IMG/VR virus record: IMGVR_UViG_3300045922_000428
Span: 1-51,711 of that record
DNA length: 51,711 bases
Direction: 5' to 3' (one strand)
From: a virus
Lineage: Duplodnaviria > Caudoviricetes
Position 1 is the stretch's first letter; every line of letters begins with the position of its first letter. A model generated the notes under the pieces. It was not told the origin of the DNA. It worked only from the letters and a program-made list of their open reading frames with translations, and ran no database searches. Below, piece by piece: positions 1-51,711 of this stretch. A program made the position numbers and the translations under genes.

Positions 1-121
1 GCGCGCCGCCTCATCTCCGGGATCACCGCGCCGCAATCGCAGCACTCGCGCGCGTCCACCGCCTCTAGCTGCCGCTGCGCGTGCGCCACGCGGGCGGCGA
101 TCAGCGCAGCCTCGCGCGCTT
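1..121. repeat. Terminal direct repeat, left copy (identical to 51591-51711); probably circular-assembly overlap
   Basis: Exact 121 nt match between window start and end; an ORF reads through the junction. Confidence 0.95.
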
Positions 122-124
122 CGG

Positions 125-328
125 TCATTTCGAGGTCGTTAGGCATTGCGACTCCTTCTGCATCCTGCGCCGCACGCTGCCCGGCACGCTTGCCTTGGGC
201 ATGTTCCGCGTGCGAGCCGCTTTTGCTGGTGGCGCCGGGTTGCTTGTCAGACGAAGCCCCGCCTCGCGCCAAAGCGAGTCCAGAACGGCCCGCTTCATCG
301 CAGCCACGTCATCCGTCTTCGCGTCCAT
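125..328 (-). CDS. Hypothetical protein
   Basis: ATG overlaps the upstream TAA (TAATG) and the stop overlaps the TraR-like ATG. Confidence 0.55.
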   Translation of the reverse strand: MDAKTDDVAAMKRAVLDSLWREAGLRLTSNPAPPAKAARTRNMPKASVPGSVRRRMQKESQCLTTSK

Positions 329-576
329 TAGGAGGTCAATTCCTTCACGGTCCACATCACGCTTTCCTCCAGCGCCGTCATGCCGAGTGAGCGGTAGCGA
401 CCGGGCTTCACCTGCTCAAACAGCGCCTCTAGTTCGGCGGCCTTGGCCTTGATGGCATCGTGAAGCGCCTTCTCCTCCTCGGTCAGGGCGCGATAGCGCG
501 GGCGGAACCGGCTCACCGGCTCATCCACGCGGGAAGACTGGCGCGCGTCGGGCGTGCCTTCAAAAACGTGGGTCAT
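328..576 (-). CDS. Acb2/Tad1-like helical hairpin protein (putative cyclic-nucleotide sponge, anti-defence)
   Basis: YRALTEEEKALHDAIK...PGRYRSLGMTALEESVMW resembles the Acb2 (YRxLSxEE...PGRW) and Tad1-like (RxxSLAxTxLEEAxMW) patterns. Confidence 0.7.
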   Translation of the reverse strand: MTHVFEGTPDARQSSRVDEPVSRFRPRYRALTEEEKALHDAIKAKAAELEALFEQVKPGRYRSLGMTALEESVMWTVKELTS

Positions 577-839
577 GACTTGCTCCGTTCGTGTTCAGGG
601 GCGGCGATGGGGTCTTTCCACTGAGGGCGCGCGCCGGTCGCTTCCTCAATGATATCTGCCACCACTCCGCGCATCAGGTGCATGAAGGTCAACTTGGTCG
701 CAGGCTGCGTGGCAAATCGCATGTGCAATGCGCCGAGCAGAAGCGCGTCACGCATCGTGTCGGGCATCGCGTAGTAGGCGCACCACAGATCGCCTTCTTG
801 GCGGAAAGCGAGGCGTCCTATCTTCGTGCAGTCAGGCAT
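573..839 (-). CDS. Hypothetical phage protein (MPDCTKIGRLAFRQEGDLWCAYYA...)
   Basis: ATG at 839 is coupled to the upstream TGA; the stop overlaps the next ATG. Confidence 0.6.
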   Translation of the reverse strand: MPDCTKIGRLAFRQEGDLWCAYYAMPDTMRDALLLGALHMRFATQPATKLTFMHLMRGVVADIIEEATGARPQWKDPIAAPEHERSKS

Positions 840-1006
840 CACGCCGCGCCCCTCTGACCGGCGCGCTCGCGCTCGCACCAAGCCTGCCACCCGTGTGTGA
901 CGTCCTGGTTGAGAATGGCACCAGATCCGATGGCCTGCAACTCGCATTCCATCCGGACGCACGGGTGCAGCCCGTGTCGCTTCTTGAAACGGCGAGCAGC
1001 ACGCAT
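839..1006 (-). CDS. Small hypothetical protein (55 aa, MRAARRFKKRHGLHP...)
   Basis: Manual translation; TGATG coupling to the downstream gene; starts right after the GA repeat. Confidence 0.4.
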   Translation of the reverse strand: MRAARRFKKRHGLHPCVRMECELQAIGSGAILNQDVTHGWQAWCERERAGQRGAA

Positions 1007-1007
1007 C

Positions 1008-1060
<53 letters not shown>

Positions 1061-1063
1061 GTC

Positions 1064-1267
1064 TCAATGTCTGGTCGGCTTGCCAAACACGTGGCTTGCC
1101 ACAAAAATAGGTCCTTCGCGGACTTCAACGACTGCCACAAAAAGCTTGGTACGGCGCGCCAGCTGTTGCGCCCGAAACTTCGCAAGCCCCTGGTTGGTAA
1201 AACAACGCTGCAGGAGCCGACGGTTCGTGTACGGGTCCACGACGTAAAAGCGCGTGCTCATGTTCAT
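1064..1267 (-). CDS. Hypothetical protein
   Basis: ORF coupled (ATGA) to the upstream gene. Confidence 0.5.
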   Translation of the reverse strand: MNMSTRFYVVDPYTNRRLLQRCFTNQGLAKFRAQQLARRTKLFVAVVEVREGPIFVASHVFGKPTRH

Positions 1268-1503
1268 TCCCCGCGAGGAGGCCTTGCGACCTCGAACCCC
1301 TCACGAACAGCCTGATTGAGAGCTGCGACGACCTGCGCTTTGGCGTAGCCGATCTCCAGCTCCGCGATACGGGCATCATCCGGCGCCTTGCGGACAGACA
1401 AGCCGACGTCAGCAAGCATCTCCCTGAGACACTCGCGAGCCTGAGCCTGAGTGGACGCGTACCGCGGGACACAGTCCGGGACACTGATGAAGTAGACTCT
1501 CAT
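1264..1503 (-). CDS. Hypothetical protein (MRVYFISVPD...)
   Basis: Part of the tightly coupled minus-strand operon. Confidence 0.55.
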   Translation of the reverse strand: MRVYFISVPDCVPRYASTQAQARECLREMLADVGLSVRKAPDDARIAELEIGYAKAQVVAALNQAVREGFEVARPPRGE

Positions 1504-1670
1504 TTCAATCTTTCCTGAAACGGCTCGTCTTGTTGACACCTGTGAAGCCGGGTCCGAATCCGTCGGACGGCGCGCTGCTTGGAAAGCCTGACAAACGCAT
1601 AGACTGCCACCAACGTAATTGCTGACAGCCACAATACGTCGACCAACCAACCAAGCAGCGCGACTAGCAC
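1500..1670 (-). CDS. Small putative membrane protein (56 aa)
   Basis: Manual translation MLVALLGWLVDVLWLSAITLVAVYAFVRLSKQR...; hydrophobic N-terminus then basic tail; ATGA coupling. Confidence 0.4.
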   Translation of the reverse strand: MLVALLGWLVDVLWLSAITLVAVYAFVRLSKQRAVRRIRTRLHRCQQDEPFQERLK

Positions 1671-1684
1671 AGCGTTTCCGTGCC

Positions 1685-1945
1685 TCAGTTTTCTTCGTAC
1701 ACGTCGATGCGCGGGGCGTCGATCTCGTTCTTGAACATCGCCTTGATGTCCTTGCGGAGGAGGGAGACGACCTTGGCACCGCTGGGGTTGCCGTCGTCCT
1801 TCAGATCGTTGGCGACTTTGGTGACGAGCTCAGCGATCTCGTTCCCGAGATCCTTGAGCATGAACTTGACGTCCGCCTGCTTGTACAAGTTGGGCTTCTT
1901 GGCCATTGCGGTCAGTCCTTCTTTGTGATGTGGCTTGATTGCCAC
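1685..1945 (-). CDS. Hypothetical protein (likely start MAKKPNLY)
   Basis: ORF with AAGGA SD before an internal ATG; strong codon bias. Confidence 0.6.
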   Translation of the reverse strand: MAIKPHHKEGLTAMAKKPNLYKQADVKFMLKDLGNEIAELVTKVANDLKDDGNPSGAKVVSLLRKDIKAMFKNEIDAPRIDVYEEN

Positions 1946-2364
1946 GTTTCACCTATCTGTCGGGCACGTCGTAACGTTTTCTCCGACATGTCCGAGCCTC
2001 GCTCGAACAGCTGGAAGCGCGGCAATGCACCGCGCAGAAATTCGTCTTCAGTGCGGTCGTGCGGGCCGAGCACGACGCAAGGCAAGCACAAGGCACCTTC
2101 GGGGAACTGCAAATCGACGTATTTGAATTTGAATACGTGCGAGGTGCCAGACTGCCGCTCTTCTTTGGGAGGAGCCGGCTCTCCGTCCACCAGGTGCAAC
2201 AACCTCTCGGCAATCTGCTCGTCAGTGGGCCTTGACACGACCTCGAACATCGAGTCGTGCTGCGGCGGTGGATTCAGCTTGCATGTGCCAATAGGCGACA
2301 CACGGCCGCCACCGCGGTCGACCACGACAATAATATTGTTCTCAGGTTCGTAGGTGCGCGACAT
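1912..2364 (-). CDS. Hypothetical protein
   Basis: AGGAG SD, directly downstream of a promoter. Confidence 0.6.
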   Translation of the reverse strand: MSRTYEPENNIIVVVDRGGGRVSPIGTCKLNPPPQHDSMFEVVSRPTDEQIAERLLHLVDGEPAPPKEERQSGTSHVFKFKYVDLQFPEGALCLPCVVLGPHDRTEDEFLRGALPRFQLFERGSDMSEKTLRRARQIGETWQSSHITKKD

Positions 2365-2384
2365 TTGAGGATCTCCTGGCGTAA

Positions 2385-2413
2385 AGGATACGAAGCCGCA
2401 AAGGCTCTGTAAA
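2385..2413 (-). promoter_or_regulatory. Sigma70-like promoter TTTACA-N17-TATCCT
   Basis: Member of a repeated TTTACA-N17 family upstream of gene starts. Confidence 0.7.
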
Positions 2414-2464
2414 CATGTGGTTATGTGTAGAAATCGACTTTGAGCGATTCAGCCTAGTTGTGAA

Positions 2465-3874
2465 TCACAGCGGTCGAGCCTGTGCCTGAAGCAGCTCGGG
2501 TTCGTTGTGACGTGCGGGCCGGTCAAGTTTTATGTGCAACCCACGGGCCAGCAGCTCTTGGTCGTGTTGAAGAACACGCACTTCGGGAGACAACACAACC
2601 CGCAACATCTTTTGGCCCGTCTGTTCAGCCGAACGCTGCGCAAGACTTTCGTTTGTGGTCAATGAAACCCAGCCATGAACATCAAACGCCTTGTTGCCGA
2701 TGCCGGTCTTGGCGATAAGGAAGGCAGCCTGCGGCTGTTCGAGCGGCCTGGCGAATTGTTCAAATTCCTGCTCAAGCTCTGCGTGCGCCTGTCGTGCCTG
2801 TTGAAGAGTCACACCATGAACACGCTCAAACGCATCTTCAGGCGTCTTTCCATCATCCACATCTCTCATAGCACGCCTGAACGCGTGGTCACGAAAGAAT
2901 TCAACGACCGGGTTGGTTGCACTGTGAAAACTTTGAAGACTTTGCGGCGTCGAAGACTCCATGGGCGTGGTCAAAGTGCCTGGCGCAAGCTCGGCTTCGT
3001 CGCCGGCGGCCCCTTGCACACCGTACAGGTCTTGAAGAAAGCTGTGATAGTTTTCGTGTTGCGAGGGATCATACTCCTCGTCCAACTCAGTCAACTGGTC
3101 GTTAGAAAGCTGGCGGTACCCACGAAGCACCTGCGTAGGACCGTCCGCATGGTTCACAGCAATTTTGACAAGCTGATGGGGGCCCGTTATTTCAAAATCA
3201 TGGTAGGCCGTACCGTGCCACCTGCTGCTGTCTATTTCAGAATTCTTCAACTCGAACTTGAGCATGCCGATTTCGTTTTCTGTGAACCCTCGTTCGCGAA
3301 GCTCGTTCTTCAATGCTTCGATGAACTCATCCGGTGCCTCGTAAAAGGCCGCATCTTGTGCAACCTCTCGGGCGTCCCCGTCGCTGTAGTGTGGAAGATC
3401 TGTGTCGTTTTGCAGATTCTCCAAATACATGCGACGAGCTGATTCCTTCGCCTCATCCTTGAGGCGATCACGAACTTGATACGGAACACTCCTAAGTCGT
3501 TCAAAATAAGTCTTTTTTTCAGCAGGTGAGTTTTCAGGTTGACGTGTGTCTTGGTCACTAAGATACTTGGAAACAAGCTGGTTGTAAAGATTGCGCCAAT
3601 CAGGCTCTCTTGGGTCGTAGTCGCTGAGACCCACCGTCCGAGGCCACGTAATTGTAAGCATCGGCCCCAAGTTTCTGGTGGCCTGATTTTGTGTCGCAAC
3701 AGCAGGAGAACCCACGGCGGCAGCGGTCAAGCCGGCCGTTACACCTAGAAAGGCACGACGACTAAGTGACGGCTGCTGGAAGCCGCTCGGTGCCTGCTGC
3801 GCAGGCCGACTACCGGCGGCAACACTGGCAGTCAGGTCGATTTGGTCGGCGTGGTGCGGAACAAGTTTGTCCAC
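2465..3874 (-). CDS. Hypothetical protein with twin-arginine-like N-terminus (SRRAFL + hydrophobic stretch) and possible degenerate ART-like C-terminus
   Basis: GTG start after AAGGAG; own promoter; WVSLTT...HDQELL near the C-terminus. Confidence 0.6.
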   Translation of the reverse strand: MDKLVPHHADQIDLTASVAAGSRPAQQAPSGFQQPSLSRRAFLGVTAGLTAAAVGSPAVATQNQATRNLGPMLTITWPRTVGLSDYDPREPDWRNLYNQLVSKYLSDQDTRQPENSPAEKKTYFERLRSVPYQVRDRLKDEAKESARRMYLENLQNDTDLPHYSDGDAREVAQDAAFYEAPDEFIEALKNELRERGFTENEIGMLKFELKNSEIDSSRWHGTAYHDFEITGPHQLVKIAVNHADGPTQVLRGYRQLSNDQLTELDEEYDPSQHENYHSFLQDLYGVQGAAGDEAELAPGTLTTPMESSTPQSLQSFHSATNPVVEFFRDHAFRRAMRDVDDGKTPEDAFERVHGVTLQQARQAHAELEQEFEQFARPLEQPQAAFLIAKTGIGNKAFDVHGWVSLTTNESLAQRSAEQTGQKMLRVVLSPEVRVLQHDQELLARGLHIKLDRPARHNEPELLQAQARPL

Positions 3875-3903
3875 CGGTGCTTCTCCTTGAAGACACTGCA
3901 AAG

Positions 3904-3932
3904 AGTGTATATTCAGGACGATCTTTTGTAAA
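3904..3932 (-). promoter_or_regulatory. Sigma70-like promoter TTTACA-N17-TACACT
   Basis: Motif family member. Confidence 0.7.
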
Positions 3933-3940
3933 TGAATAAG

Positions 3941-6013
3941 TTATGGGCGACGGTACTTGGCGCGGCTTTTTGTGGACTTGTCCGGTTCGCGGGCCTCGAT
4001 GTGATCAATTGCCTCCTGGCGCGTGGCGTTTATCCAACGTTGGTAGTTGCGGACAGCATAGTAGCGGTCTACCCCGGCCGTCGTCTTGATAGGCGAGCCG
4101 TCAAATATTTGCGAAACGCCTGCGCGGCGCAGCTCACGGCCTAATCCGTTGGCAGTCACACGACCCCGACCGTCTGGGTCGTAAAGTGCCAACAGCTCGG
4201 CGTTGGTGAAAAGGTCCTTCTTGATCGGCACATTGCCGACCTTGAGCACCGTATCTGGGTTGTGAATAAGGCGGCGGACCCAGCTGGCAAGATCCGAGCG
4301 CACGTCCTCGGTCATCCGGTCCTTTGCTGCAGTGCGGATGGCCGTGCCCGCTGGGTTGAATTCTGAGCAGTCGTGTTTGAGCAGCCAGTCGAAGACGTAA
4401 CTGGCACCGCCAGCTTGCAGCCACATGTTGAATTCCACATAGAATTCCTCTGGTAACGGTGGGACGACCACCTCGTGGATAAAGAACCGGCGGTCGGTGT
4501 CTTCAAGAAAGAACGCGTCGGGCTGGTTTGTGGTAAACAAGTAGTTGATGCAGTCGGGCACGACGTAGGTCGGCATGTATTTGGCGTTGATGCGAATGGA
4601 CTGTTGTGTGATGAGCTTTTTGAGCATGTCCGCGTCGGCGCGTTTGTCGGAACCGGTGACGTCGTCGCCTAGCACAAACTGCTTGTTTTCGGCCCACTCG
4701 TTGAACGAGGCGTGGAGATCTGACTGGTTGATCTCGGCGAAATTGTCACCGTAGATGCGGCCAAGTGTGTAGCCGATGAGCGATTTGCCGGTGCCGTGAA
4801 CACGGCCATGGATGACGGCGGAGGAAAAAAGCTTCGTGCCTGGGTGTTGCAACGGGTAGGCGCACCAGTCAAGGAACCAACGCTTCGCAGCAGGCTCGGC
4901 CCCGGTAAAGAGATGGTCGATCAGTTGGAGAAAAGGTTTGACGTTGCCGGCCCGTGGCTGCACACCCCAACCGCGCCAAGCGTTGTATTCCAGGTCGTGC
5001 AGTTGCGGCAGGCCTGGCTTGTAGGTGATGCGCCTGACCTGGTGGCGCAACGGCCACTTGAGCCACGCCTCGGCTGCCGGTGTCGGCCTGATGTCCATCG
5101 TGCCGTCATCTTTGAGCACCTGCTCGGCGTGCCTGACGTTCGCGTACGCGTGCTCTTTGAATTGGCTGGGCGAGAGCTTCTGGCCGTTCTCAAGTTTGAT
5201 AATGATGCCGGGGTCCTCGACGTAGGCCAGCTTGTCGTTGAGTTCCCACAGCGTCTTGGCAAGCGTCATGGGTTGCGCATGTTGGATAATCAGGTCGTCA
5301 ACGGCCTGTGGACCGACCTGCACGATGTAGTCGTCGAGGCCAGTCTTGTCCGGGTTGCCGTCGCCACCGAGGTGCGGCAGGGGGAGCACAAACGGCCGGG
5401 CGCCCCGGTCGCACAGAAGCTCAGCGAGCTTGCGCAGGGCCTTGCAGACCTCCGGCTTTGTGTTGAAATCACTGTCGAAGCAGATGTAGACGATGCGCCG
5501 GGCCCATGTGAACGCCTCAAGCTCGGGCAGGAAGGTGAGCGCCAGGCGCTTGCTCGAGTACGCGGAGACACCGCCGAGCCCGATGGTCGGCATGCCGTGC
5601 AACGACGCCGAAGCCGCCTTGAGCTCACCCTCGGTGATGGTGACTGGGGTGCGCCAGTCCGAGGCGAGAAGCTTCCAATCGACGTTGCGTGGAAAGTAGG
5701 CGGCCGGTGCCGAGTCCGGAAGCTGTGTGTACTTGTGGACAATCGGCTTGTCTGTGCCGGGTCTGAGCGGAATGTTGAGATACCGTAACCGGTAGAAGTG
5801 TGGAATGCCGGGCTGGCTGAGAGGCCTGCCGTCGAGGTCGTAGTAGTTGAAACGGAGGGCCTCGAGCGGCTTGAAGGATTCGTGAAGGGACGCGGTCTGC
5901 TTTTCAGTGAGGCCCACTATGTCCAATGCAATGGCCTGCTCGGCTGTGATGGCGGATTGCCGCAACTTTTCCAACTGGGCCTCTGAGTACCCAGCGCTTG
6001 GCTTCTTAGCCAT
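3941..6013 (-). CDS. Primase-helicase (TOPRIM/DUF3854-like N-terminus + SF3/D5-like P-loop ATPase)
   Basis: ITEGELKA, FDSD and GLDD TOPRIM motifs; HGTGKS Walker A; FNEW, LKKLITQ and FTTN typical of phage primase-helicases. Confidence 0.88.
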   Translation of the reverse strand: MAKKPSAGYSEAQLEKLRQSAITAEQAIALDIVGLTEKQTASLHESFKPLEALRFNYYDLDGRPLSQPGIPHFYRLRYLNIPLRPGTDKPIVHKYTQLPDSAPAAYFPRNVDWKLLASDWRTPVTITEGELKAASASLHGMPTIGLGGVSAYSSKRLALTFLPELEAFTWARRIVYICFDSDFNTKPEVCKALRKLAELLCDRGARPFVLPLPHLGGDGNPDKTGLDDYIVQVGPQAVDDLIIQHAQPMTLAKTLWELNDKLAYVEDPGIIIKLENGQKLSPSQFKEHAYANVRHAEQVLKDDGTMDIRPTPAAEAWLKWPLRHQVRRITYKPGLPQLHDLEYNAWRGWGVQPRAGNVKPFLQLIDHLFTGAEPAAKRWFLDWCAYPLQHPGTKLFSSAVIHGRVHGTGKSLIGYTLGRIYGDNFAEINQSDLHASFNEWAENKQFVLGDDVTGSDKRADADMLKKLITQQSIRINAKYMPTYVVPDCINYLFTTNQPDAFFLEDTDRRFFIHEVVVPPLPEEFYVEFNMWLQAGGASYVFDWLLKHDCSEFNPAGTAIRTAAKDRMTEDVRSDLASWVRRLIHNPDTVLKVGNVPIKKDLFTNAELLALYDPDGRGRVTANGLGRELRRAGVSQIFDGSPIKTTAGVDRYYAVRNYQRWINATRQEAIDHIEAREPDKSTKSRAKYRRP

Positions 6014-6024
6014 AGTGTGGACCC

Positions 6025-6594
6025 TCAGAAAAGAGGCGCCAGGTCCGGCAGTCGCTCGAGATGCGGCGAGCCGTTGCGCAAGATGTGGCGCAGCGCCCAG
6101 AGCTCGTGTGTAGGTGCCGAGGAAGAACGTCGCGACTCTCCGAGTGTGACGTAGACCAGGCCGCGGTTGCTAGAGATGAGGACGGGAAGCGACTGCTCGC
6201 GAAGCAGAATAAGGCCGAGCAGCTTTTCCTTGTCGCGCACAAGACGAAGCTCACCAGTCTCGATCTCGCGCAGAAGGTAGTCGTAGCCACACATGTGGAC
6301 GAGCACACCCATCGCGCCAAGCACAGCAGCCGTCTTCTCCATCTGCCGGCTCGATGAAGACGAGACAAAGTGCGCCTTGTGTTCAGTCAGCTGGTCTAGC
6401 CGTGCCTCGAGATCAGCGCGCTTCTCGTGGTGTTGAGCGTCAGAGGCAGCGGCCGCCTCGACGCGATCTATCTCAAGCTCCCAGTCCTCCTTGATGTTGC
6501 TGTGCAGCGCACGGGCTTGGAGTTTGTGAGACTGGAGCTGGGCGGCCTTGGACCCGGCTACTCGGTTCTTGGACATGTGACCCTCGTTAGTCAA
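6025..6594 (-). CDS. Hypothetical protein
   Basis: ORF downstream of a promoter, GAGG SD before MSKNRV. Confidence 0.6.
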   Translation of the reverse strand: MTNEGHMSKNRVAGSKAAQLQSHKLQARALHSNIKEDWELEIDRVEAAAASDAQHHEKRADLEARLDQLTEHKAHFVSSSSSRQMEKTAAVLGAMGVLVHMCGYDYLLREIETGELRLVRDKEKLLGLILLREQSLPVLISSNRGLVYVTLGESRRSSSAPTHELWALRHILRNGSPHLERLPDLAPLF

Positions 6595-6599
6595 AACAG

Positions 6600-6830
6600 T
6601 CCAACTTTAACATATTTTAGTCAAGTTGTAAATACTAAAACTTGTGTACGGATGTTCAAAATGACACAAGGAACAGAAACAAAATTATCGCGAAGCTTAT
6701 ATATCTATCTTTCCTACCCTCTCTAATAATAATAATAATAATCACCTTTTTTCGTCTCTACTAGGAGGATAGCGAATGCGCATTCTGTAATCTCGTTTTT
6801 CACATAAATTGCCACATTTGACGTGATACT
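6600..6830. other. AT-rich non-coding segment with (TAA)6 at 6724-6741; candidate replication origin
   Basis: Markedly AT-rich in a GC-rich genome, close to the primase-helicase gene. Confidence 0.35.
6604..6632 (-). promoter_or_regulatory. Sigma70-like promoter TTTACA-N17-TAAAGT
   Basis: Motif family member. Confidence 0.65.
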
Positions 6831-7092
6831 TGGCCACTTGGGACTTTGCGCCGTTCAATTTTGCCCGTTCAATCTCCCTCCGCAAGATGCGGCTGGTCGT
6901 CATCAGTCTGGTTGCTTGTCGTTGTGTTGAAAAATGGTTTGGTGTTAAGCCACAGCCTGGCCATTTTAGTTTCACCTGAAACTATTTTGGACAGTCTCGA
7001 GGAGGCTTGTCGCCTTCCGTGGCGTCCCCAGAAACTAGGTTTTGTGCACCTGGTGCCATGTCTTGTGAGCATCGGACGCGTGCGCATGCAAC

Positions 7093-7122
7093 AAGGGGCC
7101 CAGAGCAATGCTCCAGGCCCCT
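7093..7122 (-). terminator. GC-rich hairpin after gene 7147-7542
   Basis: aggggccc-agagcaatgctc-caggcccct stem-loop. Confidence 0.5.
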
Positions 7123-7146
7123 GTGCTTGGTGCGCGGCGCTCTGGT

Positions 7147-7542
7147 TCAGGCGCGCGGCGTCGGCACCTCGATCCCGGCCCGCCGCATCTGGCAGCGGTA
7201 CCAGGTCGGATAGTGGTTCTTGTGGGACGGCAAGTCCAACTCCGTGAGGATCTCACGGTTGGTCTTGCCCGCGAGGATCATCTCGCGGATCCGAGCGGCC
7301 GTGCTGTCGGCGCGGGCCGTACGGACCTTGCGCTCCTCGCTCTTCTTGGAGGCGGCCGCAACCTTGCGGGCCACATCCATCACGCTCTCCAGGCGCCGGA
7401 TACCGGTCGCCCGGTCCTTGAACTTGGCCACGGCGTTCGCGTTTGCGAACGGGGCCACAATATTGAACGCTTCGACCAGCTGCGGGCCGGTCAGCTCGGC
7501 GATCTGGTCGGCGGTCAGTGCGGCGATCTGCTGGATGTTCAT
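7147..7542 (-). CDS. Early protein with C-terminal helical 'WYR' domain (paralog of 39681 and 40308 genes)
   Basis: GGAG SD; C-terminal IREMILAG...LP...YPTWYRCQMRRAG. Confidence 0.7.
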   Translation of the reverse strand: MNIQQIAALTADQIAELTGPQLVEAFNIVAPFANANAVAKFKDRATGIRRLESVMDVARKVAAASKKSEERKVRTARADSTAARIREMILAGKTNREILTELDLPSHKNHYPTWYRCQMRRAGIEVPTPRA

Positions 7543-7583
7543 GTTGGTCTCCCATATGGCACCGCATCGCGCGGTGTGTGTTC

Positions 7584-7696
7584 TGTATACCCACTTCCAG
7601 CGGCCGTGTAAACAGCTATTTTCATCCGGCCCAAAGATTTTTTGTGTGGTCCGCTTGAAAATAGCTGTTTACAAGCGGCCCCAAACGTGGTAGGAT
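7584..7696. promoter_or_regulatory. Back-to-back divergent promoters built on an 18 bp inverted repeat (7607-7624 / 7656-7673)
   Basis: TGTAAACAGCTATTTTCA...TGAAAATAGCTGTTTACA; left TTTACA-N17-TATACA, right TTTACA-N17-TAGGAT; sits at the strand switch. Confidence 0.75.
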
Positions 7697-8066
7697 GCGC
7701 TCGTTCCAACCACTAACTGGGAGACTGAGGTCCGTGACCTTCAACGAACGCAACTACCTGCCGCCCAACGCGCGGCTCTCGCTCTACGTCCATCCGTGGT
7801 CGGCTCGCGACCGCACCTACCTGCGGCTCCCCGACGACGTGTTCTTTATGGACGTGCGGCTCGACAGCTACGCTCGCGCGGTCTATGACCACGCTCGCGC
7901 GCTGATCGCCGCCGGCGCCGTGGACCGAGACGAGTTGTGCGTCTCGGTTACATGGCACAACGGCTGGGGGCCGTTTGAGTGGACGACCATGGACTTCGAC
8001 GACTTTGAGCGTCGCATCGAGCACGGCCAGAGGGTAGAGGAGGTCGCGCCCGACACGGGCGGCTAG
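7695..8066 (+). CDS. Hypothetical protein
   Basis: First ORF after the rightward promoter; start may be an internal GTG after GAGG. Confidence 0.55.
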   Translation: MRSFQPLTGRLRSVTFNERNYLPPNARLSLYVHPWSARDRTYLRLPDDVFFMDVRLDSYARAVYDHARALIAAGAVDRDELCVSVTWHNGWGPFEWTTMDFDDFERRIEHGQRVEEVAPDTGG

Positions 8067-8207
8067 ACCTGGCTGGCTGTGTCCTTGGCGCAGGCAAGGC
8101 TTGGCCAAGGACGCATGCCCTGTGGCCATTCTTGCGCGTCCACGGGGCAGTCGGCTCGTGCTGAGCGCCTTGGCTCTATGCTCCGCGCCGCGTAGCGCGT
8201 TTTTACG

Positions 8208-8236
8208 TGTACACGCGGCGTCGAACGTGGTAGCCC
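8208..8236 (+). promoter_or_regulatory. Putative promoter TGTACACG-N8-AACGTGGTA
   Basis: Same motif recurs upstream of the coat gene (22268). Confidence 0.5.
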
Positions 8237-8291
8237 TGCCCCTGGTGCAGGGCGCATGTCCCTCAGCACCTCCACAGAGGGACAACCCAAC

Positions 8292-9521
8292 ATGAGCCTC
8301 CTCAAGAACTTCGGCCCCGCCATCGACCCGGACGGCAACGAGCTCCTGATGCTCGACACGCTGCGTGCCGGTAACGGCTTTCCACAGAACGTCTCCATGG
8401 GTGCGCTGCAGGTCAGCGGAACCCAGATCGGCAATCTGAAGAACCTCATCATCGGTGGGGACTTCAGTGCCAACCCGTGGCAGCGTGGCACGTCGATCGG
8501 CTCGATCACCAACACCCTGACCTACACGGCCGACCGCTGGGCCGCTGTGTCTGGCACTGCCGGTGCCAGCATCACCGTCTCGCGCCAGTCCGACACCACC
8601 ACGCCCGGCGTCCAACACGGGCTGCGCTTCCAGCGTGCGTCGGGTAACACCAACACCTCGCCGCATCGTCTGGTGCAGGTCCTCGAGAGCGCCGTGGCGC
8701 TCCGTGCGCAGGGCCGGCGCGTGGCGCTCAGTTTCCGAGCGTTCCACGGTGCCAACTTCTCGCCCGTCGGTGGCACGCTCAATGTCGTGGTGGCGACAGG
8801 CACCGGCACGGACGAGTCGGCCACATCCTTCGTCGCCGGCACCTGGGCGGGCTACACCGCGCTTCCCACCTTCGTGCCAGTGGGCGCAACCACCCAGATC
8901 CCGGGTCCGAACGCCAACACCATCAGCGGCCTCGAGGGTGGCTTCGGACTCATTCCGGCGTCCTCCGTCGCGCTGCTGCCACGTGAGCAGTACTTCCAGA
9001 TGGTGTTCGACGTGCCCTTCAACGCCACGCAGCTGGGTGTCATGTTCGTCATGAACCCGGTCGGCACGGCCGGCGCCAACGACTGGTACCAGATCAAGGA
9101 TGTGCAGCTTGAGGTGGTGTCGACCACGCAGCCCTTCTCGTCCATGTTCACCAGGCGCTCCGCCGTTGAGGAGAGGCTGCTTGCTCTCCGCTACTTCTGG
9201 CGCCTGAACGAGCCCGAGACGGCTGCTGCCGTGGTCGCCAACGGCATGATTTCCGCCACCAACGCCCAGACGATCCTCATCCCGACCCTTGTGCCCATGC
9301 GCGTACCGCCGACGGTGACCGTGGTCGCTGGCACGTGGCGCTTCAACATCGCGGGCACGCTCACGGCAGTTGCGGGCTTCGCCGGTGGCGCAGCGGCCAC
9401 GCAGACGACTACCGCCATCAACGTGGTGGGGACGGTCACGGCGACGGCAGGCCAGGCCACGCAGCTGGTGTCCGGTGCCTCGGGCTTCGGTGGCCAGATC
9501 AACGCGAATTCGGAACTCTGA
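8292..9521 (+). CDS. Virion structural protein with carbohydrate-binding-like jelly-roll domain (head or tail fibre/decoration)
   Basis: NLIIGGDF..WQRG...YTADRW and VQLE...E..L..RYF motifs typical of phage fibre proteins; codon bias like the coat gene. Confidence 0.65.
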   Translation: MSLLKNFGPAIDPDGNELLMLDTLRAGNGFPQNVSMGALQVSGTQIGNLKNLIIGGDFSANPWQRGTSIGSITNTLTYTADRWAAVSGTAGASITVSRQSDTTTPGVQHGLRFQRASGNTNTSPHRLVQVLESAVALRAQGRRVALSFRAFHGANFSPVGGTLNVVVATGTGTDESATSFVAGTWAGYTALPTFVPVGATTQIPGPNANTISGLEGGFGLIPASSVALLPREQYFQMVFDVPFNATQLGVMFVMNPVGTAGANDWYQIKDVQLEVVSTTQPFSSMFTRRSAVEERLLALRYFWRLNEPETAAAVVANGMISATNAQTILIPTLVPMRVPPTVTVVAGTWRFNIAGTLTAVAGFAGGAAATQTTTAINVVGTVTATAGQATQLVSGASGFGGQINANSEL

Positions 9522-9555
9522 GCTACGTGATCGGGCGGATGGGAGGTTAGTCGAC

Positions 9556-9957
9556 ATGGGACTGCGTGGACCGAAACCGGGCACGCCAAGCCCGAACCGT
9601 GGTAAGACGAACCTCTCCGTCCGCCCGTTCTCAGACGCGTTGAATTTGGCAATCAGACGCATCATCGAAAGCGGTCCTGACAAGGGTCGCCGCCGCCTGG
9701 ATGTGATTGCCGAGCGCCTGGCACTTGCTGCCTTGAACGGGGACCCGTGGGCCATCACGGAGGTGGCCAACCGCTTGGACGGCCGTCCCGCGCAGCAGGT
9801 CTACTCGCTTGACCAAAGCGGTAATCAGATGCCCGCATCGCTGGCCATTATGTTCGTGTCGCCCGACGGCAAGACGGCAGTGCCGAGCCAGACTTACTTT
9901 CCACCGACAATCGAGCACGAGCACGTGCCTCACCGTGACGAGGAGCGCGGCCCGTAG
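9556..9957 (+). CDS. terS: Terminase small subunit (putative)
   Basis: GGAGG SD; G..SPN.G N-terminus and A..GD.WAI.EV.NRLDG.P.Q pattern; upstream of TerL. Confidence 0.65.
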   Translation: MGLRGPKPGTPSPNRGKTNLSVRPFSDALNLAIRRIIESGPDKGRRRLDVIAERLALAALNGDPWAITEVANRLDGRPAQQVYSLDQSGNQMPASLAIMFVSPDGKTAVPSQTYFPPTIEHEHVPHRDEERGP

Positions 9958-10040
9958 GCCGTCTGAATTCACAGCGTACCCGGTCCTTGCGACCCGTCTG
10001 CAAAAGTTTTGGCAGACACTTCGCTGGTTGAGGAGGCAGA

Positions 10041-10452
10041 GATGGGACAGACATTGAACACAGTTGACCCGTACTTCAACGCACTGAAGACCGGCGTTGT
10101 TGAGATTCAGAGCGGCGAATCACTTTCCTCGCCTATTTGGATCGGTAACTGGGCGCTGACCGCCATTCGCATGCCGTCCAGTTGGACAGCTGCACCGATC
10201 ACGTTCCAGGCTGCAACATACATTGACCAGAACATCCCGATCGGCTTCGGTCCTGACTCGGACTGGCTCGATATCCACGACGCTCAAGGCGACGAGTCTG
10301 CGTGTTTTGTCGGACCCGCGATGCACGTGGCACTCTGGCACATTGGGCTTCGAGGCAACCTGTACATTCGGATCAGGTCCGGCTTCGCGGCCAGTCCGGT
10401 TGCTCAGGGCGACCTCCGAAAGATCACACTTGTTTTTGGCGGGGTCAGCTGA
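10041..10452 (+). CDS. Hypothetical (likely structural) protein
   Basis: GAGGAGG SD; MPSSWTAAPITFQ motif seen in small beta-rich phage proteins. Confidence 0.6.
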
Positions 10453-10453
10453 C

Positions 10454-11095
10454 ATGAGTGCATCACTTTTTGGTGGACCGTTCGGCGGCCCAGGTTATCG
10501 GACAGCACTGCACCTGCCCTACCGAAATGGAGTTTGGTACGGCACCGATATTGGTTCCGGGGTACGGCTCTCAGATCCGTTGCCGACGGATACAGTGTTC
10601 TTTTTCCCCCTCTTCATTGAGTTTCCGACGCCTATGAAGAGGATTGCTACGGGCGTCGGCACGTCCGTTGCCGGTGCAGTTCTGAGACTCGGCTTGTATG
10701 CGAATCGTACTGACGGCGTTTTGGGGCCGGGAAAAGCTGTCATCACCTCCATGGACGAGTACGACATGGGTCTGACGACACATACAATTATTGCTTTTAA
10801 TTTCAACACGCCCGTCCAACTGCCACGCGGCATATACTGGGGTGCTGCACGTGGGGGCGGCAGCGCGGCTCCGCAGCCGTACGTGGTCAATATCAACCAA
10901 ACCGTTTCAGCGACTTTTACGAGACATCTGGGCGGTATTGACCCCCGACGCGTGTACTTTGGAGGAGCGGGGCTTTCGTTTACTGGGGTATCTGCCCCGC
11001 TCACGTATACGGATCCTTGGCCCGACATGGCTCCGAATGTCACAGTGATAAACACGACACCCGGCAGCGTCGTCATTGCATGGCGGAGGGACTGA
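10454..11095 (+). CDS. Hypothetical beta-sandwich structural protein, similar to the C-terminal half of 26450-27376
   Basis: PLF...RIATGV.TSVAGAVLRLGLY...PG...L.RG.YW versus PFY...SARVVTGGAGSAAKLGVW...P.G...LTRGWYY. Confidence 0.55.
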   Translation: MSASLFGGPFGGPGYRTALHLPYRNGVWYGTDIGSGVRLSDPLPTDTVFFFPLFIEFPTPMKRIATGVGTSVAGAVLRLGLYANRTDGVLGPGKAVITSMDEYDMGLTTHTIIAFNFNTPVQLPRGIYWGAARGGGSAAPQPYVVNINQTVSATFTRHLGGIDPRRVYFGGAGLSFTGVSAPLTYTDPWPDMAPNVTVINTTPGSVVIAWRRD

Positions 11096-11100
11096 GAACC

Positions 11101-11445
11101 ATGCCTTGGGTGCAGATTGCGGAGCTTTTTTCGGCTGGCGCACTTGCCGGTGTGGCAGGTGCCGTCGCACGTATCGCGCACCCTCGTCGTCGCCGTCTTG
11201 GCAAATGCGTGTTGTGGGAGTTTCCCAGCGCATGTCTGCTCGGTTCTGCGGGCTTTGCGCTCGGGGGCCTGCTTGAATTCAACGAGTATGGTCGGTTTCT
11301 CATCGGGATGGCTTTTGGTTACTTGGGCGTCGCGGCTATTCACGACCTCGTCGTGTCCTTGGTATCATTGCGTATGAAAATGTCTAAGAAGGATGTCGAC
11401 GAGCTCATCATACGTCAATCTTCGGACAAGGATGGTGGCTCATGA
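11101..11445 (+). CDS. Putative holin (LydA-like)
   Basis: Small protein with 2-3 hydrophobic helices, GYLG motif and charged C-terminus. Confidence 0.65.
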   Translation: MPWVQIAELFSAGALAGVAGAVARIAHPRRRRLGKCVLWEFPSACLLGSAGFALGGLLEFNEYGRFLIGMAFGYLGVAAIHDLVVSLVSLRMKMSKKDVDELIIRQSSDKDGGS

Positions 11446-12809
11446 CAGACGCCACTTCCTCAGAATCACTGAAATTACAGTTTCCTGAAAAGCTCAAAAT
11501 ACTTTTTGAGCCGAAGCGCTACAAGATCCTCTACGGAGGACGTGGCGGCGCCAAGTCTTGGGGTGTTGCTCGTGCGCTTCTTGTACTTGGTGCTCACAAG
11601 AAATTGCGCGTGCTCTGCGCCCGTGAGTTTCAGAACTCAATCCAGGAGTCGGTTCATCACTTGCTTGAGTCTCAGATCAAGTCACTTGGTCTTGGGGCAT
11701 TCTACAACACGACGCAATCAAAGATCACTGGTGTCAACGGTACCGAATTCATTTTTGTGGGTCTGAAGAACAACATCAACAACATCAAGTCCTACGAAGA
11801 TTGCGACATCGTCTGGGTCGAGGAGGCTGCCAACGTCTCTAAGCGCAGTTGGGACGTTTTGATCCCTACGATCCGCAAGGAAGGCAGTGAGATCTGGATC
11901 ACTTTCAACCCCGAACTTGAGACTGACGAGACTTACAGCCGCTTCGTCATGTCACCGCCCGAAGACGCACACGTTGTCATGATCAACTGGCGGGACAATC
12001 CGTGGTTCCCTGAAGTGCTGCGAAAAGAGATGCTGGCGCTGAAGGCTCGGGACCCAGCCTCATGGGTCAATGTGTGGGAGGGTCAGTGCTCGCAGACTAT
12101 CGACGGCGCCGTCTATGCCGTTGAGCTTCTAAAAACTTTGGAGGAGAACCGCCGCACGCGTGTGCCGCACGATCCGTCAAAGCCCGTCTATACTGCGTGG
12201 GACCTTGGACGAAGCGACTCTACCAGCATTTGGTTCATACAGCTTGTCGGCTATGAACGCCGATTTATTGACTACTATTCCACGACAGGGCACACGGCTG
12301 AGCACTTTGTTTCAGTGCTCAACGGTAATCCGGAAACAGGTGCCCATCGTTCAGCCTACCACTACGCCACGCACTACTTGCCGCACGACGCGGCTGCCAA
12401 GACAATACTTCACCCGTTGTCTTTTGAGGGCCAGTTGAAGGCGTTGATGCCGAATTCGCGCACCGTGGTGGTTCCGCAAATCTCGATACACGACGGCATC
12501 AACGCTGTACGTACCATGTTTCCGCGCTGCGTGTTTGACCAAAACTTGACGCAGGACGGTTGGCAAGCACTTTCTCATTACCAGTACGAGGTCAAGGACG
12601 GGCGGCGTTCAAAACTGCCTATGCACAATTGGGCGTCGCATGGTGCAGACGCGTTCAGATACGCCGCGGTTGGATTGCGTGACTACTCGAAGCCTGCCGC
12701 CAGCCAGATCCTCCAGGCGTTGGAGTCTGCAAAGAGACCGCGGGTGTCGCAAGATCTCCAACGCTTCAAGTACGGTGGCGGCGGCAACAGTGATTGGATG
12801 AGCCGATGA
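11442..12809 (+). CDS. terL: Terminase large subunit (PBSX-like)
   Basis: YGGRGGAKS Walker A, WVEEA Walker B, TFNP, NWRDNPWF, WDLG and HGADAFRY nuclease motifs. Confidence 0.95.
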   Translation: MTDATSSESLKLQFPEKLKILFEPKRYKILYGGRGGAKSWGVARALLVLGAHKKLRVLCAREFQNSIQESVHHLLESQIKSLGLGAFYNTTQSKITGVNGTEFIFVGLKNNINNIKSYEDCDIVWVEEAANVSKRSWDVLIPTIRKEGSEIWITFNPELETDETYSRFVMSPPEDAHVVMINWRDNPWFPEVLRKEMLALKARDPASWVNVWEGQCSQTIDGAVYAVELLKTLEENRRTRVPHDPSKPVYTAWDLGRSDSTSIWFIQLVGYERRFIDYYSTTGHTAEHFVSVLNGNPETGAHRSAYHYATHYLPHDAAAKTILHPLSFEGQLKALMPNSRTVVVPQISIHDGINAVRTMFPRCVFDQNLTQDGWQALSHYQYEVKDGRRSKLPMHNWASHGADAFRYAAVGLRDYSKPAASQILQALESAKRPRVSQDLQRFKYGGGGNSDWMSR

Positions 12810-15202
12810 GCGAAAACCTCAGCGCACAAGCTGGTACAGAGGGCGCCCAGCGCGAACGCGATCGTGTTCGCACAGTGTCTAAGCGGCAGAGCGACATGCT
12901 GATGCCGGAGATCAAGGAGCGTTTCAAACAGTGCGAGGAATTCGAGGCTTACACCAGACCTATCAACCTTGACGACCGTCGCTTCTACCACGGCGACGCT
13001 GAAAACTTGTTCCAGTGGCCGCGCGGCGTGCTTCAGGACCGTGGAGAAAAGCGGCCACGTATTACGATCAACAAGACACAACACCACGTTGCGTTGATCA
13101 TCAACGACCAGAAGCAGAACAAGACGTCTATCAAGTATCGTGCAACGGGGTTTGGGGCTACGGCGCAATCGGCCCAGATAAACCAGGCACTTGCCAGACA
13201 CGTGATGGCTCAAAGCAATTTTGAAGACATCATGGACAAGGCATGCGAGTTTCAAGTAGTCGAGGGCATGGCTTACTGGCGTGTGGTCACTGATTACGTC
13301 TCGCCGGACTCGTTTGAACAAGAAATCTACATCCGGCCGATCAAAGATCCCCGGATGGTCTATTTGGATCCAAATATTTCGGCAGACGATGGCTCGGACG
13401 CACGGTTTGGGTTCATTTTCTCAGATGTACCGCGATCACTGTTTGAAGCGGAATATCCAGCCTATCGCAATCTTCTTTCGTACTCCAATACTCTGGGGTC
13501 CGACTTCCAAAACATGTGGTACGACAAACACATCGTGCGTGTGGCTGAGTACTATCGACTCTCAGAGGAGCAGGATGAGTTGATCGAGTACGAGGTCGAG
13601 GACGGTTCAGGTGAACGTCGTGCTGTCCGAGCTTCAAAATTGCCGCGCAAGCTGGTTGAACAATTGAAACAGATGCCGACTTCGCGGGTGCGCGAGATCA
13701 CAACCAATAAGTGTGAGTGGTTCAAGATCGTCGGCGGGCGTGTTATCAAACGTGGCGATTGGCCTGGCGCCTATATTCCGATCGTGCGTGTGCCGGGGAT
13801 CGAGTCTATTATTGACGGAAGGTACGACCGACGCGGCCACGTGCGTATGCTGAAGGATCCTCAACGGGTCTATAACTACTATTCCTCTGCTGGTGTTGAG
13901 ACCGTGGCGCTTCAGTCTCGCACGCCGTACATGGCTTCCGCGAAGGCTATCGAGGGGTACGAGGCCTTGTGGGCATCGGCTAACATCGACAACCCATCCG
14001 TGTTGGTCTATAACTCTTATGATGACGAGGGAAACAAGCTTGAGATGCCGCAGCGCATCGAGGGTCCTCGGATGCCGGAAGCGGTTGTCCAGGGTCTGAT
14101 GATTGCATCAAATGAGATGATGTCAGTTTCGGGCCAGTACCCGGCGCAACTTGGGAAAGACGAACAGGAAGTTTCGGGTGTTGCAATCGCCAAGCGTCAG
14201 CAACAGGGTGACACCTCTACCTACCATTTCATCTCCAAATTGTCCATGGCAATCCGCCATACCGGTGTCATTCTTCTGGATCTTTTTCCCAAGGTCTACG
14301 ACACCGAGCGCGTCATCCAGATTGTTGGAGAAGATGGCACCGAGAGTGCGGTGAAGATTGACCCGATGTTGGATTCCGCGTCCGTTGGGTTGTTCGGCGA
14401 GAACGTGCCTGAAAAAGAAGCCCAGAAGATGCGGCGTCGCGGGATGGTCGAGTTTGCGCTCAATCCGGCAATTGGCAGATACGCGGTTTCGGTGGATGTG
14501 GGTCCGTCTTACAACACCCAACGTCAAGAGGCGTGGAACGCACTCAGCCAGATCATCACACAAAACGCGGACCTTACTGCAATCATCGGCGACCTTGCAC
14601 TCAGGTCCGCGGACTTCCCATTGGCGGACGAGGCTGCGGAGCGGCTGCGCCGTATGGTGCCAGCGCAGGCACTTGGTGACGCTCCGTCGCCGGAGGTAAC
14701 CGCGCTGCAACAGCAGGTGCAAAACCTCACGTCAAGCCTTGCTGCGGCTATCCAGGCGCTTGGAGACAAGGCTGCTGACGTCAAGCGGGACCAGGAGAAG
14801 GTCCAAGTTGAAGTCTATAAAGCTGAGACCGACCGCTTGAAGACTATGTTGGATCAGTTGAACCCGGAAGCGTTGCGAGCTTTGATCACGACGACTGTGG
14901 TCGAGGCGTTGAGCACGTCGTTGCAAGACGTGAAGCGCACGACCGAGGCTTTCCTGGCGCCGCCTGAGCTGCCGCCGAATATTCCGGCTGAACTTGGACA
15001 GCCAGAACCTGAGCCATCGACACCGGGTCCGCTTGCAGACCAGGTTGCCCAGGAGCTGGATCAGAGTCTCATTGAAGCCAACGCTATGCCTGCAGGTGAT
15101 GCCAACAACGTGCTTGCGGGCATGCGGCAGGCGCCCGACGGCAAGTGGTACCTGCCGGATCCGCAGCGACCCGGTCAGTATCTTGAAGTTTCGAAAGGAT
15201 GA
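12806..15202 (+). CDS. Portal protein (P22-like)
   Basis: Follows TerL with ATGA overlap; QWP..., RPRITINK, KDPQRVYNY, SGVAI..RQ.QGD, GPSY.TQRQEA. Confidence 0.9.
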   Translation: MSENLSAQAGTEGAQRERDRVRTVSKRQSDMLMPEIKERFKQCEEFEAYTRPINLDDRRFYHGDAENLFQWPRGVLQDRGEKRPRITINKTQHHVALIINDQKQNKTSIKYRATGFGATAQSAQINQALARHVMAQSNFEDIMDKACEFQVVEGMAYWRVVTDYVSPDSFEQEIYIRPIKDPRMVYLDPNISADDGSDARFGFIFSDVPRSLFEAEYPAYRNLLSYSNTLGSDFQNMWYDKHIVRVAEYYRLSEEQDELIEYEVEDGSGERRAVRASKLPRKLVEQLKQMPTSRVREITTNKCEWFKIVGGRVIKRGDWPGAYIPIVRVPGIESIIDGRYDRRGHVRMLKDPQRVYNYYSSAGVETVALQSRTPYMASAKAIEGYEALWASANIDNPSVLVYNSYDDEGNKLEMPQRIEGPRMPEAVVQGLMIASNEMMSVSGQYPAQLGKDEQEVSGVAIAKRQQQGDTSTYHFISKLSMAIRHTGVILLDLFPKVYDTERVIQIVGEDGTESAVKIDPMLDSASVGLFGENVPEKEAQKMRRRGMVEFALNPAIGRYAVSVDVGPSYNTQRQEAWNALSQIITQNADLTAIIGDLALRSADFPLADEAAERLRRMVPAQALGDAPSPEVTALQQQVQNLTSSLAAAIQALGDKAADVKRDQEKVQVEVYKAETDRLKTMLDQLNPEALRALITTTVVEALSTSLQDVKRTTEAFLAPPELPPNIPAELGQPEPEPSTPGPLADQVAQELDQSLIEANAMPAGDANNVLAGMRQAPDGKWYLPDPQRPGQYLEVSKG

Positions 15203-15402
15203 CGCTCATGACCTCGCACAAAAAAGACGACGACAACAAGGACAAGAAGAACCACAAAGAACGGCGGTTGGAGGACATGGCCGACCACGAGCTTGAGCTT
15301 TTGATGGCTGAGCATGCTTCGATCGGTCTCCGCCAGGCAAAGGACGGGAAGTGGTACATGCCCGACCCGAATCGTCCCGGCCGCTATCTTCAACTTTTGT
15401 GA
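15199..15402 (+). CDS. Small protein repeating the portal C-terminal motif
   Basis: GLRQAKDGKWYMPDPNRPGRYL versus portal GMRQAPDGKWYLPDPQRPGQYL. Confidence 0.65.
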   Translation: MTLMTSHKKDDDNKDKKNHKERRLEDMADHELELLMAEHASIGLRQAKDGKWYMPDPNRPGRYLQLL

Positions 15403-15414
15403 GGAGTACGTGTT

Positions 15415-15735
15415 ATGAAACAACGTGCTGCACACATGTTGGTGGCCAAGATGGCTCGCGACATGGCCTGTGAGATCTACGAAGATTGCGCAAGGGACAA
15501 CGTCTTCCGGAAGCTCAATCCGAACATGGAAGATTTTGTCGAACGTACCTATGGGTCGCTTCTGGACCAAGCTCGGCAGGTTCTGGCGGCTATGCTCCAG
15601 CGTGATGATATCGGCGACCTCCTCAAGAACCAGATTTACGAGGCCCTGTGTCTCGACGAAATGTTCCAACGCCCGGCCAATGTGGTCGTACCGCAGAGTG
15701 GCCGAGAGGCGCGAGAAATGCTGACCAAGCACTGA
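15415..15735 (+). CDS. Hypothetical protein
   Basis: GAGGAG SD; lies in the head module. Confidence 0.65.
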   Translation: MKQRAAHMLVAKMARDMACEIYEDCARDNVFRKLNPNMEDFVERTYGSLLDQARQVLAAMLQRDDIGDLLKNQIYEALCLDEMFQRPANVVVPQSGREAREMLTKH

Positions 15736-15805
15736 GCTGTCCGCGAACAATCGCGGCTGAGGGCTTCCTGGGCGGCCCAAGCAAAACGCCCTGCGCAGAG
15801 AGAAG

Positions 15806-16804
15806 GTGTTTGAAACAATGTCTACCAACAAGATTGAACCTGAAGACGGTTCCTTGCAGTTTTCAGGCAACGTGCCTCGTGGCGTCGGCTTTGGTGCCGG
15901 CGTGCCAGAAGAATTGCACCCAGCGCGAGTGCTGTCAGAAACCGCGCTGGCAGCTCGTCCGCCCGCGATCCAGCGGGTCGAGGAGGCCGAGGATAGGCCA
16001 GAAGAGAAGGTCGAGTCCGAGACCGAGGTTGACAAGAAGCAGTCTCCAGAGGTCTCTAAGGAGAACCAAGACGAGTCTGACGACGCGTCGAAGGATGATG
16101 CAATCGTCTCGGACGATGATGATGACGATGGCGACGACGAGTCGAAGCGTGGCAAACCGCCAAAGTGGGTCAGCCGTCGCATCGACCGGATCACAAGGGA
16201 CAAGTGGGAGGCGCGGCGGCAGGCCGAGGAGGCCAACAACCGTGCGACGGAGCTGTTCGCGCGACTACAGGCCGCCGAGGCGCGACTTGCTGAGTTGACC
16301 GCCGGCGCTGAACAGACGCCCCTCACTTCTGAAGATGTCGAGAAGCTCGCTGCAGCACGAGCTGAAAAACTCGCCGCCAGCAAGGCCGCCGAGTTGCAAT
16401 TCAACAACGACTGCAACGAGATCTTTGAGTCCGGTGTGCGTCGGTTCAGTGATTTTGAACAGATGATGAACAACTATCGGACAGTCGGAGGCCTCACCGT
16501 GGAGATGGTGCAAGCCGCAATGCTCACGGGAGACGCGCCTCTTGCTCTCCACAGGCTCGCGCACAATCTGGATGAGGCCCACGCAGCGCGTTTCATGCCG
16601 CGTGACCAGTTGGCGGTCAAGCTGACGAAGATGGTGGAAAAGGCAAAGCTCAAGCGCGTTGCCGCCTCCGTCAGCAAGGCCCCGGCTCCTGTCGAGCCGA
16701 TCCGCGGAGGTTCTCCGAAGCCGCCGGTTGATCTGGAAAAAGTGTCGATGGAGGAATTCATCGCAATGCGCAACGAGCAGATCGCGGCGCGACGCCGCCG
16801 CTGA
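15806..16804 (+). CDS. Capsid scaffolding protein (putative)
   Basis: Acidic N-half, RRIDRITR coiled coil, SKAPAPVEP and C-terminal SMEEFIAMRN helix; position before the coat gene. Confidence 0.75.
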   Translation: MFETMSTNKIEPEDGSLQFSGNVPRGVGFGAGVPEELHPARVLSETALAARPPAIQRVEEAEDRPEEKVESETEVDKKQSPEVSKENQDESDDASKDDAIVSDDDDDDGDDESKRGKPPKWVSRRIDRITRDKWEARRQAEEANNRATELFARLQAAEARLAELTAGAEQTPLTSEDVEKLAAARAEKLAASKAAELQFNNDCNEIFESGVRRFSDFEQMMNNYRTVGGLTVEMVQAAMLTGDAPLALHRLAHNLDEAHAARFMPRDQLAVKLTKMVEKAKLKRVAASVSKAPAPVEPIRGGSPKPPVDLEKVSMEEFIAMRNEQIAARRRR

Positions 16805-16833
16805 TTTGACCGTTTTGTACGGGGGTTCGTGGT

Positions 16834-18525
16834 ATGTCTGGGTCTAACAACAAACTCTCGCCGTACCTTCGTGCGTACCACGGCTCCCCGTATGATTTCC
16901 AGAAATTTGAAAACAGTGCCATCGGGACTGGCGAGGGCGGGAAAGCTTATGGTGCCGGTCACTACGTGGCTGAAGCCAGGGAAACCGGTGAGCATTACAT
17001 GCGGAGCGTGACTCGTGAGCGCACTAACGATAGCCTGTCTAGGCTAGTGTGGCGCGGTCATCCCGATTTTCCGGATGGATCGAGCCACCTTGACGTTGCC
17101 AAGTTGCTTGATCCTAAGACGGGTGACGACGTCGATTTAGATGACCACGTCAAGGCGTCTGTGGCTAGATTTCTAAGTGGAGAATACTACTTTCCAGACG
17201 TTTCTACATCTCGCGACGTTGATAAGGTGAAGTCAGCTGCTATTGACAGCGCGAATCGTGCGCTGGACATTGAGGCAAGGTACCGCCAAAAAAATCCAAA
17301 TATTCCCAAAGATGGGCTCGGGCCCGTTTTGGAATGGGTTGGAAAATCTAAGCTGACGGGACAGGACGTCAAATATTTTAATTTGTTAAATGATATTCTC
17401 AGCAATGACAGAACTACCGGGTTTTTTTCTAAACACGGACACGCAATTAAGGATGCTGAGCTATTTCCAGGTTGGCAGTTCGGAACCTCTAAGGAACTCA
17501 AAGCAGGTATCCACAGATACTTTGCAGGACTGTCAAAAATGGCTGGTCGAGTCGCGGCGCGCCGCGCGTCTCAAAAAGACTTTTTCAAGTCTCTGGAAAA
17601 AGACTACCAGGACGCGCGTGACGCTTCTGCCGACGTGTACAATCTATCAAAGTGGTATGCTAAAAATCAAACAAATATTGAGGCGGCAAAGTTTCCAGCC
17701 TACAACCGTATCAGAGAGATTGTAGACTATATTTTCAAAAACTCAAATTTTGAGACTACAAATAACGCTCCTCCCGGCCGTCTTTACGAGCTTGCTCTTA
17801 AGGTAGATCCAAACAAAATGTTGGATTGGGACAATTCTATTGGTAGCCACCATGTCGATCTTCAACAGGCTGTGAGGACAATACCTGAACTTGCTCGCGC
17901 CCTGGAACATACTTATGACAAGTCCGGGAAAATTGAACACTACGCTTATTTGAGCCCCAGATACTCAACCGGCGCTGATATCTACAAATATCTTGCCAAT
18001 CAGCGCGGCGGCCCAGTCTTGGCCACAAAGGCGCTTCATGAAGCTGGTATCCATGGAATCAAATACCTAGACTTGTTGTCACGTGGATCCAAACCGCATG
18101 CGCAAATCTATTTTGATGGAAAGCCCGTAAACAAGAACAGCCCGCCCGTTACGACGCCAGGGGCGGGAACGGCCGAGGAAAAAATTCAAAATGACCTTGC
18201 GCTTCTTCAGAGAACTGTTGAAGAGCACCGTGTCAATGCTGGAAATATTGACGAATTGTTCGACGATCTGCTGAACAGAACTGCTAATCTTTTAGGAGCC
18301 GTTAAATTACACAAATCCATACGTTCCGCCTATGAGTCTGCAAAGTCTCTGGGCGATCGTATCTCGGTCAAGCCCAATTCAAACGTGACTTATAACTATG
18401 TCATCTTCGATCCTGATATGATACAAATCGTCCGTAAGTACGATCTTGGTGGAAATTTGGTCGAAGATTACGGCTTCCATGTCAGGGAAGTCGACGGCAA
18501 TCCGTTTGAAGGAGAAGACAAGTGA
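16834..18525 (+). CDS. ART-PolyVal-like ADP-ribosyltransferase-fold protein, paralog A
   Basis: YHGSPYDF..F...IGTGEG..AYG.G.Y.AE; LDWD; GI.GIKYLD..SR; TYNYVIFD. Confidence 0.72.
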   Translation: MSGSNNKLSPYLRAYHGSPYDFQKFENSAIGTGEGGKAYGAGHYVAEARETGEHYMRSVTRERTNDSLSRLVWRGHPDFPDGSSHLDVAKLLDPKTGDDVDLDDHVKASVARFLSGEYYFPDVSTSRDVDKVKSAAIDSANRALDIEARYRQKNPNIPKDGLGPVLEWVGKSKLTGQDVKYFNLLNDILSNDRTTGFFSKHGHAIKDAELFPGWQFGTSKELKAGIHRYFAGLSKMAGRVAARRASQKDFFKSLEKDYQDARDASADVYNLSKWYAKNQTNIEAAKFPAYNRIREIVDYIFKNSNFETTNNAPPGRLYELALKVDPNKMLDWDNSIGSHHVDLQQAVRTIPELARALEHTYDKSGKIEHYAYLSPRYSTGADIYKYLANQRGGPVLATKALHEAGIHGIKYLDLLSRGSKPHAQIYFDGKPVNKNSPPVTTPGAGTAEEKIQNDLALLQRTVEEHRVNAGNIDELFDDLLNRTANLLGAVKLHKSIRSAYESAKSLGDRISVKPNSNVTYNYVIFDPDMIQIVRKYDLGGNLVEDYGFHVREVDGNPFEGEDK

Positions 18526-19130
18526 GCGTCTCAAACAAATTGACAAGCTCGGCCGGCTTCTCTATCAGTGAAGTACGGGACCCACAAAAGCTTTACGATG
18601 TGTTCAAACAATCCTACACTGCGGAAACCGGCAAGTCGTGGGATCAACAAAAGTTTGAAAGTCGTGCCAGCAACTGGAGGTTCTACGGCGACGAGAACGG
18701 CTACGTGGCGGTCAGACCACAAAGGTCCGGGATGTACAAGTTGGTCGGCGTGGCTGGTGCACCGCGCAGCATCGTCAGGGGGCTCGACCAGCTGATAGCC
18801 GAGGACGTTCCGATCTGGGGCGCGGTTTCAGAGCCGTTGGCGCTCATGGCGCGTCGGAAGGGCTTCGTGGCACCGCACCTGCACTTTGGTGGGCCCACAC
18901 TGATCAAGCACGTGCTTAGCAACGTGCCTGACAGCGTGTTTGGGGGCATCAAGCCCACGATCAACAACGACGGTTCGATTGAACTTGACTACCCGGACAC
19001 TGGAAAGGCCACGAAATACCTCATTGCCAATAAAAAATACCTGAAGCAGCTGACCGGTGTTCCGCAAGTGGCTGATAAGATCAAGGAGTCGTCTGCCGTC
19101 AAAGCGTTCATGAGGCTTGTGGGTCTGTAA
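18522..19130 (+). CDS. Hypothetical protein within the ART cassette (possibly GNAT-like fold)
   Basis: GTGA-coupled to paralog A; fold guess from the alpha/beta pattern only. Confidence 0.6.
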   Translation: MSVSNKLTSSAGFSISEVRDPQKLYDVFKQSYTAETGKSWDQQKFESRASNWRFYGDENGYVAVRPQRSGMYKLVGVAGAPRSIVRGLDQLIAEDVPIWGAVSEPLALMARRKGFVAPHLHFGGPTLIKHVLSNVPDSVFGGIKPTINNDGSIELDYPDTGKATKYLIANKKYLKQLTGVPQVADKIKESSAVKAFMRLVGL

Positions 19131-19131
19131 G

Positions 19132-20880
19132 ATGTCAGACACAAACGACGCCAAGAAGAACAATCGTGTGCACGCCGCCATCATGGCGTGGCACGCCTCG
19201 CCTTACAATTTTGACAAGTTTGCCCCCATGCGGAATGTTTCCGGCCAAGGACAAGGCGCCGCAACGTATGGACGCGGCGCGGCGTACCTTGCTGAAAGCG
19301 AGAAGGTTTCGGGGCCTGGTCTATCCGAATATATGAAGGAGTTTCGGTCGCATCCAGAAGTTACTAAACAACTGGATAAACCGAGATACCAGATCCGCGA
19401 TCCTAACAATAGGGATAATTGGATAGATCTTGCGGCACATCGTGACTTCTTCAAATTTCACGATAACTCGTCTTCGCAAGACCTTGATCATCCTGAATTT
19501 GGTAAAAACTTTGTACTATCTGAGCTTTCTTCTGACAACAGCGTTGGTAGGCGCAACGCATTTATTGATAGTCTTAAGAGTCGCCTAAACTTGTATCGCG
19601 GCGTTTCAGACGACGAGAAAAAAGAGCTGCTTGAGAAAACAAAAGAAGATATGCGGGCAAGGTTTGACTGGGAAGCGTACGACATTGAGCACGCCAAGAA
19701 AGTAATTGACTACCTCCAAAGCGATCATTACCGCAACGATGTCCGCTATTATAACCCCTATACTGAGGGGAATTATTTTTTGGACCAACCACTGTCCTAT
19801 TGGTCAACGGCTCTGAAGAACAATACAATTGAGCCTAAGCTGATCAAAAAATTCAAAGAACTTGGTTTGCTAACAGATGTTGACCATGAAGTCGCGGCTG
19901 AAGAAACTTCAAGAATGTTGGAATACATCATTGAAACCATGGATGACTCATATGAAGACCATATTTTTACCAGCGTTGAAGATATGGCCGAACACTATAT
20001 CGAAATGAAATTGGACACTATGGAACATGAGAATATATACGATCTTGAGAAGGAAGATGAATATTGGAAATATATCAAAAAGCATTTGATGCCAAAGTTT
20101 GAAGATCGTATGAAGTTGGGGGGGCCGTATTCCTATCGCGTGGCCGTTCACGCCAGACCGGAAACTCTGCTTGATTGGGACAAACCGTTTTCGAGGCAGC
20201 ATCCAAACGTCCAAGAGGCAATTCTGCGTGCCGTGCCAGTGCTAGATAGACAGTTGTTTCCAAGCGACGAGTCTCACAGAGCGGCTGTGGAGCTTATTCA
20301 AAAGAATGCACGACACATCTATGCCGGTCTTAAGACTGGTAGGAACATCTACGAAAATCTTTCGCATGCGCACGCACTCCCGGACTCGCAGGAGCATGAC
20401 GAGGAAAAACGGCTCCGCGACGGCGCGTACAACGCTTCTGAGGCGTTGTACAATGCGGGTGTTCACGGGATTCGATACTTGGACGGGAATAGCCGAGCGT
20501 TGGCATCAGAACTTTACATCAAAGAAAAAGACTCAGAGATGTATGTTTCACCGACTGCCCGTGGCCCAAACGCAAGGTGGGAAGCGGGATATGCTGCCCG
20601 GTATGTCGAAAAAAATCACATCGACAGTGTACCAGAGTTGATCCAAGCACTTTCTAATTCCGGCTATGTTGCAGAAAATGCTCTTAAATGGGTGGAATCC
20701 AACAAGGATAAATTGCATATCAAGGTCCCGAAGCGGACCTACAACTATGTCATCTTTCACCCCGAGGTGTTGGAAATATTGGCCAAGTACAATATTCATG
20801 GAGACATGATCGAGTCGTTTGGCCCAGGCGCGCACTTCAAGGAAGTTGATCACAATCCATTTGAGGATGAAGACAAATGA
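19132..20880 (+). CDS. ART-PolyVal-like protein, paralog B
   Basis: WHASPYNFDKF...GQGQGAATYGRG..YLAE; LLDWD; GVHGIRYLDGNSR; TYNYVIFH. Confidence 0.7.
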   Translation: MSDTNDAKKNNRVHAAIMAWHASPYNFDKFAPMRNVSGQGQGAATYGRGAAYLAESEKVSGPGLSEYMKEFRSHPEVTKQLDKPRYQIRDPNNRDNWIDLAAHRDFFKFHDNSSSQDLDHPEFGKNFVLSELSSDNSVGRRNAFIDSLKSRLNLYRGVSDDEKKELLEKTKEDMRARFDWEAYDIEHAKKVIDYLQSDHYRNDVRYYNPYTEGNYFLDQPLSYWSTALKNNTIEPKLIKKFKELGLLTDVDHEVAAEETSRMLEYIIETMDDSYEDHIFTSVEDMAEHYIEMKLDTMEHENIYDLEKEDEYWKYIKKHLMPKFEDRMKLGGPYSYRVAVHARPETLLDWDKPFSRQHPNVQEAILRAVPVLDRQLFPSDESHRAAVELIQKNARHIYAGLKTGRNIYENLSHAHALPDSQEHDEEKRLRDGAYNASEALYNAGVHGIRYLDGNSRALASELYIKEKDSEMYVSPTARGPNARWEAGYAARYVEKNHIDSVPELIQALSNSGYVAENALKWVESNKDKLHIKVPKRTYNYVIFHPEVLEILAKYNIHGDMIESFGPGAHFKEVDHNPFEDEDK

Positions 20881-22241
20881 GCCGCTTCAAGATTGCCTCG
20901 CGGCTGTACCACGCCTCGCCTTATGATTTCAACCAGCTTCGGGATCCACTGGATTACGTAGGAAAGGGTCAGGGCGCCAGTACGTACGGCGCCGGGCTGT
21001 ACGTTGCAGAGAGCCCCGAAATCAGTGGGCCCGGACGTTCTCACTACATGCTTGAATTTGATCTGCATCCGGCGGTCATTGCGCGATCAGGCGAGCCCCA
21101 GGAATTTTTTCTCAATAAAAAAGTGTCACCAAATGCAGGTGCTCTTAATGCATACTCGGACAATGATATTGAATATCTTCGCAAAATTGTCAATTCCGAA
21201 GCAGATCGTGTAAGTAAGACTAGGGATAATCATCCAATTTTTGACCACCAAGTAAATCTGAAAAATATGAGCAATGCAGAAGTAATTAGCGGTCTCCGGA
21301 GACTATTTTCAAAATACCGTTCTGTCTTTAACAGCGGTTGGTACGGTGATAATCTGAATTTTCACGATTTTTTACATTTGTATCCTACTAGTGTAGAGAA
21401 GCGTGCCCTGTCCAAGCCTGTTGACAAAAAAGAGCGCTCTGACGCAGAGTTTGCAAAAATGCTAGCCGGCGTGAGCAGTATTTTGCCTGGTGAAACATTT
21501 CAATATCGACGACTGGACGGCGGGCCACTTTCATATGAGATGTCGTTTGGACTCGGTCCGCACGAAGTGCTTCTGTGGGACCACCCGCTTGATGTTCACC
21601 ACCCAGACGCCCGCACGGCACTTGAGCAACTGTACGACGACGAGGTCGGTCTGCCACGCATACAATCGCGTATAGATCGTCGTGGAATTGGGGAACGTTA
21701 CTTTGTCGATATGGCTGAGTATACCAGTGGTGAAGAGCTGTATAAAGAGCTAGCAAACCGTCTTGGGGGCCGGGAAAAAGCATCTCGTTTGCTCCGATCA
21801 TACGGAATTCGCGCCATCAAATACCGGGATCAAAAAAGCAGGTGGTTGGACAACGAACTTTTGCTTGATCTGGACACCAATTCTGAAGAGTTTCCTAAGC
21901 CGACGTCCGACGAAGACGAGGCTTTTTTTGTTTTGAAAAACATGGTGCGGTCTAGGGAGTTTTACACGCTTGATGAAATCAATAGTTATATTGAAGACTT
22001 TATTAAAAGAAAACTTGCTTCCCCAGTTTTTGAAATTACTTTGAAAAATGCGCAGAAGTTCTTGAAAAAGTACAAAGATAGGTTGTCAATACGCGTGCCG
22101 GAGCGCACACACAATTATGTGTTGCTTGACGAGAAAGCTGCCAGGCTGCTTGCCAAGTATGACATTAAAGGAAACAAGGTAGAAGACTTTGGGGGCGAGG
22201 CCGTCGTATTGAAGCCTGTGGACCATGACCCGTTCAAGTAG
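20877..22241 (+). CDS. ART-PolyVal-like protein, paralog C
   Basis: YHASPYDF...GKGQGASTYGAGLYVAE; LLWD; GIRAIKYRDQKSR; THNYVLLD. Confidence 0.7.
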   Translation: MSRFKIASRLYHASPYDFNQLRDPLDYVGKGQGASTYGAGLYVAESPEISGPGRSHYMLEFDLHPAVIARSGEPQEFFLNKKVSPNAGALNAYSDNDIEYLRKIVNSEADRVSKTRDNHPIFDHQVNLKNMSNAEVISGLRRLFSKYRSVFNSGWYGDNLNFHDFLHLYPTSVEKRALSKPVDKKERSDAEFAKMLAGVSSILPGETFQYRRLDGGPLSYEMSFGLGPHEVLLWDHPLDVHHPDARTALEQLYDDEVGLPRIQSRIDRRGIGERYFVDMAEYTSGEELYKELANRLGGREKASRLLRSYGIRAIKYRDQKSRWLDNELLLDLDTNSEEFPKPTSDEDEAFFVLKNMVRSREFYTLDEINSYIEDFIKRKLASPVFEITLKNAQKFLKKYKDRLSIRVPERTHNYVLLDEKAARLLAKYDIKGNKVEDFGGEAVVLKPVDHDPFK

Positions 22242-22267
22242 CCGACACAAAGCTGGCTGATTTTTTA

Positions 22268-22296
22268 TGTACACGAGCCAAGAAACGCGGTAATCG
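22268..22296 (+). promoter_or_regulatory. Putative promoter TGTACACG-N8-AACGCGGTA upstream of the coat gene
   Basis: Matches the motif at 8208. Confidence 0.5.
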
Positions 22297-22428
22297 TACG
22301 CCCACAACTGGGCTTCGGCCCTGCAGAGCCTGCATGACATCCTCGGTTGCTGGCGCCGAGAAAAACTTGTTGGATGCTCAAGATCTTCCGACAAGCCGAC
22401 GCCAACCCATCAACCGAAGGAGGCCCAC

Positions 22429-23664
22429 GTGGCCAATCAGCTTCTCACCATCAACATGGTCACCCGCGAGGCGGTGCGGCTGTGGAAGAACAGCAACGCC
22501 TTCCTCCAGAGTATCGACACCCAGTACGACGACCAGTACGCGCGTACCGGCGCAAAGATCGGGATGTCGCTGCGCATCAGGCTGCCGAACGACTACATCG
22601 TCCGTACCGGACCGGCAATCCAGACGCAGGGCACGACCGAACCGTCGATCAGTCTGGTCGTCGCGACCCAGAAGGGCGTCGACATCGACTTCAACTCCGC
22701 TGAGCGCACCATGTCGCTCGACGACTACTCCAGCCGGGTGCTGGCGCCTGCCATCAACAATCTGGCCGGCAACATCGCTGCGGACATCATGGGCGGCGTC
22801 GAGGGCGGGATCTGCAACTTCATCGCCAACGTCGACGGCGGCGGCAACATTCTCAGTCCGACCGCCGCCACCTGGCTGACCGCTGGGGCCATCCTCGACG
22901 CCAACTCTGCGCCCATGGCAGACCGCAAGGTGGTCAATGACCCGTTCTCCGATGCGCGGACGGTCGCCACGCTCGCGGGTCTCTTCAACCCGACACCGCG
23001 CATCAGTGAGCAGTACAACACTGGCGCGATGCGTGACGCGCTGGGCTACCTGTGGATGCGCGATCAGACTGTCATCAAGCACCGGAACGGCAGCTTCACG
23101 GCCGGCACGGTCAATGGCGCCAACCAGACGGGCACCACGCTGCTGGTCAACCCGATCACTGGTTCGCTGAACCAAGGCGACATCATCACCATCGCTGGCG
23201 TCAACGCGGTGAACCGTATCACCAAGGTGACGACAGGCCAGCCGCGACAGTTCGTCGTGACTGCGCCGGCGCCCTCGGGTTCGACGTCGATCAACATCTT
23301 CCCCGCACTGGTGCCGGGCACCCAGAACTACAATCCCGACACCGGCAACGGTGCGCAACAGTACCAGACAGTCGACTTCTCGCCGGCCAACGCCGCGCCG
23401 ATCGCGCTCACCTCGCTGCCCAACGCAGTCTATCGCAAGAACTTCCTGTTCGCGCCCGAGGCTGTGACCATGGCGGCGGCGGATCTTGAGCTGCCCACGG
23501 GCTCGGTGTCCGAGGCCTACCGAGAGAGCTTCGACAACATCTCGATCCGCATGGTCACCGGCTACCTGCTCGGCACGGACGTCACTGTGACGCGAATGGA
23601 CGTTCTGTACGGCTATGTCTGGGTGCGCCCGGAATGGGCAGTGGTCGTCGCCGATTCGATCTGA
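22429..23664 (+). CDS. Major capsid protein (P22 coat-like)
   Basis: MANQLLTINMVTREA, QYDD.YA..GAKIG..LRIRLP, RMDVLYG...RPEWA; AAGGAGG SD; strong codon bias. Confidence 0.92.
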   Translation: MANQLLTINMVTREAVRLWKNSNAFLQSIDTQYDDQYARTGAKIGMSLRIRLPNDYIVRTGPAIQTQGTTEPSISLVVATQKGVDIDFNSAERTMSLDDYSSRVLAPAINNLAGNIAADIMGGVEGGICNFIANVDGGGNILSPTAATWLTAGAILDANSAPMADRKVVNDPFSDARTVATLAGLFNPTPRISEQYNTGAMRDALGYLWMRDQTVIKHRNGSFTAGTVNGANQTGTTLLVNPITGSLNQGDIITIAGVNAVNRITKVTTGQPRQFVVTAPAPSGSTSINIFPALVPGTQNYNPDTGNGAQQYQTVDFSPANAAPIALTSLPNAVYRKNFLFAPEAVTMAAADLELPTGSVSEAYRESFDNISIRMVTGYLLGTDVTVTRMDVLYGYVWVRPEWAVVVADSI

Positions 23665-23702
23665 TCTACGATTGACTCGGTGAGTGTTTTGTTCAACTGA
23701 AC

Positions 23703-23730
23703 CGGGGTCCGCTGTAACTCAGCGGCCCCG
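23703..23730 (+). terminator. Stem-loop after the coat gene
   Basis: cggggtccgctg-taact-cagcggccccg. Confidence 0.45.
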
Positions 23731-23751
23731 TCAACGCAAAGGAAACTTCCT

Positions 23752-24027
23752 GTGAACTACCCGGCAAACACGGGGCGCGTGCCAGAGCCGGCATACGTCC
23801 ATCAGGAGTTCCCGAAGTGGGTGAACGGGCGCATCGTCTATTCCGCAGAGGAAGAGCAGGCGGTGTCCAACAAAGAGCCCGAAGACCCGCCGACCGTCAC
23901 CGTGAGCGTGGCTCAAATGGAGCCGGCTCACGTTGAGGTGCCGCCGCCTCAGATGTTGAGCGGAGACTCCAACCACCTGTTCCCGACACCGACCAAGTCT
24001 GGTCGTCGGGCGGGTGTCAAGCGGTAA
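23752..24027 (+). CDS. Hypothetical protein
   Basis: QEFPKWV...IV.SAEEE motif, common right after coat genes of such phages. Confidence 0.6.
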   Translation: MNYPANTGRVPEPAYVHQEFPKWVNGRIVYSAEEEQAVSNKEPEDPPTVTVSVAQMEPAHVEVPPPQMLSGDSNHLFPTPTKSGRRAGVKR

Positions 24028-24033
24028 CGTCAA

Positions 24034-25032
24034 GTGTCCGCCATCACCACCGCCCATGAGCTGATCGTCCAGGCCCTCAAGGAAGCGAAGATCCTTGGCG
24101 TCGGGCAGATGCCACAGGCGTCGGACGTTGACGATGCGTTGAAGCGCCTCAACATGATGGTGGGCCAGTGGAACGCCAAACGTTGGTTGATCTACAACCT
24201 CAAAGACGTGCCGCGTATTTCAAACGGCGGTCAGGTTTACACCGTGGGTCCAGGCGGCGAGATCAACATCACTCGACCAAACGCAATTCAGTCGGCTTAC
24301 ATCCGCGCACGTCCCGGTCCCGCCAACATTCAGCCATCTGCGAGCTACGTGGTGCCGGTAGGCCCGTCGCCTTTTGTCTACCAGACGCCGGTGCCCGGCA
24401 CAATGACGTCGGTTGGCGGCGTCGGCGTTTCCGTCCTGTACTCAAGCGGGCTTGGACCTCCGGTATGGACACCCAGCAATTTCCCGATTGCGCTCAACGC
24501 CCAAGACTCGATTCAAGTCGTGTATTCGTCGGCCCCGACTCTGACGTTTTTCCCGACATCGCAGACGCAGGTCTTGACCGACGCACCGTTGTTTAGTGTC
24601 GACCGGCCATTGACTAGGATTGCGTCTTATGAAGACTATTCCAGGTTGACTTTGAAGGGGCTTGAAGGCTATCCTACCTATTTCTTCTATGATCCAAAGT
24701 TTCCCCTGGGAGAATTGCGCGTGTGGCCTACGCCGCAAGCCAACATCTATGAAATCCACATCATTGTTCGTGATGTGTTGAAGACGTTTGAAAATCTGGG
24801 CGCTACACTGAACATTCCGCCGGAGTATACGGGAGCACTTCTCTACAATCTGGCAGTGCGATTGAGGAGTATGGTGGGCCTTCCGCCGGATCCTGTAATT
24901 GTGGGGTTGGCCCGCGACTCGCTTGAAGTGTTGCGCAGTACCAATGCAGCTATCCAGACGCTCAACATGCCGTTTGAGCTTCAGAACCGGCGCACCGGTG
25001 GCTGGCGCGGCGATGTGACAACGATCGTGTGA
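24034..25032 (+). CDS. Head-to-tail adaptor (P22 gp4-like) with an internal beta-domain insertion
   Basis: T..ELI..AL....LG.GQ...D...LN.M..QW; P.EY..AL.YNLAVRL; synteny. Confidence 0.75.
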   Translation: MSAITTAHELIVQALKEAKILGVGQMPQASDVDDALKRLNMMVGQWNAKRWLIYNLKDVPRISNGGQVYTVGPGGEINITRPNAIQSAYIRARPGPANIQPSASYVVPVGPSPFVYQTPVPGTMTSVGGVGVSVLYSSGLGPPVWTPSNFPIALNAQDSIQVVYSSAPTLTFFPTSQTQVLTDAPLFSVDRPLTRIASYEDYSRLTLKGLEGYPTYFFYDPKFPLGELRVWPTPQANIYEIHIIVRDVLKTFENLGATLNIPPEYTGALLYNLAVRLRSMVGLPPDPVIVGLARDSLEVLRSTNAAIQTLNMPFELQNRRTGGWRGDVTTIV

Positions 25033-26453
25033 TGCCCCAGAAGATCCCCCTGTCAGGAGGTTCATATACAGCACGCTCGGTTATTTCCGACGCGCAGGCT
25101 TGCATCAACATGTTCCCAGAGAAGAACCAGCAGACTAGCGAGCTCCCGTTCGTCTATTACCCGACGCCGGGTCTTGTCAAGTTTGCCCAGGGACCTTTTG
25201 GAGCTGTTCGCGGATTGTACGAGGCGTCAAATAACAATGTCTATGCTGTAATTGACAACGGCTTCTACGAGCTGTCGTCGGGCGGCGCATTGACATTACG
25301 CGGAAACATCACGCCTGGCTCTAGTCCTGTTAGGTTTGTTGACAACACATTCGAAATTGTCATCTTTGACGGCACGTCCAACGGTTGGTACATGGATCTG
25401 ACTACCAACACATTTGCGGCCATCTCCGACCCTGCTTGGTACGGTTCCGTGGGTGGCGGTTACCTGGACTCGTTCATGGTGTTCAATCGTCCCGGCACGC
25501 GCGACTGGTACGCTACTGAGTCCAATCAATTTCTGCCGCTTAACCCGTTGTACTTTGCGCGTAAGACGGCGGCAGGCGATTTGTTGCGCACCGTCACAGT
25601 GCGTGATCGTTCTATCTTGCTGCTTGGTGAAAACAGCCTTGAATTCTGGTTCAACTCCGGTAACGAAAGTTTTCCGTTTGCCATCCAGGCGGGCGCGTTT
25701 GAAGACATCGGGATTGCGGCGCCTTATAGTCTAGCGCAATTTTCAGGCACGTCGTTCTGGCTTTCAAAGAACCTTGCCGGCGACTCTCTCGCGGTTTCGT
25801 GCACTGAGTATCGCGTGGATCGCGTGTCCAACTACGCCATCGAGGCCGAGTGGAAGACGTATACGACCGTTGAGGACGCTATTGGCTTCGTGTATCAGAG
25901 TGGCGGCCATGTATTCTATGTTTTGAATTTCCCAACTGCAAATCGCACATGGGTCTACGACGCACAAGAAAATCTTTGGCACCGACGCGCGTACTTAGAA
26001 AGTGATGGTACGTTCTCGCGCCACCGGGCAAATTGCCACGTGTATGCTTTTGGGCGCCAATTGGTGGGCGATTACCAGAATGGTGCCATTTACGACATGT
26101 CTGACTCTGCTTACACGGACGACGGCACGGCCATCAGACGAGTGCGAGGTTTTCCGACAATTTCAGCGGACCAGCGCCGTATTTCGTATCTGCGGTTTGC
26201 ACTTGAAATGGAGGTTGGTAGTGCGCCTCTCGGCGTGGTGCCAACTGTAGAAATGCGGTACAGCGACAACTACGGTCGGACGTGGTCCGATTATTTGCAT
26301 CAGTCGTTGGGAGAGACTGGAGAATTCAACAGGTCCGTGGTTTGGAATAGACTTGGACTTGGACGAAATCGCGTTTTTGAAGTATCGTGGTCGTTCAATG
26401 GGCCCACCGCGCTCAAGGGTGCATTTGTAGAAATGGAGGTGTCTGAAACATGA
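25029..26453 (+). CDS. Packaged DNA stabilization / tail hub protein (P22 gp10-like)
   Basis: INMFPE, PTPGL, GHVFYVLNFP...TWVYD...WH, GDYQNG, W.RLG.GR.RVFEV. Confidence 0.85.
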   Translation: MMPQKIPLSGGSYTARSVISDAQACINMFPEKNQQTSELPFVYYPTPGLVKFAQGPFGAVRGLYEASNNNVYAVIDNGFYELSSGGALTLRGNITPGSSPVRFVDNTFEIVIFDGTSNGWYMDLTTNTFAAISDPAWYGSVGGGYLDSFMVFNRPGTRDWYATESNQFLPLNPLYFARKTAAGDLLRTVTVRDRSILLLGENSLEFWFNSGNESFPFAIQAGAFEDIGIAAPYSLAQFSGTSFWLSKNLAGDSLAVSCTEYRVDRVSNYAIEAEWKTYTTVEDAIGFVYQSGGHVFYVLNFPTANRTWVYDAQENLWHRRAYLESDGTFSRHRANCHVYAFGRQLVGDYQNGAIYDMSDSAYTDDGTAIRRVRGFPTISADQRRISYLRFALEMEVGSAPLGVVPTVEMRYSDNYGRTWSDYLHQSLGETGEFNRSVVWNRLGLGRNRVFEVSWSFNGPTALKGAFVEMEVSET

Positions 26454-27376
26454 GCACCTCACTGACAAACACGTTCAAGAACTCGTTTCCACTGGCAAAG
26501 CATCCGTTGGTGGACACCAGTGGATGCGTGACAGATCCGTGGCTGCGACTTATTCAGTCGTTGTGGAACCGCACTGGTAGTTACAATGGCTTCAACGGTC
26601 CGGGACTTGTTGACAACGTCAATTCAATTGTACTTTCTGATGTGACTAATCTTGACATGATAGCATTGGATGAAGTGCAGAATGTTCGGGATCCTTTTGT
26701 CGGGCTGCTCTCATCGAGTGAAGGCGTTCAGGATCCTTTTGTCGGGCTGTCCACGCCGAGTGAGTCCGATCCGTCAGCAATGCTTCCAGCAATCTCAGAA
26801 TTGCGCGAGCTTGGCTACGCAGCCGGATTCAACTATCCGTTGGTGTCGTGCAACGTTTCTGCAACTGGGGCGTTGGCAGCTGAAAATCGCATCTACCTTG
26901 TGCCTTTCTACGTTCGTGCCGCATCCGTGAGGTTCTCGTCATTCAGCGCACGCGTGGTGACCGGCGGCGCCGGATCTGCTGCCAAACTTGGCGTGTGGGC
27001 TACGTACCAAGGTCTTCCTTCTGGGCTTCCAATAGTTGCCGACAATACAGGCGTTGCCACCACTACTTCCGGCGCCATTGTCACGTTCGCAGCTGCTGCA
27101 ACGTTGACGCGAGGCTGGTACTACTACGGTGTCAAGGTGACAAGCGCCACGCGCCCAGTGTTTTTGAATATTCCAGGCACAGGTACGGAGGTCTCATCAC
27201 TTCACGGCGCGCCAACCGCATCGGCGGCTCTTGGGAACGGTGCCACAGTTCAAGCGGCTGGCTTGTTTGTTGATGACGCCTACGCCAACCCAATGCCAGA
27301 CTTAACTTCTGCGTCATTTTCCGCGTCTACGGGTGCGTCGCAAGGCGTCCCAATCATCTCCGCGCTTGTGGCATAA
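26450..27376 (+). CDS. Tail needle/fibre-like protein
   Basis: PLVD..G..T.PW....LWNRTG N-terminus typical after gp10; beta-rich C-terminus. Confidence 0.55.
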   Translation: MSTSLTNTFKNSFPLAKHPLVDTSGCVTDPWLRLIQSLWNRTGSYNGFNGPGLVDNVNSIVLSDVTNLDMIALDEVQNVRDPFVGLLSSSEGVQDPFVGLSTPSESDPSAMLPAISELRELGYAAGFNYPLVSCNVSATGALAAENRIYLVPFYVRAASVRFSSFSARVVTGGAGSAAKLGVWATYQGLPSGLPIVADNTGVATTTSGAIVTFAAAATLTRGWYYYGVKVTSATRPVFLNIPGTGTEVSSLHGAPTASAALGNGATVQAAGLFVDDAYANPMPDLTSASFSASTGASQGVPIISALVA

Positions 27377-27387
27377 GGAGACCAGGC

Positions 27388-27723
27388 ATGGCATTCACAC
27401 CTCAACAACTGACGCCGACCCAAGCGGTGCCGACCACTGTTACGGCGGTTTATACGACACCCGCAGGTGCGCGTGCAATCATCCGTCAGGCCGTTTTGAC
27501 AAACGTCACAAACGGGCCGCACACAGTGACGATCCACGTGGTGCCTGCAGCTGGCAGCCCGACCACCGACAACATTATCACCTTTGAGCAACGTCTGGGG
27601 CCGGCCGAGACTCAGATTGTCCAACCTCTGCTCAACACCGTGTTGACTGGCGGCGTTACCGTTCAAGCCGTGGCTTCGTCAGCCGCCTCAGTCAACATCA
27701 CTTTGGGAGGATTGTTCGTGTAA
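27388..27723 (+). CDS. Small structural protein
   Basis: AAGGAG SD; beta-rich YT.PA...II...TN pattern. Confidence 0.6.
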   Translation: MAFTPQQLTPTQAVPTTVTAVYTTPAGARAIIRQAVLTNVTNGPHTVTIHVVPAAGSPTTDNIITFEQRLGPAETQIVQPLLNTVLTGGVTVQAVASSAASVNITLGGLFV

Positions 27724-28211
27724 TGGCGGACGTCGGTTGCGCAGTTTCGAGGAAGATCAGGCCGGACCAAGTTTCGGTTGAGCTTGAACCATTTTCAAAC
27801 GCCTACGCTGACATCTGCAAAATCATGCACTACCATTGGTTGGAAGTGGCTAAGGATCTTGTGACTGAATTGGACCTTGACCACAGGTTCTTTGCCGCGA
27901 TGGATCGTGCTGGCAAGTTGGTGCTGGTAACGGCGCGCCACGGCAAGACACTGGTCGGCTACATCTTATTTTGCATCTTTAGGCCGCCGCACTATAATAT
28001 CATCGTGGCGGCTGACGATGCTCACTACTTGTTGCCTCGATATCGGACGCTCCCACTTTTTACGCGAATGGTTCGTTGCGGCGAGGCGGCGTTGAAGTCA
28101 AAAGGTGTACAGGTCGTGCGCTTTCACACAAAGACCAAGGTTGATCGCACCAAGGTCTTCAAGCATCTTGGTTACGAGCCCGAGGAAATCCTCGTGCAGC
28201 GGAGGATCTGA
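27723..28211 (+). CDS. GNAT-family acetyltransferase-like protein
   Basis: LVGY, YLLPRYR, F..LGY; typical position before ejection proteins. Confidence 0.65.
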   Translation: MADVGCAVSRKIRPDQVSVELEPFSNAYADICKIMHYHWLEVAKDLVTELDLDHRFFAAMDRAGKLVLVTARHGKTLVGYILFCIFRPPHYNIIVAADDAHYLLPRYRTLPLFTRMVRCGEAALKSKGVQVVRFHTKTKVDRTKVFKHLGYEPEEILVQRRI

Positions 28212-28213
28212 AC

Positions 28214-29077
28214 ATGGCGTTTTCCGCAGTCGGCGCGCTGGGGGCAGCTACAGGACTGGCGTCTTCTCTGATTGGTGCGCGTGCGTCCAGGCGCGCCGCT
28301 AATCAGCAAGTTGCCGCTACACAAGAGGCCACGGCGGTTACGCAAAGAGAATTGGACCGCATTCGTGAAGACCTTGCCCCGTATCGTGGCATTGGTTTGC
28401 AGGGCGCGCAGGCGCTGCCGTGGTTGTTGAACCTTCAAGGCGACCCAAGATATTCTGCGCTTGGCGCTGGCGGTGAAGTGTACGGTCCTGATCTCGCCTA
28501 CCAGTATTTTCAACCCACAATGGCGCAGCTGCAGCAGACGCCTGGCTACCAATTTGCTCTCAATGAAGGCCTCCGAGCCGTCATAAACAATGCAGCGGCC
28601 CGCGGCCTGGCAGGTTCTGGCGCGCAGGCGCGCGGCATGATGCAGTTTGCAACCGGCCTGGCATCCAACACCTACCAGCAGCAACTTGGCAACCACATGG
28701 CGCAGTTTGGCACAGATCTGAATGCCAGGCTTAGTCAAAACGCGCAGCGGTTCGGTCAGCAGGTGGCCAATGACACCAACCTTTACAACCGGCTTATGGG
28801 CGTGGCAGGTCTTGGCCAGAATTCGGCAGCGTTGTCGGCAAATCTTGGCATGGCAGGCGCTGGACAGATCGGCTCCAACCTGATTGGTGGCGGTAACGCG
28901 GCGGCCTCCGGTGCCATCGGGAGTGCCAACGCGATCGCAGGCGGCCTCAACGCGATTGCAGGTGCAGCCCAACAGTCGCTGGTCTTGAACAGGCTTCTCG
29001 GCAACACCACATCTGGGTTTAACAACCCGCTGGCGTCATCCGGTGTAACGGATCCCAGCACGATTTCTCGGAGATAA
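28214..29077 (+). CDS. DNA ejection/transfer protein (P22 gp7-like)
   Basis: Gly/Ala/Gln-rich; LAPY...G, TPGYQF.L.EG, AAARGL.GSG, G.GQN.AA. Confidence 0.75.
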   Translation: MAFSAVGALGAATGLASSLIGARASRRAANQQVAATQEATAVTQRELDRIREDLAPYRGIGLQGAQALPWLLNLQGDPRYSALGAGGEVYGPDLAYQYFQPTMAQLQQTPGYQFALNEGLRAVINNAAARGLAGSGAQARGMMQFATGLASNTYQQQLGNHMAQFGTDLNARLSQNAQRFGQQVANDTNLYNRLMGVAGLGQNSAALSANLGMAGAGQIGSNLIGGGNAAASGAIGSANAIAGGLNAIAGAAQQSLVLNRLLGNTTSGFNNPLASSGVTDPSTISRR

Positions 29078-29083
29078 GCCACT

Positions 29084-30781
29084 ATGTCAGGCACAGGTGT
29101 CGATCCGCGTATTGCGTTGGGATTCCAACAATCCCAAAACAATATGCTGCAGAACTTCATGCAGGCTGGTCAGGTAATCAGCGCTCTGAGCCAGGCCCAG
29201 GCCAACAACGAAATGTTGCAGGCGCGCCGTCAAATTGGCGCGGCCCTGCAAAACTCCATCGACCCCGTGACGGGTCAGCTCGACACACAAGCCTTCATGG
29301 GCGCAATTTCCAGAAACCCCATGGCTGGTTTCTTGGCACCTGAGGCTTTGGCACAGGCCCGCGCGGCACAGTTAGGCCAGCTGCAGGTGCAACAAAATCA
29401 AGCAGCACTTGGGATGAGACGTCTCGACAACTTGAGCCAGGTGCTTACCGGGTTGCTTGAAAATCCACAACTTACACGAGCCCAGGTCGTGGCGGCTGTG
29501 GGACGTGTCCTAGCACTGCCAGAGGCCGAACGACCGTTTTCCGCGCAGACCGCCGCGGCGTTCCTGGGAGACTTGCCAGAGGATCCGCGCGCCATCAGGC
29601 AAAAACTGATGGAGGTAGCCGGCTCGGTCAGAGAAAATCAGCTGAGGCTGCTTGACTTCCTGCCGCGTCCGCACGCTATCAACCTTGGTGGAAACGTGGG
29701 GATGATAGACCTCAACCCGCGCACGGCGCCGGGTCTTCCGGGATCTCGGCTGGAAATCACACCGACGCCAGGAGAACTCAACGAACCCCGTACCTTCATC
29801 GGCCCCAGCGGCGAGCCGCGTCAGGGAAGAGCAGCGGACGTGTTTCCAATGACGGGCGGTATGGGGTCACCGGCCCCAGGCCCTGGTCAGGTGGTCCCGG
29901 GCACAGGTCAGACGACCCCAGGCACTGGTCAGACCACGCCGCCCGGTCAAACCGGAGCCGTTCAGCCGCCTGGTGCCCAAAGTCCGGGCAGGCAGATTGG
30001 AAGCGGACGTTATCCCAGCCCAGACATCAACCCACCGGGCTCCACCGCGAGACCGCCCACGACTGTGCCGCCTCAAGCACCGGGAGGGGTCGCGATCGGA
30101 CTTCCGCCTGGTCGCCAGGAAGCAATGGAGATGGAAGGTCAGCGTTCAGCGCAATATTCTTCCGATCTTGCTTCCCGAGCTCGTTTTGCACCAGAAAACA
30201 TTGCAAATCTTCAACAGATGCGGGGTCTGCTTCGCCAGGTGACAACTGGTGGCCCGGTGCCCAGCATCATGAGGCGTGTAGTCACGGCACTGAACGCGAT
30301 GCTTCCTGAAAATATGCGCATTGCGTCCGACGGCATCGCGTACCAAGAAGAGTTTGTCAAGCTTGCCGAACGTTTGGCTCAACAGCAGCGACTTGCTTTT
30401 GCGGGCGCGTCGCAGGCCTCTAACATGGAACTTGAGTCCGCACGAATAGCCAGCCCGAATGAAGGGATTTCCAATCTGGGCAACGACCGCATCATCGCAC
30501 ACTTGCTTGGAAACGAGCAAGCGATCCTTGTGCGAAATCGTGCGTGGCAGCAGTGGCGCAACGTAAACGGGGCTGAGTCTTTCATGCAGTTTGAGGCTGC
30601 GTTTGACAGAGACTTTGACCCCCGTGTATTCCATTCTATGTTCATGTCGCCGCAAGACCGTGCTAGGATGGTGAGGGACATGACGCCGGGTGATCGACGG
30701 CGTTTCGAGAACGCGGTGCGGGCGGCCATTCGTAATGGCTGGGTGACGCGTCAGGATCTTGGACTTGGAGAGCGCCAATGA
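29084..30781 (+). CDS. DNA ejection protein (gp20-like position)
   Basis: Gln/Ala-rich helical protein with a Pro/Gly linker, between ejection genes. Confidence 0.6.
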   Translation: MSGTGVDPRIALGFQQSQNNMLQNFMQAGQVISALSQAQANNEMLQARRQIGAALQNSIDPVTGQLDTQAFMGAISRNPMAGFLAPEALAQARAAQLGQLQVQQNQAALGMRRLDNLSQVLTGLLENPQLTRAQVVAAVGRVLALPEAERPFSAQTAAAFLGDLPEDPRAIRQKLMEVAGSVRENQLRLLDFLPRPHAINLGGNVGMIDLNPRTAPGLPGSRLEITPTPGELNEPRTFIGPSGEPRQGRAADVFPMTGGMGSPAPGPGQVVPGTGQTTPGTGQTTPPGQTGAVQPPGAQSPGRQIGSGRYPSPDINPPGSTARPPTTVPPQAPGGVAIGLPPGRQEAMEMEGQRSAQYSSDLASRARFAPENIANLQQMRGLLRQVTTGGPVPSIMRRVVTALNAMLPENMRIASDGIAYQEEFVKLAERLAQQQRLAFAGASQASNMELESARIASPNEGISNLGNDRIIAHLLGNEQAILVRNRAWQQWRNVNGAESFMQFEAAFDRDFDPRVFHSMFMSPQDRARMVRDMTPGDRRRFENAVRAAIRNGWVTRQDLGLGERQ

Positions 30782-33297
30782 CACGTGAACAGTTGGACGC
30801 ACTTTACTCTGAGGCCGGAAGGCGCTACAACGTCGATCCCAGGCTTCTTCGCGCTATTGCCGTGGTGGAGAGCGGCGAGCGTGCCGATGCGCTGGGCCCG
30901 CCGGTGCTAGTGAACGGCCAGACTGTGCGTGCCGTCGGGTTGATGCAGATCATCCCGTCGACGGCCAGAGCACTCGGCATCGATCCGCAAGATCCGCGTC
31001 AGTCTGTGTTCGGCGCTGCCCGTCTGATGTCCATGAACCTTGACCAAGCTCAAGGCGACGTAGAAGAGGCACTCCGCCTTTACTACGCGGGCCCCAGCAT
31101 GAGGAACCGTGGTCCGCGTACCGCAGCGTATCCCGGCCAAGTTGCTCGGGTCTATGTGAGTCTTCCCCCGTATTCCCCCCAACAGGCGGCTGCTCCTGCG
31201 ACGGGTGACGAAGATATTTTTGATGCACTGGCCGGCAGGTCTGACGCAGCCGCCCGCAGCAACGTTGTCACGCCGTCTGAGGATATTCTGCGTGAAATGG
31301 CTCAGGAAAGTGATGACGAAGAGCTGTTCAATGAACTGGTCCGCCCCAACGCCAACGTAATTCCTGAAAATCGTGTGGAGACGATGCCCCGCACACGCGT
31401 CGGGGCCGGTTCCAGGTTTGCCAGGGGACTTGAGCGTGGTATTCGGGACCTTGTGGACAAGCCTGCGGAGATATTGGCTGGCGCACTTTCTCCGTACATG
31501 GGCGGGCCGAGTCGAAGTGAAGTGGCCGCTGGCAATCGACAAGCTCGTGAAGCGTTCGACAACGAGATGCGAGGTTCTGGCTTTGCCACAGCGGGTCGCA
31601 TTACTGGGAATGTCGCAAGCGTACTGGGACCGATGGGCGTAGCTGCAGGCGTCGGTCGGGCAGCCTCTAGCCTGGTTCCGGGGTCCGCCGGGAGATTTCT
31701 TCAGGGATCGTCTGGCGCAGGACCTCTTGTCGGCGGTCTTGCCTCCAGGACTGCCCAGCGCGCGACCGGGGGCGCGGCATCCGGGGCGGTTGGTGGTGCG
31801 CTCTTGGCAGATCCCACAAAGGACATCAGAGACGAGGTCGGTTTGGGCGCGGCGATCGGAGCCGGTGTTTCCACAACGTTGGGACCACTTGCGGCGTCAG
31901 CCTATCGCGGCATCCGAAACACGTTTGGCGGATTCCCGTCACGCAACACCGCAGATGTTGCTGCACAGGCGATGCGGATGGGCATACCTGTGTACGGGCC
32001 GCAAATTACGACAAGCCCACCGATCCGGTACTTGGACAGCCACCTGAGAGACGTGATGTTCAGCGGCCACCAGGCGCGGACTGCTGGTGGTCGGGAGGCA
32101 TTCACCAGGGCCGTTGCTAGGTTGATCGGCGAACCAATGGCAATGCGCCTTGATGCGGACGTTCGTCGTGCTGCCAACCAACGCATCTCTAATGTGTTTC
32201 AGAATGTGGCGCGTGGTCGCTCTATCAATTTTGATGCTCAGGCTCAGGCTCGACTTGCACAGATCGAGAACGACATTCTCTCCACACCGATGGACTCCGG
32301 CGTACAGCGGGCTATGGCCAGGTTGATTGAAAATATTCGCAACGCCGGGGCTTCTGGCACCATGTCTGGCGAGGCGTATCTGGGTTTGACGCGATATGGC
32401 ACACCACTAGGACGCTCCATACGAAGCAACGACGTCAACATTTCATTTTATGCTCGTCAGCTTCGCGAAATGTTGGACGACATGTTGGAGCGCTCGGCGC
32501 CTGACGCCGCTGCAGAGCTTCGGCAAGCCCGTCAGCAATTCAGATACATGGTCAACCTCGTGTCCCCGTCCACAAAAGGCACACGTGAAGGTACCATCGA
32601 AGGAATCGTGGACCCCCTTATTTTTGCGCGCAACGCCTACCGCATGGATCCCAGACTTGCCAATATGCCTGTAGGCCAGAACCCGGTGGCCGACCTGGCG
32701 CGAGCGGGTCTGATGTTTGCGCAACCACCAAACTCTGGAACGGCGGCACGAATTGCAGCAACTACCGGTGGCTTCTTGGGGCTGCCCGGCTTGGGAACGG
32801 CGGCTGCCGGCCTTGCGTTTGGCTCTCCACAGGCTGTTGAGCTGGGCGTTGCGGGAGCCGTTGGTGGAGGCCTGGCTGCCAACCTGATGAGCCGGATCCT
32901 GGCCAGTGACGCCTATCGCAATTATATGTTGGCAGGCGCTCGACGCAATTCTCCATACGCCAATACACCAAGCCCGCCCAACTTGAATAACTTGGCCACC
33001 GCGGCTGGTATTTCTTCAACAGGCCAGGATTTCAGTATTCCCAACCCGCTGTCAGGAGCCGCCGTAGCGGCTTCGCCGGTACAGTTGGATGCCTTGCCGG
33101 AAGCATCGTCGACAAGTCCTGGAGCCGTGCAAGTCGGTGACACGTTCTACATACTCAATCGTGACGACAACGGTGTCTATTTCTGGCAGCCGACTTTGCG
33201 CCCACCCGGGTTTGGCACGCCCGGCCCAGGAGGTGAGCTGCCGCCACATTACGTGGCGCCAAATGTGATTGAAATCACTCGTGCGAGGCCGCGATGA
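30778..33297 (+). CDS. Ejection protein with N-terminal lytic transglycosylase (SLT) domain
   Basis: LLRAIAVVESG, AVGLMQIIPSTA, DPRQSVFGAARL, ALRLYYAG. Confidence 0.85.
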   Translation: MTREQLDALYSEAGRRYNVDPRLLRAIAVVESGERADALGPPVLVNGQTVRAVGLMQIIPSTARALGIDPQDPRQSVFGAARLMSMNLDQAQGDVEEALRLYYAGPSMRNRGPRTAAYPGQVARVYVSLPPYSPQQAAAPATGDEDIFDALAGRSDAAARSNVVTPSEDILREMAQESDDEELFNELVRPNANVIPENRVETMPRTRVGAGSRFARGLERGIRDLVDKPAEILAGALSPYMGGPSRSEVAAGNRQAREAFDNEMRGSGFATAGRITGNVASVLGPMGVAAGVGRAASSLVPGSAGRFLQGSSGAGPLVGGLASRTAQRATGGAASGAVGGALLADPTKDIRDEVGLGAAIGAGVSTTLGPLAASAYRGIRNTFGGFPSRNTADVAAQAMRMGIPVYGPQITTSPPIRYLDSHLRDVMFSGHQARTAGGREAFTRAVARLIGEPMAMRLDADVRRAANQRISNVFQNVARGRSINFDAQAQARLAQIENDILSTPMDSGVQRAMARLIENIRNAGASGTMSGEAYLGLTRYGTPLGRSIRSNDVNISFYARQLREMLDDMLERSAPDAAAELRQARQQFRYMVNLVSPSTKGTREGTIEGIVDPLIFARNAYRMDPRLANMPVGQNPVADLARAGLMFAQPPNSGTAARIAATTGGFLGLPGLGTAAAGLAFGSPQAVELGVAGAVGGGLAANLMSRILASDAYRNYMLAGARRNSPYANTPSPPNLNNLATAAGISSTGQDFSIPNPLSGAAVAASPVQLDALPEASSTSPGAVQVGDTFYILNRDDNGVYFWQPTLRPPGFGTPGPGGELPPHYVAPNVIEITRARPR

Positions 33298-35600
33298 GCA
33301 ACACTCTATTCAGCGGGTACATCCCTAACGGCCGTCAACAATTCTATGATGCCGTCGGCCGAGCGTTGGTCGGAGGGCGTGTGTTCACCTACAAGCCGGC
33401 AACGCTCATTCCAGTAACCACGTACCGGGACCAGACGCTGTCCACACCTAACACGAATCCAATCATTCTTGATGGCGCAGGCTTTGCCGACATCTACTCA
33501 GCGTCCGATATTCGTCAGATCGTACAAGATCAGAATGGCAACGTCATCTGGGACCGGATCTGCCGCCCGGTTTTGACCGCGTCATCCGGTGCGTTTTTTT
33601 CGTTGCCCGACATTGCGTCGTTGCAAGCAAACACCACGCCACTCTCCCACGTCTACGTTGAAGGGTACTACACCTTCAACGACGGTGGTCAGGGCCTGTT
33701 CATCTGGGATCCAGCCGACACGGTTTCTACGTCCGATGGCGGAAGCATCATTGTGGATGCTAGCGGACGACGCTATTACCGCGACATGGAGCGTCGTGAC
33801 CTCATCAGTGTGCGTTGGTGGGGAGCTGCCGGCACTGGACTTGGAAATGACGCGCCCGCGATCCAAGCCTGTTTCAACTACGCGGCTTCTCATGGACTGA
33901 CACCGTTCGTACCAGCTGGCAACTACCGCACCACAGCGGCATTGTCTTTGGCAGAAGGCGCCAAAGGTATTCAGATGCAGGGCGTGATCCGCCCGACCGG
34001 TGGCTTTGTTGGGTTGACGCTGGGCAGCGGCGGAAGCGTCCGAAATCAAAATAAGGTTTACGGGCCTGTGCGTGTGGTTCGCGAGACCCAATCGGACTGG
34101 TCGTCGGAGGCAGACATCGGTGTTCGCATCTTCAACTTGGACAACGGTACGGCGATCATTGAGCAGGCTGAAAAGTTTACCATCAATGTGCAGTTGGCTA
34201 GCGAAGGCCGTGGCGTCGAAGACAGCAACTTCTACTATGGCCGCATCATTGATGGAAAAATCGGCGTCGATATGCGGACATTCCAACCGGGACCCAACAG
34301 CTACGTCAACTCAATCAGACACTACGGCGGGCACTTTGCATGCAGCAGTTCCACAAACACAACTTTGGACCGCTACGGCTTCAGGATGTCGCGAAACGCG
34401 CCTGGTGACTATGTACTGCACAATGGTCACAGGTTTTTTGGACCATCGTTTGAATTGCAGACCGGATCGTATCTGTCGATCCCGTTCCTTATGGAAGTTG
34501 ATGGGCGCGGCGTGCATGCTTACGGAATTCGCATGGAGGCGTGCTCACCGTTTGTGGCGCGGCACACATCGGCGATGAATGACTGTCTTTATGAAGTTGA
34601 GTTTGTCGGCACCTTTGGCCCGTATATCAGCATTTTGTACGACGCTTCCGCTACTCGAGCCGGTGGCACCATCAAAATAAGGCACCAGTCATGCGCGGCA
34701 TCTGAGACGCCGCGGCTGATTGCCGAGAACGCAAATATCAGAGCCACGGCGTTTCGGGACGTCCGTGATGACGTAAACGGCGTCGGGTTTGAGGGTCTGG
34801 CGGTTGCTTCGGGCAATCCGTCGGGCAGCCCCACCACGCTCAACACATTGATTTTTGGCGGGCTTTCCTCGTTTGGTCTGAATGCTGAAGATATCACAGT
34901 GCCGACGTCGCGCGCCGTGGGCTTCGTAATCAAGACGGATACAGTCCCAAATACTTTTGGACTGCTTCGTGAATACACCATTGCGGCCGAAGGATCCGAG
35001 TTGCGGCCTGTCGTAGTGCAATTTGATTCAAGCGAAAACGTCCTGACAAACACGTCTCCATTGTTGTTTTCAAATGCAAACGCTACGTGGGTTGGTGCGC
35101 CGTCATACTTCTGGGAAACCAACGTCAACATAGACCAGCTGTCGGCTGGCCTCCCACTGTTTTTCTGGCAGCGTGTGACCCTCCACGCGAATTGCGCCTT
35201 TGCTTTTATCGGGGTTCGCGGAGGCTCTGCTTCCGCGCGCCTGCGTGCACTCCGTCTGTACGCCCAACCACTACTTTCGCCACAAGTAATTTTTGGCAAC
35301 TCACGACGGTGGGGCAGCAGATTTTCGAGAGCCGAGGCCGACTGGACCGTGCCATCTCTTAGCTCAGGTGCCACGACCACTTTTGACATCACGGTGCCCG
35401 GTATTCGTCAAGGCGACTCGGTTCAGGTGGGCTTTGCCAAGACTTCAGGTTTCCAAAACGGCGGCGTAATTTTTCAGTCGGCAGTCGGCGGGATAGCATC
35501 GACGAACCAAGTCCGTGTCACCGCTCACAATATTTCAGGCGGTACGATTGTCGTTGGTGACGGCCGACTTTTTGTGACTGGCACGCGACCCTACGTCTGA
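33294..35600 (+). CDS. Tailspike / receptor-binding protein (head-binding N-domain + beta-helix)
   Basis: QFYD..G..L.GG.V.TY...NTNPIILD..G N-domain; GYY..DGG.G.F; VRWWGAAG.G..D..AIQ. Confidence 0.8.
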   Translation: MSNTLFSGYIPNGRQQFYDAVGRALVGGRVFTYKPATLIPVTTYRDQTLSTPNTNPIILDGAGFADIYSASDIRQIVQDQNGNVIWDRICRPVLTASSGAFFSLPDIASLQANTTPLSHVYVEGYYTFNDGGQGLFIWDPADTVSTSDGGSIIVDASGRRYYRDMERRDLISVRWWGAAGTGLGNDAPAIQACFNYAASHGLTPFVPAGNYRTTAALSLAEGAKGIQMQGVIRPTGGFVGLTLGSGGSVRNQNKVYGPVRVVRETQSDWSSEADIGVRIFNLDNGTAIIEQAEKFTINVQLASEGRGVEDSNFYYGRIIDGKIGVDMRTFQPGPNSYVNSIRHYGGHFACSSSTNTTLDRYGFRMSRNAPGDYVLHNGHRFFGPSFELQTGSYLSIPFLMEVDGRGVHAYGIRMEACSPFVARHTSAMNDCLYEVEFVGTFGPYISILYDASATRAGGTIKIRHQSCAASETPRLIAENANIRATAFRDVRDDVNGVGFEGLAVASGNPSGSPTTLNTLIFGGLSSFGLNAEDITVPTSRAVGFVIKTDTVPNTFGLLREYTIAAEGSELRPVVVQFDSSENVLTNTSPLLFSNANATWVGAPSYFWETNVNIDQLSAGLPLFFWQRVTLHANCAFAFIGVRGGSASARLRALRLYAQPLLSPQVIFGNSRRWGSRFSRAEADWTVPSLSSGATTTFDITVPGIRQGDSVQVGFAKTSGFQNGGVIFQSAVGGIASTNQVRVTAHNISGGTIVVGDGRLFVTGTRPYV

Positions 35601-36172
35601 AGACTGACGTGAGGCATCTGGACCCACCGATCTAACAGCCGTGACTTGCGGTAGTCACAGGATTGGCCGAAGGATACCATGCGTTGTTCCCAAGAACTGA
35701 GCCAAAGATCCTTGGCCTCTTGGTGCGGGTACTCGTGGACAAAGTAGATTGAAGAACACCAGGTGTTCATGAGCATCTTGACGCAATGTATGCACGGGCT
35801 GTGTGTGACGTAGCACGCGTCAATCTTTGTGTGGTCTCTCACCTGGATCAATGCATTCTGCTCAGCGTGGATGGCGTGGCAACCGTCCAAGTTGGTCCCC
35901 GAAGCGCTTGACGCGCCGGGGCACCTGTACGGGTAATCCAATTGCATTGAGCCGTCTGCGGCCGTAGAGTACCGGGGCTCGTTGCAGTGATCAACACCCG
36001 AGGCCACTCCGTTGTACCCAGTGCTGAGCACAAAGCCGTTGACGTCCAACAACACGCATCCGACACGGCGGCGAAGGCACGTCGACCGTTGCGCCGTAAC
36101 AAGCGCCAACTTCAACGCCCATTGATGACGACAGATGCGGCCGTATGTTGCTGACGTGGTCGTTGTGTCCAT
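35591..36172 (-). CDS. dCMP deaminase
   Basis: RSTC.RR.VG, GYNG, HAEQNA and PCxxC zinc motifs. Confidence 0.9.
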   Translation of the reverse strand: MDTTTTSATYGRICRHQWALKLALVTAQRSTCLRRRVGCVLLDVNGFVLSTGYNGVASGVDHCNEPRYSTAADGSMQLDYPYRCPGASSASGTNLDGCHAIHAEQNALIQVRDHTKIDACYVTHSPCIHCVKMLMNTWCSSIYFVHEYPHQEAKDLWLSSWEQRMVSFGQSCDYRKSRLLDRWVQMPHVSLQT

Positions 36173-36184
36173 GTGACATTCTCC

Positions 36185-36221
36185 AAAAGTAGCAGCGCGA
36201 ACCAAGATCTGCCCGCGCTGC
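36185..36221 (-). terminator. Terminator-like hairpin between the TS-like gene and dCMP deaminase
   Basis: GCAGCGCG-loop-CGCGCTGC followed by TACTTTT on the minus strand. Confidence 0.5.
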
Positions 36222-36274
36222 CGAAATGGTCAGAATGTAGTGCTCTCTGCGACTAGGACTGCCATACTCTACAC

Positions 36275-37114
36275 CTAGGCGCAGCTGATACGTGACAGCA
36301 ACCCGTGGTCCGAGATGCCGCCGTGGTGCCGCGACGACTCCAAGAATTCGACGATGTCTTCGGGCGTCATGGGCAGCACACTGCTCAGAGGACGACACCG
36401 CGACACGTAGTGCGCAGGTGCTGGCTCGTTCAGAAGCTCAGTGCTCTGCGCAAGGTGGGAGGCGTAGAGGTGGCTGCTCCCAATGTTCAAGAACAGCGTC
36501 CCTAGACGCGGCGGCTTGATGTTACCGACGCGCACGGCAGTGGCTGCCACATAGGCCGTCATCATGGTGAAGTTGAAGATGTCATAAGGCACCCCCAACC
36601 AAATGTCTGAAGAACGCATGTTGACGACTGTGTGGATCTCCGTGTCTTCGGGGACCAGCGGGGACCTGCGGATCAGAAACTGCATGGACACGGTGCACGG
36701 GATGTCTTTGCTCGGTCCTGGGTTAGATTTCCAGGTGGTCAGCACTGCCTGACGGGTATCTGGCTCAAACGCCAGCTTTGACACCACGTAGTGGAGCTGT
36801 CTGATGAACTCAGGACCGTAGGCGCCGTCAAACGTGACGCCGTTGTTGGAGAAGCTGGAGATGTTCTTGTTGTACGGGGCGATGCCCGCGACGCTGTTGT
36901 CGCCAGTGATGATCCAGTAGGCCTCTGCCGCCATGAACTTGTAATTCAGTGCACGACGTTTGAACGTGATGACGGGATAGTCCATCATGATCCTGAGCTG
37001 TGTGCCCAGGATCTCCCGCGTCTGCATGCCGCGCGGAGCCACCTGACGGTCTTCCGCGGCGTAGAGCTTCCTGAGCTGGCCCAGCCAGGCATCGTTGGCA
37101 AGATCTGAATACAT
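36275..37114 (-). CDS. Thymidylate synthase-family enzyme, Asp-type (probable dCMP methylase/hydroxymethylase)
   Basis: GAYG, DTRQAV, catalytic PC, MRSSDIWLGVPYD, SSHLY; Asp at the position of the dUMP-specifying Asn of ThyA. Confidence 0.85.
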   Translation of the reverse strand: MYSDLANDAWLGQLRKLYAAEDRQVAPRGMQTREILGTQLRIMMDYPVITFKRRALNYKFMAAEAYWIITGDNSVAGIAPYNKNISSFSNNGVTFDGAYGPEFIRQLHYVVSKLAFEPDTRQAVLTTWKSNPGPSKDIPCTVSMQFLIRRSPLVPEDTEIHTVVNMRSSDIWLGVPYDIFNFTMMTAYVAATAVRVGNIKPPRLGTLFLNIGSSHLYASHLAQSTELLNEPAPAHYVSRCRPLSSVLPMTPEDIVEFLESSRHHGGISDHGLLSRISCA

Positions 37115-37135
37115 TGAGGCTTCTCCTTCTCCTTC

Positions 37136-38197
37136 CTACTTGTTCGTAAAGAACGCTTCGGCAAACGGGTACTCGCCGTCAGAAAAGCGCATGTGGTGCG
37201 CCGGGTGTGGCAGCTTGAAGACTGTCGTCTTTGACTTCGCCTCGCGCAGGTTCTTCTTGTGTTTCAACTTGGCAATCGCCGCCAACATGGTTGAGACCTT
37301 GTCATGCGCCGTGTTGCCGAGACAGATGATGCGTCGCGGAGAAGACGGGCAGCACGCTAACCACGCCCGGAACCATTCTGACATCTTTGGACAGTCCTGG
37401 TTGCCCCAGAACAGATCCCTCTCCGGTATCTTGTGCTGCTCCAACACGTCTGTCAGATAGGCGCTGCATCCCTGGCGCCAGAACGAGACAAACGGATATT
37501 GCACAAGATGATCATGTGGGCGATGGTTCGCGAACGACTCGCCGACCACAAGGACGCGCGCTTCCATATTCCCTGCGGTGCGCCATCCCGCCATCTGAGT
37601 CGGTCCGAAAGCCGACCCAAGATCTGACGTTTGCAGGTACTCCACAAGGAGGTCGAATGTGTCCTGCTCGGGCTCATCGAACTTGTATGTTTTTGTGCGA
37701 AGTCCCCAGCAATTTTTGGCGTACCCCTCGTCATAGAAGGCCACGACGCGGCTCCACTGCGCCTCGTCATCCAGCATCTCAGAGCCGCCGGCCAGCCGCC
37801 GTCTGAATTCTTCGACCATCCTGCTCCGATCGGGGCGGCAATAGACGATCCACGGCTTGCACCGCAACGCCACGCGTTGAAGCATGCGGGCGTAGACGCT
37901 TGGGACGCGAAGCGCGCTGTTTGGACGGTAGACCGCATGATAGTACGGCTCAGAGATCCAGCTGCGGTCCATGACGACCGGCGCCAGGCCCTGAAGCGCC
38001 GGCATCATAGCGTCCATGTAGATGCAACACAGTCTTTCGTCTGTGATGTGCTTGAATGAGCCGAGATGCATGCCGAGCACGCGGCGGCCAAGAGGTGCCT
38101 CCAGCAGATTGTGCAGGAGAGTGGACTTTCCAGCGCAATCAGGACCCTCTAAGATCAGCAACGGCTTTGCAGCCGTCGATCTGTTTTCAATGATCAC
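37136..38197 (-). CDS. dNMP (thymidylate-like) kinase fused to a uracil-DNA-glycosylase-like domain
   Basis: LEGPDCAGKST and MDRSW.SE..Y kinase motifs; C-terminal VLVVGE...PF...N...IICLGNTA...LPHPA UDG-superfamily motifs. Confidence 0.75.
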   Translation of the reverse strand: MIIENRSTAAKPLLILEGPDCAGKSTLLHNLLEAPLGRRVLGMHLGSFKHITDERLCCIYMDAMMPALQGLAPVVMDRSWISEPYYHAVYRPNSALRVPSVYARMLQRVALRCKPWIVYCRPDRSRMVEEFRRRLAGGSEMLDDEAQWSRVVAFYDEGYAKNCWGLRTKTYKFDEPEQDTFDLLVEYLQTSDLGSAFGPTQMAGWRTAGNMEARVLVVGESFANHRPHDHLVQYPFVSFWRQGCSAYLTDVLEQHKIPERDLFWGNQDCPKMSEWFRAWLACCPSSPRRIICLGNTAHDKVSTMLAAIAKLKHKKNLREAKSKTTVFKLPHPAHHMRFSDGEYPFAEAFFTNK

Positions 38198-38684
38198 GGC
38201 ACCGCTCCTCCACGATCCCGAACATGTCGCAGTATGGCTCTTCGTCAAAGCCAAACCTGGTCAGGATCTCCTCAATGTTTGGAGGCGTCCAGCCCTCCGG
38301 CTTCATCAGATCGACCGCGTGGCCGCGTTTGGTCGCGCCACGCTCCTTGCTCATGTTGGCCCTGTGGACCTCGTCCCAGAGCTGTTGGAACGGCAAGCCG
38401 AGGATGACTGCGGTACCGATGGCGAAGTAGACCAAGTCGACCAGCGCATCGGCCTGCTTGACCAGGTCCTGGACCATGGCGGCGTCCTGGAATTCCTGAA
38501 GCTCCTCCATCATGCACGCAGCGCGCTCCTGCAACAGCCGTCGCGTAGCCAGGCCTGGCACCAGATGGTTGCAAAAGCCAAACTTTCGGTGCATGCGCAG
38601 AACGTCACAGAACAGGTTCCCGTGAGTGGACAGAAGATCCTCGACGTTGTTGCAACCGGGGACCGTGTCATTGTTGCTGCTCAT
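38187..38684 (-). CDS. MazG/PRA-PH-like dNTP pyrophosphohydrolase
   Basis: EELQEF...DALVDLVYFA.G...WDEVHRANMSK...KPEGW.PP. Confidence 0.8.
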   Translation of the reverse strand: MSSNNDTVPGCNNVEDLLSTHGNLFCDVLRMHRKFGFCNHLVPGLATRRLLQERAACMMEELQEFQDAAMVQDLVKQADALVDLVYFAIGTAVILGLPFQQLWDEVHRANMSKERGATKRGHAVDLMKPEGWTPPNIEEILTRFGFDEEPYCDMFGIVEERCRDH

Positions 38685-39598
38685 CGCGTCTTGCTCCTGG
38701 TGGGGGCCGACGACTTGGCGCCGACCATGTTCTTGAGAGTGAACACTCTGACGAAATCGCTGGACGAACTGTGCTTCTCCGGCTCCTTGAGAAATGGATC
38801 CAACATCTTCTGCGTCAGAACTGGAGCCTCGCCGACATCAACATGCCACAAGCAGTTGCGTGAATATTCTGGATAGAGTGGTGCAAAGATGACTGCCAGC
38901 AACTCGGTGTTGTAGTATCCCGACAACTGATCAAACAGACCGCGCCACGACACGGGCAGCCGGTCCTTGTAATCACGTTTGGACGCAAAAGTGCCCCACA
39001 CGTGCTTGATCTTGAACCCCGCCCAACCGAGCATGGCTTGCATGAGCGGGAAACTCATCTCGCTGACGTGGTTGTCGGCAGCGCCAACGCGAGGGTCGTA
39101 GACCGGGGTCGAAATCATGGCCTCGCCGCCACTCTCGGCGACCAACTGGCGCATGAGACAGAGCATACGGAAAGCGTGGTCGGCCTCCACGTGCTCGAGC
39201 ACCTCAAAGCATGTGATCAAATCAAACCCACGCTTGTCCACGACTGCCTTCCGGGCCCAGTCCTCGAAGTCGGTGCGCTGGACAAACTCATGCTTCTGAG
39301 AGTTGGCAAAGACCCTCAGAGCTTCTTCGTTGATAGGTCCGTGGTCGATCCCGACATAACGGCCTGTGACAAACGTGAGCTGCGAGGTGTAGAGCGTCAT
39401 GGCGAGTGGCAATTCTCGCCCGCACCCGACGTCCAGAATGCGCGCCGTCTTGTACAGGTTGTTCTTGCGCAGGTACTTGACAACATGGTTCCACCTCAGA
39501 CAATGGGCAATGTAGTCGCGGTGGATGTACCCGCGCCTTGTGGCATGGTTCAACGAAAGGTAGGTGTTGTCGATAGATTTCCCACGCGCGTTAGCCAC
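38681..39598 (-). CDS. Class I SAM-dependent methyltransferase (small-molecule type)
   Basis: ILDVGCG, GID, FDLITCFEVLEHV, ISTP. Confidence 0.8.
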   Translation of the reverse strand: MANARGKSIDNTYLSLNHATRRGYIHRDYIAHCLRWNHVVKYLRKNNLYKTARILDVGCGRELPLAMTLYTSQLTFVTGRYVGIDHGPINEEALRVFANSQKHEFVQRTDFEDWARKAVVDKRGFDLITCFEVLEHVEADHAFRMLCLMRQLVAESGGEAMISTPVYDPRVGAADNHVSEMSFPLMQAMLGWAGFKIKHVWGTFASKRDYKDRLPVSWRGLFDQLSGYYNTELLAVIFAPLYPEYSRNCLWHVDVGEAPVLTQKMLDPFLKEPEKHSSSSDFVRVFTLKNMVGAKSSAPTRSKTR

Positions 39599-39617
39599 GA
39601 CACTTCTCCCAACTTGT

Positions 39618-39655
39618 GAAAAAAACTACGGCCCGCACCGTTACAGCACGGGCCG
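39618..39655 (-). terminator. Rho-independent terminator
   Basis: cggcccgtgc...gtgcgggccg followed by a T7 run on the minus strand. Confidence 0.6.
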
Positions 39656-39680
39656 AGTTGCGTCCCGCCGGGGGTCGCGT

Positions 39681-40196
39681 TCAGTCCTCGCTCGAGCTCT
39701 CAGGGGCCGGCGCCGACGGCTTCTTCTTGGGCGCCCGGACACTGGTCTTCCCCGAAACGCCCTTGTCCTTGGCCGGCTTGGCCGCGGAGACCTTCTTGGC
39801 CTCCTTGGTCGCCTTGGCCTCCTTGGTCGCCTTGGTCTTGGCGGGCTCGACATTCTCCTTGGCCGGACGCACGGCGGCCGGCGGGTTCTGACCCTCCTTG
39901 CGCAGCTGACCACGGAACCAGGAGACATAGACGACGTGCTTGTCGGGCATCTCCGGGAACTTCTCGCGGGTCTTCTCGAAGATCTGACGATCGGTCAACG
40001 GGTTGGGTCCCGTGTTGGCCATGATCAGCGCCTTCATGACGGACGAGATGGACTCGGCCCGCGGCTTCTTGGCGACCGGCAGACGCTTGTCCTTCGGAGG
40101 CATGGGAAGCGGCTTGTTGGGCCGCGCCTTCTTCTTGGCGGTCTTGGTGGTCTCGATGGTCTCGGTGGTCTCAACGGTCTCGGTGTTCTCACTCAT
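39681..40196 (-). CDS. Lys/Ala-rich (histone H1-like tail) protein with 'WYR/WFR' domain
   Basis: AAGGAG SD; KATKEA repeats; YVSWFRGQLRKEG. Confidence 0.65.
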   Translation of the reverse strand: MSENTETVETTETIETTKTAKKKARPNKPLPMPPKDKRLPVAKKPRAESISSVMKALIMANTGPNPLTDRQIFEKTREKFPEMPDKHVVYVSWFRGQLRKEGQNPPAAVRPAKENVEPAKTKATKEAKATKEAKKVSAAKPAKDKGVSGKTSVRAPKKKPSAPAPESSSED

Positions 40197-40264
40197 GGTG
40201 TGGCTCCTTGCCATGTTCAGAGAGCGGGGATCCGCGCCCTGTAGAAAAAATCCAGAGGCATCCT

Positions 40265-40293
40265 TATCTACTGCGATTGATGGCCGCAGTAAA
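40265..40293 (-). promoter_or_regulatory. Putative promoter TTTACT-N17-TAGATA
   Basis: Variant of the family, with the GCGGCC spacer start. Confidence 0.45.
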
Positions 40294-40307
40294 CATGATG
40301 TTTGTGA

Positions 40308-40916
40308 TCAGACCTTCTTCAGCAGGCCTTTCTTGACCAGTTCCTTTCGGTACCAGTCGACATAGCTGCGGCGATTGTCGGGCAGCCCGAATTTCTCCTG
40401 CACCCGCTTGAAGATCATGTCGTCAGACAGCTCACCCGCAAGGATCAGTGACCTGAACAGGCTGGCGGCAGTCTCCTTCTTCTCGCCAGGCTTCTTGGGA
40501 CCAACGTTCTTCTCCTTGGCCGCTCTGGCCGGCTTCTCGCGACTCGGCTCGTCCGCCTCGTCGGAGGCATACGGGTCGTTGGCCTGCGCTCGATCCTGGG
40601 CCCGCCTCTCACGCACGGCGCGGAGAAGCGTGACCAGCTCGGTCAATTGGACGCCGGCCACGGCCGGTGTCGCATGGACCATTACGTGCTGATCGGTCTC
40701 GGACTCGATCTTCGCGAGCCCTCGTTCGACCAGCTCGTCGATCCCAGCGGTTCCGCCGTAGACCCTGCCGCTGCCAGGCATCTTCCACGTCCGCTTGCCG
40801 ACCTGCCAGGACACGGGACGCTCACCACGCTCGACCCTGAGCGGGTCCGCCAGCCAGGTCGACATCAACTGCCTCAACATGATCAAGGCATCGTCAGACA
40901 GTCCTTCCAATTTCAT
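40308..40916 (-). CDS. Early protein with C-terminal 'WYR' domain
   Basis: GAGGAG SD; FRSLILAG...KFGLPD...YVDWYRKELVKKG. Confidence 0.7.
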   Translation of the reverse strand: MKLEGLSDDALIMLRQLMSTWLADPLRVERGERPVSWQVGKRTWKMPGSGRVYGGTAGIDELVERGLAKIESETDQHVMVHATPAVAGVQLTELVTLLRAVRERRAQDRAQANDPYASDEADEPSREKPARAAKEKNVGPKKPGEKKETAASLFRSLILAGELSDDMIFKRVQEKFGLPDNRRSYVDWYRKELVKKGLLKKV

Positions 40917-40941
40917 GCCGGTCTCCTCGCTTGGTAGGACG

Positions 40942-40970
40942 ATCTTACATTGGTCCAGCTCACTTGTAAA
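40942..40970 (-). promoter_or_regulatory. Sigma70-like promoter TTTACA-N17-TAAGAT
   Basis: Motif family member. Confidence 0.75.
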
Positions 40971-40978
40971 TAGGTAAT

Positions 40979-42454
40979 TTAGCCCCCGCGCTTCCTCTTG
41001 TATTTGATAAACGCGTCGACGAACGACTCTTGCTGTGCCGCCTTTCTCTTTTTTGTGGCGTATAGAAGCTCGTCAACGGTATCACGGGCTAAGATGTGAT
41101 GTATGTACACCTGGGCGGACTGGTTACCCTGCCGCCACACCCGGCGCACAAACTGATCATAGAGTTCATAATCCCATGTCATGGTGTACCACGCCAAGTG
41201 GTTACCGGCTTTCTGCAAATTGAGACCGTGCGCCATGGACATAGGGTTGCCGAACAAAAGTGGAATATTTCCAGCGTTCCAGCGATCTTCAATCTCTTTC
41301 AGATTTTCAATCTTGGAGCTATAAAACGGCACGCCTTCCTTAAAGTGCTCCATCAGCCTGTGGAGATCGTGGCTGAATTCGTACCCAACAAGAAGCGGCG
41401 ATCCCTGCAACTCGTTCACGATGCCCTCAAGATATTCAGCCTTCTCGTTGTGCAGACGTAGATACGTACGGCGATCGCCTAGTTTTATGTGAGCCGATTT
41501 GAACTTGCGTGGAACATTCCGGCCCTCCAGCTCTTCGACGTAGATCCCACCGGCTGCGATCTGCCGGCACTTGCCCATGGCCACGCCCTTTGTAGCAGCG
41601 ACCAGTGAATTGCCTGAGAATTCGGCAAAGAACTCTTCTTCAAATTCATCATAGAGTTTGCGCACATCAGGCGGAAGATCAATGTAGTGCACGCGGTCCA
41701 CCGGCTCAGGCAGACCCTTGGCCTTCAGCGACAGAATGGTTGGCGCCGCCGCCTTGCGGATCTTTTCCTCAGCACCCTCAGCAAGATGGTAGCCGAAGCC
41801 TGAATAATTTGGCACAAAATATTGATTTCGATAGTGTGTGATGGCTTGCCCGAAGGTACGGCCGCCGTCGATGACGAGCATCTGACCAAACAGGTCTTCG
41901 AGGCCGTTAGCCACGAGAGAGCCGGTCAGTCCCCAACGCCGCTGAAACGTGTTGATCACAGAGCGCAACACTTTTGAGCGTCCGGACATGTGATGCTTGA
42001 ACCGCGTCAGCTCGTCCACAATAAGGATGTCGAATCCAAATTCCCTGAAACCTCGCAAGTCTGAGACGACACGAACGCGGCCTGTGATTGGCGACTTTGA
42101 ACGTTCTGCCCCGACAAGCCAATCCAGGCCTTCCGGGTTGATCACACAAATATCAGACTCATAAATCAAATCCACATTTTTTGTCTTGCCGTGCAAGACG
42201 TTCAACTTGAAGTCATTGAACTCGATCCATTTTTCAACCTCTGCAGGCCACACAAGATGAGCCGGCTTGAGCGGCGCAATGATCAGGGCGCGGGTAAACA
42301 TGCCCTTGTCCTTGAGCACGCGCAACGCGCCTAGCGAGATGCTAGTCTTTCCGACCCCCGGCTCTGCTGCGATGATCGCCGCGTTCCTTTCGAGCAGAAA
42401 CTTCATAGCGGACTTCTGCTCCGGCGAAGGCTTCCAGTTTTCTGAAGGCGTCAA
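40979..42454 (-). CDS. SNF2-like superfamily 2 helicase (start uncertain)
   Basis: EPGVGKT, IVDE, GLTGS, HGLNLQ, RVWRQG. Confidence 0.88.
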   Translation of the reverse strand: MTPSENWKPSPEQKSAMKFLLERNAAIIAAEPGVGKTSISLGALRVLKDKGMFTRALIIAPLKPAHLVWPAEVEKWIEFNDFKLNVLHGKTKNVDLIYESDICVINPEGLDWLVGAERSKSPITGRVRVVSDLRGFREFGFDILIVDELTRFKHHMSGRSKVLRSVINTFQRRWGLTGSLVANGLEDLFGQMLVIDGGRTFGQAITHYRNQYFVPNYSGFGYHLAEGAEEKIRKAAAPTILSLKAKGLPEPVDRVHYIDLPPDVRKLYDEFEEEFFAEFSGNSLVAATKGVAMGKCRQIAAGGIYVEELEGRNVPRKFKSAHIKLGDRRTYLRLHNEKAEYLEGIVNELQGSPLLVGYEFSHDLHRLMEHFKEGVPFYSSKIENLKEIEDRWNAGNIPLLFGNPMSMAHGLNLQKAGNHLAWYTMTWDYELYDQFVRRVWRQGNQSAQVYIHHILARDTVDELLYATKKRKAAQQESFVDAFIKYKRKRGG

Positions 42455-42707
42455 CAGGATCTGTTGCCGCAATGACGGTGAAGCCGAGTTCTTCAAGGAG
42501 CTGCGCTCGGTATTTTTGGATGGCACGGAGTGGTCTCCCGCTTCGCTTGAATTCAACAAAGAACACACGGCCGCCCGACAAAAGCACAAGACGATCAGGC
42601 CAGCCGTTTGAACCTGGTGTTGCAAACTTCAGGCACAGATACTTTGCACGCTTGCACAACTCGACAAAGCGCGCTTCTCCTCCGTCACGACCCTCAGCCA
42701 ACATCAC
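42342..42707 (-). CDS. VRR-NUC domain nuclease
   Basis: G.PDRLVL...FVEFK...Q.......GF. Confidence 0.8.
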   Translation of the reverse strand: MMLAEGRDGGEARFVELCKRAKYLCLKFATPGSNGWPDRLVLLSGGRVFFVEFKRSGRPLRAIQKYRAQLLEELGFTVIAATDPVDAFRKLEAFAGAEVRYEVSARKERGDHRSRAGGRKD

Positions 42708-42976
42708 CGATTGCCGCTGTAAACCCCGGCGACCAGGTCTCCGTTGGCCAAGCGCCCAGGCGCCGACGTATTGTAAGTCTCGTTGAACTCACCGCGGACA
42801 TCCCTGTTGAGAAAACACCAGAACTCCGGTCGCGAGCCCGCTCCGTCTCGATTTTCCGTCTGCACAAGCACGACCCAGACTAGATCGTACTCCGGCCCAT
42901 AGTCGATCAGGACGTGCGCTGCACCGCGACCTCGCGGGGTGTGCACGCGGATAGTGGGGTTCAACTGGATCATCAT
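42704..42976 (-). CDS. Hypothetical protein
   Basis: GGAGG SD; QLNP...TP.G.G.A..LIDYG.E..L.W pattern. Confidence 0.6.
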   Translation of the reverse strand: MMIQLNPTIRVHTPRGRGAAHVLIDYGPEYDLVWVVLVQTENRDGAGSRPEFWCFLNRDVRGEFNETYNTSAPGRLANGDLVAGVYSGNR

Positions 42977-42992
42977 CTGATTGTACCTCCGT

Positions 42993-43763
42993 CTAGATCG
43001 TACAAGGTCCGCCGTTCTCCTTGCGGAAGTGGCAGAATTGGCAGTGGCTTCCTGGACGCGGCAGAAACTGTGTGTCGTTGAACATCTTGGAGACTCGCCG
43101 CTCCCAATCCGCCTGAAGCTTGGACAGCTCAGACTCGCGATAGTCGGCGTCGGGCACAAAGATCTCGCCGTTGTCAACGTAGATCAACGAAGATGTGGCG
43201 CGCTTGGCGCCGCCATGTATGGCCAGTGCAGTGGTGCAGTACAAATTCAACTGAAGCAGATACTCGTCGTTCTTTTGTGCACGAAACTTGCCGGACTTGT
43301 AATCGTCCACGTTGACGACGCCGGTGCGTGTATTGTAATGCGCAAAATCCACCTTGACACGCAACCAACAGCCGTCCCAGTCGTTCCAAGTCGTCAACGA
43401 CCAGTCTTTACGGAAGGCCCACGTGTCGTTGATCGTGACTTTTTGAGGCTCCTTGGCGTAAAGCTTCCGGTGAGTCTCGATCTTCTTGCGGGCGGGTTCC
43501 TGAGCGTGTACATCGAGTGTCTTGGTCTTACCCTTGACGTATTCCTCGATTGCGTCGTGGATCCTGTTGCCACGCTCAAGCGCCGGTGAAGAAGGCTCGA
43601 CCAATTTGTCGATGGCCTTCAGCTTGTACTTCAACGGGCAGGTCTCGTACTCGTTCCAGCGCGAGAACGACCAGCTTCGAACACGCGGAGCAGCAGACTG
43701 CTCAGCACGACGTCTTTGATACGTCGAACCTGCGCCAACACGTGTACTTCCAATCAACGGCAT
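42993..43763 (-). CDS. PD-(D/E)XK (Cas4/RecB-like) exonuclease
   Basis: WSFSR...CP, RG..IH, VDF...DYKSG, QL..Y, C.FC.F...C. Confidence 0.85.
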   Translation of the reverse strand: MPLIGSTRVGAGSTYQRRRAEQSAAPRVRSWSFSRWNEYETCPLKYKLKAIDKLVEPSSPALERGNRIHDAIEEYVKGKTKTLDVHAQEPARKKIETHRKLYAKEPQKVTINDTWAFRKDWSLTTWNDWDGCWLRVKVDFAHYNTRTGVVNVDDYKSGKFRAQKNDEYLLQLNLYCTTALAIHGGAKRATSSLIYVDNGEIFVPDADYRESELSKLQADWERRVSKMFNDTQFLPRPGSHCQFCHFRKENGGPCTI

Positions 43764-43764
43764 G

Positions 43765-45738
43765 TCAGATCTCCTTCAGGACCACGCCCCTTTTGTCGAC
43801 ATCTTCCAAGACGGCCCAATTACGGTCAGACCAAGAGCCTTCCGAGAGCATTGGTACGTCAAACTCGATAGACTCCATGCACTCCTTCAGCTCGCGCATG
43901 GCCCATTTTGCCTCGTGCCGAGGTGCTGAGATGAGGATCTCGTCGTGCACCTGCATATAGACAAACCAAGTGTTCTGTTTGCCGAGTTCAAACACCCGCT
44001 GTTCAAACCGAACAAGAGCCTCTTTTGTGCAATCGGCGGCGGATCCCTGAACAAGAAGATTGACCATCTTATAGTCGAACTGGCGGAGACGTCCATTCAC
44101 AATGGCTGGCGGCTGGCAATAGTACTCACGACCACCCCAAGTCACGAGCGGTTGGTTGTCGCGGGCCAACACTTTCATCTCCTGATACATCTTACCGAGG
44201 CCCGGATAGAGTTTGAAGATTGCGTCACGCAGCCTCCTAGTCTCATCGATGGTGGAGTTGTTCTTTTCCGCCAAACTAGCAACCCCCTGTCCGTAAATGA
44301 TGCCTAGATTGATATTCTTCACCGGCTTACGCTCAAACTTACGGTTGAGGATCTTCTCAAGGTGTTCCTTGGCGTTGTCGTGGTAGTCAATCCATGGTGA
44401 GGCACGGTATTGCTCCATGAGCTCACCGCCTTCAAAATGGGCCAGGATCCTTGGCTCCTGCTGGCTGTAGTCGCGGTCAAGTAGTACGTGGTCTTCCGTG
44501 TACGGCACGACGTAACTACGGCACAGCGGCAGCGGTGGCAGATCCGGCCACGGGCATTTTGGGAGATGCGCCGTCAACTTCTTCAAGGACGCACTGCGCG
44601 TGTCTTTGAAGAGCGGGTCAAACTGCTTGGGAATGTTTTGGAAGTTTGGCGTGCTGGACAAACGCCCAGTGCGTGTGCCAAATTCACCTTTGATCTGATT
44701 CCAGTTGGTGAAAATGAGACCATTGGAAGCCTCAGCCATCTTGAGCCACTTGCTCAAAAACGTATTGAGGCAAGTACGCAACTGCGCACGGTACTGGAGA
44801 ACCTTAGAAAGCACCTGGTCAGACACTGCGCGATCCAGGGCGTCGGTGTCGGTGCGCAGTGCCCCCTTATCGGTATAACCAAGCTTTGAAAGCTCCACAA
44901 CATTTGCAGCTTGCAGCAGCTCGATAAGCTCTGCAGCCGAATTGAGATTTGGTGGTATCTCAGACTTGATTGTGGAACCGTAGCCGACACGTTTCAGGAT
45001 CCAGCTGTCGATCTTCTCCAGCCAATCACTGTACATGTTTACATCGTGGCGCAACCGCTTGAGATCCACACGAACGCCGTGTCGTTCGGATCTCATAAGC
45101 GCAGAGATCAAACGACGCTCTCGGTCGTAAGCGCCATGCATCCCACGCTCTTTGATGACCGTCTTCCAGAGCTTGCGGAACAGCCCGTCGGTGCGGTCGA
45201 CGTCGCCGTTGGCGTATTTGCCCACCAAGCCCCCAGGCGCATAGGCAACATAGGCGCCGGCGTACGGATTTTTTCCGTTGCGTGCTTTGGTGAGCTTTAC
45301 ACCCGGCACAGGCTGATTAGCAACCAGCCACTCAATCACCTCGTCACGCTCATCCGGCGGCAAACCAAGCTCGCGTTGGGCCGCGGACTTCAGTCCCGCG
45401 TCTTGCTCATGCGGGTTGTGAAGGAACACGAGAAAGGCTGTGTCATGCACCCGAGTCCAATGCGGCATCGGCAGCCCAAGCTTCTCTGTAGCCACTGCCA
45501 AATCAAACTTGGCATTGTGAAACAGAAGCTGCAACTTGGGATCGTTCCAGATCTTACCAAGCGCGTCCATCGCCTGCTTCTTCGTGTGCGTGTTCCCTGA
45601 CGGGTGACCCCACGCGTAATAGATCGGTCGACGGTTGTGCATCTTGATCGAAACACCTACCGGCTCCGGCGGGTACGCAGGTCGCAACTCGATCGGGAAC
45701 GTTTCAAAGTCCACCGTGACAACGTTTTTGAAAAACAT
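43765..45738 (-). CDS. DNA polymerase, family A, with 3'-5' exonuclease
   Basis: DFET, HNAKFD, TGRLSS.PNFQNIP, DYSQQEPR, K..NLG..YG, QGSAAD, VHDE. Confidence 0.95.
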   Translation of the reverse strand: MFFKNVVTVDFETFPIELRPAYPPEPVGVSIKMHNRRPIYYAWGHPSGNTHTKKQAMDALGKIWNDPKLQLLFHNAKFDLAVATEKLGLPMPHWTRVHDTAFLVFLHNPHEQDAGLKSAAQRELGLPPDERDEVIEWLVANQPVPGVKLTKARNGKNPYAGAYVAYAPGGLVGKYANGDVDRTDGLFRKLWKTVIKERGMHGAYDRERRLISALMRSERHGVRVDLKRLRHDVNMYSDWLEKIDSWILKRVGYGSTIKSEIPPNLNSAAELIELLQAANVVELSKLGYTDKGALRTDTDALDRAVSDQVLSKVLQYRAQLRTCLNTFLSKWLKMAEASNGLIFTNWNQIKGEFGTRTGRLSSTPNFQNIPKQFDPLFKDTRSASLKKLTAHLPKCPWPDLPPLPLCRSYVVPYTEDHVLLDRDYSQQEPRILAHFEGGELMEQYRASPWIDYHDNAKEHLEKILNRKFERKPVKNINLGIIYGQGVASLAEKNNSTIDETRRLRDAIFKLYPGLGKMYQEMKVLARDNQPLVTWGGREYYCQPPAIVNGRLRQFDYKMVNLLVQGSAADCTKEALVRFEQRVFELGKQNTWFVYMQVHDEILISAPRHEAKWAMRELKECMESIEFDVPMLSEGSWSDRNWAVLEDVDKRGVVLKEI

Positions 45739-45983
45739 CAGAACCGGACCTTGTAGGTGTTGTTGCGCAGCTGCTCGCGCTCTTCGGCGGCACGAAGCCT
45801 GTTGAGGCGGCTGTGGATCCGGATCATGAACCGCAACCGCCTCGGTCCGAGCATCTCAACCTGCATGGCCTTGAAGCAGTCCTTGAGGTCGCACGACATC
45901 AACTGCTCGTTCAGATCGCGCCAGTTGCTGGCTGGGATCCGCGTAACGCCAGGCGAGACGACGTCAGACTTCTTCGTGGCCAT
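45738..45983 (-). CDS. Hypothetical protein
   Basis: Coupled to the PolA gene. Confidence 0.6.
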   Translation of the reverse strand: MATKKSDVVSPGVTRIPASNWRDLNEQLMSCDLKDCFKAMQVEMLGPRRLRFMIRIHSRLNRLRAAEEREQLRNNTYKVRF

Positions 45984-45995
45984 GATAGATCAACC

Positions 45996-46904
45996 TTAGT
46001 TGGACGCTCTGGTAAACTTGCTGGCACCGACACGCGCCGAGGGCTTGGCCCGCGCAGCCGCGCGCTGTTGTGTGGAGCCGCGCGCTGCATTCGGATCGCC
46101 CAGTTGATACGGCGAGGCAATCGACTGCTTGGCCTCGTCATGCCGCGTCATGGCCGCCGCGATGTAATCGTCGTCCAGATCCGTCAGAGCCTCGATCGGC
46201 TCAAAGACGACACGGAACTGGGTCTTGGGGTCAGGCTTCACGGAAATCTTTGTGATGAGGCCGTGCGGCGGAAGCTTGAGGGCACCGGCCGCCGACTTGA
46301 CAAACTGGGCGAAAGCGGCGGTTGACGTGACTGGAAGCCTCATGTAGGCGATTTCGCCCTCCATAAGCTCCTTCGCGGAGAATCGCTTGAACACGCCGCG
46401 GGCGTCGAATGCGCCAGCCGCCACAAGAGCCAATCGACGCGTGTTCTTGCAGGCCTTGCCCCTGGCTGTCACGGGATTGCTGCCCCACTGGTTCATGGGA
46501 CAGACCTGACACGTGGATTCGGACTGCGCCTGCCCGGCAGCCACGACGTTTGGGTGTGGCGCCATATCCTTATCGGACTCCCCAAACGCGAAACAGATAG
46601 GGGAGGCGGGGTTGTCAGGGTCGTAGGGCGCATCGCCATAGTAGACGTTCTCGAGCACGTGAGCGGCGATGACGACGGGGATCTGGTTGCCCTCGATCGG
46701 AGTGTCGTTGTAGACGAGGACGCCGTTGCGGACGGAAAAGGTCTTCCCGCCCCCGACATGCTCCTCCATCTTGGCAGCGATCTTGGCCTGCTCGGCCAGC
46801 TGCTGACGCCAAGCCGTGAGCGCCTGGCTCTTGGCGCCGCCAGTGTTGGCGACAGGCAGACCGGTCTTCTCCTCGGAGTCCGGCTTGGTACGACGTGATG
46901 CCAT
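45996..46904 (-). CDS. Putative ssDNA-binding/annealing protein
   Basis: P.CF...P.......C..CP.NQWGS...GKACKN.RRL pattern typical of PolA-linked phage replication modules. Confidence 0.6.
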   Translation of the reverse strand: MASRRTKPDSEEKTGLPVANTGGAKSQALTAWRQQLAEQAKIAAKMEEHVGGGKTFSVRNGVLVYNDTPIEGNQIPVVIAAHVLENVYYGDAPYDPDNPASPICFAFGESDKDMAPHPNVVAAGQAQSESTCQVCPMNQWGSNPVTARGKACKNTRRLALVAAGAFDARGVFKRFSAKELMEGEIAYMRLPVTSTAAFAQFVKSAAGALKLPPHGLITKISVKPDPKTQFRVVFEPIEALTDLDDDYIAAAMTRHDEAKQSIASPYQLGDPNAARGSTQQRAAARAKPSARVGASKFTRASN

Positions 46905-46968
46905 CTTCTGTGTCTCCAGATGTAAAAGGCTCGAGCTGTTTGTATCCCGAGCCTTCAGTTGCGTAAAC

Positions 46969-47352
46969 TCAGATTTTTGTGACTGAGAGCTTGATCTGCT
47001 CCATCGGCTCGACGCCGGGGACAGTCTTCGAGGCCTCCCAGAAACCCCGCACCGCCTCTGCTGAGACGCGCTGCGACAACAGGTCGAGACGCTTGTGCTT
47101 CTTGGCAAAGTTGACCAGCGCCTCAAAGTCATTGATGACGGGGATCTGAGACTTCACGACGACGGCCTTGTAGGCCTTTCCAACCGCACCGCCGTCACCC
47201 ACGGGAAGCCTGCTGAGAAGCTCGTCACGGATGCGCGCAAGCTCTTCGTCGCACTCGTCGACCTTGCGCTTCGCCTCCTTCTTCAGGACATCCCTGACGT
47301 AGGCATAGCGGTCAGCAAGCTCCCCGAGTGAGCGAGGCTTCTTGGTCGACAT
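46969..47352 (-). CDS. Hypothetical replication-module protein (coiled coil)
   Basis: GGAGG SD; D...L..F......DLL..R pattern. Confidence 0.6.
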   Translation of the reverse strand: MSTKKPRSLGELADRYAYVRDVLKKEAKRKVDECDEELARIRDELLSRLPVGDGGAVGKAYKAVVVKSQIPVINDFEALVNFAKKHKRLDLLSQRVSAEAVRGFWEASKTVPGVEPMEQIKLSVTKI

Positions 47353-47353
47353 G

Positions 47354-47548
47354 TCAGTACCTCCAGGGGATCATACCGGCGTCCCGCAGGATCTGGCGAG
47401 CCTGATCGGTCAACCGATAGAAGTGCGTGGATTGGAGATTGTTGTACACGACCTCAGTCACCGAGGCGACAAGAATGTCGCCAACGCAGACCTCGCCGCT
47501 GCCGCCCGGGTAGGCAAGCAAAGCGTTACGGATGTCCTCCGCCTTCAT
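47354..47548 (-). CDS. Hypothetical protein
   Basis: AGGAG SD. Confidence 0.5.
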   Translation of the reverse strand: MKAEDIRNALLAYPGGSGEVCVGDILVASVTEVVYNNLQSTHFYRLTDQARQILRDAGMIPWRY

Positions 47549-47583
47549 CTGAATGCTCCTTGATTGATCGCCGGCGCGGCGGG

Positions 47584-47796
47584 CTACTTGTTGTTGAACC
47601 GACGGTTGGCCCGGATCTTGGCCTCCTCCAACTTACGGCGTTCCTTGGCCGCCTGGGCCACCGGGTCACGGCGAGCGCGCTTGATGTATCGCACGTCCTG
47701 CTTCATCTGGATCCGCTTGCGGCGGCAGGTCCTTGCACTCATCTTGTGATCCTCATTGCATTGGTGTGAATGTACTTGAACGCGGGCAGAAAGCAA
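47584..47796 (-). CDS. Small basic hypothetical protein (likely start MSARTC)
   Basis: GAGG SD before the internal ATG. Confidence 0.45.
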   Translation of the reverse strand: MLSARVQVHSHQCNEDHKMSARTCRRKRIQMKQDVRYIKRARRDPVAQAAKERRKLEEAKIRANRRFNNK

Positions 47797-47819
47797 CCCC
47801 CGGGCACTGGTCCCGGGGG
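47797..47819 (-). terminator. Hairpin terminator after the DUF932 gene
   Basis: cccccggg-cactggt-cccggggg followed by TTGCTTT on the minus strand. Confidence 0.55.
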
Positions 47820-47840
47820 AGCTGTCTTTGGAGCGCCCCG

Positions 47841-48803
47841 TCAGACGAGCTCGAGGGCGCGGATCATGGCCTTGGTCTTGATGTCGTCGCCACGACCGAA
47901 CCAGGCGCTGTCCAGCCGGTTGTTCTGGCTGGCGGCCCGAGCGTGGTGGTCGACGTACTCGGTCACCGAGTTGACGAGGCCCCAGAGGGTCCCGTCGACA
48001 CCCTCCAGCGTCGAGCCGCGGCCGTCACCATCGAAAAGCCGGAACATCTCACGGAAGGGCCGCGACTGGGCGACGTCCTTCTTCGAGACCAACCCGGTCT
48101 CGGTCAGGAGGCCGCCGATGAAGTCCGAGGCGACGTCCTTGGTGACCGGCTTGGCGGCGAGCAGCCGCGTCTGCTTCATGAAGGCGTGGAAGTGGCCGCG
48201 GGCCAGCCCCAGCTTGTCCTTGACGGCATTCGCGTCGAACTTGGACCGGTGCGAGACGGCCACGATCGACGTGCGGTAGTCACCCCAGGACAGCGAAAGG
48301 GTGTTCTGGCAGACGACGCGCACCGCGGTCGGCTTGGCCGTGGTGCGGACACTGCCATCCGCCGAGGAGACGAGCAGCAGATAGCCCCGCATCTGGTCCT
48401 TGCCGATGACGATCGCGTCCTCGCCGATCGAGGCGAGGGCCCAGAACTTCTTGCCGCCGTGCAGCGTCCCGGCGGTCTCGAGCTTGTAGCCCACGGGCAG
48501 CAGATCGGCGAAGAACTCGAGCACCTCGCGCGGCTGGACGACCTTGTAGCCCTTGGACACGATGCCAAGGGGCTGCTTGGTGTCGGAACGGAAGAGGACG
48601 TGGTCGTCCTCGAGGATGTGGGTGCCCTCGTCGGACACGTACCGGATCCGGCTGCGCTGGATCCGCCAATCCATGCCGGCGGCCTGGAGCCAGACGTCGA
48701 GCCCAGCGTCGGGCGTGAGGCGCTGGCCGAGCCCGTGCCACGGGGTCTCGCCAACGTAGGCCATCTCGGCCTTGCCGTTGGAGCGCTCGGTGATCGCGTG
48801 CAT
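47841..48803 (-). CDS. DUF932 family protein
   Basis: MAYVGETPWHGLG, Y..VQP.E...FF, ETAG.L.GG...W.LA, RVVC.NTL, GTLWG.VN.VTEYVDH. Confidence 0.88.
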   Translation of the reverse strand: MHAITERSNGKAEMAYVGETPWHGLGQRLTPDAGLDVWLQAAGMDWRIQRSRIRYVSDEGTHILEDDHVLFRSDTKQPLGIVSKGYKVVQPREVLEFFADLLPVGYKLETAGTLHGGKKFWALASIGEDAIVIGKDQMRGYLLLVSSADGSVRTTAKPTAVRVVCQNTLSLSWGDYRTSIVAVSHRSKFDANAVKDKLGLARGHFHAFMKQTRLLAAKPVTKDVASDFIGGLLTETGLVSKKDVAQSRPFREMFRLFDGDGRGSTLEGVDGTLWGLVNSVTEYVDHHARAASQNNRLDSAWFGRGDDIKTKAMIRALELV

Positions 48804-48850
48804 GTGTAGGTCTCCGCTTGTTCAGAAGCATAATCGCCCTGACAAGAGAG

Positions 48851-48879
48851 ACCTTACAGCTTTCGCTGGCCGCTGTAAA
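48851..48879 (-). promoter_or_regulatory. Sigma70-like promoter TTTACA-N17-TAAGGT
   Basis: Motif family member. Confidence 0.75.
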
Positions 48880-48887
48880 CGTTTAAT

Positions 48888-49592
48888 TTAGACGTGGTTC
48901 AATTTTTTCTGTGACGTCACGTGAACGTCAGTCGGGTTGATATCTTCGAGCTTGTGGAAGGTACGACGCAGCGCAGAGGCGGTGATGAAGAATTCCTCCG
49001 GCCTCTTGGGTTTGCCAAGGATCATTGGGATAATCTGAATGAAGGGCCTATCAGTTTTGAACGATGCCGCTGCACCAGACGTCATGAACCTGAAATTGAT
49101 GAACAACGGACGCGGCCGCTCGCTCGCGTCGACAACGTTTTCACAAAAAGAGATGTCGGGCATACGTGCAAAATTGGCAGGATACCGGATCCAGCACTTG
49201 AGGCCCGGATCATGCGTGAAGTAAAGTCCGCTCCAAATATGGAAATGGCCTTTTTCGCAAAGCGGTGCGATGTTGGGGTAGCACATCGACTTCAAGGACG
49301 GGAATTGAGCATCCCAGCGCTCGGAAACGCCGGGTAGATTCATCGGAGAACTCAAAAGCTGTGACGCCTCTGATTTCTCGCCGTCCCAGACGTTGACAAA
49401 CGCCTGGTTGCCGTCGTAATTGATGTCAAAATCGTGGCTGGGGAAGACGTAGAATCCGGCACCTGAGGCTGTGCGCACGTCCTCGCAATACACGCGAGGA
49501 TTCACAAACGAGGCCGCATCAATCAAGCGGTCGGCGACCTGTACCTTGATTGTTGAGCCGATGTACGAAAACGCAATCATCGGCATGCCCAT
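48888..49592 (-). CDS. DUF6065-like protein
   Basis: YCE....ASG.GFYVFP, IWSGL...PG....R.PAN, PLFIN.R, PF.QI.P. Confidence 0.6.
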   Translation of the reverse strand: MGMPMIAFSYIGSTIKVQVADRLIDAASFVNPRVYCEDVRTASGAGFYVFPSHDFDINYDGNQAFVNVWDGEKSEASQLLSSPMNLPGVSERWDAQFPSLKSMCYPNIAPLCEKGHFHIWSGLYFTHDPGLKCWIRYPANFARMPDISFCENVVDASERPRPLFINFRFMTSGAAASFKTDRPFIQIIPMILGKPKRPEEFFITASALRRTFHKLEDINPTDVHVTSQKKLNHV

Positions 49593-49720
49593 TTGCGGGG
49601 CGCGGCTCCGACCTTACCGGGAGACAGAGTTTGATCAGAGCCGCGCAGGCCTGCGAGGCGAGTCTTTGACCCAATCCGCAGGCTTTTCCTTGGGTTCATG
49701 TTTTTGGCGGGCGGTTTCAT
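49577..49720 (-). CDS. Small basic ORF (47 aa, MKPPAKNMNPRK...)
   Basis: Manual translation; stop overlaps an in-frame ATG of the DUF6065-like gene. Confidence 0.3.
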   Translation of the reverse strand: MKPPAKNMNPRKSLRIGSKTRLAGLRGSDQTLSPGKVGAAPRKWACR

Positions 49721-49870
49721 CAACCGGATATCTACAGACCGTCAAGGATCGTCATGTCGCCTCCTCCTGCGTTCTGCGAAGCATCCCCCCAAAACGGGGT
49801 AAACCACGACGGAGCCGCTGAGAAATATGCGGGGCACCGTCTGAGAGCCGCATCAATGGGGCTCAGGGAT

Positions 49871-49899
49871 ATCGTACGCGACTGAGAGTCGCCTGTAAA
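49871..49899 (-). promoter_or_regulatory. Sigma70-like promoter TTTACA-N17-TACGAT
   Basis: Motif family member. Confidence 0.7.
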
Positions 49900-49941
49900 C
49901 CCCAAAAGTTATGTAGATTTTACGGAACCCGTGTTGAGCAG

Positions 49942-50562
49942 TCAGCCACCAGACTCCTCATCCTCACCCACCTGCATCATTTCAACCAACCAGGAATGCA
50001 CGGTCCCCCGGTCTTCGCCGTAACGTGAGCCGACCAAACAAAGCGCGTCCGTCATCCCCTCGATCAAATTGAGCAACTTTGGTGCCCTGGTCTGAAGTTG
50101 AGACAAACCTGTGCCCAGGCCATCGGCCGGAATGGCGACGTCGCCGACCTTGATCAGCCAAATTGTCATATAACTGAACGCCATGCGGATGCGCGCCCTG
50201 ACACGAGTGTCGTTGACAACGTCATCGTTGAAAAAACAGTCTTCACTCATACCGGGAGACCACTTGGTCGGCACCCCGAACGAGTTCGGCTCATGGCGCA
50301 TCTCGGCCGCCTGCCCACCCAAGCCGACCTGACACATGTTGTCGCCGAACACAAACAGGGTGCTCGGGTTGTTGCGCACGGTCTCGCGACGGATCATCGC
50401 GGGACGCAGCAACTGACCCTTGGGTTTGGCCACCATCAACTCGGTGAGCGTATCCAGGTCGCGCTCGTAGGTCTTGATAGCATTTTTCACTGCAATTCTC
50501 CTCAAGCGTTGCCGACAAAGAGCCCGAGGCTTTTCGCCTCGGGATCTTGTCGTCGGGTTCAA
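49942..50562 (-). CDS. Conserved phage protein with FVFGDN...G.GGQA...N.FGVPTK motif (possibly macrodomain-like)
   Basis: Motif recognition; start uncertain. Confidence 0.6.
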   Translation of the reverse strand: MNPTTRSRGEKPRALCRQRLRRIAVKNAIKTYERDLDTLTELMVAKPKGQLLRPAMIRRETVRNNPSTLFVFGDNMCQVGLGGQAAEMRHEPNSFGVPTKWSPGMSEDCFFNDDVVNDTRVRARIRMAFSYMTIWLIKVGDVAIPADGLGTGLSQLQTRAPKLLNLIEGMTDALCLVGSRYGEDRGTVHSWLVEMMQVGEDEESGG

Positions 50563-50891
50563 CCGCAGTTGCGGTCTTTCATCATAAAGTTATTGACGGA
50601 CGCAAGCGCCTTCGGCAACTCAACGAACGTGCCGCGGTAGCGGGACCACTCGGCCGGCTTGACGATCCTGCCGCAATCCGCCACGCGCACCATGCCCGTG
50701 GGTCCCACCAACTGCAGCCTGTCCCAACCGGTGTCAAGCGGCGAGCCGATCTTGTCGAGATCGGCGACAACCACGTCTTCCCCGTTGCGCCTGGCCGACT
50801 CGTATTCCTCGACGTGCAACCGGATTGCAGTGGCAACGTCGGTCACCAGATGATACCGCCGATTAGGCAGCGTCAAGACCATATGCGTCAT
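50559..50891 (-). CDS. Hypothetical protein
   Basis: GGGAG SD, directly after a promoter. Confidence 0.6.
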   Translation of the reverse strand: MTHMVLTLPNRRYHLVTDVATAIRLHVEEYESARRNGEDVVVADLDKIGSPLDTGWDRLQLVGPTGMVRVADCGRIVKPAEWSRYRGTFVELPKALASVNNFMMKDRNCG

Positions 50892-50918
50892 GGTAGGATC
50901 TCCCTGTTACAGGGGACT

Positions 50919-50947
50919 ATCTTACTGACATTTCCGGCCGTTGTAAA
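50919..50947 (-). promoter_or_regulatory. Sigma70-like promoter TTTACA-N17-TAAGAT
   Basis: Motif family member. Confidence 0.75.
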
Positions 50948-51137
50948 TAGGCAATTTCGGGATGTCAGATTTGTTCAGTCCTCGTAAAGGCTCTCAAGGT
51001 CGCTGAAGATCGCCGCCTCAAATTCAGCGCCCAAGCGCTTCTGGCGTTGGGCAAAACTGTTGTAAACCGCGACCATTTCACTGACAAGGCCGGTTTCAAG
51101 TTGTGGCGGCCCCGCCACCTCCTCCATCGGCTTCTCA

Positions 51138-51536
51138 TCATTGCTCACGGCGTGCTTCCCCTGCGCGGATGGCGGCGGCGCTCAGTTCATGGATCATGGC
51201 ACGGTGGGCACAAACCAGCGGCCCCGGTGCCGCAGGGAGACTCAAAAAGAAGGGATCGCGGAACACGCGGGCTTGTTCGTCGTGCCATTTGGCACACGCC
51301 TCCCGCTCCTCCGCGACGGCGGCAGCGATGCGCGCCTCGACCTCGCCTCGCAGTGCATCCCGCTCGGCCAGCAGCGCGCGGAGGGTGTCCTCTGCGATTT
51401 GCAGCCATGAGGCGTGGATTGGAGGGATGCGGCCACCCGCGTCTGGCTTTTCGCGCAGGCGCAAGTGCGCGTTGTATTCACACAGGCCGGAACAGACTTT
51501 TTCCACCGCCTCCGCGCTCGTGTCGATCTCGCTCAT
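51138..51536 (-). CDS. Hypothetical protein (MSEIDTSAEAVEK...)
   Basis: ATGA-coupled to the TraR-like gene; AAVAEEREACA motif common in phage early proteins. Confidence 0.55.
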   Translation of the reverse strand: MSEIDTSAEAVEKVCSGLCEYNAHLRLREKPDAGGRIPPIHASWLQIAEDTLRALLAERDALRGEVEARIAAAVAEEREACAKWHDEQARVFRDPFFLSLPAAPGPLVCAHRAMIHELSAAAIRAGEARREQ

Positions 51537-51711
51537 CGCCGCGTCTCCATCGCCTGCTGGCACTTGATGCACCGCCGCGCCGCCGGGTGCGCGCGCCGCC
51601 TCATCTCCGGGATCACCGCGCCGCAATCGCAGCACTCGCGCGCGTCCACCGCCTCTAGCTGCCGCTGCGCGTGCGCCACGCGGGCGGCGATCAGCGCAGC
51701 CTCGCGCGCTT
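51533..51711 (-). CDS. TraR/DksA C4-type zinc-finger protein (61 aa) spanning the circular junction (ATG at 128, then 128->1 and 51590->51533)
   Basis: Manual translation MTEAREAALIAARVAHAQRQLEAVDARECCDCGAVIPEMRRRAHPAARRCIKCQQAMETRR shows the CxxC-IPxxRR-xP-RCxxCQ signature; ATGA coupling on both sides; absent from the ORF track. Confidence 0.85.
   Translation of the reverse strand, partial: AREAALIAARVAHAQRQLEAVDARECCDCGAVIPEMRRRAHPAARRCIKCQQAMETRR
51591..51711. repeat. Terminal direct repeat, right copy
   Basis: Identical to nt 1-121. Confidence 0.95.

Follow-up and report, generated by a model that had tools for sequence, protein, structure and literature searches.

Three ART-like genes and a GNAT-fold gene in the head operon of an uncultured podophage

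A four-gene cassette between scaffold and coat

The window, i.e., the whole stretch of DNA analyzed here, is the 51,711-nucleotide IMG/VR record IMGVR_UViG_3300045922_000428, the complete genome of an uncultured podophage. The phage has a P22-like head and is apparently lytic. Within its head operon, four genes lie between those for the scaffolding protein and the major coat protein:

12794–15202, + strand: P22-type portal gene, start of the head operon (PF16510, E 1.7e-151; phrog_156)
15806–16804, + strand: head scaffolding protein gene, directly 5' of the cassette (phrog_8865, E 1.5e-11)
16834–18525, + strand: ART-like paralog A ("A-type"), 563 aa
18522–19130, + strand: ORF-X, 202 aa, GNAT-fold, the fourth cassette gene
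19132–20880, + strand: ART-like paralog B, 582 aa counted from the ATG
20877–22241, + strand: ART-like paralog C, 454 aa, used for the AlphaFold model
22429–23664, + strand: P22-type major coat protein gene, directly 3' of the cassette (PF11651, E 5.9e-28; phrog_283, E 8e-55)

A preliminary description, made from the letters alone, had proposed that the cassette parts the scaffold gene from the coat gene, that its genes are translationally coupled and that the fourth gene is unrelated to the others. All of this was borne out. The flanking genes are indeed those for scaffold and coat; the stop codon of A overlaps the start of ORF-X (GTGA), the stop codon of B overlaps the start of C (ATGA), and ORF-X, which ends 1 nt ahead of the ATG of B, is unrelated to the ARTs. 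The coat gene is directly abutted by its predecessor in Pseudomonas phage PAE2 and Acetobacter phage phiAX1, whose portal-to-coat regions contain no ART-like genes.

Five related viral contigs also have a GNAT gene accompanied by several ART genes, in most cases located between portal and scaffold, so that the position of the cassette is syntenic within the portal–scaffold–coat block in six genomes. The coat proteins of the cassette-bearing relatives are 63–69% identical. Four of the contigs (L084, L113, L114 and L115) carry the GNAT gene and three tandem ARTs, while L112 carries the GNAT gene, four ARTs and an ART fragment of 157 aa; some of the duplications are lineage-specific. In L112, the positional ortholog of A is likewise found between the genes for scaffold and coat. 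The scaffold gene of the window is homologous to L112:7020–7808 (E 6e-20), and A matches L112:7812–9284 with E 2e-29 and the clade HMM with E 6e-141.

Conserved blocks and variable inserts

A, B and C had been described as paralogs with collinear blocks, and pairwise BLASTP agreed, with E values of 1e-20 to 1e-27. A and B aligned in a single full-length HSP (E 1e-27, 26% identity); A and C aligned over the C-terminal half (2e-21) and the N-terminal block (3e-9), and B and C in two segments (1e-20 and 3e-16). The blocks noted earlier correspond to invariant columns of the three-way alignment. These comprise H16, S18-P19-Y20, F22, G31/G33/G35, Y39-G40, G42, Y44 and A46-E47 in the N-terminal part; Y318, L330/W332-D333, G380/Y384/L387 and G405/I409/Y411/D413/S416-R417 in the middle; and T519/N521-Y522-V523 in strand 5. 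Block-by-block comparison showed similarity in all pairs for each of N block, middle core and tail (E 8e-7 to 5e-18). The C-terminal end is delimited in C as follows:

22101–22238, + strand: strand 5 and C-terminal tail of C (T.NYV ... KYDI.GN.V.D ... VDHDPF); tail blocks E 2e-11 to 3e-18 among the paralogs

The equivalent stretches are 18382–18522 in A and 20731–20877 in B. The V[DE]H[DN]PF tail is common to all clade copies (nine of the nine aligned clade proteins, as well as the L113 and L115 copies).

Between the N block and the middle core lies a large insert:

17005–17769, + strand: insert 1 of A, residues 58–312, an AT-rich orphan (GC 0.464)
19342–20121, + strand: insert 1 of B, residues 71–330, the most AT-rich segment (GC 0.405)
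21057–21518, + strand: insert 1 of C, residues 61–214 (GC 0.418, GC3 0.357)

The inserts are 255, 260 and 154 aa long in A, B and C, respectively. They had been perceived as AT-rich segments that share no similarity, and pairwise comparison among the three paralogs found nothing significant (best E 0.58 and 0.82; no match between A and C). A second insert of ≈80–100 aa, which the earlier work had not separated, lies between the "Y.D..SR" block and "T.NYV"; here, similarity is confined to the distal end (B–C, 9e-5). The ART genes have a GC content of 0.465–0.476; insert 1 (GC 0.405–0.464, GC3 0.36–0.46) is poorer in GC than the N blocks (GC 0.55–0.58, GC3 0.61–0.65) and the flanking head genes (GC 0.54–0.64, GC3 0.64–0.86). 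The GC3 of the ART genes was clearly below that of the head genes in four phages.

The proteins had also been proposed to form a polymorphic set with swappable, target-recognizing inserts. Comparison of the related phages upheld the first part: copy number ranges from three to four plus a fragment, and the inserts turn over, as seen in the alignment of A with its positional ortholog in L112, which covers only the sequence outside insert 1. Among 2002 candidates, insert 1 of A had no relative besides itself, and insert 1 of B had no usable match in the atlas search; therefore, the data support variability rather than module exchange or target recognition. In the model of C, insert 1 was built as low-confidence helices, with a pLDDT of <50 over most of residues 68–212.

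Family, fold and active-site residues of the ARTs

The block pattern had suggested an ART-PolyVal-type domain, and profile searches confirmed this assignment. Besides the paralogs themselves, a profile built from the three retrieved 31 proteins (E 3e-42 to 1e-4), and PF18760 is present in 23 of these. By hhalign, a 23-sequence profile matched 28 compact ART-PolyVal-type domains, taken from the same polyvalent proteins, with a probability of 97.3% and E 7.6e-11 over 155 columns that span the His block to strand 5. These results support the homology of A, B and C to the ART domain of polyvalent proteins. The Pfam PF18760 model itself scored 15.6 bits on A (E 0.028, residues 12–57 only), below its cut-off of 31.2 bits, and reported neither B nor C. 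It matched nine of ten homologs, five of them only up to profile position 62 of 140. The model sees only the first ≈45 positions because the domain carries two large inserts.

At E ≤ 1e-3, the 23-sequence profile retrieved 19,180 cluster representatives; many of the matches fall within proteins thousands of residues long (up to 7242 aa), which can contain as many as seven matched stretches. The family is already known and labelled in UniProt; the arrangement in separate genes adds modestly to this, and our finding mainly bears out published predictions. The cassette ARTs share with the ART-PolyVal domains of polyvalent proteins the His and G.G.Y blocks, the predicted ART fold and profile homology over the whole core, as well as phage provenance, multiple copies per element and a head-gene neighborhood. 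They differ in having two large inserts and in being three stand-alone genes rather than modules of one giant protein.

The AlphaFold model of C had a pLDDT of 70.1 and a pTM of 0.65, with >90 in the core blocks. When it was compared with 48,161 chains by VIA-align, ranks 2–38 (rank 1 is described below) were all ART-type, with Z = 5.0–7.3, a range that, according to the tool, can reflect a common arrangement. Twenty-nine of these are titled as PARP/tankyrase, as diphtheria-, exotoxin A-, cholix- or pertussis-type toxins, or as ParT; the other eight are ART/RES toxins or an ART anti-CRISPR protein. The H-Y-E ARTs of the PARP and diphtheria toxin type matched with Z = 5.8–7.3. Foldseek found no match to the model in the PDB (best E 0.84), and gave 17 matches in BFVD at E ≤ 1e-3, including proteins named ART-PolyVal-like or "Large polyvalent protein associated domain" and a Burkholderia phage Bp-AMP4 protein. 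The comparison with known ART folds, to which the preliminary description had pointed, thus supports an ART fold, as predicted by the model of C.

Residues H12 and Y42 (C numbering) are invariant in the 23 sequences and lie in modelled strands 7–14 and 41–44. The HGSP and G.G.Y.AE motifs line up with the His and Tyr blocks of tankyrase, a similarity that is not significant (E 0.4). Although the clade copies are only 26–35% identical to A, all nine retain the His, the Tyr of strand 2, another Tyr and the Asn of strand 5, and the Asn is at least 90% conserved across the family. Strand 5 of PARPs follows the pattern E-Y-I-V-Y-D. The cassette pattern, N-Y-V-[IL]-[FL]-D, is spaced in the same way, but has Asn where that alignment has the catalytic Glu. 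The strand starts T-[YH]-N-Y-V, and the residue after the aromatic is Asp in A and C, five residues past the Asn, and His in B; His also occupies this position in all five aligned copies from L083 and L084, and the wider family has D, N or P there. The hhalign register is ambiguous in strand 5. Iyer et al. give an H-Y-D active site for the ART-PolyVal family (PMC5512222), whereas strand 5 of the cassette ARTs has Asn as its conserved polar residue and only a variable Asp nearby. Since the expected acid is not conserved, catalysis may be altered or lost.

The cassette might also be decaying cargo, in which duplicates are under relaxed selection and some or all copies have no current function. 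The copies in the window sit on very long branches of the tree, that of C being the longest, and their GC3 is low; B no longer has the Asp that follows the strand-5 aromatic, and the 157-aa fragment in L112 is an example of a decayed copy. However, all three reading frames are open over 454–582 codons, no copy has lost any conserved block or the C-terminal tail and the translational coupling has been maintained, and we consider decay very improbable.

The GNAT-fold gene and the possible destination of the products

Judging from its AlphaFold model (pLDDT 88.3), ORF-X is a GNAT-fold protein: every Foldseek match listed in the PDB is a GNAT acetyltransferase (best E 6e-4; two at E ≤ 1e-3, the others at 1e-3 to 8e-3; TM 0.30–0.59). 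Thirteen homologs were found, and leads from the atlas were weak (0.85–0.86). ORF-X resembles the GNATs of polyvalent proteins and podophage head modules in its predicted fold, but had no match in Pfam (even at E ≤ 5), PHROG or NCBIfam. A GNAT family neighboring the ART domain in polyvalent proteins has been reported by Iyer et al. (PMC5512222). Among ten larger viral proteins scanned that contain the ORF-X domain, it is fused to the anti-CBASS enzyme Acb1 in two (L085 and L086) and to a PARP-type N-terminal part in one; a Pfam scan of the ten gave no match for seven.

On balance, and with some reserve, we favor reading the cassette as a "disaggregated polyvalent effector" set, in which three diverged stand-alone ARTs, members of an insert-bearing ART-PolyVal-like subfamily of the domain found in phage and plasmid polyvalent proteins, are co-expressed with the head genes, together with a GNAT, and all are packaged and injected. 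A, B, C and ORF-X would be transcribed and translated late, alongside portal, scaffold and coat. They would enter the procapsid, with the clade-specific V[DE]H[DN]PF tail of the ARTs as a candidate signal, and leave with the DNA at the next infection. In the new host, the ARTs would use NAD+ and the GNAT acetyl-CoA to modify host targets for takeover or counter-defense. Repeated tandem duplication and fast-evolving inserts would diversify the set.

Delivery in the virion would be in keeping with gene position, with the head packaging predicted for the ART-PolyVal family by Iyer et al. in 2017 and 2022 (PMC5512222, PMC9503650) and with a fold match to a pre-ejectosome protein. Family members occur inside "structural protein P5" of Ralstonia phage RS-PI-1 and "internal virion protein" of RS-PII-1 and Burkholderia phage AMP1, and one lies between portal and scaffold in Sulfitobacter phage phiGT1. 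The nearest upstream genes of at least 200 aa in viral loci (n = 68) include 15 portals and nine large terminases.

The ARTs and the GNAT, made late, could instead be active enzymes that stay unpackaged in the producing cell, where they might, for instance, block abortive-infection defenses based on NAD+ or nucleotides, or modify proteins of the host or the phage ahead of lysis. The fusion of the ORF-X domain to Acb1, a cytoplasmic enzyme, would fit such a role, as would the lower GC3 of the ART genes, consistent with expression below that of the structural proteins. Furthermore, the phage has a full set of ejection-type genes downstream (28214–29077, "DNA ejection"; 30778–33297, SLT and ejection protein), so that the ARTs are not needed for ejection. 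Against this stand the stable synteny and the overlapping stop and start codons, the family members embedded in annotated internal virion proteins and the fold relative within a solved pre-ejectosome; moreover, counter-defense is usually needed early in infection, not late. Action in the producing cell alone thus appears unlikely to us.

The pre-ejectosome relative is the rank 1 VIA-align match of C, chain B of the cyanophage A4 pre-ejectosome (9k3a_B, residues 1418–1607; Z = 10.5, rmsd 4.3, 160 aligned). This protein, gp27 of A4 (A-4L), resides inside a podophage capsid, and its matched region contains YHGT and G.GTYF motifs (YHGT ... GSGTYF; compact-domain HMM E 9e-5 in a single-target search). 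It differs from the cassette ARTs in its size (1717 aa), in the location of its gene after the tail genes and in having no significant sequence-profile match to the family; searched against PDB sequences, the family profile retrieved neither 9k3a nor any ART at significant E. The main text of the A4 paper (PMC12002296) has no occurrence of ADP-ribosylation and claims no ART function for gp27. The link is therefore one of fold and a weak motif match. In that account, gp27 is a DNA-contacting structural layer, and an enzymatic role is unmentioned (PMC12002296).

By analogy with gp27, the cassette ARTs might be internal-core structural proteins with a non-catalytic ART fold that organize DNA or ejection proteins within the capsid, a task that falls to the ART-like part of gp27 in the outer pre-ejectosome layer. 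The absence of a conserved acidic residue in strand 5 would suit a pseudo-enzyme, and the inserts, which are long and helical, recall the all-helical ejection proteins. On the other hand, 23 family members at 20–30% identity all, or nearly all, have the His, two Tyr and the Asn, and the blocks are kept across the 19,180 cluster representatives, as would be expected if selection acted on a ligand pocket. Copy number should also be fixed in a structural layer, unlike the variable, in part lineage-specific, sets seen here, and PAE2 and phiAX1 have no such genes between portal and coat. We regard a purely structural role as distinctly unlikely.

A bolder form of the packaged-effector interpretation, tentative and rather unlikely in full, is a clade-wide "injected enzyme kit" of at least four genes, for a GNAT and several stand-alone ARTs, conserved among these podophages with P22-like heads. 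Here, the V[DE]H[DN]PF tail would load the ARTs, a His-Tyr-Asn site would work by substrate-assisted chemistry or on a non-protein acceptor, and hypervariable helical inserts would give each paralog its own host target, with tandem duplication quickly widening or changing the targets. Provided that its proteins are indeed packaged and active, the phage group would offer injected ARTs in a simple natural setting, in which separate small genes in varied sets are easier to express, delete and assay singly than parts of giant polyvalent proteins, and the shared tail would be a testable candidate capsid-loading signal. The system would also bear on whether the very large insert-bearing ART-PolyVal branch catalyzes without a conserved strand-5 acid.

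T4 Alt, which uses NAD+, is packaged in the head and modifies proteins of the host once injected (PMC5512222). Its likeness to the cassette ARTs is a functional analogy only, as a packaged and injected ART: Alt belongs to the R-S-E (Alt/VIP2) clade, whereas the cassette ARTs have His and Tyr at the corresponding positions. Membership of A, B and C in that clade, with its active site of Arg, Ser-x-Ser and Glu, was rejected on account of these conserved residues, and their family is placed with the H-Y-type ARTs (PMC5512222).

The head module and its added cassette

The window, 51,711 bases long and an entire IMG/VR virus record, carries direct terminal repeats (CheckV completeness 100%), and its head module is P22-like, as judged from its gene matches. 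By coat protein, the nearest cultured relative is Pseudomonas phage PAE2 (57.6% identity). The other genome arm encodes a family A DNA polymerase, an SNF2 helicase, a primase-helicase, a PD-(D/E)XK nuclease and a nucleotide-modification group; no integrase was found among the ORFs scanned. The genes considered here are as follows:

11442-12809, large terminase
12794-15202, portal (PF16510, E 1.7e-151)
between portal and scaffold, two small ORFs
15806-16804, scaffold (phrog_8865)
16834-18525 (+), A, first ART-like gene
18522-19130 (+), ORF-X, 202-aa fourth gene of the cassette
19132-20880 (+), B, second ART-like gene
20877-22241 (+), C, third ART-like gene
22429-23664, coat (PF11651, E 5.9e-28)
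after the coat, adaptor and head-closure genes
27723-28211 (+), acetyltransferase-like gene, first of the ejection-protein genes (phrog_1249, E 1.9e-9)
28214-29077, "DNA ejection" gene
between the "DNA ejection" and SLT transglycosylase genes, 565-aa ORF
30778-33297, SLT transglycosylase and ejection protein
33294-35600, tailspike, pectate-lyase-like
35591-36205 (-), dCMP deaminase
36275-37114 (-), thymidylate-synthase-like
37136-38254 (-), UDG-superfamily
38681-39598 (-), methyltransferase

The nucleotide-metabolism run at 35591-39598 (-) may be a DNA base-modification module. A 67-aa ORF just 3' of the portal gene (15199-15402, +) repeats the final ~25 residues of the portal (DGKWY.PDP.RPG.YL) and is 54% and 46% identical to the portal C-termini of two other viral loci, L077 and L044, over 26-28 aa; the motif also occurs in post-portal ORFs of two relatives (L084:5076-5363 and L113:6736-7443).

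The array of three paralogs between scaffold and coat that had been noticed in the preliminary description is real. A, B and C (563, 582 and 454 aa, with B counted from the ATG at 19132) matched each other by BLASTP with E 1e-27, 2e-21 and 1e-20 for the three pairs, and the motif blocks picked out by eye coincide with the invariant columns of their alignment. The division into conserved blocks and dissimilar inserts also held: the N block, the middle core and the C-terminal part were alike in all pairs (E 8e-7 to 5e-18), while insert 1, the variable segment between the N block and the middle core, gave a best E of 0.58 between paralogs and no match at all for A and C. The Y.D..SR block and strand 5 are separated by a second insert of ~80-100 aa. 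Insert 1 of A found itself alone among 2002 candidates (proteins of 309-986 aa searched), and an atlas search with insert 1 of B returned no usable feature match and only structures with TM <0.36. Adjacent stop and start codons in the cassette overlap or lie 1 nt apart, in agreement with the proposed translational coupling. A separate transcription unit was unsupported: the stretch 15000-24000 contains five promoter-like and 13 terminator-like sites, where shuffles predict 5.9 and 10.1. In PAE2 and phiAX1, the pre-coat gene abuts the coat gene; the 5.4-kb cassette is thus an addition.

The inserts are AT-rich, as had been described, with a GC content of 0.405-0.464, compared to 0.55-0.58 in the N blocks and 0.54-0.64 in the flanking genes. 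The drop was also seen at third codon positions, so that it does not result only from amino-acid content. We considered the possibility that the AT-richness reflected a recent foreign origin, and compared composition in the window (16834-22241) and three relatives (L084:5980-9882, L113:8061-12096 and L112:3074-9284). In all four genomes, where locus GC ranged from 0.50 to 0.61, the ART genes were lower in GC and GC3 than their neighbors and ORF-X, by 5-10 GC points and 10-25 GC3 points relative to the head genes on either side and to the neighboring GNAT gene. Because the offset recurs in four phages, recent import was rejected: the AT-richness travels with the ART genes. Weak codon selection and fast AT-biased change are both possible causes.

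Family, fold and active site of the ART-like proteins

The assignment of A, B and C to the ADP-ribosyltransferases proved correct, based on profile homology to the ART-PolyVal domain (PF18760) and on a modelled ART fold. Individually, the proteins gave little: B and C had no match in a Pfam scan, A scored 15.6 bits against ART-PolyVal over residues 12-57 (Pfam cut-off 31.2), and NCBIfam returned a single 15-bit, chance-level row for four window proteins and three relatives. A tblastn search with A found no match at E<=1e-3 in 50,697 phage records, and relatives in cultured phages were located with a compact family member, P0006, as the query. A profile of A, B and C matched 31 other proteins, 23 of which contain PF18760. 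The matched proteins share the blocks HGSPY.F..F...IGTGEGAQAYGHGLYFAE, G..YEV.I....LDWD.PLS.Q, GI.GI[KR]YLD..SR and GT[RS]NYV[IV]FD, in that order. The Pfam model mostly covers them with its first 45-60 positions, because the variable insert comes next, and compact full-length ART-PolyVal copies are present elsewhere in the same polypeptides.

With a 23-sequence profile, 19,180 of 1.84 billion cluster representatives were matched at E<=1e-3 and 11,339 at E<=1e-30, often inside proteins of 1,000-7,242 residues with several copies apiece. Global hhalign of this profile with 28 compact domains gathered from the large multi-copy proteins gave a probability of 97.3% (E 7.6e-11); the His and Tyr blocks of the two profiles were aligned with each other, as were the third strand, the G.DG block and strand 5. 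This places A, B and C in an insert-bearing branch of the polyvalent-protein ART domain. The family is a large one that has been published and already carries labels in databases. Against PDB chain sequences, the 23-sequence profile retrieved only tankyrase (E 0.4-0.95) and a five-compact-domain profile only CapP (E 0.68); neither retrieved chain 9k3a.

The preliminary description had proposed structure prediction and a fold search for each paralog, which was done for C. The AlphaFold2 model of C, from a 23-row alignment, had a pLDDT of 70.1 and a pTM of 0.65; the conserved blocks and insert 2 reached ~90 pLDDT, and insert 1, modelled as helices, fell below 50. Foldseek of the model against the PDB returned unrelated rows only (best E 0.84); the ART fold emerged only with VIA-align, run against all 48,161 representative chains, and with Foldseek on BFVD. 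In VIA-align, ranks 2-38 were all ART-type, and other folds began at rank 39. The Z scores for tankyrase 2 (7.3), diphtheria toxin (6.9), ParT (6.6), MbcT (6.5), PARP1 (6.0) and others down to 5.0 lie in the middling range according to the program's own warning, and the fold call is safe because the ART-type list is uniform and is joined by the profile evidence. Foldseek on BFVD gave 17 matches at E<=1e-3, several of them named ART-PolyVal-like or polyvalent-protein-associated, so the family is already known to public annotation.

Three residues never vary: the His, the strand-2 Tyr and another Tyr 15 positions on (His12, Tyr42 and Tyr57 in C). The His and Tyr blocks align with those of tankyrase in a profile match that is weak (E 0.4). 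The strand-5 sequence is T-[YH]-N-Y-V-[IL]-[FL], and its Asn (Asn413 in C) is invariant in nine proteins of the clade and reaches at least 90% conservation among the 23 sequences. The corresponding strand motif in PARPs is E-Y-I-V-Y-D. By analogy with this motif, it is plausible that the Asn replaces the catalytic Glu, with the Asp of A and C five residues on. In the C model, a strand at 412-416 begins one residue before the Asn, which fits this register; the hhalign register within strand 5 is unreliable. At the position following the strand-5 aromatic, A and C have Asp (Asp418 in C), B and each of the five aligned copies from L083 and L084 have His, and other members have Asp, Asn or Pro. 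The section "ARTs" of Iyer et al. (2017, PMC5512222) describes polyvalent ARTs as H-Y-D. The identity of the strand-5 residue is raised here as a question of modest novelty.

Turnover of the cassette and its GNAT partner

A like cassette was found in five viral contigs, with coat proteins 63-69% identical.

Gene order of the cassette in relatives
L084: portal, small ORF, ORF-X, three ARTs (443, 423 and 417 aa), small ORF, scaffold, coat
L113, L114, L115: order as in L084; ARTs of ~445, 475 and 420 aa
L112 (same contig as L083): portal, ORF-X, 157-aa ART fragment, three ARTs, small ORF, scaffold, fourth ART (490 aa), small ORF, coat

The cassette usually occupies the interval from portal to scaffold. 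The window and L112 both have an A-type copy between scaffold and coat; among the cassettes compared, only the window has all four genes there. The L112 scaffold matches that of the window (E 6e-20), and its fourth ART corresponds to A (E 2e-29 and 1e-14). The alignment of these two is restricted to A residues 4-63 and 315-559, so insert 1 of A has been replaced or has diverged beyond recognition. The 157-aa ORF between ORF-X and the first full ART in L112 (2608-3081, +) matches the clade ART model with E 3e-10 and resembles an additional, truncated copy.

A tree of 18 proteins supported the clade at 100/100. Copies from L113 and L115 paired according to their position. One group (100/100) comprised the three L084 copies, which are 57-60% identical to one another, and a second group (97/96) the two L083 copies. 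B and C sit on long branches, placed without support, and A groups weakly with protein P0002 (88/69). The comparison of relatives proposed in the preliminary description thus shows that copy number and sequence turn over quickly, through lineage-specific duplication or conversion. All clade copies share a conserved C-terminal tail, [KQ]Y[DN]I.G[NED]K[VIL].D ... V[DE]H[DN]PF, that is absent from the wider family. As lower bounds, 141 of 153 loci have one ART-like gene and 12 have two or three (the 153 include the window, its three sub-loci L108-L110, and both L083 and L112, which are one contig).

ORF-X had no match in Pfam, PHROGs or NCBIfam, and has 13 homologs at 35-68% identity. In the PDB, the only matches of its model (pLDDT 88.3) were to GNAT acetyltransferases, PCAF and GCN5 among them; two were at E<=1e-3 and the remainder at 1e-3 to 8e-3. 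The domain occurs in 23 viral loci, mostly as a portion of larger ORFs. Ten of these were scanned: two have an N-terminal Acb1 (PF23474, E 2.5e-38 and 7e-33; L085:8612-10576 and L086:9494-10579), one in another contig has a PARP-type N-terminal part (PF00644, E 1.6e-6; L105:3903-5639), and seven had no Pfam match. Acb1 is an anti-CBASS phosphodiesterase, and these fusions point to a putative counter-defense or host-modifying role for ORF-X. In the phage collection, ORF-X matched only LR756501.1 and LR756503.1 (39622-40092), from a 735-kb uncultured phage, with 44% identity over 80% of its length (E 2e-40).

Literature searches found no published description of tandem stand-alone ART-PolyVal genes in a head operon. 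The novelty is modest, and lies in the stand-alone, tandem, fast-turning-over ARTs kept with a GNAT partner across a small phage clade, and in the tail common to the clade copies.

Candidate virion delivery

The preliminary description had proposed that the proteins are delivered by the virion, and analogy with other members of the family suggests that A, B and C are candidates for such delivery. The top VIA-align match of C was 9k3a_B of the cyanophage A4 pre-ejectosome (Z 10.5). This chain is gp27, which is 1717 aa long and belongs to the outer layer of the pre-ejectosome (PMC12002296). The matched region of gp27 contains YHGT and GSGTYF motifs and was detected by the compact-domain HMM (E 9e-5 in a one-sequence search); the main text of that paper does not mention ADP-ribosylation. 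In the A4 genome (Anabaena phage A-4L; L111, NC_024358.1; 20116-21192, -), residues ~1418-1607 of gp27 are ART-like by fold, and Pfam gave nothing relevant for this protein.

Other family members lie inside the 1686-aa "structural protein P5" of Ralstonia phage RS-PI-1 and inside annotated internal virion proteins of RS-PII-1 and Burkholderia phage AMP1. Sulfitobacter phage phiGT1 also has a member, its gene 5, which lies between portal and scaffold; gp5 and ADP-ribosyl terms are absent from the text of the phiGT1 paper (PMC10386132), which gives its mass-spectrometry results in Figure 1 and Table S3. In 68 viral loci, the nearest upstream gene of at least 200 aa was the portal in 15 and the large terminase in nine. 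From such contexts, head packaging was predicted for polyvalent ARTs by Iyer et al. (2017, PMC5512222; 2022, PMC9503650). Against virion delivery, the window phage has a complete ejection-gene set elsewhere in its genome. For the scaffold together with C (332 and 454 aa; alignments of 5 and 23 rows), complex prediction scored 0.00 in two runs, which is uninformative either way for binding.

The acetyltransferase-like gene that opens the ejection genes (27723-28211) is by its position unrelated to ORF-X; the annotation of the phiGT1 record notes a similar acetyltransferase-like gene at the matching position in P22 and T7.
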